Virus record (IMG/VR): IMGVR_UViG_3300029930_000003
Location: 1 to 44,177 of that record
Length of the DNA stretch: 44,177 nt
From: a virus
Lineage: Duplodnaviria; Caudoviricetes
Strand: one strand, 5' to 3'
In this document: positions 1 through 44,177 of the stretch, piece after piece
How positions within the stretch are numbered: the first letter of the stretch is position 1
Layout: the number at the start of each line of letters is the position of its first letter
Program-made: the position numbers and the translations under genes
The notes under the pieces: generated by a model
The model's input: the letters and a program-made list of their open reading frames with translations, nothing else
Database searches by the model: none
What the model was told of the DNA's origin: nothing

Positions 1-2
1 CG

Positions 3-1169
3 TTTGGGCGTCAAAGGGTCAGTCAGCCCTTTACCCTCTTTGACAGTCAGAACCGCTACGCTGCCGATAATCAGTTTGATGTATCGACGACCGGGACAGG
101 CACGACTTCCTTTCTTTCCAATGAAGCAGCGGTGAAGATGGAGGTTACAGGTGCCGGTGTTGGTTCAGTTAAACGGCAGTCCTATCGGTCATTCCCGTAT
201 CAACCCGGAAAAGGGTTGTTGGTTCTTGCCACCTTTGTGATGGACAGCAGTCAGAGCTTGAATCTGACGCAGCGGGTTGGTTATTACAACGACCAAAATG
301 GAGTGTTCTTCCAACGGGTTGATGGGACGTATTCGTTTGTCCTACGTTCGTATGTAACGGGTTCAGTCAGTGATGCCCGGACAGTGAATCAATCTGCATG
401 GAATGGTGACAAGTTAGATGGCACGGGGGCGTCAGGCTACACCCTTGATCCAACAAAAGCACAGATTCTGTGGATGGACTTTGAGTGGCTGGGTGTTGGT
501 TCGGTGCGCTGTGGATTCATCATCAACGGCGAATATATTGTCTGTCATACATTTACTAACGCCAACGAAATCACCAACGTCTATATGACCACGGCAATCC
601 TGCCGGTTCGGTATGAGATCGTTACTTCATCGGCGCTTGCAGCGTCTATGAAATCTATTTGCTGCTCGGTGGTTTCTGAGGGCGGGTTTGAGCAGACATC
701 GATTGACCATGTGGCGCGGCGCACTACAGTTTTGGGGACAATTGGGACAACCTTTTTGCCTTTGGTGTCCATTAGATTAGCGTCTGGACGCACTGGGGCG
801 GTAGTCATACCAAACCGGGTTCAGGTTTTGCCAACGACCAGCCAAAACTATGAAGTTGCTCTGATTAAGAATCCAACGCTAACTGGGGCAACTTGGGCCT
901 CTACGGTTCCTTCTGATTCCAACGTAGAGTTTGATGTCGCCGCCACGGCAACGACAGGCGGGACGATTGTACAAACAGATTATGTCACCTCGACTGGCAG
1001 CGGTGGCACAAGTGGTACTAGCTTTGCCGCAGCGTACAACTTTGATTTACAACTTGGTGCGTCCATTGCCGGAACAAGTGACATTTATACGGTTGCAATT
1101 CGCACGGTTTCTGGTGCTACGACGGGCGATGCTGTGGGATCGCTATCGTTTTATGATCTAACGCAGTAG
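3..1169 (+). CDS. Virion structural/tail-associated protein, 5'-truncated
   Basis: Frame +3 is open from base 3 (FGRQRVSQPFTLFDSQNRY...) into the listed 345-aa ORF; beta-rich, WNGDKLDG and DFEWLGVGSVRCGF motifs recurrent in aquatic phage structural genes. Confidence 0.65.
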   Translation, partial: FGRQRVSQPFTLFDSQNRYAADNQFDVSTTGTGTTSFLSNEAAVKMEVTGAGVGSVKRQSYRSFPYQPGKGLLVLATFVMDSSQSLNLTQRVGYYNDQNGVFFQRVDGTYSFVLRSYVTGSVSDARTVNQSAWNGDKLDGTGASGYTLDPTKAQILWMDFEWLGVGSVRCGFIINGEYIVCHTFTNANEITNVYMTTAILPVRYEIVTSSALAASMKSICCSVVSEGGFEQTSIDHVARRTTVLGTIGTTFLPLVSIRLASGRTGAVVIPNRVQVLPTTSQNYEVALIKNPTLTGATWASTVPSDSNVEFDVAATATTGGTIVQTDYVTSTGSGGTSGTSFAAAYNFDLQLGASIAGTSDIYTVAIRTVSGATTGDAVGSLSFYDLTQ

Positions 1170-1269
1170 GTGACCGTGGTGAACACATATCTTGCCAAAA
1201 CTAGCCCTGTGCATCCAGTTAGCCCCGCGATCATTTTGACCGCTTCGTTTGTTTCTTCGGTGGCGTAAT

Positions 1270-1668
1270 ATGAAAGAAATGACTACCCAAGAAATTATCC
1301 GTGAATCGGACGAAATTAAAGAAGGTAATGTGGATTGGAAAAAAGCCTATGCCACGGTATACATGACTGTTCAGCAAAACACACATCGTGTACTGCGTCA
1401 TGGTAACACTCTTGCTTGGTTGAAGTTGCTGCCCAATGATTCAGCGCAAATGTTTATATTCAATGCTGATACTCCAAAAAACTTTCTCAGAAACATGAAA
1501 GAGTTTGCCAAAGCAATAGATAAAGCAGGATTTAAATCATACTTTGGAGAAACTCATAATCCACAAATTCTTGAAATGTTGCGGCGGTTAGGTTATCGCG
1601 TAGATATTGAAAAAGTTAGAACCGACAAACAAGGTCGTGCCATTTATCGTGGGGTGGTAAATGTGTGA
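1270..1668 (+). CDS. Hypothetical protein, possible GNAT-like virion assembly factor (T7 gp13 position)
   Basis: ATG at 1270 in frame with the listed ORF; C-terminal 'NPQILEMLRRLGY' resembles the GNAT motif B; lies just before the ejection-like genes. Confidence 0.45.
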   Translation: MKEMTTQEIIRESDEIKEGNVDWKKAYATVYMTVQQNTHRVLRHGNTLAWLKLLPNDSAQMFIFNADTPKNFLRNMKEFAKAIDKAGFKSYFGETHNPQILEMLRRLGYRVDIEKVRTDKQGRAIYRGVVNV

Positions 1669-3793
1669 TCCTTTAGGTTTTGTCACTGATTTTTTATCAG
1701 ATGTTGGCGACGCTGTTTCTAATTTTGTTGAACGTATTTTAGATGATCCGTTGCCAGTTATAGCAACTGTTGCCCTCAACGCAGTAGGTGTTCCGGCTTA
1801 TATTAGCTCCCCTGCAATCACGGCAATTCGTGGTGGCAGTATGGAGGACATGGCGCTAAATATGGCTGCTGGGTATGTAGGTGGAAACCTTTCTGCAGGG
1901 TTTGCTTCAGAAGTTTTTGGTGATCTGCCGATTGAGATTGCCCCAGAAATGGCGTCTACAGCTAGCCGAGAGTTATTTCAAACAGTTCTTACAAATGCTT
2001 CACCCGGTGCGTTAGTTGCCGCCGCTAGAGGTGCAAGTTTTGAAAATATTCTCGAGGGTGCTGTTTCAAACGCGGTTTCCGGGCTTGTTGGTCAACAGAT
2101 TCAAACTGAACTTGGTCTTGATCCTTCGCAAATTAGCGATAAGATTCTTGGCAATACAATTAACTCTGCGACTAGATCAATCCTAAATGGACAAGATCCT
2201 TCGTCGGCAATTGGCGCTTCATTAGCTAATAGTGCGTTGGGTACGGCTGTTAATACAGCCACTGGAGAATTGCGTAGCACTCTGCGGAATATTGAGACCA
2301 CTGGTAATCAATATCAAGAACAAATTGAATCAGCTAATAATTTTCTTGAAGAAGTATTAGAACCACAAAGAAATTGGTTGGTTGAAAACCAAGACGAAGT
2401 ACAAAATTTAATTGCCAATTTTGAAAGTAAAAAAGCATCTTTACTTGACGCAAAAGATATTTATGACTTAGCAGTAGCTGCAAATAACGAACGCCCCAGA
2501 TATTTCCACGAGTTTTTCAATCCTAATTCACCAACATACAAACTTGCAACTAAATTAGGCTATAAAGAAGTTTTTGAAGAAGTGTCAGGCGAGTTTGGCA
2601 CTGAACTTATTCACACATACAGAAAAGGTGAGCCAAGAGTAGTAGAATATGACGCTTATGAGCCAGACGGTGGTTATTGGTATCGCGGCAGTTATCTTGA
2701 TTATTCAACAGTTCAAAACTTTTCTCCGGGGTCTAATCAAGCATTAATGATTGCCCGCAAACAAGCGGATTTTATCAATACAAATGCACCGTCTTTAGAA
2801 GAACAATATAAAGCAATTGCCCCAGAAATTGAGCAATATAATCAGACCAATCAAGAATTTCAAAAGAATTTAGCCAAACATCAAGGGTTAGTCGCATCGG
2901 CTGATCAATATAAAGCAACGCTTGATTCTTTATTAAGCACAAGGGACCAACAAGCCTCTAATGTTAACGATCTGGTCAATCAAGTATTTAGTACTGGTTT
3001 AATACTTGGCAAGGATGTGGCCGAAGATATTTCTGGTAAAACTATTTCGCTTTTAGACGAGGCGACGGTTAGTCCTGAAGAAGCCATGCGGGCGTTTGAG
3101 TCGGCAGGGTATACCCCAACGCAAGAGGAATTGGCAAGATTTCTTGGAGAACGCCCCGAAGCAGCGGCGTTTCAAGATATTCAAGACTATGTTGAGGCAG
3201 AGAATGCCCGCCAGCTAGCGGCTGACCAAACGCGTATAGCGGACGAAGAGCGTCAGTTATACGAAAACGAGCAGGCAAGGTTGCTCAGAGAAGAGCAGGA
3301 CAGGATCGCCGCCGAGGAGCAGCAGCTCATTGAGAATGAAAGTGCCCGACAGGAAGCGGACACTATAGGTCAAATAGCGCAGGAAGAGCGGGACCTGATT
3401 GAGAGCGACCGTGTGCGACAGGAGCTAGACTACGGAGAGCAAGCTGGTCAAGATTTGGCGGGGGCGCAAGATAATTTTATTGGGTCCGGTGTCAATCTTG
3501 TCGGTGGAACGGGTGGAACGGGTGGAACGGGTGGAGCTAAACCTACAGGCGGGGCGCCAACCGGAACTCAAGGTGGCACGGCACCGGGTTCTGCGGTACA
3601 GTCTCAACAGCTTGATCCGTTGTCATTTTTAGGCTTATTGGGACTCATGGGCGGTCAACAACAGCGACCTCCGCCGCCGCAGTATCAAGTAGCCAAAGAA
3701 GTGCCTGTTGTGCCGTTTGAACAGATGTTTACCCCATACAGTGCGCAACGTTCTACGACTAACGAAGACCTATTGAAGTTCCTCAGAGGCTAA
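1661..3793 (+). CDS. Putative internal virion/ejection protein
   Basis: MCDP N-terminus, Gly/Ala-rich hydrophobic N-terminal region, coiled-coil middle, Gly-rich tail; position in the cluster. Confidence 0.6.
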   Translation: MCDPLGFVTDFLSDVGDAVSNFVERILDDPLPVIATVALNAVGVPAYISSPAITAIRGGSMEDMALNMAAGYVGGNLSAGFASEVFGDLPIEIAPEMASTASRELFQTVLTNASPGALVAAARGASFENILEGAVSNAVSGLVGQQIQTELGLDPSQISDKILGNTINSATRSILNGQDPSSAIGASLANSALGTAVNTATGELRSTLRNIETTGNQYQEQIESANNFLEEVLEPQRNWLVENQDEVQNLIANFESKKASLLDAKDIYDLAVAANNERPRYFHEFFNPNSPTYKLATKLGYKEVFEEVSGEFGTELIHTYRKGEPRVVEYDAYEPDGGYWYRGSYLDYSTVQNFSPGSNQALMIARKQADFINTNAPSLEEQYKAIAPEIEQYNQTNQEFQKNLAKHQGLVASADQYKATLDSLLSTRDQQASNVNDLVNQVFSTGLILGKDVAEDISGKTISLLDEATVSPEEAMRAFESAGYTPTQEELARFLGERPEAAAFQDIQDYVEAENARQLAADQTRIADEERQLYENEQARLLREEQDRIAAEEQQLIENESARQEADTIGQIAQEERDLIESDRVRQELDYGEQAGQDLAGAQDNFIGSGVNLVGGTGGTGGTGGAKPTGGAPTGTQGGTAPGSAVQSQQLDPLSFLGLLGLMGGQQQRPPPPQYQVAKEVPVVPFEQMFTPYSAQRSTTNEDLLKFLRG
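3503..3535 (+). repeat. 9-bp tandem repeat GGTGGAACG x3.7 (encodes GGT repeats)
   Basis: Direct reading of the sequence. Confidence 0.9.
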
Positions 3794-3794
3794 C

Positions 3795-4586
3795 ATGGAC
3801 GAAGATGCTGGTTACACCTATGGTCAAAATTTGATAACTAGTTATCAAAATTACGATCCATTTGGCGGAGACATGCCTGCGCGGGAAGAAATTACGTTAG
3901 GCGATCCAACTGCGGCGATTGGCGGAATGGGTCCCCCGATAGTTGGAGGACCGGGCAGTAGTTATGAAACTGGGGAAGGACTCCCCGGCGAAGAAGCGGC
4001 AGCAGGCAGTCAGGGTGGTTCTGGTGGAACCGGCAATATTCTTCCATCTGGAATATCAAATGCTCTCAAAAAACTGTTTGTTGATGAAGCGGGAAAGATC
4101 AATACGGGCAGTCTGTTGGGTATTGGAGCATTGTTAAGCATGCTTAATCGCGGATCTGGGACGCCTGCTCCGTCTGGATATCAAGGAACGGTACCGCGGT
4201 TTACTGCTGTACGGCAGCGAGTGCCAATACCGGTAGACGAGACTAGACGGCCAGGTTCTGGTGGTCGTAGATATTTTTCTGACACGACTTTTGTTCCCAA
4301 AGCCGCAACGGGTGGGCTTATGGAGCTTGCACAAGGTCGATATCTTGGCGGTCCTACAGACGGTATGGCTGATAAACTTCCTGCTAACATCGACGGCAAA
4401 CAAGAGGCGCGGCTTAGCCACGGAGAATTTGTGATCCCTGCCGATGTTGTCAGTCATTTGGGGAACGGTAACTCTGATGCAGGCGCTCAACGCTTGTACG
4501 ACATGATGGACCGCATTCGCAAAGCCCGTACCGGAACATCTAAACAGGGCAAACAGATCAGCCCTGAAAAATACATGCCTAAGTGA
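3795..4586 (+). CDS. Putative internal virion protein
   Basis: C-terminal GPTDGMADKLPA...ARLSHGEFVIPADVVS motif (GPG..SD.IPA.LS.GEFV type seen in virion-injected and tape-measure-like proteins). Confidence 0.6.
   Translation: MDEDAGYTYGQNLITSYQNYDPFGGDMPAREEITLGDPTAAIGGMGPPIVGGPGSSYETGEGLPGEEAAAGSQGGSGGTGNILPSGISNALKKLFVDEAGKINTGSLLGIGALLSMLNRGSGTPAPSGYQGTVPRFTAVRQRVPIPVDETRRPGSGGRRYFSDTTFVPKAATGGLMELAQGRYLGGPTDGMADKLPANIDGKQEARLSHGEFVIPADVVSHLGNGNSDAGAQRLYDMMDRIRKARTGTSKQGKQISPEKYMPK
3830..3849. promoter_or_regulatory. 20-bp perfect palindrome TTTGATAACTAGTTATCAAA, copy 1 (intragenic)
   Basis: Identical copies at 25023-25042 and 36270-36289. Confidence 0.75.
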
Positions 4587-4593
4587 GGTCATC

Positions 4594-5427
4594 ATGGCTA
4601 CCGCAGCAACTACCGGAAGCAATATAGCCACTAACGTTGGTCAACAAACCAGTACCGAATCGTCCCTGTCCAACTGGGCGGGACCTTATGTTACTGAGAT
4701 GTTGGGTAAGGCGAGAGCGTTATCAGAAGCGCCTTATCAAGAAATACAAGGCCCGTTAACTGCTGGTGAATCGACCTTACAAAAGCAAGCATTCTCAGGT
4801 ATTGGCGGACTTACTATTCCAACTGAGCAAATGCAAGCTTATACGCCGCAAACGTTTACTAGTCAGGCGGCGCAGCAATACATGAATCCGTATCTGCAAG
4901 CCGCATTGGATCCGCAGATTGCAGAAGCGCGTAGACAGGCCGGGATTGAGCGTACCAAATTGATGGGTGGTTTGACGGGTCAAGGCGGTTTGGGTGGTGG
5001 ACGCCAAGCCATCATGGAGTCAGAACTCAACCGTGCGTTGTTGTCAAATCTTGCAGGTATTACCGGTAAGGGATACCAAACTGCGTATGACAAAGCGATG
5101 GAGCAGTTTAATATTGAACAGAATAGACAACAATTAGCTACTAAACAAGCCCAAGATTATGGTTTGAGCACCATACAAAAAATGGCTGATTTAGGTGCTA
5201 CTCAACGTGGCATTGAACAAGCTGGTATTACAGCTGACATTGAACAACAAAAAGAAGAAAGGGATTACCCTTACAAGGCTTTAGAGTTTCAACGTCAGTT
5301 TTTGGCTAATTTGCCTTTGTCAACGTCAAGTTATGGTTATTCTCAACCCGATACTCTTAGCACCATATTGGGTGGTACGGGTGGAATTTTACAATTGCTC
5401 AGAGATATTGGCGTAGTTCCCAAATAA
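4594..5427 (+). CDS. Putative DNA-ejection/pilot protein
   Basis: Gln/Gly/Ala-rich, 'QYMNPYLQ' and 'GGLGGGRQA' motifs typical of podophage DNA transfer proteins; GAGG RBS. Confidence 0.6.
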   Translation: MATAATTGSNIATNVGQQTSTESSLSNWAGPYVTEMLGKARALSEAPYQEIQGPLTAGESTLQKQAFSGIGGLTIPTEQMQAYTPQTFTSQAAQQYMNPYLQAALDPQIAEARRQAGIERTKLMGGLTGQGGLGGGRQAIMESELNRALLSNLAGITGKGYQTAYDKAMEQFNIEQNRQQLATKQAQDYGLSTIQKMADLGATQRGIEQAGITADIEQQKEERDYPYKALEFQRQFLANLPLSTSSYGYSQPDTLSTILGGTGGILQLLRDIGVVPK

Positions 5428-5434
5428 GGTAGGC

Positions 5435-7363
5435 ATGACCATGATGAACATGGAACTTTCGCGGTTAATGAATGCATACCGCGGTCAAGAAGACAAGCTG
5501 CGTCAACGCGTTCAATTAAGCAATGATTTGTTAGAGCTTATTGCTTATGAGCAACTAACACGCGAAAAACGTAAGCTTATGGCTGAGAAACAGGCGCAAG
5601 CCATGCCCCCCGGTGGGTTGCCTACGCTTAGAGATCAAAAAGAAAAAGAAGCTTTTGATCTGACTAAGCAAGAATTAGCCAGTCAAATCGGAGAAACTAT
5701 TCAACAACAGGATGCTCAACGTCGTCAAGCAATGATGCGTTCTGGTTTGCCGGCCGCGCCGGGTGCGCAAAATGTCATGCCAGAACAAGCGATGGCTGCT
5801 GGTGGGATTGTAGCGTTTCAAACTGGAGATGTCGTATCTAGCCCTCAAACTATTGCTGAACAAATTGCAGATTTGTATAGACAGGGGAAGGGTTTTGGCG
5901 ATATCGAAAAACAAATTGTTGGTCCTGAACCGTCTGGATCCCCAAGAACATCTTCTGGTGCTATTACTCCTGAATATAGAGATTACGATCGGCGGTTGCG
6001 CGAATATCGTGCAGCGATGCCTGAGGCTCAAAAACTGTTACGGGAACAACCCCGGACTAGTAGAGCTGCACCTGTAGCTCCGGAAGCTGCCAAACCACAA
6101 GTGGTTGGCGCGGCATTGGGACCAGAACCTTCTGCCACACAAGCTATTGCTGCAGCGGGTACGCGAGCGGGCGGAGCCGAGGTATTAACGCCGGACATGA
6201 TGCTTCCTCCCAAGCCTGAAGCAGCACCTCAGGTCGATAGGTCACCCATTCAAACTAATGTTGATCCCAGAGAAGTGCAAGCCGGAATAGGTGCTTTACA
6301 AGCTGGTCAACCATCGGCAACTAACTTGTTACTTGGCGATATGTTGCGCAATCGTATTGCGGGATCATTGGGTGAGGCTGATCAAGCTGCGCCAACGCCG
6401 GCTGGATTGGCAGAACTGGCTAAATTGCGAGCCGACATTCAGCGATATGGCACAGAGTTCCCAACAATTTCTCCTGAAATCAGAGCCGCTCGAGAGAGGG
6501 ATTTGGCTAAGATAGAAGAGGCGTACGCCAGAGCAAGTGATCCTGAAAAACAAAGGTTGGATCGCCTACAAGCGGGATTGTTGGGCGCAGCTGGTCGGCG
6601 TGGATTAGGTAGTGTATTGGGTGGATATGGTCAGGCTGCGATGCAAGCGGGTGCCGCTCAAGAAGCTGCCGGACTGCAAGCTCTGAAAGAAATTCAAACT
6701 GGTCGTGAAGCGCTACGACTGCAAGATATTGAACAGCAAAGACAGGCTTACCAAGCCAAGGGTAAAGGGCTTGAGCTGGGCAGTAAGATTGCCGAAGTGG
6801 AAAGTAAGATTCAATCTGAAATTGGTATTGCCAATCAAAGAATTCGTACTGAACTAGCCAATACTTTAGTTCGATCTGCAGTGCAACATTCTGGCGATGT
6901 TGACAAGATCCGGGCTGATTTGGCGCAGCAAGCCGTTAAACTGCAGCTCAATTTGAGTGATAAGGCGTTGGATCGGATGACGCAAATCGCTGTTGCAGAA
7001 ATTGGGGCGGGTGCTCGAGGTGCAGTTGGACAATCCAAAGAACTTAGTGATTTGACACTACGATTTACTCAAGAGCAAAGTAAGATTCTGAAAGAAAAGA
7101 ACGACGAGCTAAAGGACAACATTATGTTGTCAGCTGCTATGCGCGTTCCTCCAGAAAAACGTACGCCTGCTCAAAAACAACAAATTGAAGCATTTGAAAA
7201 AAAATATGAGGCTCAATTCACGCGGGTGCTTGGTTCTATCTTACCAAGACTCAATGAATTGCGATCTCAACAAGGGTTGGAGCCGTTTTCCGCCTCTTCT
7301 GCTCCTTCGTCTGCAGCCGATGCTGGTGTTAGAGTAACAGGTGCCGCTGCTCCACGTCAGTAA
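5435..7363 (+). CDS. Putative internal virion/ejection protein
   Basis: 642 aa Ala/Gln-rich helical protein with MAAGGIVAF motif; between ejection-like genes. Confidence 0.55.
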   Translation: MTMMNMELSRLMNAYRGQEDKLRQRVQLSNDLLELIAYEQLTREKRKLMAEKQAQAMPPGGLPTLRDQKEKEAFDLTKQELASQIGETIQQQDAQRRQAMMRSGLPAAPGAQNVMPEQAMAAGGIVAFQTGDVVSSPQTIAEQIADLYRQGKGFGDIEKQIVGPEPSGSPRTSSGAITPEYRDYDRRLREYRAAMPEAQKLLREQPRTSRAAPVAPEAAKPQVVGAALGPEPSATQAIAAAGTRAGGAEVLTPDMMLPPKPEAAPQVDRSPIQTNVDPREVQAGIGALQAGQPSATNLLLGDMLRNRIAGSLGEADQAAPTPAGLAELAKLRADIQRYGTEFPTISPEIRAARERDLAKIEEAYARASDPEKQRLDRLQAGLLGAAGRRGLGSVLGGYGQAAMQAGAAQEAAGLQALKEIQTGREALRLQDIEQQRQAYQAKGKGLELGSKIAEVESKIQSEIGIANQRIRTELANTLVRSAVQHSGDVDKIRADLAQQAVKLQLNLSDKALDRMTQIAVAEIGAGARGAVGQSKELSDLTLRFTQEQSKILKEKNDELKDNIMLSAAMRVPPEKRTPAQKQQIEAFEKKYEAQFTRVLGSILPRLNELRSQQGLEPFSASSAPSSAADAGVRVTGAAAPRQ

Positions 7364-7376
7364 ACTTTAAGGTGCT

Positions 7377-10300
7377 GTGATGCCGCAATATCAGGTAAAA
7401 GGTCCTGACGGATACACCTATACCATTGAGGCCCCAGAGGGCACTTCTCAAGCCGTACTTCAACAAGCCATTCAAGAGCAAGGCGAAGCAGCTCGGCGTC
7501 AAGCTAGGCAACGTACATATGGTGAAGCGTTAGGCACTGATACAGCGGCGGCGCTGACGCGTGGATTGGGAGCGATTACCCAGTTTCCGGCTCAATTGTA
7601 TGCTTTAGGCACCGGAGATACAGAGACAGGTCTGTATCAACTGGGTGAAAAAATCAAGAAGTACGGAGAAGGTTTAAAGTCTCCCGGCCTGGTAGCGCGG
7701 GAGTATGAACGCGCTCGCCGTATTGAAGAAGCGGAAAAATCAGGCGGACAACTTCCTGCCTTTGGCGTGGCGTTTGGTGAAACGATTACTGATCCTGCGC
7801 TGTTCAGTTCGTTTATTACTGAGCAACTTCCTCAACTGTTGGGCCCGTTGGGAGCGGCCAAGATTGGTCGTGTTGCAGGAGCGGCTAGAGCAGCATTTGC
7901 TAACGCTAGCTTAGAGGAAGGGGCTAAACAGGCAGCTAGATATGGAACAGCTGCAGCTATTGGTACCGGTGCGCTGCAACAAGGCGCCGATGTTGGTGCT
8001 GAAGCTTTTGAGAACATGTACAAAGAGTTGGTCAGTCAAGGGATTGACCCTGATGTGGCCAAACAAACAGCTTTGGATCGTGCTCGTGGAGTCGGTGCGT
8101 CTGCGCTAGTAATCTCTACTTTGGCCCAGAAGTTGCCGGGTGCCAAGACGATTGAACAGGCGATGGCTCGAGTGCCATTAGCTCGTGAAGCCGCAAAAAC
8201 CATTCAAACTGATGCGGGTCGTAGGACCATCAGTCGCGCTGGTGAAACCAGACTGGGTTCTGGTATCAAAGGGTTGTTGGGTGAATCTGCTAGTGAGATG
8301 TTGGAAGAGGTGGGCGGTAAGCTTGCTGCCAACATTGCGATGCAGACCATTAAACCTGAGCAGTCCCTGACGGCTGGATTGGGCGCTACGGCAGCGTTGG
8401 CGGCTATTGGCGGCGGTACGTTGGGTGGAGTATTGGGTTTGTTGCGCGGCCCAGAGCCTGAACAAGCGGCTGCAGCTCCTGTTATACAACCTCCTGCTGC
8501 ACAACCCCCGTCGCCAAAACCGACAACAGCACAACTACCGTCCGTTCCTCCGGTTGCACCTCCCTCAGTCCCGTCAGAATCGGCTAAACCGCTTACTCCG
8601 ATTGAACAGGCGAAGACGGATTTGCAGACGGTACAGCAGCAAAGGACGGCAATTGGGGCAGCGTTTGATCAAGCAACTGAACAACAAGCGGCTTTGGCAG
8701 CTACACCCAATGTGCCGCCAGATCAATTAAGTGCTGCGGCTCAGCAAGTCGCTCAGTTACAAGCGCAATATCAAAGTTTGTTGGATCAAGAAACATCGAT
8801 TCAAGAAACGCTGCAGAAGTTGATTACAGAGAGCCGTAAGACGCCGCCTACCGCTCCTCCAACGGTGACGCCGACTGCGGCTGCACCGACTGGCGCCCCG
8901 CCTCCGCCCACTACGACGCCAGCTACTACGCCCGTTACTCCGCCTACGGTTACACCGCCTACGGCTGAAATTTTGTCGTTCACCCCAAGTGGTGAAAACA
9001 CAGAGATCAGGCTATTTAAGAATAAGTCTGGCATGTTTGGTGTCGGAGTATTTGACAAGGACACACAACAGTATTTGCCTGAGATGACGCTTTGGCCTAA
9101 TGAAAAACAGGCTAGAGAACAGTATGACTCGCAAGTGAGCAAATTGCCGCGGGCGCCGTCTGCTGGGGAAACGGTAACTCCGCCACCGCAAGCGCCGGCA
9201 GGCGTGACTGATCCTGCACTTCAGTCAAGGTTAGATGCCGTAGTCAAGGCGTATCGTGACGCCGGCATGAATGACATGGCTGACAATCTATCAAGCCGAC
9301 AAACCAAAAAGCCTTATAACGAAACTGAAATTGCGTTTCTTGAGGAATCGTCTCGCACCAATATCGCTAAACAAAGATTGATTGAAGGTGCTGCTGCTGG
9401 GACTAATACTCCGGTAGAACCCAAGCTACGCACCAAGGAAAACTTGTATGACACTCCATATGAGTTTGAATCAGTACAAGAAGTTCCAAATGACGTTACT
9501 AATTTGGTCTTGAATAAACTTAATGACATTTCAAGACAAGTCGCGCAACAAGGCATTCAGATTTCAGATATTGATAATCGATTCCCCAAACCTATTCTGG
9601 AGTTTAAAAGCCAGTTTAGTCAATTAAGCGGTCAATTTCTTCGTTATGCCAATCAATTGAAAGGCATGAAACGCGGCTATAAAAGATCAGAACTTACCAA
9701 GTTTGAGCAAGCTGAACGTGAACTTGGACAAATGCTAGGCGTTGATCTTAAGCCCTATCGTCCTGAGTTCAAAGCTGAACCAACGATACAGCCAACGGAA
9801 CCAAAAGCTCCGGTCTCTGAACCATCTACAGAAACTAAATCAGCAGATAAACTGTTTGACGACATCTTAGATGAGGAAATGCCGGATCAGAAAGAAGAAA
9901 CTGCCTCTAAGTTGTTTGATGCAATTCTTGAAGAAGAGATGCCTGAAAAGGCATCGCCAGCAGGGGAAGCGCCAGCCGCTCCGCGAACAGCAAAAGAGGC
10001 GGCTGCTAGTGCTGCCAAGAATGCTGCAGAAGGATTTGATCAAGCTATCGACGGTCTTGTTGAACTTTTTGGCGGCAAACAAAAAGGTCGTTTAAGTTCT
10101 GGCATTGGGTTTGATGAGGAAACATACGCTAAAGCCAAGCCATTATTTCAAAAAGCGGTAGCTAGCTTAGGTCGTGCAGTCAAAGATATTGCCGAAGCAA
10201 TCCGTATCATCATTCAAGAATTGGCTAAACGGCTTAACAAAGCACAGATTGCCAATCTCAAACCTTATGTTGTTCGTTTTGTAGAAGACGAAGTTAAAAG

Positions 10301-13300
10301 TGAAAAACCACCGTCAGAACCGCCCGTTGAAAATGATCGAGTAAAACTAGCTAAATCGTTTTTGCAAACGTTTAGGGATGGCAACGGGTTTGCAAATATC
10401 AATGCCGCACGACAAGCTGCCGGTAATGTGCTTGGCCGGAAGATTGAACCCGGTACGTCTGATGCCAAACTGGTTGATGAGGCGGTAGAACTTGCTGGCG
10501 TAATGTATGGCCGGGAAGTGGTAGAAAAAGAAGAATATACGGAGGATATTTATAACCGGCTTGTTGAGTTTAACAACAAGCAGATGCCTACTCTTGGAGT
10601 TCGAGATAGCGTCAGCATTGCCAATCAAGCCTATAGCACACCGTTGCCACTTGCTCACGCGGCTATTGAGTTGTCGCAACTGTATGAGCTAGGCGGTACG
10701 ATCTTAGAACCTACGGCTGGTCAAGGCGCTTTGTTGATAGCAGCCAAACCGCAGAGCGCTTTTGTTAATGAAATCAATCCCGACCGAGTAGCGGCACTTG
10801 AATCCCAAGGGTTTAAGGTCAACCAGCAAGATGCTGGTTCAATGAAATTTCAGCCCAAGGCTGTAGATGTAGTGCTGACCAATCCTCCGTATGGCGAGGG
10901 TGATCAGACTTATAACATCGATGGATTTGAGACTAAGCAGCGTGATCATGCGATTGCGTTGAACGCGCTCACGGCTATGAAAGATGATGGCCGTGCTGTT
11001 CTGTTAATCGGCGGACCAAACCGTTTGGATGAGGATTCGCGTCGAACTGCTTATCGCGGCAAATCTAAGCGTGAGTTCTTCTACAAACTTTACAATGAGT
11101 ACAACGTTGTAGATCACTTCACGGTTGCGGGTGATCTATACGCTAAGCAAGGTACGACCTATCCCGTTGATATGATTGTTATCGACGGTCGGCGTGCTAA
11201 CGCGACACAGCGTTTGTTGCCGGCTGCTGCATTGCCGCGGCTTATTGAAAGTTGGGATCAACTAAGGGGAGTATTGGATGGCACAAATATTGACATGGGG
11301 CCCTTCCGGGGACGAGAGGAGGCTCCTGGGGGCGATACAGGGGCCGAAGGGGCTGCGCCTAAACCCCCAACAGCACCGCCTACAGTTGGAGGTGAGGCTG
11401 AAGAAACTGGCGGAGAAGGCAGACGACCAAGAACTGGCGCAGGTGGAGAGCCTACTACACCAAGCGGGCCTGCTGGAGGTGCCACTGGAGAGGGACGAGG
11501 TGCCGCTCCTGCTCCTAGCGGAGAACCCGGTGGTGAAAGACCTACTGGAGAAGAGGAGGGTGCCGGGATCGGGACTGCCGAAGGTGTTGGAGAAGAACGA
11601 CCCGGAGGCGGAGGAGGTTTACAACCAAGCGAGCTTGCTCCAGTGGATAGAGCCGCTGCTGCGGGGGCGCCTCGAGCACGACTGACGGAAGAGCAGACAC
11701 AGCGTCTGCAAGTTCCGTATAACAACTTCTCGCGTAATAAATCGGTTAATACTTTAGTTGCTACCAATCATCTCACGCCTATTGAAGATGCGTTTGCTAA
11801 GTTGCGTGAGAAAGTTGGCGATATTGATAATTACGTTCAAAACAAACTGCAATACACGTCGGAAGAATTTGCCAAAGCTTTTTCCGCCGAGCAGGTCGAA
11901 GCGTTAGCTCTATCGATCTACAACATTGAATCCAACCGCGGGTTTATCATTGGAGATCAGACTGGTATTGGTAAGGGCCGTGTTGTGGCCGGCATGATTC
12001 GCTACGCCATGTTAAACAAAAAGGTCCCGGTGTTTGTCACGCAAATGCCGGATCTGTACGGCGACATCATGCGAGATTTAACGGACATCGGGATGTCTAA
12101 TGTTCGTCCGTTGATGACCAATAACAACGCCTCAGTTCCTTTGGATGCCGAGGCTTTGCAATGGTACGGAGAGAAACAAGAGATTGAAGCCGACATTCAA
12201 GAGGTAATGGAAAACATTGCCGATGTGGCTGCTATAGATTTAGGTGACAAGTTTACTAGTTTGGAAGGTGACGCTCGAGACAAAGCGTTGACAGCATTTG
12301 CGCGTACGTCTACTAATCCAAATGTTGTGGAAATGCGAGCGCAGATAGCCGAACTTCGTTCTTCAATCCCTGAGCGCCGTGGCAAATTCCTTGAAACGCC
12401 TGATCTTAAGCGTCACGAGGCCGCTCTCAAACAGATGATGGACAACAATTCACTGGGCAACTATGACGTAATCTTTACGACATACGCTCAGATGGATCCA
12501 AAGAACTCTGGCAAACCTAAGCGCAACAAAGAAACTGGTTTCATGCAGTATCCCAAACCAGAACTTTTCTTCCGCCATGAGTTTTTAGATCAATTTATTG
12601 ATGATAACTCCATGTTGATCATGGACGAGTCGCATAACATTGGCAAACGATCTGGCGAGAATCAAGCTACCGGGCGCGGTAACATTGCCCGTCAGTACAT
12701 TGACAAAGCCGGCAGTGTTTTCTATTCGTCTGCTACGTTTGCAAAGAATGTTGATGTACTTGATGCGTACAACAAAACTGATATTGGCATGGCGTTTCCC
12801 GATGCACCACAACGCCTTATAGATGCTTTGTCATCTATTCCGATGCAACAAGCTGTGTCGGCAATGTTGGTTAAAGCAACACAATATCTACGCCGTGAAC
12901 GATCGTACGCCGGGATATCGTACACAAACGAAACAGTGGAAGTAGATCAAGAGGCGGCGGAAGATTTAGCTACTGCGATGCGCGACATCGTGGCGTTTGA
13001 CGAACTTAAAGCCAAATCTGTCCGTAACCTACAGGCGGATCTAGATACACAGGGCGAAGTAATGGAGGACGGTTCGCTCGCCGCGCCTCAGGTCGAAGCC
13101 ACTAACTTTACTAGCGTCATGCATAACGTACTGGGTACGTTCTTGCTGTCGTTAAAGTCTAAAGAAACAGCAGACCTAGCCATTGCTGCTATCCGACGTG
13201 GCGAGAAACCAGTCATCACGGTTTCCAACACAATGGAAATGTTTATCAAAGATTTTGCTGAGGCCAACAATATCAAGGTAGGTAATGTACTGGAGGCATC

Positions 13301-16300
13301 GTTTGCTGATGTGCTCGAGCGTTACCTTGAGAAGGTTCGCACAGTCAAGATTTCTTATCCTGACGGTCGCAAATTACCGCACTACCTCACAGATGATGAG
13401 CTTGGCGATGAAGCGTTGTCGGCATACGAAGATACGCTAGAGTTCATTCGGGCGATGGGCCGGACATTAGATATTCCGATTTCACCAATTGATGCCATCA
13501 AAGAGCGGATTGAAGAGGCTGGATACTCGATTGGTGAAATTACTGGTCGTGGCACTGTTGTTTCTACCAAAGACGGTGTTGCCAGATTAGCGCCCAGAAA
13601 AAAATCGGAACTTCGCACCGCGGGTAAAAAGAACACTATCGCTAAGTTTAACGAGGGTCAGATTGATGCGTTGATCATTAACCGGTCTGGATCTACCGGT
13701 CTATCAATGCATGCGTCAGAGAAGTTTGCTGATCAGCGTCGGCGCGTAATGATTCTGGCGCAGGCTGAACCGGACATCAACAATCACGTTCAGATGTTGG
13801 GGCGGATTAATCGTACTGGCCAAGTTACTGATGATGGGTTAGCGCCTGAAGGATTGCCGGCTGTATTTGGGTTGCCGTACTACATCCAATTGTCGGCAAA
13901 CGTTCCTATCGAGCTTCGCCCTGCGGCTGTGCTGGCTAATAAGATGGCAGCACTTAGTGCTAACACGACCGCTGGCAGGAAGACTGCTACTCAGGACGTA
14001 AAGACTCCTGATTTTATGAACAAATACGGAGATCGAGTAGCGGCAGAGGTCGTTGGAGGATCTGATCTTAACGCGACACTAGGATTCCCAGTTAAGTTTG
14101 ACGAAAACCAAAATCCTAAAGTTGAAGGCGCGATGGCCAAGGTTACGGGCCGGATTGGGTTGTTGCCGCTTAAAGAACAGTCGGCCCTCTACAAACAGTT
14201 AATTGAGGAATACAACAATCAAATAGCTTTGATTGAATCTCTTGGTCAGAACGATCTCGAGGCTCAAGTCAAACAGTTAGATGCAAAGGTGCTAGAAACG
14301 TTTGAACTTCAGGCGCAGGATGCCGGAACCGATAGTCCGTTTACTGCACCAGTGGTTCTGCAGGTCGTGGATGCAAAACGGCTGACCAAACCTTTAAAGC
14401 TTGATCAAGTTAAAGAGTTAGTTACAAAAACACTTAATGGTGCTACGCCAGCTGCCAATCGTCAAAAGCAAGTTGCAGATTTTATAACTGCAACTAACGC
14501 TGATATTGAGACGCTACGTCAATCGTTGCCAAAAGATGCGTCAGAAGATTCAAGAACTGTTGTACAAAAACAGATTGATGCAATTCAATCTGCGCAAACT
14601 ATTTTTAGCAATCGTCTCCCACGCATTGATCAAGTAGTTAGCCTAAAAAGTAAAGACGGGTTTTTGTTTGGGATTGTCGTAGACGTAAAGAAAAAAGGGC
14701 GCACCAAGTCAGCTTCGTCACTTAGTGACTGGGAAGTTAAGTTTGCCCTTGTCAACGGCGCTGCTCAGATGATGACGCTACGGCTAAGCCAATTAGCTGG
14801 AGCAAACGAATCAGAATCGGCACAAGCAGATAAGATTGTGCTCGATAACGCCACAACAATGGCTGTCCCAACAGAAGACGGATCTGGAATTGAGGAAATC
14901 CCTATTCCTCAAGCGTTTGACCGTGGTCAACTAGGTACCCGTCAAAAACGTTACATTATTACTGGCAATTTGTTGCGTGGAAAACAAGCTGCAGGTGGTG
15001 GAAATCTAGTCAGTTACACCGACGATCAGGGCAACCTTCTCCAAGGTTTCCTGATGCCGATCGGGTTTGACTATAAAAAATTAATTGCCCAACAAGCGGC
15101 AGCTATCACATCACCACAAGCTGCGTTGGAACTGGCGAACTTAGGTGGTACGGTAATAGACAAGTTGCGCATGGGTGAGACGTTTAAGCTGACTAAAGAT
15201 AAACGTGTTCCAGATCATTATCAGATTGAGGTCAGCAAAGGTGGCATTGGGAAACAGATTGTTAAAGATCGCGACGGCATGTATTTCGTTTCTGTTGGAA
15301 ACAAGATGCGCGCCACGATTGTTTCCCAAGAAGCTGCAACCAATCTTTTGATTAAAGTTCTCAGTAGTTCTGGATACAATTTAGATTTGGTTGCAGATAT
15401 ACGGGACCGAGATACCAAAAACATCATCGATGCTCGGAACAAGCCCACTAATCCTCCTCTGCAGAATATTATTCCTATTCAACCTGTTGCTCAGAAAGCC
15501 AAGGTACAAACTAAGCGTCGTATTAAATATCTTTCTAAGCAGCATTCCGAAGGCATCATTGGTGATGCAGCGTTTATAGATGGTGTTAAAACAGCGTTAG
15601 ATAAAGATACTGCGCCAGAACGTGCGCCTCGAGTGCGTGGTGCAGACTACATCAAAGAACGTCTGTTAAATGCTCGTCGTCGCGGATTGTTGTCTAATCA
15701 AGATGTTGATTTGGCATCTTGGTTCATTGATCAAAATCCTGCTTTGGTAGACGATCTTGGTATCAGTATTCGTCAAACCAAGCAAGAAGGGGTCGCTGGA
15801 TTTTACAATGCCATTGCGAGGATCATTAATTTAATTCCTCAGACTGAAACCAATAACACAACAATTCACGAAATCCTGCACCACTTAGAAAGGATGTTAC
15901 CGCCTGAGTTGCAGCAAAAGATTCGTGATCGTTGGTTAATGGACTTGACGGCTGCTGCAAGAAAAGCCAATACGCCAAACGAAGTTAAGTTCTTTGAGCT
16001 GCTCTTAGATTTCCATCTCAATCCCCCAGAAGCGGCGGTCACGGCACAACTGGAAACAGTTAAGTCAATGATTAAAAACGGTGACGTGCCGTATGATTAT
16101 TATCAGTACGTCAATCCGTCTGAGTACTGGGCGGTTAACGCGACCCGTATTCTTGAGAACCGTTTTGAGTTTGGGGAAACCGCATGGGGCCGGCTCAGAA
16201 CTTGGCTTAAAGAGTTTGGTCAAAAGATCAAAAGTATATTGGGTCTGAAGTCTGATGCAGTCATCATTAAAGCAATCAATAGTTTGGTTGCTGGCGATGG

Positions 16301-19172
16301 TAAATATCAATCGTCCACGTTACTTTTTGAAGATGAGCAGCCGGAACAGATCATTAGTACGCCGGCCAATCGCTTGGTAACGGAAGCTCAGAAGTTCCTG
16401 CAGAAACGCAAAGTGCTGCAGGCTGAGGACTTTGAAGGCGTTGATAAAGAACTCTTTGACAAATTGGTCCCAATCTATACGCCACAACGTGCAACGATCA
16501 TAGACAAAGTTGCCGCCATGAAGGATAACTTCTGGCGTCGTTTGGCTCAGGGTGTGGCGGATCAATATCGTACGATCCGAGAATACTCTGAACGGGCGTA
16601 CATGATGGCTCGTATGTCGCGAACCATTGATGGGGCGCTGGAAGGGTTAATGTTTAATGGGCAGGTTTTCCTGAGAGATGGCGCTCTGGATATTGCTCAG
16701 AATACAGAGGGACTGCTAGAGATTCTTCAACCTCTTGGTAAAGAGGTGGATAGATTCTTAATCTGGATGGCTCTGAACCGTGAGGCTCAGTTGGCGATAT
16801 CGGGTAAGCACTCTAAGTTTGAAGATATTGACGAACTGATGGAGCGTCGCAACGAACTGGCAGACGGTGAATTGGATGGTCAAAATCGGCGTCAGTTGTA
16901 CATACAGGTTCGCAATAAATTCAATGTGCTAAATCGTTCTGTGTTGCGTGTGGCCATGCAGCAGGGCCTGATCATGTCTACGGAACAGGAGATTGAGCGT
17001 ACGCAAAATCGAGATGATCTGACCGATGAGCAGAAAGCCGCCAAGATTGAGGATCTGCAGAACAATCCAGTTGGATACGAACGATTTGCGAATGACATCT
17101 GGTACATCCCGTTCTACCGAGAAATGGAAGATGGGATGCTGAGCGGGGCGATGGATTCGACTGGGTTGCCCAATCAGTATTTCAGCAAGAACATTGAGGG
17201 TGGCGAAAGTCCGATGGGCGATCTTATGGAGAACATCGTCCGGAACTGGAGTCACATATTGTCTGCGTCTATGAAGAACCGGGCGTCGATAGAAACTCTC
17301 AATGCAGCGGTTGATCAGCAAGGCGCCGCGGTCAATTTACGGGCGCCGTATGTCATGCAGGGTGGATTGGTGTATGTCCGAAGCACGGGTGAGCTTGCTG
17401 GCGGCACGGGCGAGCTGCAGGGCTGGATGACCTCTATGGGTTCTGACACGGTCAAGGTGATGATCAAGGGGGTGCCGGCCTACTTTAACGTGCTGGATCC
17501 CTTGTTGTTGGAATCAATTTCATCAATTGGCTACATGGGACCGCAAGGCAAGTTTGTCAGCGTCATGCGGGACTTTAAGAATCTGTTGCAGTTTGGCGTT
17601 ACGGTATCGCCGGCGTTTAAGGTACGCAACCTGTTCCGTGACTCAATTCAAGCTGCAGCTTTGTCTGGATATTTAGATATCTATGAAGGTTGGAAAGGGA
17701 CCGAGAAAACCAATCCCCGATACATTTCTGCGTTGGCTGGCGGAGCAATCTTCAACTTTGGGTCTATCGTTGAAGGCGATCAAGCGGCATTGGTTAAGCG
17801 GTTGATCAAGCTTGGCGTTAACTCCGATACCATTTTGAACACGCCAGATAAAGTTCAGAACGGCATTATGTCGTTGTGGAATAAGTATCAAGATTGGGGC
17901 AATCGTTCTGAAGCGGCTAATCGTATTGCCTTGTACAACAAGTTAATTAAAAACAATAAAGATCATCTTGAAGCATCATTTATGGCTAGAGACTTGCTGG
18001 ACTTTTCCATGCAAGGTTCATGGCCAGCATTTAGATATCTATCTCAAATCGTTCCGTTCTTTAACGCTCGTGTGCAAGGCTTGTACAAACTAGGTAGGGA
18101 TGGTATTTCGCCAACCGTGCGGGTGTTTTATAACACTGTCACTGGTAAAGAAATGACTACGCCGGAAGAGTTAGAACAAGCTGAGATTGATAAACAGAAA
18201 GCTAGAACCTTTACTACAGTCACGGCAGGTGTGATTGTGGCATCCCTTGCTCTGTACTTTGCTTTCAAGGATGACGAAGAATACAAGAAACGTAACGACT
18301 GGGATCGGGATAACTTCTGGTGGTTTAAGTTACCCAACATGGATTACGCAGTTCGTATACCCAAACCCTTTGAGATTGGAGCATTTGGAACTTTAGCTGA
18401 GCGTGTAGCTGAGCAAATGTTCAGTGAGGGTGCTGAAGGTAAACAGCTTGAAGACAGTATGAAACGGATGATCTGGGATACATTTGGATTGAATCCTACT
18501 CCGCAAATGTTCAAACCTTTGGTCGATCTGTATGCCAATAAAGATTCCTTTACTGGCGCTCCAATTGAATCAGCCGGCCTCGAGCGGTTATCCAAAGAAG
18601 AACGGAAGACGGATAACACTAGCCCGTTGGCTATCGCTCTAGGGGGAATTACCAATACGTTTTTGCCGGAGAAAGCCGAGATCAGCCCCGTACAGGCTGA
18701 ATATGCGATCAAGAGTTATTTTGGTTGGCTAGGTGGCACCGTTGCGTGGGCATCCAAGTATGCTGTGGCGCCGTTTAAAGAAGGTGCGTATCCAGATGAA
18801 CGCTGGACAGATTCAATCAGCCTTGGGTTTATTAAGACACTACCGTCTACTCAATCTCAATACGTTACTTCATTCTACGAGAACGCTAGACAGATTAGCC
18901 AAGCCTATGCCGATATGCGCCACTATGCCGCGGTTGGTGATTCTGCCAAAGTTCAACAGATTCTTGAGGATCGTGGCGACAAGGTGGCGTTGGCTAAGAT
19001 GTATGACAAAGCTTCGGATCAAATGGCTCAACTGCGTCAAAGTATTCGTTTGATTACCGAAGATCCCGTGATGAGCGGATCAGACAAACGGGCGCAGATT
19101 GATACGATTCAGCTGTTGATCATAGATATCGCCAAACAAGCCGAGGACCTGCGTAAAGCTACCAAGAAGTAG
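7377..19172 (+). CDS. Giant polyvalent virion protein: amino-methyltransferase + Strawberry-notch-type SF2 helicase + HExxH metallopeptidase-like domain + LPD38-like C-terminus (DarB-like)
   Basis: 3931 aa; MTase motif I LEPTAGQG (~10701) and motif IV NPPY (10881); Walker A GDQTGIGKGR (11952), DESH (~12624), helicase-C motifs GSTGLSMHA and QMLGRINRTGQ; HEILH (15867) with downstream EYWA; RIPKPFEIG near the C-terminus. Confidence 0.85.
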   Translation: MMPQYQVKGPDGYTYTIEAPEGTSQAVLQQAIQEQGEAARRQARQRTYGEALGTDTAAALTRGLGAITQFPAQLYALGTGDTETGLYQLGEKIKKYGEGLKSPGLVAREYERARRIEEAEKSGGQLPAFGVAFGETITDPALFSSFITEQLPQLLGPLGAAKIGRVAGAARAAFANASLEEGAKQAARYGTAAAIGTGALQQGADVGAEAFENMYKELVSQGIDPDVAKQTALDRARGVGASALVISTLAQKLPGAKTIEQAMARVPLAREAAKTIQTDAGRRTISRAGETRLGSGIKGLLGESASEMLEEVGGKLAANIAMQTIKPEQSLTAGLGATAALAAIGGGTLGGVLGLLRGPEPEQAAAAPVIQPPAAQPPSPKPTTAQLPSVPPVAPPSVPSESAKPLTPIEQAKTDLQTVQQQRTAIGAAFDQATEQQAALAATPNVPPDQLSAAAQQVAQLQAQYQSLLDQETSIQETLQKLITESRKTPPTAPPTVTPTAAAPTGAPPPPTTTPATTPVTPPTVTPPTAEILSFTPSGENTEIRLFKNKSGMFGVGVFDKDTQQYLPEMTLWPNEKQAREQYDSQVSKLPRAPSAGETVTPPPQAPAGVTDPALQSRLDAVVKAYRDAGMNDMADNLSSRQTKKPYNETEIAFLEESSRTNIAKQRLIEGAAAGTNTPVEPKLRTKENLYDTPYEFESVQEVPNDVTNLVLNKLNDISRQVAQQGIQISDIDNRFPKPILEFKSQFSQLSGQFLRYANQLKGMKRGYKRSELTKFEQAERELGQMLGVDLKPYRPEFKAEPTIQPTEPKAPVSEPSTETKSADKLFDDILDEEMPDQKEETASKLFDAILEEEMPEKASPAGEAPAAPRTAKEAAASAAKNAAEGFDQAIDGLVELFGGKQKGRLSSGIGFDEETYAKAKPLFQKAVASLGRAVKDIAEAIRIIIQELAKRLNKAQIANLKPYVVRFVEDEVKSEKPPSEPPVENDRVKLAKSFLQTFRDGNGFANINAARQAAGNVLGRKIEPGTSDAKLVDEAVELAGVMYGREVVEKEEYTEDIYNRLVEFNNKQMPTLGVRDSVSIANQAYSTPLPLAHAAIELSQLYELGGTILEPTAGQGALLIAAKPQSAFVNEINPDRVAALESQGFKVNQQDAGSMKFQPKAVDVVLTNPPYGEGDQTYNIDGFETKQRDHAIALNALTAMKDDGRAVLLIGGPNRLDEDSRRTAYRGKSKREFFYKLYNEYNVVDHFTVAGDLYAKQGTTYPVDMIVIDGRRANATQRLLPAAALPRLIESWDQLRGVLDGTNIDMGPFRGREEAPGGDTGAEGAAPKPPTAPPTVGGEAEETGGEGRRPRTGAGGEPTTPSGPAGGATGEGRGAAPAPSGEPGGERPTGEEEGAGIGTAEGVGEERPGGGGGLQPSELAPVDRAAAAGAPRARLTEEQTQRLQVPYNNFSRNKSVNTLVATNHLTPIEDAFAKLREKVGDIDNYVQNKLQYTSEEFAKAFSAEQVEALALSIYNIESNRGFIIGDQTGIGKGRVVAGMIRYAMLNKKVPVFVTQMPDLYGDIMRDLTDIGMSNVRPLMTNNNASVPLDAEALQWYGEKQEIEADIQEVMENIADVAAIDLGDKFTSLEGDARDKALTAFARTSTNPNVVEMRAQIAELRSSIPERRGKFLETPDLKRHEAALKQMMDNNSLGNYDVIFTTYAQMDPKNSGKPKRNKETGFMQYPKPELFFRHEFLDQFIDDNSMLIMDESHNIGKRSGENQATGRGNIARQYIDKAGSVFYSSATFAKNVDVLDAYNKTDIGMAFPDAPQRLIDALSSIPMQQAVSAMLVKATQYLRRERSYAGISYTNETVEVDQEAAEDLATAMRDIVAFDELKAKSVRNLQADLDTQGEVMEDGSLAAPQVEATNFTSVMHNVLGTFLLSLKSKETADLAIAAIRRGEKPVITVSNTMEMFIKDFAEANNIKVGNVLEASFADVLERYLEKVRTVKISYPDGRKLPHYLTDDELGDEALSAYEDTLEFIRAMGRTLDIPISPIDAIKERIEEAGYSIGEITGRGTVVSTKDGVARLAPRKKSELRTAGKKNTIAKFNEGQIDALIINRSGSTGLSMHASEKFADQRRRVMILAQAEPDINNHVQMLGRINRTGQVTDDGLAPEGLPAVFGLPYYIQLSANVPIELRPAAVLANKMAALSANTTAGRKTATQDVKTPDFMNKYGDRVAAEVVGGSDLNATLGFPVKFDENQNPKVEGAMAKVTGRIGLLPLKEQSALYKQLIEEYNNQIALIESLGQNDLEAQVKQLDAKVLETFELQAQDAGTDSPFTAPVVLQVVDAKRLTKPLKLDQVKELVTKTLNGATPAANRQKQVADFITATNADIETLRQSLPKDASEDSRTVVQKQIDAIQSAQTIFSNRLPRIDQVVSLKSKDGFLFGIVVDVKKKGRTKSASSLSDWEVKFALVNGAAQMMTLRLSQLAGANESESAQADKIVLDNATTMAVPTEDGSGIEEIPIPQAFDRGQLGTRQKRYIITGNLLRGKQAAGGGNLVSYTDDQGNLLQGFLMPIGFDYKKLIAQQAAAITSPQAALELANLGGTVIDKLRMGETFKLTKDKRVPDHYQIEVSKGGIGKQIVKDRDGMYFVSVGNKMRATIVSQEAATNLLIKVLSSSGYNLDLVADIRDRDTKNIIDARNKPTNPPLQNIIPIQPVAQKAKVQTKRRIKYLSKQHSEGIIGDAAFIDGVKTALDKDTAPERAPRVRGADYIKERLLNARRRGLLSNQDVDLASWFIDQNPALVDDLGISIRQTKQEGVAGFYNAIARIINLIPQTETNNTTIHEILHHLERMLPPELQQKIRDRWLMDLTAAARKANTPNEVKFFELLLDFHLNPPEAAVTAQLETVKSMIKNGDVPYDYYQYVNPSEYWAVNATRILENRFEFGETAWGRLRTWLKEFGQKIKSILGLKSDAVIIKAINSLVAGDGKYQSSTLLFEDEQPEQIISTPANRLVTEAQKFLQKRKVLQAEDFEGVDKELFDKLVPIYTPQRATIIDKVAAMKDNFWRRLAQGVADQYRTIREYSERAYMMARMSRTIDGALEGLMFNGQVFLRDGALDIAQNTEGLLEILQPLGKEVDRFLIWMALNREAQLAISGKHSKFEDIDELMERRNELADGELDGQNRRQLYIQVRNKFNVLNRSVLRVAMQQGLIMSTEQEIERTQNRDDLTDEQKAAKIEDLQNNPVGYERFANDIWYIPFYREMEDGMLSGAMDSTGLPNQYFSKNIEGGESPMGDLMENIVRNWSHILSASMKNRASIETLNAAVDQQGAAVNLRAPYVMQGGLVYVRSTGELAGGTGELQGWMTSMGSDTVKVMIKGVPAYFNVLDPLLLESISSIGYMGPQGKFVSVMRDFKNLLQFGVTVSPAFKVRNLFRDSIQAAALSGYLDIYEGWKGTEKTNPRYISALAGGAIFNFGSIVEGDQAALVKRLIKLGVNSDTILNTPDKVQNGIMSLWNKYQDWGNRSEAANRIALYNKLIKNNKDHLEASFMARDLLDFSMQGSWPAFRYLSQIVPFFNARVQGLYKLGRDGISPTVRVFYNTVTGKEMTTPEELEQAEIDKQKARTFTTVTAGVIVASLALYFAFKDDEEYKKRNDWDRDNFWWFKLPNMDYAVRIPKPFEIGAFGTLAERVAEQMFSEGAEGKQLEDSMKRMIWDTFGLNPTPQMFKPLVDLYANKDSFTGAPIESAGLERLSKEERKTDNTSPLAIALGGITNTFLPEKAEISPVQAEYAIKSYFGWLGGTVAWASKYAVAPFKEGAYPDERWTDSISLGFIKTLPSTQSQYVTSFYENARQISQAYADMRHYAAVGDSAKVQQILEDRGDKVALAKMYDKASDQMAQLRQSIRLITEDPVMSGSDKRAQIDTIQLLIIDIAKQAEDLRKATKK

Positions 19173-19428
19173 ACGGATCGAAGGAAGAACTTAGACGTTC
19201 AATGGTAACGTTTAAAGCGTCTAATTCTTCCATCTTCCGTATGCGCCAGAGTTCTTTGGTGCCGTGCCAATTTCGATGACAGTCTTGGCATAGAGCCACT
19301 ACACAATACTGTAGGGATTGCTTAATGTGATGCGCTTCGCTTGGGCCGGGTGCGTCGCACACTGAACACGGTAAAAGTTTAACCGCGCCAATGTGCGCCC
19401 GTTGTTTTGCGGTTAGCTTGTTATGCAT
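19159..19428 (-). CDS. Ref/DUF968-like HNH-type Zn nuclease
   Basis: PCSVC...EAHHI...LCQDCH..H motif; likely start ATG at 19428. Confidence 0.7.
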   Translation of the reverse strand: MHNKLTAKQRAHIGAVKLLPCSVCDAPGPSEAHHIKQSLQYCVVALCQDCHRNWHGTKELWRIRKMEELDALNVTIERLSSSFDPSTSW

Positions 19429-19429
19429 A

Positions 19430-19708
19430 TTACCTATGCATTTCCCTGAGTTTCTGCTGATAGTGCCGCAACTTGCCGGCGTCATCAGAATCTTTACGAC
19501 CTTGTCGCATAGCGTACTTAATGATGTTGCCCTTAAGAAACCCTATGAACTCTTCACGGGTTAGCAAAGATTCCATCACAGTCCAAGGTTGCACTGGCAT
19601 ATCTTTGTAATGTGACCCTCCAACTTGAAGATCATCGGCTTTTTGATCTTGTTCCATAGTTTCGTAAATCCTCATGCGATCTTTAATCAAATCATTCAAA
19701 GTAGTCAT
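19430..19708 (-). CDS. DUF3310 (SaV-like / T7 gp1.7-like) protein
   Basis: QVGGSHYK...GFLKGNIIKYAMRQGRK motif; likely start MTTLND at 19708. Confidence 0.8.
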   Translation of the reverse strand: MTTLNDLIKDRMRIYETMEQDQKADDLQVGGSHYKDMPVQPWTVMESLLTREEFIGFLKGNIIKYAMRQGRKDSDDAGKLRHYQQKLREMHR

Positions 19709-20123
19709 CGTCTTCCTCCGGCAGTGGAACATGTAACAGATCTCCATATTCAAGATACAATTCGTTCCAAAGACTGTGATTAACTTTCATAATACGCCGA
19801 CTGCTGGCATCAAATTCACCAATCTTTTTTTCCTGCAAATCGTGCATAATTTCAATTACATTTTTTCTAAACATTGGTGGATCAATGTCCAGCATTTCCA
19901 AATAGCCATCAGAATGCGTAGTAAAAATAAATCGACACGCTGATAACGCTTCCGGATGCAATCTCATTTTATTATTGTTCTGATGAATGCGTATAGGTTT
20001 ACGCGTTAAGTCTCGTAACGCCAACGATACAACAGCCGCTAACAGGCGTATCTCTGGTGGATTTGAAAACTGTTCCATGTTGGGTTGTGCCGACATAAAG
20101 CTTGGCAATGACGTATCGTGCAT
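19692..20123 (-). CDS. Hypothetical phage protein
   Basis: 143-aa ORF with AGGAGAG RBS; overlaps its neighbours. Confidence 0.65.
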   Translation of the reverse strand: MHDTSLPSFMSAQPNMEQFSNPPEIRLLAAVVSLALRDLTRKPIRIHQNNNKMRLHPEALSACRFIFTTHSDGYLEMLDIDPPMFRKNVIEIMHDLQEKKIGEFDASSRRIMKVNHSLWNELYLEYGDLLHVPLPEEDDDYFE

Positions 20124-20154
20124 ATCTCTCTCCTAAAATGGTGCTTCGCCGCAT

Positions 20155-20460
20155 TCAGTCATCATATCCGCGAACTTGGGGGTACGAGTTTTGGATTGGT
20201 CTGTTATACAAGATTCTGGCGGAGGTGCTGATGATTTCAGTAACTCTTTCGGAAACGGCCACACTAAGGGCGGATTTCGTAGAGACCCATTGATATGTGG
20301 TTTTGTGTGGGATTTTCTTGGCATGCCCATTTTTCTCCATTTGTTTGAGCGCACGACGAACTGTGCTTATATTGATTAGAAACCTATCGGCAAGTTCTTG
20401 GGGGCTAACCCCAGACTTACGACCATCTAGATAAGTTTTGATTTTTTCAACAGCAGACAT
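20155..20460 (-). CDS. Winged-helix DNA-binding protein
   Basis: SPQELADRFLINISTVRRALKQME HTH; likely start ATG 20460 with GAGG upstream. Confidence 0.7.
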   Translation of the reverse strand: MSAVEKIKTYLDGRKSGVSPQELADRFLINISTVRRALKQMEKNGHAKKIPHKTTYQWVSTKSALSVAVSERVTEIISTSARILYNRPIQNSYPQVRGYDD

Positions 20461-20470
20461 CTTTCCATCC

Positions 20471-20638
20471 TCAACGGTTTTCAAATTGAATTCTTATTTG
20501 TTGATGCAGCAAACGTGTTTCTACAATCATGTGTTGGCATATTTCCTTGGCGGTGATTGCATCTTTAGCTAACAAAGCGTTTTGCAAATCTTTTAGCATA
20601 TGATTAATTTTAATCACGCTTTCGATGTAATCAACCAT
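20471..20638 (-). CDS. Small hypothetical protein (55 aa, not in ORF track)
   Basis: Manual translation MVDYIESVIKINHMLKDLQNALLAKDAITAKEICQHMIVETRLLHQQIRIQFENR; fills the gap, coupled to the upstream stop. Confidence 0.65.
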   Translation of the reverse strand: MVDYIESVIKINHMLKDLQNALLAKDAITAKEICQHMIVETRLLHQQIRIQFENR

Positions 20639-20640
20639 CA

Positions 20641-20874
20641 TCAGTTCCTAAAAATTCTTTTGCTGTTTACAGCCCAACGCAAATCGTTTTCTACATATTC
20701 ATCTTGATACGTTCTATGGTGAGAGTTATAAACCCCAATTAGTTTATTAAGTATGCGCTCATCCGGATGCGCGGTTGCAGAAAACTTGTCTCGAATGTAG
20801 TAAACCCAGACATCTCCTTGTGAACGTTTGATTTTGTTTTGCACACGTTCGATAGCGCTTTCAATATCCAACAT
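20641..20874 (-). CDS. Hypothetical protein
   Basis: 77-aa ORF; TAATG overlap with the upstream gene. Confidence 0.6.
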   Translation of the reverse strand: MLDIESAIERVQNKIKRSQGDVWVYYIRDKFSATAHPDERILNKLIGVYNSHHRTYQDEYVENDLRWAVNSKRIFRN

Positions 20875-21047
20875 TATTTTCCTTTCCTTTCTTTGATCAT
20901 TTGACGGGAGATTTCAAAAGCTTCCTTGGGATCAGCTCCGCTTAGCAAAGCAAATGCTGCAAACCAATCAACTAAAGTAAGCTCTTCGATAGGTGGCGTA
21001 CGTTCGGTCAGCAACCCATCTATGCCTTCAGCTTTTACCTTTGCCAC
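20874..21047 (-). CDS. Small phage protein of the 'TLRDYFAA' type (57 aa, not in ORF track)
   Basis: GTG start with AGGAG RBS; MAKVKAEGIDGLLTERTPPIEELTLVDWFAAFALLSGADPKEAFEISRQMIKERKGK. Confidence 0.65.
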   Translation of the reverse strand: MAKVKAEGIDGLLTERTPPIEELTLVDWFAAFALLSGADPKEAFEISRQMIKERKGK

Positions 21048-21357
21048 GTTTTGTCTCCTTGGGTATTAGGTTGCTAAGTTTCCTTGCCGCCATTTCACTA
21101 AGCGGTAGTTCTTTAAACGACCAGCTTTTAAAGAACGCGTCATTGCGAAGTAGCCGAATGCAATCTTCGATACCTTGTTGGCGTCCAATATCTAAAGTGT
21201 TTTGATGTTTAAAGTACGCCTCGAGAGCATCTCTGATGACAGCAGAAGCTTTGCGTTGAGCAGCCGCGGCTCTGATTTGGTTGTACAACGGTTCTGGCAA
21301 ATGGACCGAATACGGTATCAACTTGTTGGTTAAACTTTTGTAACGGTTTGTTTCCAC
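21028..21357 (-). CDS. Ribbon-helix-helix DNA-binding protein
   Basis: PYSVHLPEPLYNQIRAAA...SAVIRDALEAY RHH pattern. Confidence 0.6.
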   Translation of the reverse strand: METNRYKSLTNKLIPYSVHLPEPLYNQIRAAAAQRKASAVIRDALEAYFKHQNTLDIGRQQGIEDCIRLLRNDAFFKSWSFKELPLSEMAARKLSNLIPKETKRGKGKS

Positions 21358-21743
21358 AATTGAAATCCTTCATGGAGTCGGATGAACTTTTTAGCGGCAT
21401 CCGAGTTAGTGTTTAACTCTGTGCGTGATTTCACTCCAAGATATTCTCGAAGCACTTCGATTGCTTGATCTTCGGTATAAACGTCATCTATAGACTCCGT
21501 GCGGAGGAATAGATGGAACTCTTTATCCCTACAAAGTATGCCGGCAACTTTAACCAGATCGGACGTTTGTTTGGATTTAGAGGGTTCTCTATCTAACCGA
21601 GTCATGGAAACACGATAGTGCGCCCCAACAAAAGACCGGAGCATGTCCTCCGGAATCTCGTCGGGGTGTATCCGAAGTGTCAGCACATACCCAGTAGCAT
21701 CTTGCTTTATCGCTACTTTGATGGCTTCAAATTGGACGTTCAT
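21330..21743 (-). CDS. Hypothetical phage protein
   Basis: 137-aa ORF coupled to the ssb stop. Confidence 0.7.
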   Translation of the reverse strand: MNVQFEAIKVAIKQDATGYVLTLRIHPDEIPEDMLRSFVGAHYRVSMTRLDREPSKSKQTSDLVKVAGILCRDKEFHLFLRTESIDDVYTEDQAIEVLREYLGVKSRTELNTNSDAAKKFIRLHEGFQLWKQTVTKV

Positions 21744-22114
21744 CAGAAGGGAATCTCTTCGTCTTCTGCAGGTTTTTTATTCAACTTACCTGCCAAAATT
21801 TGAAGATCGTTACCGATGATCTCAGTAACGGTTTGTTTGGCACCATCTTTTTCAAAGGAGCGGTACTGAATTCGCCCCTCGACAAAGATCATAGTGCCTT
21901 TGCCTACCCGTTCTCCAACCATATCTGCCAGACGTTTGTAGAACACTACCCGATGCCATTGAGTGTCATCAACCCATTCATCACCCTGTTTTTTCTTGTA
22001 GGTCGTGGCAAGGCTGATAGAGACGACTGTATCCCCATTCGGCAAATGCTTCAGTTCTGGATCGCGCCCGACGTTGCCTATCAAAGTAACCCGATTCACA
22101 CTAGACATGATCAT
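21743..22114 (-). CDS. ssb: Single-stranded DNA-binding protein
   Basis: SVNRVTLIGNVGRDPE N-terminus, WHRVV, acidic EEIPF C-terminus. Confidence 0.95.
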   Translation of the reverse strand: MIMSSVNRVTLIGNVGRDPELKHLPNGDTVVSISLATTYKKKQGDEWVDDTQWHRVVFYKRLADMVGERVGKGTMIFVEGRIQYRSFEKDGAKQTVTEIIGNDLQILAGKLNKKPAEDEEIPF

Positions 22115-22806
22115 CCCTCAAGTTTGTTTTTGGCGTCTCGAAACATCACGAGAGCTTTGTCGTGAGCTGCAGCGTCGCACGACTTCAAGTTATCCCAGAT
22201 TTCTCGGTTGACTTTGAAGATTTCCCGTACGTCTGCAGAGGTGGTTGCAAACTCCAGAGTCGTCTGCAGCATACCCATCACCGCGGTTACCCAACTTTCC
22301 GAATCGCCGTCTTCGTTTAAGCCAATCGACAGTTGCCAACTACCCGGCTTCCCAGATACTTTTTTGGGAGGCTTGGGTGCGTCAGAACCGGCCACTGGTT
22401 TGACTTTGGTCTCGGTTGGTTTCGGAGACTCGGCCCCGGCGGATGCATCGATGATGTCGTGCTCGACAATCTCCATCGCAGCTAGCCAGAGGTAGCGCCT
22501 TTGGTAACTTTCAACCGCTCCCAGATTCTGAATGGGATGCGCCCCCTTGAGGTTGGCCTCGGCCATAGGGCTGCAGATGACGATCTCGCTGCTGTCCTCC
22601 ACGTCCCTAATGACCAAACAGGCGGTTTCGCTGTTGAAAGAAACGATACTTGCCAATCCAAGGTCATGGAATATCTGCATGGTCTGAGGGAGAAAATCTG
22701 CCAGTTCAAAGTATTTGTAACCGGCAAACTTGTTTTCTCCGCTCTTCTTCAGTTCCATACCCTGAAGCTTGATGCGAGCCTGCATGAGCTTCTTATAGAC
22801 GTTCAT
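22111..22806 (-). CDS. erf: ERF-family single-strand annealing protein
   Basis: KKSGENKFAGYKYFELADF and QNLGAVESYQRRY motifs. Confidence 0.9.
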   Translation of the reverse strand: MNVYKKLMQARIKLQGMELKKSGENKFAGYKYFELADFLPQTMQIFHDLGLASIVSFNSETACLVIRDVEDSSEIVICSPMAEANLKGAHPIQNLGAVESYQRRYLWLAAMEIVEHDIIDASAGAESPKPTETKVKPVAGSDAPKPPKKVSGKPGSWQLSIGLNEDGDSESWVTAVMGMLQTTLEFATTSADVREIFKVNREIWDNLKSCDAAAHDKALVMFRDAKNKLEG

Positions 22807-23004
22807 TTAAGCTACCTTCTTTGCTTTGGGCGGACGGCCGCGTTTACGTTTCACAGTGACGGTTGCTGCCGCTGCGGCGGGCTCGGGCGGCTTTTGTTGA
22901 GCCACTAGTTGTCGGCTGATGTTGTACAACACCTCGTCTGAATGGCGTTTTACCGCGGCCAAGACGAACATGGCGTCTTCATTGGTCAATCGAATCGTGA
23001 GCAT
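22807..23004 (-). CDS. Small AT-hook protein
   Basis: KRKRGRPPK motif at the C-terminus. Confidence 0.6.
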   Translation of the reverse strand: MLTIRLTNEDAMFVLAAVKRHSDEVLYNISRQLVAQQKPPEPAAAAATVTVKRKRGRPPKAKKVA

Positions 23005-23869
23005 TTTCGGCTTTCCATTGTTGGTACTGATCGCAAAATCCGGATACGGGGCAGTAGCCCTCGCATCGGACCCGTGAGCCCGGTCTGACTTCTATGAAAT
23101 GGCCGGCGGGTTGGGCTGCAAGATCCCGGTCGGCGTCTTCTCGAACCTCGTAGACTTTCTTAGCTCGTTTACCTCCTTCTTTCATTACGGCATACAGGGT
23201 TGGGCGTTCCCACATTTGATCGGACGTGCAGGGCCGCATAGGACTTTCCAGAGATGCGTCTAGCAATGCGTCACTGTGCTCATCTAACCGGGCTTTAATG
23301 AACGCTATACGGTCTTCCATAGGCCATAGCGGAATCTCAATGGTCACTATTGGAGCCTGTGGGTAGTCCGGATTCTTGGTTTCGCGTTCTTTCCAATCGC
23401 GGATGATGGCAATGATCTGCAGCTTCTTGACCACTTGTTTTTTGACCGCTTCAACCAACCACGCATAGATGTTCAGTTGGTTGACCCAATCTTGCTTTTC
23501 AGTCATCACGGTCCAGCTGGAAGTGACTTTGTAGTCATTAATTATGATGCCGTCTTCCTCAACTTCTTGGAGGTCGATTGCACCAGATATTGTCCAGCCA
23601 TCTAGATGACTGGTCAGGCGCTGTTCGACTATGTGATGCTCATCTTTGCCGTGTTCCAGAATGTTGTGGACGGCGCTACCAAACAGGGACCAAACCATGT
23701 CCGCGGCATCTTGTTCCAGCTCATTCCAATGCATGCGCTTGAGTTGGACAATCCGCGGCGAATTGATCAATTCGGTAGCAGAAATATGTGCCGTGCCCTT
23801 GTTATAGGTTGGACGGTGCAAGACATTGACGATCGTCTGTGGAAGGTTACGTTTGTTGGTAATCTTCAC
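22979..23869 (-). CDS. PD-(D/E)XK Cas4-like exonuclease
   Basis: GSAVH, GAIDL...DYK, QLNIY, C-terminal RCEGYCPVSGFC; adjacent to erf/ssb. Confidence 0.85.
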   Translation of the reverse strand: MKITNKRNLPQTIVNVLHRPTYNKGTAHISATELINSPRIVQLKRMHWNELEQDAADMVWSLFGSAVHNILEHGKDEHHIVEQRLTSHLDGWTISGAIDLQEVEEDGIIINDYKVTSSWTVMTEKQDWVNQLNIYAWLVEAVKKQVVKKLQIIAIIRDWKERETKNPDYPQAPIVTIEIPLWPMEDRIAFIKARLDEHSDALLDASLESPMRPCTSDQMWERPTLYAVMKEGGKRAKKVYEVREDADRDLAAQPAGHFIEVRPGSRVRCEGYCPVSGFCDQYQQWKAENAHDSIDQ

Positions 23870-24114
23870 GACAAAATCCTCTTATCACTTTTTAAGTTGT
23901 CGCAGAACGAAGCGTACAAATCATCGCGTTTTTGCGCCGGCATATCCATCACCTCGGCTACCGTGATCACCCCTACGATGAACGCCATCAGAGCTTGAAT
24001 CGGCGTCACCTCTCGCTCTGCAGTTGTCAACATCTGTTCCAAAAACTTCTTAGCCGCGGCAGCATTGTTTAGCCAGTTCTCCATGCTTGCTTCCCAGTCT
24101 TGTTCTGATTCCAT
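23866..24114 (-). CDS. Hypothetical protein, first gene of the leftward operon
   Basis: 82 aa, AGGAGAGAG RBS. Confidence 0.65.
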   Translation of the reverse strand: MESEQDWEASMENWLNNAAAAKKFLEQMLTTAEREVTPIQALMAFIVGVITVAEVMDMPAQKRDDLYASFCDNLKSDKRILS

Positions 24115-24144
24115 CGCTCTCTCCTAACAGGTACAAGGGAGCGC

Positions 24145-24190
24145 ATCCTAACAGGTAGCTTTGCATCGTGTCAACAACCACGTTTAATAT
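24145..24190. promoter_or_regulatory. Overlapping divergent sigma70-like promoters
   Basis: Leftward TTGACA(24174-24169)-18-TAGGAT with TG extension; rightward TTGCAT(24161)-18-TAATAT(24185). Confidence 0.55.
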
Positions 24191-24196
24191 TTCGGA

Positions 24197-24481
24197 ATGA
24201 GAGCCGCTCGAGTCGATGCCAATCAGCAGGAGATCGTAAAAGCCTTACGATCAGTAGGGGCTTATGTCCGGGTGATTACTCAGGGTGATGGGTTGCCGGA
24301 CTTGTTGGTGGGTTACCGCGGGGTGACCTTGTTGATGGAGGTCAAAGACGGATCCAAACCGCCATCAGCGCAGAAGTTGACAGAGGCAGAACAGAAGTTT
24401 TTTGACGAGTGGACAGGGGGGGCGTTGATCAAAGTGACCTCAGTCGAGGATGTCATTGCCGCCCTAAGGAAATTTGGGTAA
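24197..24481 (+). CDS. VRR-NUC-like PD-(D/E)XK nuclease / resolvase
   Basis: RAARVDANQ...GLPDLLVGYRG..LMEVKDG...LTEAEQKF. Confidence 0.8.
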   Translation: MRAARVDANQQEIVKALRSVGAYVRVITQGDGLPDLLVGYRGVTLLMEVKDGSKPPSAQKLTEAEQKFFDEWTGGALIKVTSVEDVIAALRKFG

Positions 24482-24514
24482 ACTTGGGTCTCTCTCTCCT
24501 TCGTTTGAAGTTTA

Positions 24515-24545
24515 CAGGGCTCCCTCTCCGGCCCTGTTTTTTTTT
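24515..24545 (+). terminator. Rho-independent terminator
   Basis: ACAGGGC-loop-GCCCTGT followed by a T-run. Confidence 0.8.
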
Positions 24546-24547
24546 GC

Positions 24548-24576
24548 TTGACAAAAGTTTTTAAGCCTCGGATAAT
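24548..24576 (+). promoter_or_regulatory. Strong sigma70 promoter
   Basis: TTGACA-17 bp-GATAAT. Confidence 0.75.
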
Positions 24577-24583
24577 CCGTTCC

Positions 24584-24691
24584 GTTGGTGTGAGAGCCGA
24601 CAGAGCCGTCTAGCCTGACTCCGACCCCAGTAGGGGTAACCTAAGCAGCAAACTTAGGTCTCTCACCGGGGTCAGCCTAGACGGTTTTTTT
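24584..24691 (+). ncRNA. Structured leader RNA / branched terminator with loop pseudoknot (c4/P4-CI-like architecture)
   Basis: Hairpin 24584-24601; branched stem 24605-24685 ending in a U-run; loop GTGAGAG complementary to CTCTCAC. Confidence 0.6.
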
Positions 24692-24703
24692 ATCTCCACA
24701 TCA

Positions 24704-24934
24704 GCCGTACTCCGCACGTTAGCAAGGGCCTGAATGGGCTGCGCGGAAGCAAACACACGGCGTCGATACACCCCCGAATGTCCGTTACCAGCCTGTCAGT
24801 GAGGGACTGGTGTAGGTATGGTTAACAAGGGTGGTAGACAAGGACCATACCGAACGAATCGCTGCCTCCGGGGAGCTTGGGTAGCACAAAGAAAAGTGCT
24901 GCTGGAGCAGGGATGGTTTAGCTACCACCCCTTG
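24704..24934 (+). ncRNA. Candidate ~230-nt multi-helix RNA with two pseudoknots
   Basis: At least six helices and two loop-distal pairings readable by eye; no ORF of 60 aa or more. Confidence 0.55.
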
Positions 24935-25022
24935 GGGTTGTTGTAAGCTTTTGAAATCAACAGGTAGGAATTTTTTTTCTTGGGTGTTGACTTTTGTATG
25001 GCAAAAAGCGTAAGGTTTGGAC

Positions 25023-25042
25023 TTTGATAACTAGTTATCAAA
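25023..25042. promoter_or_regulatory. 20-bp perfect palindrome, copy 2 (operator position before the ParB-like gene)
   Basis: Between a putative promoter (TTGACT 24987 / TAAGGT 25011) and the AAGGAG RBS. Confidence 0.8.
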
Positions 25043-25060
25043 ACTTTTAAGGAGAACTGG

Positions 25061-25870
25061 ATGTACCTCAAGCTAGATAACATCGTTGTGGATGCGAAAT
25101 TTCAGTCTCGAGTTCAGTTGGACAGGGAGAAGATTGAGGACTATGCGGAGCTGTACAACGACGGGGTGAAGTTCCCGCCGGTCAACGTAGTGATGGTGGA
25201 CTCGGTAGGTGCCGTATTGGTAGATGGCTTCCACAGGTTTAAGGCGGTAGAGCAGCTTGGGGACTTTGAGATTGAGGTTGTTGTGCTGCCGGGGAGCACC
25301 GAGGATGACGCGTTGCTAGCGTCTTGCGCGGCGAACAAGGCACACGGACTTAACCGGACGGACGCGGACAAGCGTAAAGCGGTAGAGCAGCTGTTGGCGC
25401 ATCCCAAGTTCAGCAAGTGGACACAGCGGGAAATTGCGAAGCATTGCGGCGTTACGCAGCCGTATGTTCACAAGATTATGAAAGACATGGAGATCCCGTC
25501 GCCGCGGCCCCGCAGCGCACCCAATCAGAAGCCTGTGAAAGAGGTTCCGGAGGTCAAAGCAACTCCTGTGGTGGAACCTGTTGAACCGCAGCAGGTTGAT
25601 AACGAAGATCTGCAGGTGTTGGTCGCGGAGAACGAGCGGCTGCAGGAGCAGATAGCTTTGGGAACGTTACCTGAAGAGGACCGAGAGGCGGGTCGTCGGC
25701 TCATGGACGACATGAAAGCTGAAATCAAGTTGCTGCAGGCTGAGTTGAAGACGGTAACGACCAGTCGTGACACGTTTCAAGCAGAGAACGCACAACTGAA
25801 GAAGCAAGTCATTGCACAACAGCGGCGAATCAAAAAACTGGAACAAGAACTTATGCAGAAAGCGGCGTAA
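25061..25870 (+). CDS. ParB/Srx-like N-terminal domain + HTH + coiled-coil protein
   Basis: FPPVNV...LVDGFHRFKA ParB motif, ANKAHGL, WTQREIAKHCGVTQPYV HTH, C-terminal heptads. Confidence 0.85.
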   Translation: MYLKLDNIVVDAKFQSRVQLDREKIEDYAELYNDGVKFPPVNVVMVDSVGAVLVDGFHRFKAVEQLGDFEIEVVVLPGSTEDDALLASCAANKAHGLNRTDADKRKAVEQLLAHPKFSKWTQREIAKHCGVTQPYVHKIMKDMEIPSPRPRSAPNQKPVKEVPEVKATPVVEPVEPQQVDNEDLQVLVAENERLQEQIALGTLPEEDREAGRRLMDDMKAEIKLLQAELKTVTTSRDTFQAENAQLKKQVIAQQRRIKKLEQELMQKAA

Positions 25871-25898
25871 TTGTTGGAATTCTTAAGAAGGTGGGGCA

Positions 25899-26222
25899 AT
25901 GATTAATCGCGTGACTGCAATTGTTCTATTGACTTTGAGCCTAAGCGTACAGGCTGAGTTCAAGGATGGGAATGATCTTTTGAAAGACCTTGAATCAAAC
26001 AACCTAGTCGATGAAATGGTGGCCCTTGGATACATCATAGGGGTGTCGGATGTAGGAGTCGGAATCATTCACTGTGTGCCACACGGGGTGCGGGCCAAAC
26101 AACTGGTGGACATGACCCGCAACTACCTTAAGCTATATCCATCTGACCGACATTTATCCGCAGACACGCTGATTAATCGGATGTTGAAGGCGCAATGGCC
26201 CTGTAAGAGGAGCAATACATGA
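25899..26222 (+). CDS. Secreted Rap1a/Tai-family immunity-like protein
   Basis: Signal peptide ending VQA; DGNDLL, GYIIGVSD, C.P, YLKLYPSDRHLSA, terminal WPC. Confidence 0.75.
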   Translation: MINRVTAIVLLTLSLSVQAEFKDGNDLLKDLESNNLVDEMVALGYIIGVSDVGVGIIHCVPHGVRAKQLVDMTRNYLKLYPSDRHLSADTLINRMLKAQWPCKRSNT

Positions 26223-26857
26223 GCTATGTTTTTGCGTCTTTGCCCCCGGTTAAATGCTTTGTCAGGCGGGAATTTCTCTACAACTTTCATAAAGGGCATG
26301 GAGAGTTAGAGCCTGCCATCTGGATCAGTTTAAAGGCGTTGCGGGGTCAGGTATTTAGGATTGAGTCTCTCCTTCCTAACTACGGCGCTCTGTACGACAA
26401 ACTTCCCATCCATGCTTATGTATGGAAAGAAGACGCTACCAACCTTCCCATAGATGTTTTGCAACTTTGGGATTGCATGGGGTATCGGTTTACGGTGGGC
26501 GAGAAGATTGGCCTTAGAAACCTTGGCGTGAAGTTCCTTGGCAAAGACCGGGAGTGGCATTTCGGAAATTACATGTTCACGGTTGACTTCTGTGCCGATG
26601 GGATGGATCTTGACACCGGATTCAGCGAACAGGCTGAGGAGCATAAATCCTTCAACTTTATTCGGTTGGAGGGGGGTCAGTTTGCTGTGCAGCCAAACAA
26701 TCGATGCCTCTGGTATGACCAGAGTCTGGTGTCACCGATTTCTAAGTCGCCAGATTTTGAGGCAGCAAAACAGTTCTGGTCTGTAGATGGAACAAGGAAA
26801 TGGACAACAAGCGACGATTGGTTCTACGACATAAAGGAACGAAATGAACTGCCCTAA
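26219..26857 (+). CDS. Conserved phage hypothetical protein
   Basis: VRREFLY...GHGE...YGALYDKLPIHA...QPNNR motifs; ATGA coupling. Confidence 0.75.
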   Translation: MSYVFASLPPVKCFVRREFLYNFHKGHGELEPAIWISLKALRGQVFRIESLLPNYGALYDKLPIHAYVWKEDATNLPIDVLQLWDCMGYRFTVGEKIGLRNLGVKFLGKDREWHFGNYMFTVDFCADGMDLDTGFSEQAEEHKSFNFIRLEGGQFAVQPNNRCLWYDQSLVSPISKSPDFEAAKQFWSVDGTRKWTTSDDWFYDIKERNELP

Positions 26858-26984
26858 ATGCCAAGGTAAAACAAAGGTCACGCGATCATTTGATTTGTTC
26901 CGTAAACGCCTGTGCCTCGGATGTGGTTTCACGTTTGTCACCGAGGAGGTGGTACGGCCAGACGGAAAGGTGCCATTTAAATGA
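26844..26984 (+). CDS. NrdR-like zinc-ribbon protein (46 aa, not in ORF track)
   Basis: MNCPKCQGKTKV...RKRLCLGCGFTFVTEE; AAGGA RBS; ATGA overlap with the next gene. Confidence 0.7.
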   Translation: MNCPKCQGKTKVTRSFDLFRKRLCLGCGFTFVTEEVVRPDGKVPFK

Positions 26985-27202
26985 ACCGAGACGACATCAT
27001 CAGGATGGCGCAGGAGGCGAATTTGTGGATCACAAGCGATGAGAGACGAGAGGCTGTTGTTCGCTTCGCTGCCCTTGTCGCCGCTGCCGAGCGTGAAGCG
27101 TGTGCGAAGGAATGTGAAGATGAAATCAAGCGGGTAAAACCAATCTACTCCGTGGTTGCCGAAAATGTCTTGAAAGCCATCCGAGCAAGGGGAGAGAAAT
27201 GA
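26981..27202 (+). CDS. Hypothetical phage protein
   Basis: RFAALVAAAEREACAK...AIRARG motif common in betaproteobacterial-type phages. Confidence 0.75.
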   Translation: MNRDDIIRMAQEANLWITSDERREAVVRFAALVAAAEREACAKECEDEIKRVKPIYSVVAENVLKAIRARGEK

Positions 27203-27501
27203 GCATCAAAACAATGCAACGAGCATTGAGCGCAGCAAAGGTTGCAGACCTTTATATCAAAGAAAAAATAACTGGTTCGGAGAACCGTAAAATGGCGCAA
27301 CAATTTTTGGCAAAATCAAACGCCGAACTCCGCGCTGCAATCAAGCAGGCGCAAAAACCGCGCCGAGAATGGCAAGGGCTGACGGAAGTTGAGATTGTAG
27401 GCATGACCTGTGAATGCGTTGACGATGGGACGTTTAACATGGATTGTGCCATTGACTTCGCCCGCGCTATCGAAGCAAGACTGAAGGAAAATAACACATG
27501 A
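27199..27501 (+). CDS. Hypothetical protein, WxGLT paralogue 1
   Basis: REWQGLT...FARAIEARLKENNT. Confidence 0.75.
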   Translation: MSIKTMQRALSAAKVADLYIKEKITGSENRKMAQQFLAKSNAELRAAIKQAQKPRREWQGLTEVEIVGMTCECVDDGTFNMDCAIDFARAIEARLKENNT

Positions 27502-27824
27502 GCCTTGACGCAATGAAGCAGGCGCTAGAGGCGTTGGAATTCTTGGCGCTGGAAAATTTTGTCGAGCTGGATAAATCGTTAAACGTAGGGCCAACTCACG
27601 GCAGAAAAGCAATCATTGCCCTCCGCGCTGCAATCGAACAGGAGCATGAGCCGGTGGAATGTATGTGTGGTATTTGCAAGCTAGGTAAACGGGAATGGCA
27701 AGGGCTGACGGATGAGGAGGTAAGCGAAATCCTTGATCGAGAGATCGGTTTCAATTCTTGCTTTGGGCCTGAAACCGACTTCGCCCGCGCTATCGAAGCC
27801 AAGCTAAAGGAGAAGAACACATGA
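27498..27824 (+). CDS. Hypothetical protein, WxGLT paralogue 2
   Basis: REWQGLTDEE...FARAIEAKLKEKNT. Confidence 0.75.
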   Translation: MSLDAMKQALEALEFLALENFVELDKSLNVGPTHGRKAIIALRAAIEQEHEPVECMCGICKLGKREWQGLTDEEVSEILDREIGFNSCFGPETDFARAIEAKLKEKNT

Positions 27825-28066
27825 CTTGGGCCTACCTCACTAATGATGAGCGCAACAAGATTTCCCGTAAGAGCGGGCCTTACATTGTAGATGGTTGGGA
27901 ACCGCATGAGGCTGCGGTAAGGCAAGCTAACCCGAGAGAGACTTGGCACGGACTGACGCAGGACGAACGGAAAGCCATCATGGACGAGGCGCTGAAATCT
28001 AAGCCCGTTTACATGAGCCAAGTGTTTGCAACCATAGAAGAGAAGTTAAAAGAAAAAAATTCATAA
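27821..28066 (+). CDS. Hypothetical protein, WxGLT paralogue 3
   Basis: WHGLTQDE...IEEKLKEKNS. Confidence 0.7.
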   Translation: MTWAYLTNDERNKISRKSGPYIVDGWEPHEAAVRQANPRETWHGLTQDERKAIMDEALKSKPVYMSQVFATIEEKLKEKNS

Positions 28067-28079
28067 ACTGGTAATTCAG

Positions 28080-28331
28080 ATGACAAACAAACAACATCAG
28101 GCTTTAGAGGTAGCTTTAAAACTTATGCAACACATGGCCAAGTCTGAACATCCATATCATCGTGCTACTTTGCCGGGTGAATTAGAGATGGCTATTGAAA
28201 TAGTTCATCAAGCTCTTGAAGAATCTCAATTTACATTGATAGGTTACTTTCATCCTTTAAGTCAAAGAGTAAGGTTAGGTAAACAGGTTTTGCATTCTTC
28301 TTGGAAACCAATTTACATAGAAAACAAATGA
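28080..28331 (+). CDS. Hypothetical protein
   Basis: 83-aa ORF with ATGA overlap to the helicase. Confidence 0.55.
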   Translation: MTNKQHQALEVALKLMQHMAKSEHPYHRATLPGELEMAIEIVHQALEESQFTLIGYFHPLSQRVRLGKQVLHSSWKPIYIENK

Positions 28332-29866
28332 GTCTATTTCAAAAATTCAATGAACAGCAAGCCGCTAAGCCGGCTGATCAAAACGTTTCTGCTATTCAAT
28401 TAAGAGACTATCAGGTCGCTTCAATTGATAGTTTGCGTGTTGGATTTCGAGAGGGACACGGTCGGCAAGTTTTGGCTGCAGCGACGGGGGCTGGCAAATC
28501 AATCATCGCTATGAGCATGTTAGATGCTGCCCAATCCAAAGGGTCGCGTGTCATGTTTATATGTGATCGCAGGGTGTTGGTAAATCAATTTTCAAAACAT
28601 CTAGATAGGCATGGCATAGATCATGGTTGCTACATGGCCGGTCATTGGAGACATCGACCGGAGGCTCGAGTCCAGATTGCAAGCATTCAAACTCTTGAAC
28701 GTATGGAATTGTGGCCAGTTGTAGATTTGGTTGTTGTCGATGAAATTCACGCTGTGATGCGTAAGTCTTTGAAGCGATTTCTTGAAACGAGACCTCAGGT
28801 CAAGGTCATTGGTCTTACCGCAACGCCGTTTCATGCGGAGCTGCCTAAATATTTTTCTGCAGTAACCAACGTTATAACGATGCAAGATTTGGTCAAGGAC
28901 CAGTATCTAGTACCTTTCAAAGTCTTCATCGCTCACGAGATTAACGTTAAAGGTGTCCCGGTTACTGCTGGCGAGTGGAAAAAGGATGAACTAGAGAAGC
29001 GTGGTCTGCAGATTGTGGGAGACGTGGTAGCGGACTATGTCAAGATTTCTCAGCAAGTATTCCAAGGATTTCGTAAGACAATTTGCTTCAGTTCTGGGGT
29101 CAACCATAGTGCTGAATTGGTTCGTAGGTTTGCTGAGGTAGGACTCAATTTTGTTTCAATTAGTTATCTGGATTCGGAAGAATACAAGCAGCAAGTTCTT
29201 GAAGATTTTAGCCGATCTGATACGACTATCAACGGTGTAATTAGTTCTGACATTTTGACGCGAGGGTTTGATCAAACAGATGTTGAGCATTTGATTATTG
29301 CCAAACCTTTACGCAAATCATTTTCGATGCATGTTCAGATGATTGGCCGCGGGGCTCGTGCGCATCACAATAAGGAATTTTGTGTAGTGCAGGACAACAG
29401 CGGCAATTGGTTACGATTTCAAGATGATTGGGAGCAGCTGTACACAATCGGTGTTCAAAAATTAGGTTCAGATGTTGACAGCAAGCCTCGCAAGGAACCG
29501 ACTCCCAAAGAAAAAGAAGCGGCGAAGTGTCCTAAATGTGCAGCTCTATGGCAGGGCGGCGACATGTGTATGGCGTGTGGCTATGTCCGAATGCGTCGTA
29601 GTAATGTTCAAGAAGTACCGGGGGAGATGCGTGAATTAAAAACTTCCGGTACTACCTTTGCTGAAAAACAGAATTGGTGGAGCATGCTGATGTATAAAGT
29701 TTTGTACGATGGTTGGGGCAGAAACAGAGCGTTAGCACAGTACAGAGAAAGATATGGAGTGTGGCCGCATGGCATGTCGGATGTTCCTGCAACTCCATCG
29801 GATGAATTTAATAGGTGGACCAAAAGGAGTCTTATCCGGTTTTTGAAGAGCAAGGGGAGGCGCTGA
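28328..29866 (+). CDS. SF2 DEAD/DEAH-box helicase with C-terminal Zn ribbon
   Basis: LRDYQ, ATGAGKS, DEIH, GLTATP, QMIGRGAR, CPKC..CMAC; likely start ATG 28328. Confidence 0.92.
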   Translation: MSLFQKFNEQQAAKPADQNVSAIQLRDYQVASIDSLRVGFREGHGRQVLAAATGAGKSIIAMSMLDAAQSKGSRVMFICDRRVLVNQFSKHLDRHGIDHGCYMAGHWRHRPEARVQIASIQTLERMELWPVVDLVVVDEIHAVMRKSLKRFLETRPQVKVIGLTATPFHAELPKYFSAVTNVITMQDLVKDQYLVPFKVFIAHEINVKGVPVTAGEWKKDELEKRGLQIVGDVVADYVKISQQVFQGFRKTICFSSGVNHSAELVRRFAEVGLNFVSISYLDSEEYKQQVLEDFSRSDTTINGVISSDILTRGFDQTDVEHLIIAKPLRKSFSMHVQMIGRGARAHHNKEFCVVQDNSGNWLRFQDDWEQLYTIGVQKLGSDVDSKPRKEPTPKEKEAAKCPKCAALWQGGDMCMACGYVRMRRSNVQEVPGEMRELKTSGTTFAEKQNWWSMLMYKVLYDGWGRNRALAQYRERYGVWPHGMSDVPATPSDEFNRWTKRSLIRFLKSKGRR

Positions 29867-30747
29867 TGGATCTAATCAGCTTTTGTCGTCAACAAGGAAT
29901 CCTGTTAGAAGCGATGCCCACGATTGGGGTATGGACGCGTCACCCAACTGTAGATCATCCGAAGAAACGCAACGGTGCGGTTAAATTTTTGGGAGACTTT
30001 GCGTTTGTGCAAAATCATGCAACGCAAACTTCTGTGTCTGTGTGGCGTCGCACCGGTGTATTGACAGAATCAGAACGCCGGATGATCGACGTGACTTTGC
30101 GCGGTGCTAAAGACCGGATGATCAAAGGTCAGGAACGTGCAGCTCTTCGAGCCGCGGCGATGTTCAAGCATGCGCACCCTTCTACCCATCCATACCTAGA
30201 AAAGAAGGGATTTCCCAAGGTGACTGGGTTCGTGATTGAACTGGATGATCAACCAACATTGTGTGTGCCGATGTTTGTGGGCAATCGGATGGTTGGATGC
30301 CAGATGATTAAACCGGACGGTCAAAAGCGATTTTTGTCCGGGCAGCGCACGAGCGGGGCTGAGTTCCGTTTTGATAAGCGTGGCATGCATATCCTTGTCG
30401 AGGGATACGCGACAGGGTTAGCCGTACGGGAAGCGATGACGGCTTTGCGGTTGCCATACACAATTCACGTCACCTTTAGCGCCGGCAACATGAAAACGAT
30501 AGCGGCTGGATTACCGGATGGTCTAGTGATTGCTGACAACGATGCATCAGGGACAGGTGAGCGGGTGGCCAAAGAGATCGGATGGCCGTTTTGGATGAGT
30601 GATGTTGTTGGAGAGGATGCCAACGATGCATGGCGTCGGCAGGGCACTTTCAAGCTAAGCCAAGCGATTAGTGCGTTGTTACGGACCGAAAGATTGGCCG
30701 GACGGTCACGTTCTGGGCATCAAGGTCTTGGTGTAACTGCCGCATAA
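29866..30747 (+). CDS. Toprim-domain primase-like protein
   Basis: HPYLEKKG, EGYATG, ADND motifs; GGAGG RBS and TGATG coupling at 29866. Confidence 0.85.
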   Translation: MDLISFCRQQGILLEAMPTIGVWTRHPTVDHPKKRNGAVKFLGDFAFVQNHATQTSVSVWRRTGVLTESERRMIDVTLRGAKDRMIKGQERAALRAAAMFKHAHPSTHPYLEKKGFPKVTGFVIELDDQPTLCVPMFVGNRMVGCQMIKPDGQKRFLSGQRTSGAEFRFDKRGMHILVEGYATGLAVREAMTALRLPYTIHVTFSAGNMKTIAAGLPDGLVIADNDASGTGERVAKEIGWPFWMSDVVGEDANDAWRRQGTFKLSQAISALLRTERLAGRSRSGHQGLGVTAA

Positions 30748-30892
30748 TTTCGCGACCTACCGCAAAGGCGAGACCGAGGTCTTCGCCGATGTGGTAGCCG
30801 CTGATTTGTAGCCCGTCGTCAGTCTCGATCAGGGTGATCAGGAACTGATTGGGCTGAGACAATTTCGGTGTGGGTGATGTCACGTTCGTCAA
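30668..30892 (-). CDS. Hypothetical protein
   Basis: Last ORF of the leftward early block; start uncertain. Confidence 0.45.
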   Translation of the reverse strand: MTNVTSPTPKLSQPNQFLITLIETDDGLQISGYHIGEDLGLAFAVGREIMRQLHQDLDAQNVTVRPIFRSVTTH

Positions 30893-30989
30893 AGGGTGCG
30901 TGTGCGGCTAGCCGGATGGCCTCCGACATAGTACTCGCATCAATCACCGTTTCAAACTCAATTGTTTGTCTGACTCTGATTTTGAACAT
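30819..30989 (-). CDS. Small hypothetical protein
   Basis: MFKIRVRQTIEFETVIDA...; AGGA RBS before ATG 30989. Confidence 0.5.
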   Translation of the reverse strand: MFKIRVRQTIEFETVIDASTMSEAIRLAAHAPFDERDITHTEIVSAQSVPDHPDRD

Positions 30990-31126
30990 GGTTCCTGCAC
31001 TCCAATGGTCTGGAAAAATTTCCATTTCTCTTGAATAACCGGATCCTCTGAGGGTGGTTTCCATCCGAATTCGCGCCATGTCGATTGCACGTCGGTGTGT
31101 TTTTTGTAGCGTGTTGTTGGGTCCAT
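30944..31126 (-). CDS. Small conserved phage protein
   Basis: TDVQSTWREFGWKPPSE motif; AAGGAG RBS. Confidence 0.7.
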   Translation of the reverse strand: MDPTTRYKKHTDVQSTWREFGWKPPSEDPVIQEKWKFFQTIGVQEPCSKSESDKQLSLKR

Positions 31127-31132
31127 GTTTCG

Positions 31133-31309
31133 TCACTCCTTGGTTGGTGGTACAACATAAAATGTCCGAGTTGGTCGGATGACCTCCCCGCCGATCTCTT
31201 GGGCACGTTTTTGTGCCTGCGCCATGCTCATGTATCGGTAAGGCTCGATACGCCCGTCTTGTTGTCTGGCTAGCACTTTGGCGCCGTTGTTGAGTTTATA
31301 GGTCAGCAT
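31133..31309 (-). CDS. Small hypothetical protein (58 aa, not in ORF track)
   Basis: MLTYKLNNGAKVLARQQDGRIEPY...; AGGAGAGCAAC RBS. Confidence 0.7.
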   Translation of the reverse strand: MLTYKLNNGAKVLARQQDGRIEPYRYMSMAQAQKRAQEIGGEVIRPTRTFYVVPPTKE

Positions 31310-31322
31310 GTTGCTCTCCTTG

Positions 31323-31505
31323 TTAAAAATTGCAGCAGCCGCAGCAGGGTGCGTCTTCGCAGCGGCCTTGTTTGTTTTGATACAGTTCTTTCCCCCCTGT
31401 GTTGAAAAAATTGCTCTTAGAGTTCTGATAAAACCGACGCATCCGCGATCGGATGTACTCAGTTTCGTCGTCGTCTAATTGATCGTAGATTGGTTCCTCG
31501 TTCAT
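31323..31505 (-). CDS. Small Cys-rich protein
   Basis: GRCEDAPCCGCC C-terminus; AGGAGAGCAAC RBS. Confidence 0.75.
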   Translation of the reverse strand: MNEEPIYDQLDDDETEYIRSRMRRFYQNSKSNFFNTGGKELYQNKQGRCEDAPCCGCCNF

Positions 31506-31514
31506 GTTGCTCTC

Positions 31515-31853
31515 CTAGTAATTGAAAGAAATCGATGTATGAATAATTGCATTGCGACGATCGAGCCGGACGGTCACATAGCGGGTGGCGCAGCCGCAGC
31601 AATCGTGGCTATGCCGGCAGTCTGAACCTCCGAGTGTGTCTTCGATCGCCTGTTTGTACGCCTGCCGATCTGCCCCGCGGGGCAGTCGAGCGTGTTGGAC
31701 GTAATTAGGGCCTTTGTCGAAGTCTTCGGGCTCCTCAATCGTGATGCGAGCCGGCGTCAATTTGAGCGTGTCAAGATAGGTCCATTGATCCTCACCCGCC
31801 CATCCATCTCTGTATTTACGGGTGTGTCGTTGATATATGTGAACTTCATACAT
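31515..31853 (-). CDS. Cys/His-rich hypothetical protein
   Basis: Likely start MYEVHIY at 31853 (GGAG RBS); CRHSHDCCGC motif. Confidence 0.7.
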   Translation of the reverse strand: MYEVHIYQRHTRKYRDGWAGEDQWTYLDTLKLTPARITIEEPEDFDKGPNYVQHARLPRGADRQAYKQAIEDTLGGSDCRHSHDCCGCATRYVTVRLDRRNAIIHTSISFNY

Positions 31854-32547
31854 GATTGGATCTCCGCGCAAGGGCGCCGTGCAGAATGATAGAGACACTT
31901 GCTTGGTTAGGACGATCGGCGCCGTGACAAGCCAGACAGCTTGAGCATTGCCGCGTGTTCCCGGCTTCGTCGGAGGCTGGGCAGCCGAATTCTTTGGGCT
32001 CGAGCGGTTGGCCGTCGCGACGTGTTCGGAAGGTTCGCCAACCCATCGATTGAGCGCGGCGCATGTCTTCGATTGTTTCGACCGAGGCCATAGCGAACGG
32101 GCGGATCCAATCGTAGTGGCGCCATTGATGTGTGTAGGCCGTCCAACCTTTAGCCGACTGAATGATCGGCATCCACGCGGCCGCGGGGAGTGCAGTTGGA
32201 TCCCCGTAGGACCCACCTCGGACCAGTTGTCCGCGGACCCGTTGCGCAGCCTGAGCCGGCGTCACAATATCGTACGATCCGCGTAGCCACGCGTAGTAGA
32301 TAGCCGAAGGCGCCTGATGCATTGTGACGTAGCAGCGCCGTGGGCCCGGTCCACGCAATGCACAGTCTCCGCAGACTCCGCGGTCAGCACCTGTGCGCAC
32401 GGCCTCGGTCGGCGGCATGTCAGCGCGTAGGATCCACGTCTGCCACATGTCGCCAGTCTTTGTGTTTCGTGTCGCGTTAGTCGCGATCGCGACAATTGGA
32501 TCCCCTGTCAATTCCGAGGGTCCGTCGTACCAAACAAATCCGCTCAT
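31846..32547 (-). CDS. Cys-rich conserved phage protein (gp88-like, possible metal/Fe-S binding)
   Basis: YDGPS...NTKTGDMWQTWILR...CGDC...CYV...GSYGDP...YTHQW...CPA...CSSCLAC. Confidence 0.75.
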   Translation of the reverse strand: MSGFVWYDGPSELTGDPIVAIATNATRNTKTGDMWQTWILRADMPPTEAVRTGADRGVCGDCALRGPGPRRCYVTMHQAPSAIYYAWLRGSYDIVTPAQAAQRVRGQLVRGGSYGDPTALPAAAWMPIIQSAKGWTAYTHQWRHYDWIRPFAMASVETIEDMRRAQSMGWRTFRTRRDGQPLEPKEFGCPASDEAGNTRQCSSCLACHGADRPNQASVSIILHGALARRSNHV

Positions 32548-32777
32548 TTAATGCTCCGTAAAATCGTTTGAAGTGTGAGACTGGACACAGGAACCGGTGT
32601 CCAACCAGTTTTAAGTTTTCGCTCGAGCCACGGCGCACCGGCGCCCACACGTCGTAGACGGTGGGTACCGGCGCGAATCCCTGCAATGGCCTCGATTGCG
32701 GTTATAGCGCGACCCCGAGCCATAGAAACGCCCAGATAGCGACTGATAACAGGATGGCATGAATGTAGATCATTCAA
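32544..32777 (-). CDS. Hypothetical protein
   Basis: 77 aa, GGAGG RBS, coupled to both neighbours. Confidence 0.55.
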   Translation of the reverse strand: MNDLHSCHPVISRYLGVSMARGRAITAIEAIAGIRAGTHRLRRVGAGAPWLERKLKTGWTPVPVSSLTLQTILRSIK

Positions 32778-33069
32778 ACTCCTCCGACACGTTGAAACTG
32801 AGACTCCGCAGCAGCGCGATTGCCTCTCTGGGCAGCGCCATAATCCCGTCGTAGTCGGTCAGGTTGCGGTCTGCATCGAACCAAAGACCAATCTCCTCGA
32901 ATTCGCTCAAGGAGGGAATGTCCCATTCGATCAAACCGTGTCGATAGTCAGGCGCGACGTACAGGGTCATCGTTGAGGGGTGAATCCCTTGGTCCCGGTG
33001 TCCCCACGATCCGTGCTTCAGCAAGGCGGCGGTAAACGTGCATTGTCCGATCTGTTCGTATTTCACCAT
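32770..33069 (-). CDS. Hypothetical protein
   Basis: IEWDIP...EIGLWFD...LTDYDG..LP motif; GGAG RBS. Confidence 0.7.
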   Translation of the reverse strand: MVKYEQIGQCTFTAALLKHGSWGHRDQGIHPSTMTLYVAPDYRHGLIEWDIPSLSEFEEIGLWFDADRNLTDYDGIMALPREAIALLRSLSFNVSEEFE

Positions 33070-33338
33070 GTTGGTGATCTCCAGTTTGGGTTGTTGACGC
33101 GAGGCAAATCGCGGATGTGAGTGTGATCGACGTACCGCTCGATAATCTCGAAATGCAGGTTGGCGGCGCGTAGCGCGTCAATCAGAATGCCGGCGTCACA
33201 ATCTTCTTCGAGCCAGAAAGTGTCACCGTCAATGTAGGAGTACGGACTGATGCGGTCAACGATGTGCAGCTGCAGCGCGAGATCAGTCGGGCATCCGATC
33301 CACCCGTGTCCGGGGTCTTGCAGGTAGGTCAGTTGCAT
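33063..33338 (-). CDS. Conserved mobile-element protein (DPGHGW...LEEDCD family)
   Basis: DPGHGW, SPYSY, WLEEDCDA motifs. Confidence 0.75.
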   Translation of the reverse strand: MQLTYLQDPGHGWIGCPTDLALQLHIVDRISPYSYIDGDTFWLEEDCDAGILIDALRAANLHFEIIERYVDHTHIRDLPRVNNPNWRSPTW

Positions 33339-33340
33339 GA

Positions 33341-33499
33341 TTATTCGTCTCCAGCGGCCTTAGCGACAGCGGCACGGGCCTGTGCTGCCCATTCCGGTTC
33401 GTCGTACCCCTCGGCGTACAGGCGGTCTACTTCGTCCAGGGCAGCGTTCAGCGCGTCCAGCAGATCCTGGGCGGCGGCGATTAGAGGTAGGCGTGTCAT
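33341..33499 (-). CDS. Small protein, 'IAAAPDLL...ARAAIAKA' type (52 aa, not in ORF track)
   Basis: MTRLPLIAAAQDLLDAL...ARAAVAKAAGDE; AAGGAG RBS. Confidence 0.7.
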   Translation of the reverse strand: MTRLPLIAAAQDLLDALNAALDEVDRLYAEGYDEPEWAAQARAAVAKAAGDE

Positions 33500-33672
33500 T
33501 GCGGTTGCTCCTTCGTCAGGCGGATGGCAGTGTTGAGAACAACGTGGATGGCGGTGATCACCGCATTGGGCTCGCTCGAGGCGCGCGCTACCATGTAGGC
33601 GTACTCGAGGGCCTCGTCCATCGTTGGACGTTCCGAGAACAGGGCGATGCGGTAGGGGGTCAGGTCGGACAT
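33496..33672 (-). CDS. Small hypothetical protein (58 aa, not in ORF track)
   Basis: MSDLTPYRIALFSERPTMDEALEYAYMVA...TAIHVVLNT; GGAG RBS. Confidence 0.7.
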   Translation of the reverse strand: MSDLTPYRIALFSERPTMDEALEYAYMVARASSEPNAVITAIHVVLNTAIRLTKEQPQ

Positions 33673-33689
33673 GATGTGCTCCAGGTTGA

Positions 33690-33705
33690 GGGGCCCGAGG
33701 GCCCC
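33690..33705 (-). promoter_or_regulatory. Intergenic GC hairpin GGGGCC-CTCG-GGCCCC, copy 1
   Basis: Between a stop codon and the next RBS; near-identical to 34143-34158. Confidence 0.65.
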
Positions 33706-33711
33706 ATGAGT

Positions 33712-34125
33712 TTAGAGGGAGATCTGCGCGGAGCAGATCAGTTCGCGGACACGTTCTTCGACTTTTTCGTCGATGTGATTGTCGAAGCCGGACCAGTCAA
33801 GGTTGGATGCATCAACGAATTCGGACAGGTCATTGTTTTCGACGTACTCGGATATCCGCGCATCGATCGTCTCTTCAAGATCATCGACGTTGATACTCGC
33901 TTCGAGCGCGTCCAGACGGTTGCAGATAGCCTGTAGGCCGACGTTATCAGTCGTGGTGAGCACACGCGTTTCGACAGCGTTCAGACGATCGGTCAAGTGT
34001 CTGCCGGCCGTCGCAGACCATGCGTCTAGCGCACGGACAGATGATTCGATGGTAGCGATCCGTTCTAGCAGCGGCTTGAGGGCCTCGTTGATGGCCTGTG
34101 TCAGGGCGGTGTTGAGGTCGATCAT
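33712..34125 (-). CDS. Acidic coiled-coil hypothetical protein
   Basis: 137 aa, AGGAGAGCAAC RBS. Confidence 0.7.
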   Translation of the reverse strand: MIDLNTALTQAINEALKPLLERIATIESSVRALDAWSATAGRHLTDRLNAVETRVLTTTDNVGLQAICNRLDALEASINVDDLEETIDARISEYVENNDLSEFVDASNLDWSGFDNHIDEKVEERVRELICSAQISL

Positions 34126-34142
34126 GTTGCTCTCCTTGGTGA

Positions 34143-34158
34143 GGGGCCCGAAGGCCCC
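34143..34158 (-). promoter_or_regulatory. Intergenic hairpin GGGGCC-TTCG-GGCCCC, copy 2
   Basis: C(UUCG)G tetraloop on the transcribed strand. Confidence 0.65.
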
Positions 34159-34163
34159 GTGGT

Positions 34164-34721
34164 TTAGATGCGGTACAGGACCACGCCGGTGCCGTAGTCG
34201 GACACTACGACAACCTCGTCGAGACGGCCTTCCCGCAGGGCATCAATTTGCGCATCCGTCGGCGTCTCTCCGGCCATTTCGCCGTAGCGAGCGATTGCCT
34301 CCTCGAGGCGGTCAAACTGGCGAACAGTTTCTCCGTCAACGTCCGAGGTGCGGACTACCCACGCTCCGTTGATGATCGAGGGCAGGTTGTAGGCATTGGC
34401 GAGCGCCTCCCACGTCGCGGCCAACGTGCCGTAACTCTGGACCCAACGTTCGAGGGTTGCGTCGTCCATCGTCTCGGCAATCAGGTCCCATCCGAGCGCG
34501 TAGAAGGCGCCATTGGCGCGTTCGCGGATTTGCTTCACTACCTCGCGGATCGTCTCGTCCGTCTCGGGAGCGTGACGCGTGAAAAGGTCGCCGAAGGTCA
34601 GCAGCAGCTTGGCCTTGTTGTTGCTGTCGGCGCGGAAGTAGGCGGTCGCGATCGCCGATGCGAACCCGCCACCGATGCGGTCCATGTTGTGTGCAGCCGC
34701 GTTCAGTTGATCGTCGGTCAT
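34164..34721 (-). CDS. Hypothetical protein
   Basis: Likely start MTDDQL at 34721; GGGFASAIA..FRADSNN motif. Confidence 0.65.
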   Translation of the reverse strand: MTDDQLNAAAHNMDRIGGGFASAIATAYFRADSNNKAKLLLTFGDLFTRHAPETDETIREVVKQIRERANGAFYALGWDLIAETMDDATLERWVQSYGTLAATWEALANAYNLPSIINGAWVVRTSDVDGETVRQFDRLEEAIARYGEMAGETPTDAQIDALREGRLDEVVVVSDYGTGVVLYRI

Positions 34722-34752
34722 GGGTGTCCCCTTTCGGTTGATAACAGTCATC

Positions 34753-35034
34753 TCAAACTCCTCGTGCCGCGACCGGGGCCCACAGCGCGTTCCGATCGTC
34801 ATCACCGATAAACTGAATAATTGCCAGATCAGGCGTGAGTACTACTCTGTTGCCGAGTTCATCCCACCCTTGAGCGATGTGCTCTTTCACAACCCGAATC
34901 TGGCCCGGACGTTGCGGTCCCTGCATGAGCGGGTGCGAAGCGGGGAGTGCTGCCCAGAGATTGCGCAGTCCATTGGTCCGCGCTGTGGCTAGCCAGTCTG
35001 CTATCGCTGCCTGCTGCTTTCGTGTCGTTTTCAT
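34753..35034 (-). CDS. Hypothetical protein, first gene of the early block
   Basis: MKTTRKQQ at 35034 with AGGAG RBS. Confidence 0.6.
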   Translation of the reverse strand: MKTTRKQQAAIADWLATARTNGLRNLWAALPASHPLMQGPQRPGQIRVVKEHIAQGWDELGNRVVLTPDLAIIQFIGDDDRNALWAPVAARGV

Positions 35035-35184
35035 CGTGTGCTCCTGCGTTGGTTGAGAGAGACCCGATTGTGACCTTGTCAAGTGGGTTTGTGGGTGGTT
35101 TTGGCGATGATATTTTTTGATCGCTTGCCTCCGGGGATAGGCATAGCCTATGATGTACTCCCCGGCTAGCCCGAAGGGCGACAG

Positions 35185-35892
35185 ATGAAACGATCACAAG
35201 TCAAAGAAGCACTAGACACACTCCCAGATTCAGCACTACTTGGAGCAGCTCACAAGGAGTTGACACCCAAACAACGTAAGTTCGCACGGGAGGTAGCAAA
35301 GGGGTCAACGAAGGCAGAAGCGTACCGACGGAGCTACAAATCCACGGCAGCACCATCAACACTACGCAACGAACCCTATGCTCTGGCAGCTCACCCCGGC
35401 GTGGCCCGTGAAATCGAAGCGTACAAACTGGCAATGGCGGCGCAAGAATACCGCACCCCGGCGCACTTGAGAGGTCTGATCGTCCAGACACTCACTCAGA
35501 CCATCCTCGACCCAGACACGCCACCGTCCGTTCGTGTGCAAGCAGCTCGAGTGCTCGGCACGATCACGGAGGTGAGTGCATTCACGCACAGGACCGAGAC
35601 CACAGTCATCAGGCGCAGCGATGAGGCAAAGCTAGAGTTGTTGGAGCAGCTCAAGGCCATGATGCGAACCGTTGATGAAGGTGGCAACCTCGATGCCGAT
35701 CAGCTGCTACGCGAGCTCGAGACACCCCACCGTGGGGGCACCCCCGCCGCGGCGCTCGCGACGCACCGTGGCGTGACGCATAGTAATCCCCACGATGGAA
35801 CCCAAACTGACATTGAAGTGGTTGAAAATATTGAAGAAAGTGAAAAAGTTGAAGAAGTTGTTGGTGATGCAAAAAGTGAAGTACCCCGGTAG
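35185..35892 (+). CDS. terS: Terminase small subunit
   Basis: LTPKQRKFA...AEAYRRSY N-terminal HTH motif; upstream of terL. Confidence 0.75.
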   Translation: MKRSQVKEALDTLPDSALLGAAHKELTPKQRKFAREVAKGSTKAEAYRRSYKSTAAPSTLRNEPYALAAHPGVAREIEAYKLAMAAQEYRTPAHLRGLIVQTLTQTILDPDTPPSVRVQAARVLGTITEVSAFTHRTETTVIRRSDEAKLELLEQLKAMMRTVDEGGNLDADQLLRELETPHRGGTPAAALATHRGVTHSNPHDGTQTDIEVVENIEESEKVEEVVGDAKSEVPR

Positions 35893-35911
35893 TGTTTTTA
35901 ATTAGGAAGGG

Positions 35912-36223
35912 GTGGGGGGGTATATTTTGAAGAGGGAGATAAGGTATAACAAGGAGATGGCGAAGAGGTATGAAGAGGAAGAGGTGAGGGGTAGGGAGAT
36001 GAGTCCTGCGCAGAGGGAAGTATTTTTGATAGTAGATGAGTATTGGAAGAGGTATGGATGTAGTCCTACGTTGAGGGAGATAGCGTATTTGAGGGGGAAG
36101 ATGGGGATGAGGAATACGCAGAGGTTAGTGGATAGGTTAGTGGAGTTGGGGGTATTGAAGAAGGTGAAGAATTTAGGTCGTACGGTGAGGCCGACGTACA
36201 TTAATTTTAGGTTTCTGGAGTAG
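35912..36223 (+). CDS. LexA-like DNA-binding domain protein (no peptidase domain)
   Basis: SPAQREVF..Y..RYGCSPTLREIA...LVELGVL....RT; start uncertain. Confidence 0.75.
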   Translation: MGGYILKREIRYNKEMAKRYEEEEVRGREMSPAQREVFLIVDEYWKRYGCSPTLREIAYLRGKMGMRNTQRLVDRLVELGVLKKVKNLGRTVRPTYINFRFLE

Positions 36224-36224
36224 G

Positions 36225-36290
36225 TTTGATAATGGTTATCAAAATGGTTGAGTGCGGGTATGGGTTATTTTTGATAACTAGTTATCAAAA
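36225..36290. promoter_or_regulatory. Palindrome copy 3 (36269-36290) plus a variant TTTGATAA-TGG-TTATCAAA (36225-36243)
   Basis: Direct reading; intergenic, upstream of terL. Confidence 0.75.
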
Positions 36291-36357
36291 TTACTGCAAT
36301 GCACAAATAGTAGATGTATTAAGCCGGGAAATTTTGGCACTTTGAGAGTGTGCTGCG

Positions 36358-37845
36358 ATGCAACAATTAGAGAAATTAATAGATAAGTTAGATCCATCGG
36401 AGTATCAGAAGTTATTAGAGCAGATAGGGGAGTATCGATCGGCGTTGGAGAGGGAGAAGGCGCAGGCGGGTTTTATGGATTATGTGAGGATGATGTGGCC
36501 GAGTTTTGTGATGGGTCGGCATCATGCGTTGATGGCGAAGAAGTTTGAGTTGATAGCGGAGGGGAAGTTAAAGAGGTTGATTATTAACATGCCGCCGCGG
36601 CATACGAAGAGTGAATTTGCTAGTTATTTGTTGCCGAGTTGGTTTTTGGGGAGGGCGCCGGAGAAGAAGGTGATACAGACCTCGAACACGGCGGAATTGG
36701 CGGTTGGATTTGGCAGGAAGGTACGGAATTTGGTGAGTAGTGATGTGTATGGGAGGGTATTTCCCGGTGTAAGTTTGAGGCAGGACAGTAAGGCGGCTGG
36801 GAGGTGGGCGACGAACCGTGGGGGTGAGTATTTTGCTATTGGGGTTGGGGGGACGGTGACGGGGAAGGGTGCGGACTTATTGATTATTGATGATCCGCAT
36901 TCTGAGCAGGAGGCTGCGTTAGCGGCGCACAATCCGGAGATTTTTGACAAGGTGTACGAGTGGTATACGTCTGGGCCTAGACAGAGGTTACAGCCGGGTG
37001 GTGCGATTGTAGTGGTGATGACGAGGTGGGCGAATCAAGATTTGACTGGGAGGATTATTAAGGATTCTCAGTCTCGGGACAGGGCGGATGAGTGGGATGT
37101 GATTGAGTTGCCGGCGATTATGCCGAGTGGTAAGCCGTTATGGCCTGAGTTTTGGAGTATTGAGGAGTTAGAGGCGTTAAAGGAGGAGTTGCCGATCTCC
37201 AAGTGGAGTGCGCAGTATCAGCAGTTGCCTACTGCGGAGGAGGGGGCATTAGTGAAGCGGGAGTGGTGGCAGAGGTGGGAGCATGATGATCCGCCGCCCT
37301 GTGATTTTTTGATTCAGAGTTGGGATACGGCGTTTACGAAAAACGAGCGCAGTGACTATTCGGCTTGCACGACGTGGGGTGTGTTTTACAAGGATGAGGT
37401 GGAGCCGAACATAATTTTGTTGGATGCGGTAGAAGACCGGTTAGAGTTTCCCGAGTTGAAGCAGAAGGCTTATGACAAGTACAAGGAATGGGAGCCGGAT
37501 GCGTGTATTGTGGAAGCCAAGGCAGCTGGGAGTCCGTTGATATTTGAATTGCGGCGGATGGGTATTCCGGTGAGTGAATACACTCCGGTGAGGGGGAATG
37601 ATAAGTTTGTGCGTATTAATTCTGTGACGGATCTATTTCGGTCTGGTAAAGTGTGGGCGCCGCATAAGCGTTGGGCGGACGAGGTGATTGAGCAGATGGC
37701 TGCGTTCCCGAATAGTCCGCATGATGACTTGGTGGATTCGACTACACAGGCGTTGATTCGTTTTAGGCAAGGTGGATTTGTCAGGTTAGACACTGATGAA
37801 GCGGACGAGCAGACGTATTTTCGTAGGCGACGGGCCTATTATTGA
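36358..37845 (+). CDS. terL: Terminase large subunit
   Basis: MPPRHTKS Walker A, LLIIDDP Walker B, SWDTA and HDDLVDS RNase H-like nuclease motifs. Confidence 0.95.
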   Translation: MQQLEKLIDKLDPSEYQKLLEQIGEYRSALEREKAQAGFMDYVRMMWPSFVMGRHHALMAKKFELIAEGKLKRLIINMPPRHTKSEFASYLLPSWFLGRAPEKKVIQTSNTAELAVGFGRKVRNLVSSDVYGRVFPGVSLRQDSKAAGRWATNRGGEYFAIGVGGTVTGKGADLLIIDDPHSEQEAALAAHNPEIFDKVYEWYTSGPRQRLQPGGAIVVVMTRWANQDLTGRIIKDSQSRDRADEWDVIELPAIMPSGKPLWPEFWSIEELEALKEELPISKWSAQYQQLPTAEEGALVKREWWQRWEHDDPPPCDFLIQSWDTAFTKNERSDYSACTTWGVFYKDEVEPNIILLDAVEDRLEFPELKQKAYDKYKEWEPDACIVEAKAAGSPLIFELRRMGIPVSEYTPVRGNDKFVRINSVTDLFRSGKVWAPHKRWADEVIEQMAAFPNSPHDDLVDSTTQALIRFRQGGFVRLDTDEADEQTYFRRRRAYY

Positions 37846-37853
37846 GGGCAAAC

Positions 37854-40232
37854 ATGGCTACAAACATAGATAAAGCGATGACTCCGATAGAGTTTACCGA
37901 GGGTCCGGCTTTGGAAATTGAGATTGAAAATCCGGAATCGGTGACGTTATCTGATGGAAGTATGGAGATAACGATTGTTCCTGATGGTCCGGACGAGATG
38001 GATTTTGACGCCAACATTGCTGAGTTTTTAGATGAGGGGGCGTTACAAAATTTGTCTGGTGAATTGGTAGGAGAAGTTGAGAGTGATGTTAACGCTAGGA
38101 AAGAGTGGTCAGATACATATGTAAAAGGATTAGATGTTCTTGGGTTTAAGTATGAAGATCGTACTGAACCTTGGGATGATGCGTGTGGAGTGTATTCAAC
38201 GGTTTTGGCTGAGGCGGTAATTCGTTTTCAAGCCGAGACGATGAGCGAGACGTTCCCTGCTCAGGGTCCGGTGAAGACCAAGATTGTTGGAGAAATGACG
38301 CCGCAGAAAGAGGAGTCTGCCAATCGGGTTCGTGCTGATATGAATTATCAGTTGACCGAACGAATGGTTGAATATCGATCGGAACACGAACGAATGTTGT
38401 ACAGCCTTGGATTGGCTGGGTCTGCATTTAAAAAGGTGTACTACGATCCAATTCTAGAACGACAGGTGTCGATGTACATCTCAGCTGAGGATGTGATTGT
38501 GCCGTATGGTGCATCGCATATTGACACGGCTGAGCGTATTACGCATGTCATGCGTAAAACCAAAACAGAGTTGAAGAAGCTGCAGGCAGATGGTTTTTAT
38601 CGAGACATTGATCTTGGAGAACCTGTAGCGTTCTTCTCAGACATTGAGAAAAAGAAAGCTGAAGAGGGTGGATACACCCTAACTTCAGATGACAGGTATG
38701 CGTTATATGAAATTCACGCATACATGAATATTGATGGGATTGATGACGAAGACGACATTCCCAAGCCGTATGTGGTGACGGTTGTAAAGGGTACAAACGA
38801 GGTGTTGTCAATTAGAAGGAACTGGGATCCGACTGATACGCGACAGTTGAAGAGACAGCATTTTGTACATTACATCTATGTACCCGGATTTGGTTTCTAT
38901 GGGTTGGGGTTGATTCACATCATTGGTGGATACGCTCGAGCGGGTACCTCAATTATCAGACAGTTAGTGGATGCGGGTACGCTCTCTAATCTTCCCGGTG
39001 GTTTGAAGAGCCGTGGGTTGAGGATCAAAGGCGATGACACTCCGATAGCGCCGGGAGAGTTCCGAGATGTAGATGTGCCGAGTGGTACGGTTCGGGACAA
39101 CATAATGACGTTGCCCTATAAAGAACCGAGCCAAACTTTAGCGGCGCTCCTCAACAAGATTACGGAAGAAGGTCGGCGACTGGGCGCAATTAGCGACATG
39201 AACATTAGCGATATGAGTGCTAATGCTCCAGTTGGAACGACTTTGGCGCTCTTAGAAAGAACATTGAAACCTATGGCTGCGGTGCAGGCTAGGGTTCATT
39301 TTGCTATGAAACAGGAGTTTAAGCTCCTAAAAGAAATCATTGCTGATTATGCAAATGAGCCGTATGACTACATTCCTGAAGGTGTAGATAGAAGAGCGCG
39401 TCAGGAAGATTATGCGGTTGTCGAAGTCATACCTGTCAGCGATCCCAACGCGACTACGATGGCGCAGCGGGTAGTGCAATATCAAGCCGCCTTACAAATG
39501 GCAGCGACGGCGCCGCAAATTTATAACTTGCCTTATTTGCATAGACAGATGTTAGAGGTGTTGGGGGTAAAAAATTCTGACAAAATTATTCCGTTGGCTG
39601 ACGATCAAAAGCCGCGGGATCCCATGTCTGAAAACATGGGTGTTTTGGTGGGCAAACCTGTCAAAGCGTTTATCTATCAAGATCACGATGCTCATATCGC
39701 TACACACCAATCGTTTATGCAAGATCCAATGATCATGCAATCAATTGGTCAGAATCCTATGGCACAACAGATTATGGGTGCATTGCAAGCACACATAGCT
39801 GAGCATTTAGGATTTGTATATCGTAAGCAGTTGGAAGAAAGACTAGGTGTGCAACTACCCGCACCGGATCAAGAGATTCCCGAGGAACTAGAAGTTGAGA
39901 TTTCAAGATTGATAGCGCAAGCTGGCGTTCAGTTGCAACAGATGCATCAATCTCAAGCGGCACAGCAGCAGGCGCAACAACAAGCACAGGATCCAGTTTT
40001 CCAGCTGCAGCAAGCTGAGTTGCAAGTGAAACAAGCGGATATCCAACGCAAAGCGGCCAAAGATCAAGCAGATATTCAAATTGCAAATCGTAAGGTAAAC
40101 ATTGAAGAGCAAAAAGTCATGGTGGATGCCCAAAGAGAGGGCACCAACATGCAAAACAAAGCTCAGCAGCAAGAGCAAAAAACGCAGCTTGAGATTATCA
40201 AGATGCTTGCAGGACAAACCCGAAACAGGTGA
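37854..40232 (+). CDS. Portal protein
   Basis: ~790 aa directly after terL; FKKVYYDP, GFYGLGL motifs; Gln-rich C-terminal barrel as in P22-like portals. Confidence 0.9.
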   Translation: MATNIDKAMTPIEFTEGPALEIEIENPESVTLSDGSMEITIVPDGPDEMDFDANIAEFLDEGALQNLSGELVGEVESDVNARKEWSDTYVKGLDVLGFKYEDRTEPWDDACGVYSTVLAEAVIRFQAETMSETFPAQGPVKTKIVGEMTPQKEESANRVRADMNYQLTERMVEYRSEHERMLYSLGLAGSAFKKVYYDPILERQVSMYISAEDVIVPYGASHIDTAERITHVMRKTKTELKKLQADGFYRDIDLGEPVAFFSDIEKKKAEEGGYTLTSDDRYALYEIHAYMNIDGIDDEDDIPKPYVVTVVKGTNEVLSIRRNWDPTDTRQLKRQHFVHYIYVPGFGFYGLGLIHIIGGYARAGTSIIRQLVDAGTLSNLPGGLKSRGLRIKGDDTPIAPGEFRDVDVPSGTVRDNIMTLPYKEPSQTLAALLNKITEEGRRLGAISDMNISDMSANAPVGTTLALLERTLKPMAAVQARVHFAMKQEFKLLKEIIADYANEPYDYIPEGVDRRARQEDYAVVEVIPVSDPNATTMAQRVVQYQAALQMAATAPQIYNLPYLHRQMLEVLGVKNSDKIIPLADDQKPRDPMSENMGVLVGKPVKAFIYQDHDAHIATHQSFMQDPMIMQSIGQNPMAQQIMGALQAHIAEHLGFVYRKQLEERLGVQLPAPDQEIPEELEVEISRLIAQAGVQLQQMHQSQAAQQQAQQQAQDPVFQLQQAELQVKQADIQRKAAKDQADIQIANRKVNIEEQKVMVDAQREGTNMQNKAQQQEQKTQLEIIKMLAGQTRNR

Positions 40233-40235
40233 TAA

Positions 40236-40433
40236 ATGGCTAAAACCATCTATGATGTGCTGCAGGAAAAGTTAGAAGATCACAAAAAGTCACATACTGA
40301 CTTTTTAGCGAGTGGTAGAGCGGCAGACTATGCCCTGTATCAAAATCAGTGCGGGATCATTCGAGGTCTTGACCTAGCACTGCGAGAAATCAATGACCTT
40401 GCGCAAAACTTCATGGATGAAAGCGATGAATGA
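40236..40433 (+). CDS. Small head-module hypothetical protein
   Basis: 65 aa, Y..CG.IRGL motif, between portal and GroES-like gene. Confidence 0.7.
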   Translation: MAKTIYDVLQEKLEDHKKSHTDFLASGRAADYALYQNQCGIIRGLDLALREINDLAQNFMDESDE

Positions 40434-40776
40434 AAATGAATTTGAAGCACAACTTCCTAAACCGGTAGGGTATAGATTGCTCATTGCACTACCACAAGTA
40501 GAGGATGAATATGATTCTGGGTTAGTCAAAGCTGATCAAACCAAGCATGCCGAAATGGTGCTGTCTATGATGGGTGCTGTCATAGACATGGGCGAACAGG
40601 CTTATGCCGACAAAGAGAGGTTCCCAAATGGACCTTGGTGCCAAGTTGGTGATTTTGTGATGTTTAGACCGAATTCTGGCACTCGATTTAGGGTGAACAA
40701 TCAAGAATATCGGTTACTAAATGACGACTCTATTGAGGCGGTAGTTGCCGATCCTCGAGGTGTTACGCGAGCTTGA
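40426..40776 (+). CDS. groES: GroES-like co-chaperonin
   Basis: PKPVGYRLLI, SGLV, VIDMG, VGDFV, YRLLNDDSIEAVV. Confidence 0.85.
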   Translation: MNENEFEAQLPKPVGYRLLIALPQVEDEYDSGLVKADQTKHAEMVLSMMGAVIDMGEQAYADKERFPNGPWCQVGDFVMFRPNSGTRFRVNNQEYRLLNDDSIEAVVADPRGVTRA

Positions 40777-40817
40777 CCCATTTACAGGTGAGTTAATCAC
40801 CTTGCGAAAGGATTGCC

Positions 40818-41768
40818 ATGCCTATTGAAAAAGTTGAATATGAATTTCCGGACCCGGATAAAGCGGTAGTTGAAGAAGAAACAGTTGCGTCCGCAGAACC
40901 GGAAAGTAACTCAGAAATTGAAATTGAAATTGTTGACGATACGCCGCCACAAGATCGTAATCGGGCCCCATCGGAGCCTCCGGCTGAAGTAACCGATGAC
41001 GAACTAGGTGAGTATTCAGAAAAGGTGCGCAAAAGGATTCAGCACTTTTCTAAGGGATACCATGATGAACGGCGTAAAGCAGAATCTGCTCTTCGAGAAA
41101 AAGAAGAGGCGATTCGAGCTGCGCAACAGTTGTTGCAAGAAAACGAAAGGCTTAAACAAGAATCGACCAAAACGCAATCAGCATTGCTAGATCAAGCAAA
41201 AGCTCGTGTCAATCAAGAGCTTGAGGTCGCCAAACGCGCCTATAAAGAAGCTTATGAATCTGGTGATTCTGAAAAACTTTTGTCGGCTCAGCTGGCACTG
41301 ACGGACGTACAGTCAAAAGTCAGTCGATTGGCTAGTTACAAGCCTCCCCCTTTACAACAGGAACAAACTCCTGTACAACCTGAAATTAACGCCCCGGCGC
41401 CTCGTGCGGATCAAAAAGCCTTGGCTTGGCAAAAAGCTAATCCTTGGTTTGGAACGGACGATGAGATGACAAGTCTGGCATTGGGGTTGCATCAAAAACT
41501 TGTCAGAGAAGGTGTAGATACTCAAAGTGATGAGTACTATGAGCGTATCAACGCTCGTATGCGTTCACTCTTTCCAGACTCATTTGGTTTGGAAGGAAAA
41601 TCGCCTGATAGGCCGCGTCGTAATGTAGTTGCTCCAGCGTCTCGTTCCACTGCGCCCAAAAAGATCGTGTTGACTGAGAGTGCTGTGAAGATTGCTAAAC
41701 GATTAGGTCTTACTCCCGAGCAATACGCTCGACAGGTTGCTGAAGATATGAGGAAACAAAATGGCTGA
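40818..41768 (+). CDS. Capsid scaffolding protein
   Basis: Acidic N-terminus, coiled coil, NPWFG, AKRLGLTPEQYA C-terminus; position in the head module. Confidence 0.75.
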   Translation: MPIEKVEYEFPDPDKAVVEEETVASAEPESNSEIEIEIVDDTPPQDRNRAPSEPPAEVTDDELGEYSEKVRKRIQHFSKGYHDERRKAESALREKEEAIRAAQQLLQENERLKQESTKTQSALLDQAKARVNQELEVAKRAYKEAYESGDSEKLLSAQLALTDVQSKVSRLASYKPPPLQQEQTPVQPEINAPAPRADQKALAWQKANPWFGTDDEMTSLALGLHQKLVREGVDTQSDEYYERINARMRSLFPDSFGLEGKSPDRPRRNVVAPASRSTAPKKIVLTESAVKIAKRLGLTPEQYARQVAEDMRKQNG

Positions 41769-42210
41769 AAACCGTCAATCTCGTGAACTTGAGACTCGTG
41801 AAAAAACTGCTCGGCGTCGTTCTTGGGTAAGGCCAGATGTATTGCCAAATCCAAATCCGGAACCGGGATATGAGTTTCACTGGGTTCGTATTAGTACTCG
41901 TGGACAAGCGGATCCCATGAATGTTTCTCTCAAACTTCGAGAAGGCTGGGAACCTGTCAAAGCTACGGACCATCCGGAAGTTCATCTTTCTAGCGTAGAA
42001 AATGAACGTTTCCGCGACAACATAGTGATTGGTGGTTTGTTACTTTGTAAGGCCCCAAAAGAATTGGTTGAGGATCGAAATGCTCATTATCAAGAGCAGG
42101 CCGATGCCCAGATCAACTCTGTAGACAACAACTTCATGCGCGAGAATGATCCAAGGATGCCTCTCTTTGCAGAGAGAAAATCCAAGGTGACATTCGGACG
42201 CGGTCAATAA
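41761..42210 (+). CDS. Conserved head-module protein
   Basis: WVR...REGWEPV...GGLLLCK motif. Confidence 0.7.
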   Translation: MAENRQSRELETREKTARRRSWVRPDVLPNPNPEPGYEFHWVRISTRGQADPMNVSLKLREGWEPVKATDHPEVHLSSVENERFRDNIVIGGLLLCKAPKELVEDRNAHYQEQADAQINSVDNNFMRENDPRMPLFAERKSKVTFGRGQ

Positions 42211-42224
42211 TCTAGGAGTCTTAA

Positions 42225-43055
42225 ATGGCTTACCCCACGATTGATTCTCCCTACGGCCTAAAGCCGATCAATCTGATCGGTGGTCAGGTATTCAGTGGCT
42301 CCACGCGGATGTACAACATTGACTACGCGTATTCCACTGATATCTTCTATGGCGACTTTGTCGCTCTTGTGCGTGGCAACTTGGAACGCATCAGCGTCAC
42401 CAGCGGTACCGCTGGCACCCTCGTTGGTATTTTCCTTGGCTGCACCTACACCGACCCGACGACCAAACAGAAGCGTTTTTCGCAGTACTGGCCTGCCTCT
42501 ACGGCGGCTGGTGATTGCCAAGCTTATGTTTGCGACGACCCGGACACGGTGTTCCAAGCTGCGGTCTGCTCTTCGGGCACGACTATGGCTTCGGGCGCAC
42601 GCGCCATGATTGGTCAAAACCTTGCGTGTTTGAACAATACTGGTAGCACCTCCACCGGCAATAGCAAAAACGCTCTTGCAGCCCCGACTGACACTCCGGC
42701 CACGACTAGTTCGCTGCCGATCCGTGTTATTGGTCTGGTGTCTGAGACTGCGGTTTCGCTGGGTACGGCGACGTTTACGAGCATTTCGACCGCTACGGTT
42801 ACCTGCTCGGCGCTGCCTTTTGCCCTGCCGGTCGGCACTGATGTGGGTTCGCTGGCCTCTAATGGTCAGTACATCCCGTCAGGTTCGTTTGTCGATACCG
42901 CAGCAAGTGCTGGTGCGACCTCGTTTATCTTGAATCAGGCTCCGGTTACGGCGTTTGCTTCGAGTGCCACGCTGGTCTTTACCCAGTTCCCCGAGCTTCT
43001 CGTCAAGCTCAACTTCGGCCAGCATGAGTATTACGCTGGTACGGCAACGGCCTAA
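42225..43055 (+). CDS. Capsid accessory/decoration protein
   Basis: PYGLKPI, IFYGD, GIFLGC.Y, DDPD..F; Ser/Thr/Ala-rich; just before the capsid gene. Confidence 0.6.
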   Translation: MAYPTIDSPYGLKPINLIGGQVFSGSTRMYNIDYAYSTDIFYGDFVALVRGNLERISVTSGTAGTLVGIFLGCTYTDPTTKQKRFSQYWPASTAAGDCQAYVCDDPDTVFQAAVCSSGTTMASGARAMIGQNLACLNNTGSTSTGNSKNALAAPTDTPATTSSLPIRVIGLVSETAVSLGTATFTSISTATVTCSALPFALPVGTDVGSLASNGQYIPSGSFVDTAASAGATSFILNQAPVTAFASSATLVFTQFPELLVKLNFGQHEYYAGTATA

Positions 43056-43067
43056 AGGAGTTATGAC

Positions 43068-43976
43068 ATGGCTATTTCACGCGCACAACTACTGAAGGAA
43101 CTCTTGCCGGGCCTGAATGCGCTGTTCGGTATGGAGTACAAACGGTACGGCGAAGAGCACAAGGAGATCTTTGAAGCTGAGACCTCCGAGCGTTCGTTTG
43201 AAGAGGAAACCAAGCTTTCCGGTTTCTCTGCAGCGCCTGTCAAAAACGAGGGTTCCGCCCTTGCGTATGACAACGCTCAGGAAGCTTGGACGGCTCGGTA
43301 CAACCACGAGACGATCGCTATGGGCTTTTCTATCACCGAAGAGGCGATGGAAGACAACCTGTATGACTCGCTCTCAAGCCGTTATACCAAGGCGCTCGCC
43401 CGTGCGATGGCTTACACCAAACAGGTGAAAGCTGCTGCAATCCTGAACAATGGCTTTAGCTCCGCTGTGACCTACGGCGACGGCGTCAGCCTGTTCTCGA
43501 CCGCGCATCCGCTGGTCTCGGGTGGCACCAACAGCAACCGTCCCGCGGTAGCTGCTGATCTTAACGAAACCTCGCTTGAGGCGGCTGTTATTCAGATCGC
43601 TGGCTGGACCGATGAGCGCGGACTGCTGATTGCGGCTAAACCCCGCAAGCTGGTTGTTCCCCCCGCCCTGATGTTCGTTGCAACCCGTCTGCTTGAGACC
43701 GAGCTTCGTGTCTCGACTGCGGATAACGACATCAACGCACTGAAATCGATGAACTCGATTCCAGAGGGCTATACGGTCAATCACTATCTGACCGATACCA
43801 ACGCTTGGTTCCTGTTGACTGATGTGCCCAATGGACTGAAGCATTTTGTGCGTACGCCGATGCAGACTTCTATGGACGCGGATTTTGACACTGGCAATGC
43901 TAGGTATAAAGCCCGCGAGCGTTATTCGTTTGGGGTGTCGGACCCGCTCGGCGCTTTCGGTTCGCCGGGAGCGTAA
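43068..43976 (+). CDS. Major capsid protein (Mu gpT-like family)
   Basis: MAISRAQLLKELLPGLNALFG N-terminus, RYKARERYSFG C-terminus; strong RBS, biased codons. Confidence 0.92.
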   Translation: MAISRAQLLKELLPGLNALFGMEYKRYGEEHKEIFEAETSERSFEEETKLSGFSAAPVKNEGSALAYDNAQEAWTARYNHETIAMGFSITEEAMEDNLYDSLSSRYTKALARAMAYTKQVKAAAILNNGFSSAVTYGDGVSLFSTAHPLVSGGTNSNRPAVAADLNETSLEAAVIQIAGWTDERGLLIAAKPRKLVVPPALMFVATRLLETELRVSTADNDINALKSMNSIPEGYTVNHYLTDTNAWFLLTDVPNGLKHFVRTPMQTSMDADFDTGNARYKARERYSFGVSDPLGAFGSPGA

Positions 43977-43983
43977 TAGCGGT

Positions 43984-44013
43984 AGGAAAGGGGCTTCGGC
44001 CCCTTTCTTTTTT
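43984..44013 (+). terminator. Rho-independent terminator after the capsid gene
   Basis: AGGAAAGGGGC-TTCG-GCCCCTTTCTT followed by Ts. Confidence 0.9.
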
Positions 44014-44041
44014 GTAGCAAGTGTGTTAAAACAATAGTATT

Positions 44042-44109
44042 CCGGGGTCAACCCGTGTATCAGACAGTCCCGGCTGACGGCATACAGACTGATACGCGCT
44101 TTAGTATGC
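44042..44109 (+). ncRNA. Pseudoknotted RNA element downstream of the capsid gene (candidate Mu-gpT-DE-type motif)
   Basis: Helices 44054-63/44089-98, 44042-47/44068-73, 44065-67/44074-76, 44080-85/44104-09. Confidence 0.6.
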
Positions 44110-44118
44110 GAGGCTTGA

Positions 44119-44177
44119 ATGGCTAACACGACCTTCAACGGGCCAGTTCGGTCAGAGAACGGGTTCCAAACTATTTC
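44119..44177 (+). CDS. Structural protein, 3'-truncated
   Basis: MANTTFNGPVRSENGF..., GAGG RBS; typical post-capsid gene start. Confidence 0.7.
   Translation, partial: MANTTFNGPVRSENGFQTI

What the first reader, a model, noticed from the sequence alone, without database searches (positions are those of the whole stretch)
24704..24934. Large doubly pseudoknotted non-coding RNA at the position of a replication initiator/origin
Seen: helices GCCGT/ACGGC (24704-08/24757-61), TCCGC/GCGGA (24711-15/24743-47), CCCCG/CGGGG (24772-76/24869-73), ACCAG/CTGGT (24787-91/24807-11), GGTATGGTT/GACCATACC (24815-23/24843-51) and GTAGCAC/GTGCTGC (24881-87/24896-902). Two loops pair distally: CAGTGA (24797-802) with TCGCTG (24859-64), and GGGTGGTAG (24829-37) with CTACCACCC (24922-30). 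The latter strand has an alternative local partner at 24910-17. G-U-type pairs favour a + strand RNA. It lies behind an attenuator and ahead of ParB/helicase/primase, and no initiator or polymerase gene is visible. Inference: a candidate replication-primer/origin RNA (ColE1 RNA II-like logic), ribozyme or riboswitch; I do not recognise the family.
Basis: partly seen in the sequence, partly recalled or inferred. Interest (0 to 1): 0.8.

Follow-up and report, generated by a model that had tools for sequence, protein, structure and literature searches.

The report
Knotted phage RNA, likely replication origin
This gene-free stretch of an aquatic phage belongs to an uncatalogued, widespread family of heavily knotted RNA-type structures that occur once per genome beside the DNA-copying genes, and it likely starts phage DNA replication by pairing back onto the DNA it was made from, in place of the usual starter protein.

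Summary
The element is real. All eight helices pair as written, but homologues reject two (GCCGT/ACGGC, CCCCG/CGGGG) and add others. The revised 46-pair fold is 97% paired in 61 sequences, has at least four crossing helices and carries an RNA signature on the + strand. It has no Rfam match and hundreds of relatives in aquatic phage contigs. A 55-nt pseudoknot module is joined to several 3' types: A (this window), B and others.

It is single-copy in 48 of 49 records, sits behind a promoter and a covarying attenuator, and lies beside three unrelated replication modules, before or after them. One module is an initiator reduced to its C-terminal part. The orphan Rfam motif Betaproteobacteria-1 fills the same slot and never co-occurred (0/50, 0/19). 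Type B and Betaproteobacteria-1 both end in a co-varying direct repeat; for type B no RNA partner was found nearby, as expected if the RNA pairs with template DNA.

Best reading (0.55): an RNA-primed, ColE1-like origin that is not a ColE1 homologue. Against it: transcription and replication are untested, the repeat signal is weak in type A, one record also has a full initiator, and the type-A 3' motif may be a ribosome-binding site.

The parts
24548..24576 (+). sigma70-type promoter (TTGACA-17-GATAAT), predicted to drive leader and element
   Evidence: 11 of 12 matches; promoter-like sites upstream in 39 of 93 homologues versus 9.7 in shuffles
24587..24598 (+). 5' leader segment complementary to 24659-24666 in the terminator loop; predicted anti-terminator
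   Evidence: sequence; leader-to-loop complement 7.94 nt own versus 5.30+-0.13 cross-shuffled in 68 loci
24606..24691 (+). long terminator-like hairpin (arms 24606-23 and 24667-84) with U-run, ending about 13 nt before the element
   Evidence: strict terminator test met in 68 of 163 loci versus 2 of 160 control positions
24704..24756 (+). conserved 5' module shared by all types: 24706-08/24716-18, 24711-14/24744-47, 24715/24722, hairpin 24727-30/24737-40, loop pairs 24735-36/24754-55
   Evidence: 77 sequences, 14 pairs, 96.7% paired versus 73.4% shuffled, 12 pairs with double changes
24757..24786 (+). hairpin P2 with near-invariant unpaired loop CACCCC (24769-74), the same sequence as the 3' strand; candidate template-DNA anchor
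   Evidence: 99.2% paired; identity signal weak; three-way variant L344
24787..24864 (+). hairpin P3 (24787-811) and hairpin P4 (24815-851); pseudoknot PK1 24797-802/24859-64
   Evidence: further compensatory PK1 variants
24865..24921 (+). 3-bp hairpin 24865-73, a further covarying pair from 24868 to about 24879-80, and a variable hairpin region
   Evidence: variable part undecided
24922..24937 (+). 3' strand of pseudoknot PK2 (pairs with P4 loop 24829-37) followed by a G-run; conserved end of the element
   Evidence: 3' consensus of 99 type-A ends
24941..25060 (+). A+T-rich spacer (GC 0.33 versus 0.57 in the element); candidate unwinding region
   Evidence: perfect palindrome 25023-42
25061..25870 (+). 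ParB-like protein
   Evidence: phrog_1033, E 1.5e-20
28301..30747 (+). superfamily-2 helicase (28301-29866) and Toprim primase (29815-30747)
   Evidence: Pfam ResIII, Helicase_C, Toprim_3; phrog_16, phrog_2249

Best explanation
The tract is a member of an uncatalogued family of about 235-nt multi-pseudoknot structures on the + strand that likely acts as an RNA-primed replication origin of the phage. Shown: covarying fold, RNA-type pairing bias, one copy per genome, upstream promoter and attenuator motifs, position beside replication genes. Inferred steps: (1) host RNA polymerase starts at 24548-76 and mostly stops at the terminator, with read-through when the leader pairs with the terminator loop; the short terminated leader could block this in trans and so set the rate; (2) the read-through RNA folds, and an unpaired segment identical to the DNA at the 3' end (the repeat in type B, the CACCC loop in type A) pairs with the template strand while PK2 frees the G-run; (3) the persistent RNA-DNA hybrid opens the A+T-rich DNA beyond the 3' end and gives a primer for host polymerases; (4) the phage primase and helicase, a gp4-like primase-helicase, or the shortened initiator with host helicase then load on the displaced strand.
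For: Fold and strand; G-U versus A-C cells 209:23 and 88:2; GNRA loops 95 of 282 on + versus 10 on - in type B. Single copy in 48 of 49 records. Window-like primase in 23 of 49, always on the element's strand, the element lying before it in 18 and after it in 5. phrog_270 matched only in its C-terminal part in 11 of 49, all within 1.5 kb and on the same strand, none of them with the window-like primase. gp4-like primase-helicase in 18 of 75 type-B loci. Family A polymerase in 1 of 49. Type-B direct repeat in 101 of 101 complete ends, 7.28 nt versus 5.47+-0.10, repeated in 31 new metagenome loci, 7.10 versus 5.91+-0.16, with no partner in the element or in 365 nt upstream. Betaproteobacteria-1 sits by the same genes, has the same signature (7.05 versus 4.42+-0.21, n=37) and never co-occurred: 0 of 50 and 0 of 19, with positive controls 19/19 and 48/49. 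GC falls right after the 3' end. The ColE1 record has an upstream and downstream G6 repeat and ends in a G-run plus CCTATGG, like the type-A consensus end. Precedents: PMC5043065, PMC7157519, PMC3035462, PMC3016281 (passages).
Against: In type A, the window's own type, no variable direct repeat stands out (96 sequences, best excess 0.3-0.4 nt). The loop-to-3' identity is 5.62 versus 5.42+-0.05; L344 supports it, while L125 has a mismatched loop. The type-A 3' NTG is in frame with an ORF of 60 aa or more in 19 of 57 cases (10 and 4 in the other frames), so it can be a ribosome-binding site plus start codon; the window itself lacks the CCTATG. Record G049 has the element and a full-length 242-aa initiator; G047 has a longer match and G019 has a family A polymerase. 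Only phrog_270 was searched among initiator families. Of 22 loci chosen by primase alone, only 2 had the 5' module, one on the opposite strand. No homologue was found on plasmids. No antisense promoter was found. Third-codon skew does not invert at the element. Records are related, so counts are not independent events.
Confidence: 0.55

Rival explanations
1. A cis-acting translational or transcriptional switch: PK2 frees a ribosome-binding site at the 3' end and the knotted RNA controls the downstream replication operon, like the pseudoknot-activated rep genes of IncI/IncB plasmids (recalled) or a riboswitch.
For: A G-rich run with NTG at a fixed offset (49 of 57), N mostly A, T or G, in frame with an ORF of 60 aa or more in 19 of 57. 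PK2's 3' strand abuts it. ParB-like gene downstream in 27 of 62 type-A loci.
Against: Median ORF from that codon is 16 aa. The nearest annotated genes after the element lie on the opposite strand in L188, L190, L163 and L139, and terminase or large unrelated genes follow in L172, L157, L171, L185. The element lies after the primase or initiator in 7 records. The terminator is upstream of the element. Type B lacks this motif.
Confidence: 0.17
2. A stand-alone RNA that works in trans or on RNA polymerase, for example a processive antiterminator like HK022 put (recalled) or a scaffold that binds host replication proteins; the repeats are targets of a separate antisense RNA or protein.
For: Own promoter and attenuator; compact conserved 5' module reused with many 3' domains; a partner elsewhere in the genome was not excluded.
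Against: At least 12 different repeat cores change in both copies together, which fits base pairing better than protein reading. No complement within 500 nt upstream in 97 of 101. It does not explain the tie to shortened initiators.
Confidence: 0.15
3. A catalytic RNA (self-cleaving or processing ribozyme) that matures the early transcript.
For: Dense pseudoknots and invariant unpaired bases.
Against: No Rfam family matches, even at E up to 10. Size and variable 3' domains differ from known small ribozymes (established knowledge). It does not explain the direct repeats or the single-copy link to replication genes.
Confidence: 0.06
4. A single-stranded DNA signal (primase or primosome assembly site) rather than an RNA.
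For: Next to primase genes; PMC5737381 notes such motifs may act as ssDNA (passage); no transcript shown.
Against: G-U far exceeds A-C, and GNRA and UNCG loops are confined to the + strand; promoter and attenuator are conserved upstream.
Confidence: 0.07

Closest known systems
ColE1 RNA II pre-primer (NC_001371, locus L200; PMC5043065 and PMC8683028 passages)
   Same: Promoter-driven folded RNA ending at a G-run; same-sense repeat of an upstream segment near the 3' end (G6 at 928-933 and 1175-1180 in L200); type-A consensus end resembles ColE1 1181-1192; no initiator needed. That the upstream G-run pairs with template DNA in ColE1 is recalled, not found in the library.
   Different: No sequence or model match to L200 or to plasmids. 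About 235 nt (355 nt from the promoter) versus about 550. Attenuator instead of an overlapping antisense RNA I. In phages with their own primase and helicase.
Rfam RF02932 Betaproteobacteria-1 RNA (function unknown)
   Same: Single copy in phages, beside the same ParB-helicase-primase and shortened-initiator genes; co-varying 3' direct repeat beyond the modelled 120 nt.
   Different: No match either way; different fold; never in the same record among those searched.
RNA-based prophage origins of cluster A mycobacteriophages (PMC7157519, passages)
   Same: Phage non-coding RNA beside par genes, standing where RepA is absent.
   Different: Actinobacterial; required for plasmid prophage maintenance; no blastn match in the phage collection; parA and parS not looked for here.
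MRB replicons (PMC3035462) and the PAGEV, ARRPOF and GEBRO motifs (PMC5737381), passages
   Same: Rep-less replication regions with structured RNAs of 223-349 nt (the three motifs) or about 465 nt (MRB RNA II).
   Different: Plasmid-borne; no Rfam or blastn match.
T4 oriF/oriG R-loop origins (PMC3016281, passages)
   Same: Promoter plus A+T-rich downstream region, RNA as primer.
   Different: T4 R-loops do not depend on specific sequence or an ornate fold, and T4 has its own replisome.

Membership tests
ColE1-type replicon | Sequence homology to the ColE1 ori | tested here: not met
   No hit of model R1 or profile HMMs in L200; only chance-level blastn hits in 72,556 plasmids
ColE1-type replicon | Overlapping antisense RNA I with its own promoter | tested here: not met
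   The only - strand promoter-like site in 24000-25200 is at 24174, pointing away; consensus scan only
ColE1-type replicon | Upstream RNA segment identical to DNA near the 3' end | tested here: inconclusive
   Met in type B and Betaproteobacteria-1; weak in the window's type A
ColE1-type replicon | No protein initiator needed | tested here: inconclusive
   phrog_270 absent in 33 of 49, C-terminal only in 11, N-terminal only in 3, longer or full in 2; other initiator families not searched; window 70% complete
ColE1-type replicon | Persistent R-loop, RNase H processing, Pol I extension | not testable with these tools
   Needs experiments
Betaproteobacteria-1 (RF02932) | Score above gathering threshold | tested here: not met
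   0 of 50 records including the window; control 19 of 19
PAGEV, ARRPOF, GEBRO, Polynucleobacter-1 or any Rfam 15 family | cmscan match | tested here: not met
Mycobacteriophage RNA-based prophage origin | Expressed RNA next to parABS, required for autonomous replication | not testable with these tools
   ParB-like neighbour found; parA and parS not searched; no RNA run on record
Riboswitch or 5' leader | Consistently upstream of a same-strand gene or of its own terminator | tested here: not met
   Opposite-strand genes follow in 4 loci with annotated hits; terminator precedes the element
Self-cleaving ribozymes | Known catalytic core or cleavage activity | tested here: inconclusive
   No Rfam match; activity not testable
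Structured non-coding RNA | Covariation, strand-specific G-U and GNRA bias, no conserved ORF | tested here: met
   best open frame 15 of 74 and lengths mod 3 of 23/15/25

The most novel reading that the evidence does not exclude
A large class of aquatic tailed phages starts DNA replication with interchangeable ornate RNAs. Unrelated folds (types A, B, further types and the orphan Betaproteobacteria-1) converge on one trick, an RNA segment that re-pairs with its own template DNA. They have replaced the origin-binding half of the phage initiator and are dosed by an attenuator whose terminated leader acts as the copy-control RNA.
Probability: 0.35. Interest if true: 0.9.

Novelty: new variant of a known kind. 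Interest (0 to 1): 0.74.

Why it matters
If right, it explains how many small polymerase-less aquatic phages initiate replication, extends RNA-primed origins well beyond ColE1, MRB plasmids and cluster A mycobacteriophages, and gives an orphan Rfam motif a testable job. The co-varying direct repeat is a simple signature for RNA-to-DNA pairing that can be scanned for in other orphan RNAs. Even if the function is wrong, this is a well-supported uncatalogued RNA family with a compact triple-crossing 55-nt module suited to structure work.

Tried and rejected
Expression: no RNA holder listed; the four runs laid were contigs, probably DNA; no evidence either way. A second promoter downstream of the element looked common by eye but is not enriched (17 of 99 versus 10.9, maximum 21): dropped. 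The cloverleaf insert in L139 and L004 resembled C4 antisense RNA from recall; Rfam did not match (the last without a positive control): not claimed. A cis partner for the type-B repeat in the element or leader was not found. P4-loop pairing with the P2 loop shows no covariation (4.51 versus 4.57). Skew inversion at the element was not seen. blastn found nothing for the window in phage isolates and one weak type-B hit. One search used a faulty pattern and found nothing. The search with P0001 gave only 5 close loci and no solved structure. A Pfam check of the initiators was not completed. PMC10085705 (sections 12 and 17) is unrelated. Literature searches listed no paper whose title or abstract start points to this family. 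PMC10690425: six motifs absent from the 3 of 6 supplementary files searched; the other files and the PMC5737381 supplement could not be read and may hold this motif or comments on Betaproteobacteria-1. Earlier scan notes had no look-alike sequence.

Full report
SETTING. The window is a whole virus record, linear and 70% complete, with terminase, portal and capsid genes and a recombination cluster on the - strand. The tract lies between a small endonuclease gene (24197-24481) and a ParB-like gene (25061), followed by a superfamily-2 helicase and a Toprim primase. Rfam has no match at gathering level or at E up to 10 beyond noise.

OBSERVATION. All helices pair as written. A 15-nt pattern from the 5' end gave 120 viral loci, of which 74 passed a filter for the 5' domain. 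A 21-nt core pattern gave 75 loci, 62 distinct. Alignment A1 holds the window and 60 relatives, 51-69% identical to it. Left out were 9 loci without a found 3' end, 2 long ones and 1 identical to the window. Most rows were picked by the core pattern, so that core is invariant by construction. GCCGT/ACGGC and CCCCG/CGGGG fail; both pseudoknots hold. PK1 has compensatory variants in added loci, and PK2 covaries at 24834-24925. The first 55 nt form a separate module with three crossing elements, 96.7% paired over 77 sequences of types A and B. G-U cells outnumber A-C cells 209:23 and 88:2, and type B has GNRA loops in 95 of 282 hairpins on + against 10 on -. No reading frame is conserved. It is therefore a structured non-coding element of RNA type on the + strand; transcription itself is not shown.

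FAMILY. The 5' module is joined to different 3' domains. Type A is the window's. Type B gave 120 loci with about 300 estimated. A metagenome scan gave 120 of about 600: 49 B, 29 A, 33 others (many divergent A) and 9 short. Only 4 hits occur in species genomes, all MAG contigs, three of them betaproteobacterial. Upstream, promoter-like sites are enriched (39 of 93 versus 9.7). A terminator hairpin ends about 19 nt before the element in 68 of 163 loci by a strict test (2 of 160 controls), and the leader's 5' end covaries with the terminator loop (7.94 versus 5.30+-0.13). So the element is predicted to be made only by read-through of an attenuator.

LINK TO REPLICATION. I searched 49 longer records that carry the element, 35 of them at least 90% complete. 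The 5' module occurs exactly once in 48; the miss has a divergent 5' end. A family A polymerase occurs in 1. The window's primase occurs in 23, always on the same strand and 0.2-11 kb away; the element lies before it in 18 and after it in 5 (distances from their coordinates). The initiator family phrog_270 matches 16 records. In 11 only the C-terminal part matches; all 11 lie within 1.5 kb on the same strand and none has the window's primase. Two of those frames (230 and 249 aa) leave room for an unrecognised N-terminus. Three records match only the N-terminal part, one matches 102-253, and G049 has a full-length initiator about 7 kb from the element. A third module, a T7 gp4-like primase-helicase, follows type B in 18 of 75 loci. 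In four type-A loci the nearest annotated genes after the element face it.

A SECOND OCCUPANT OF THE SLOT. Among 22 loci chosen by the primase alone, two carry the 5' module, one of them on the opposite strand, and one has a type-A 3' part at its edge. Six match Rfam Betaproteobacteria-1 right after the primase stop, and two more share contigs with pattern hits of that family. One has another tract; in the other ten nothing was recognised, and several are short. The cultured Acidovorax phage AP1 has ParB, helicase, primase and then that element. Among 57 distinct pattern hits, some by chance, tblastn found primase in 17, helicase in 14, the shortened initiator in 6 and ParB in 4. The two families never co-occurred: RF02932 in 0 of 50 element records and 19 of 19 controls; the 5' module in 0 of those 19. 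Lineage could contribute to this pattern, but both families sit by the same genes.

MECHANISTIC CLUE. In type B a 5-11 nt direct repeat, 43-58 nt apart, flanks the last G-rich hairpin in 101 of 101 complete ends (6 of 111 distinct loci were truncated and dropped). It has at least 12 different cores and scores 7.28 versus 5.47+-0.10 cross-shuffled. New metagenome loci repeat this (n=31, 5 dropped). The exact complement lies nearby in only 4 of 101, and own cores pair no better than foreign cores with the element or the leader. Betaproteobacteria-1 shows the same pattern (7.05 versus 4.42, n=37). Two copies that change together without a nearby RNA partner are what one expects if the first copy, as RNA, pairs with the template strand of the second. 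In ColE1 a G6 run at 928-933 is repeated at 1175-1180, just before CCTATGG; its role in forming the hybrid is recalled from the older literature and was not found in the library. The persistent hybrid itself is described in PMC5043065 (passages). For type A the evidence is thinner. The P2 loop CACCC equals the 3' strand but hardly varies. L344 changes the loop, the 3' strand and the P4 loop together, and L125 breaks the match. The type-A consensus end, a G-run then AACCTATG, resembles the ColE1 end (a post hoc likeness), yet it also reads as a ribosome-binding site and start codon in about a third of cases, and the window lacks it. GC content drops just after the 3' end in both types and in the window.

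VERDICT. The best explanation is an RNA-primed origin controlled by attenuation (0.55). Rivals are a cis translational or transcriptional switch (0.17), a trans-acting or polymerase-binding RNA (0.15), an ssDNA signal (0.07) and a ribozyme (0.06). It works like ColE1 RNA II by inference but is not a member: homology and RNA I tests fail. It is not Betaproteobacteria-1, PAGEV, ARRPOF or GEBRO. Phage precedents are the mycobacteriophage RNA origins (PMC7157519, passages) and T4 R-loop origins (PMC3016281, passages). The literature searches listed under Tried and rejected showed no description of this family, but unread supplements of PMC10690425 and PMC5737381 may contain it. Earlier notes of this scan raise similar ideas for other phage RNAs and one argues against a replication role for a Betaproteobacteria-1 relative; they are unchecked leads, not support. 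Novelty: new variant of a known kind. Interest 0.74.

Noticed in passing
L359-L363, L379, L502-L571, L381 (Acidovorax phage AP1): Betaproteobacteria-1 extends about 100 nt beyond the Rfam model, with a terminal hairpin flanked by a co-varying direct repeat; it follows the primase stop in 17 of 57 distinct pattern hits, some of which are chance matches.
   Followed up: yes
L355:1985-2235; L373:5500-6000 (- strand); L089, L102, L197, L371, L392, L410, L411, L423, L443, L457, L482, L492: Further 3' domain types or unrelated structured tracts behind the same kind of attenuator; L355's precedes a shortened initiator. No Rfam match for the ones scanned.
   Followed up: partly
L383:1193-1900: Two different elements in tandem, both starting with the 5' module.
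   Followed up: no
L139, L004, L010, L013, L023, L027, L120, L461, L483; L162, L182, L190: A cloverleaf-like RNA flanked by inverted repeats is inserted between attenuator and element or inside hairpin P2 of type B; no Rfam match where scanned.
   Followed up: partly
L199 (Sulfuritalea MAG), L197, L196, L198: Only 4 hits in 185,579 species genomes, all MAG contigs; L199 looks like a small element beside chromosomal genes.
   Followed up: no
window 7377-19172 (+): 3931-aa polyvalent protein with LPD38 and strawberry-notch-like helicase domains.
   Followed up: no
window 40393-40776 and 25899-26222 (+): Phage-encoded GroES-like Cpn10 and a Rap1a immunity-family protein inside the replication operon.
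   Followed up: no
window 24541-58 / 24990-25007 and 25023-42: An 18-nt inverted repeat linking the promoter and the downstream spacer, and a perfect 20-nt palindrome before the ParB-like gene; possible operator or parS-like sites.
   Followed up: no
window 36001-38000: Very strong GC skew (+0.52, +0.38) over the large terminase gene.
   Followed up: no
L107:516-587 (-): A tRNA gene directly upstream of the promoter of a type-B element.
   Followed up: no
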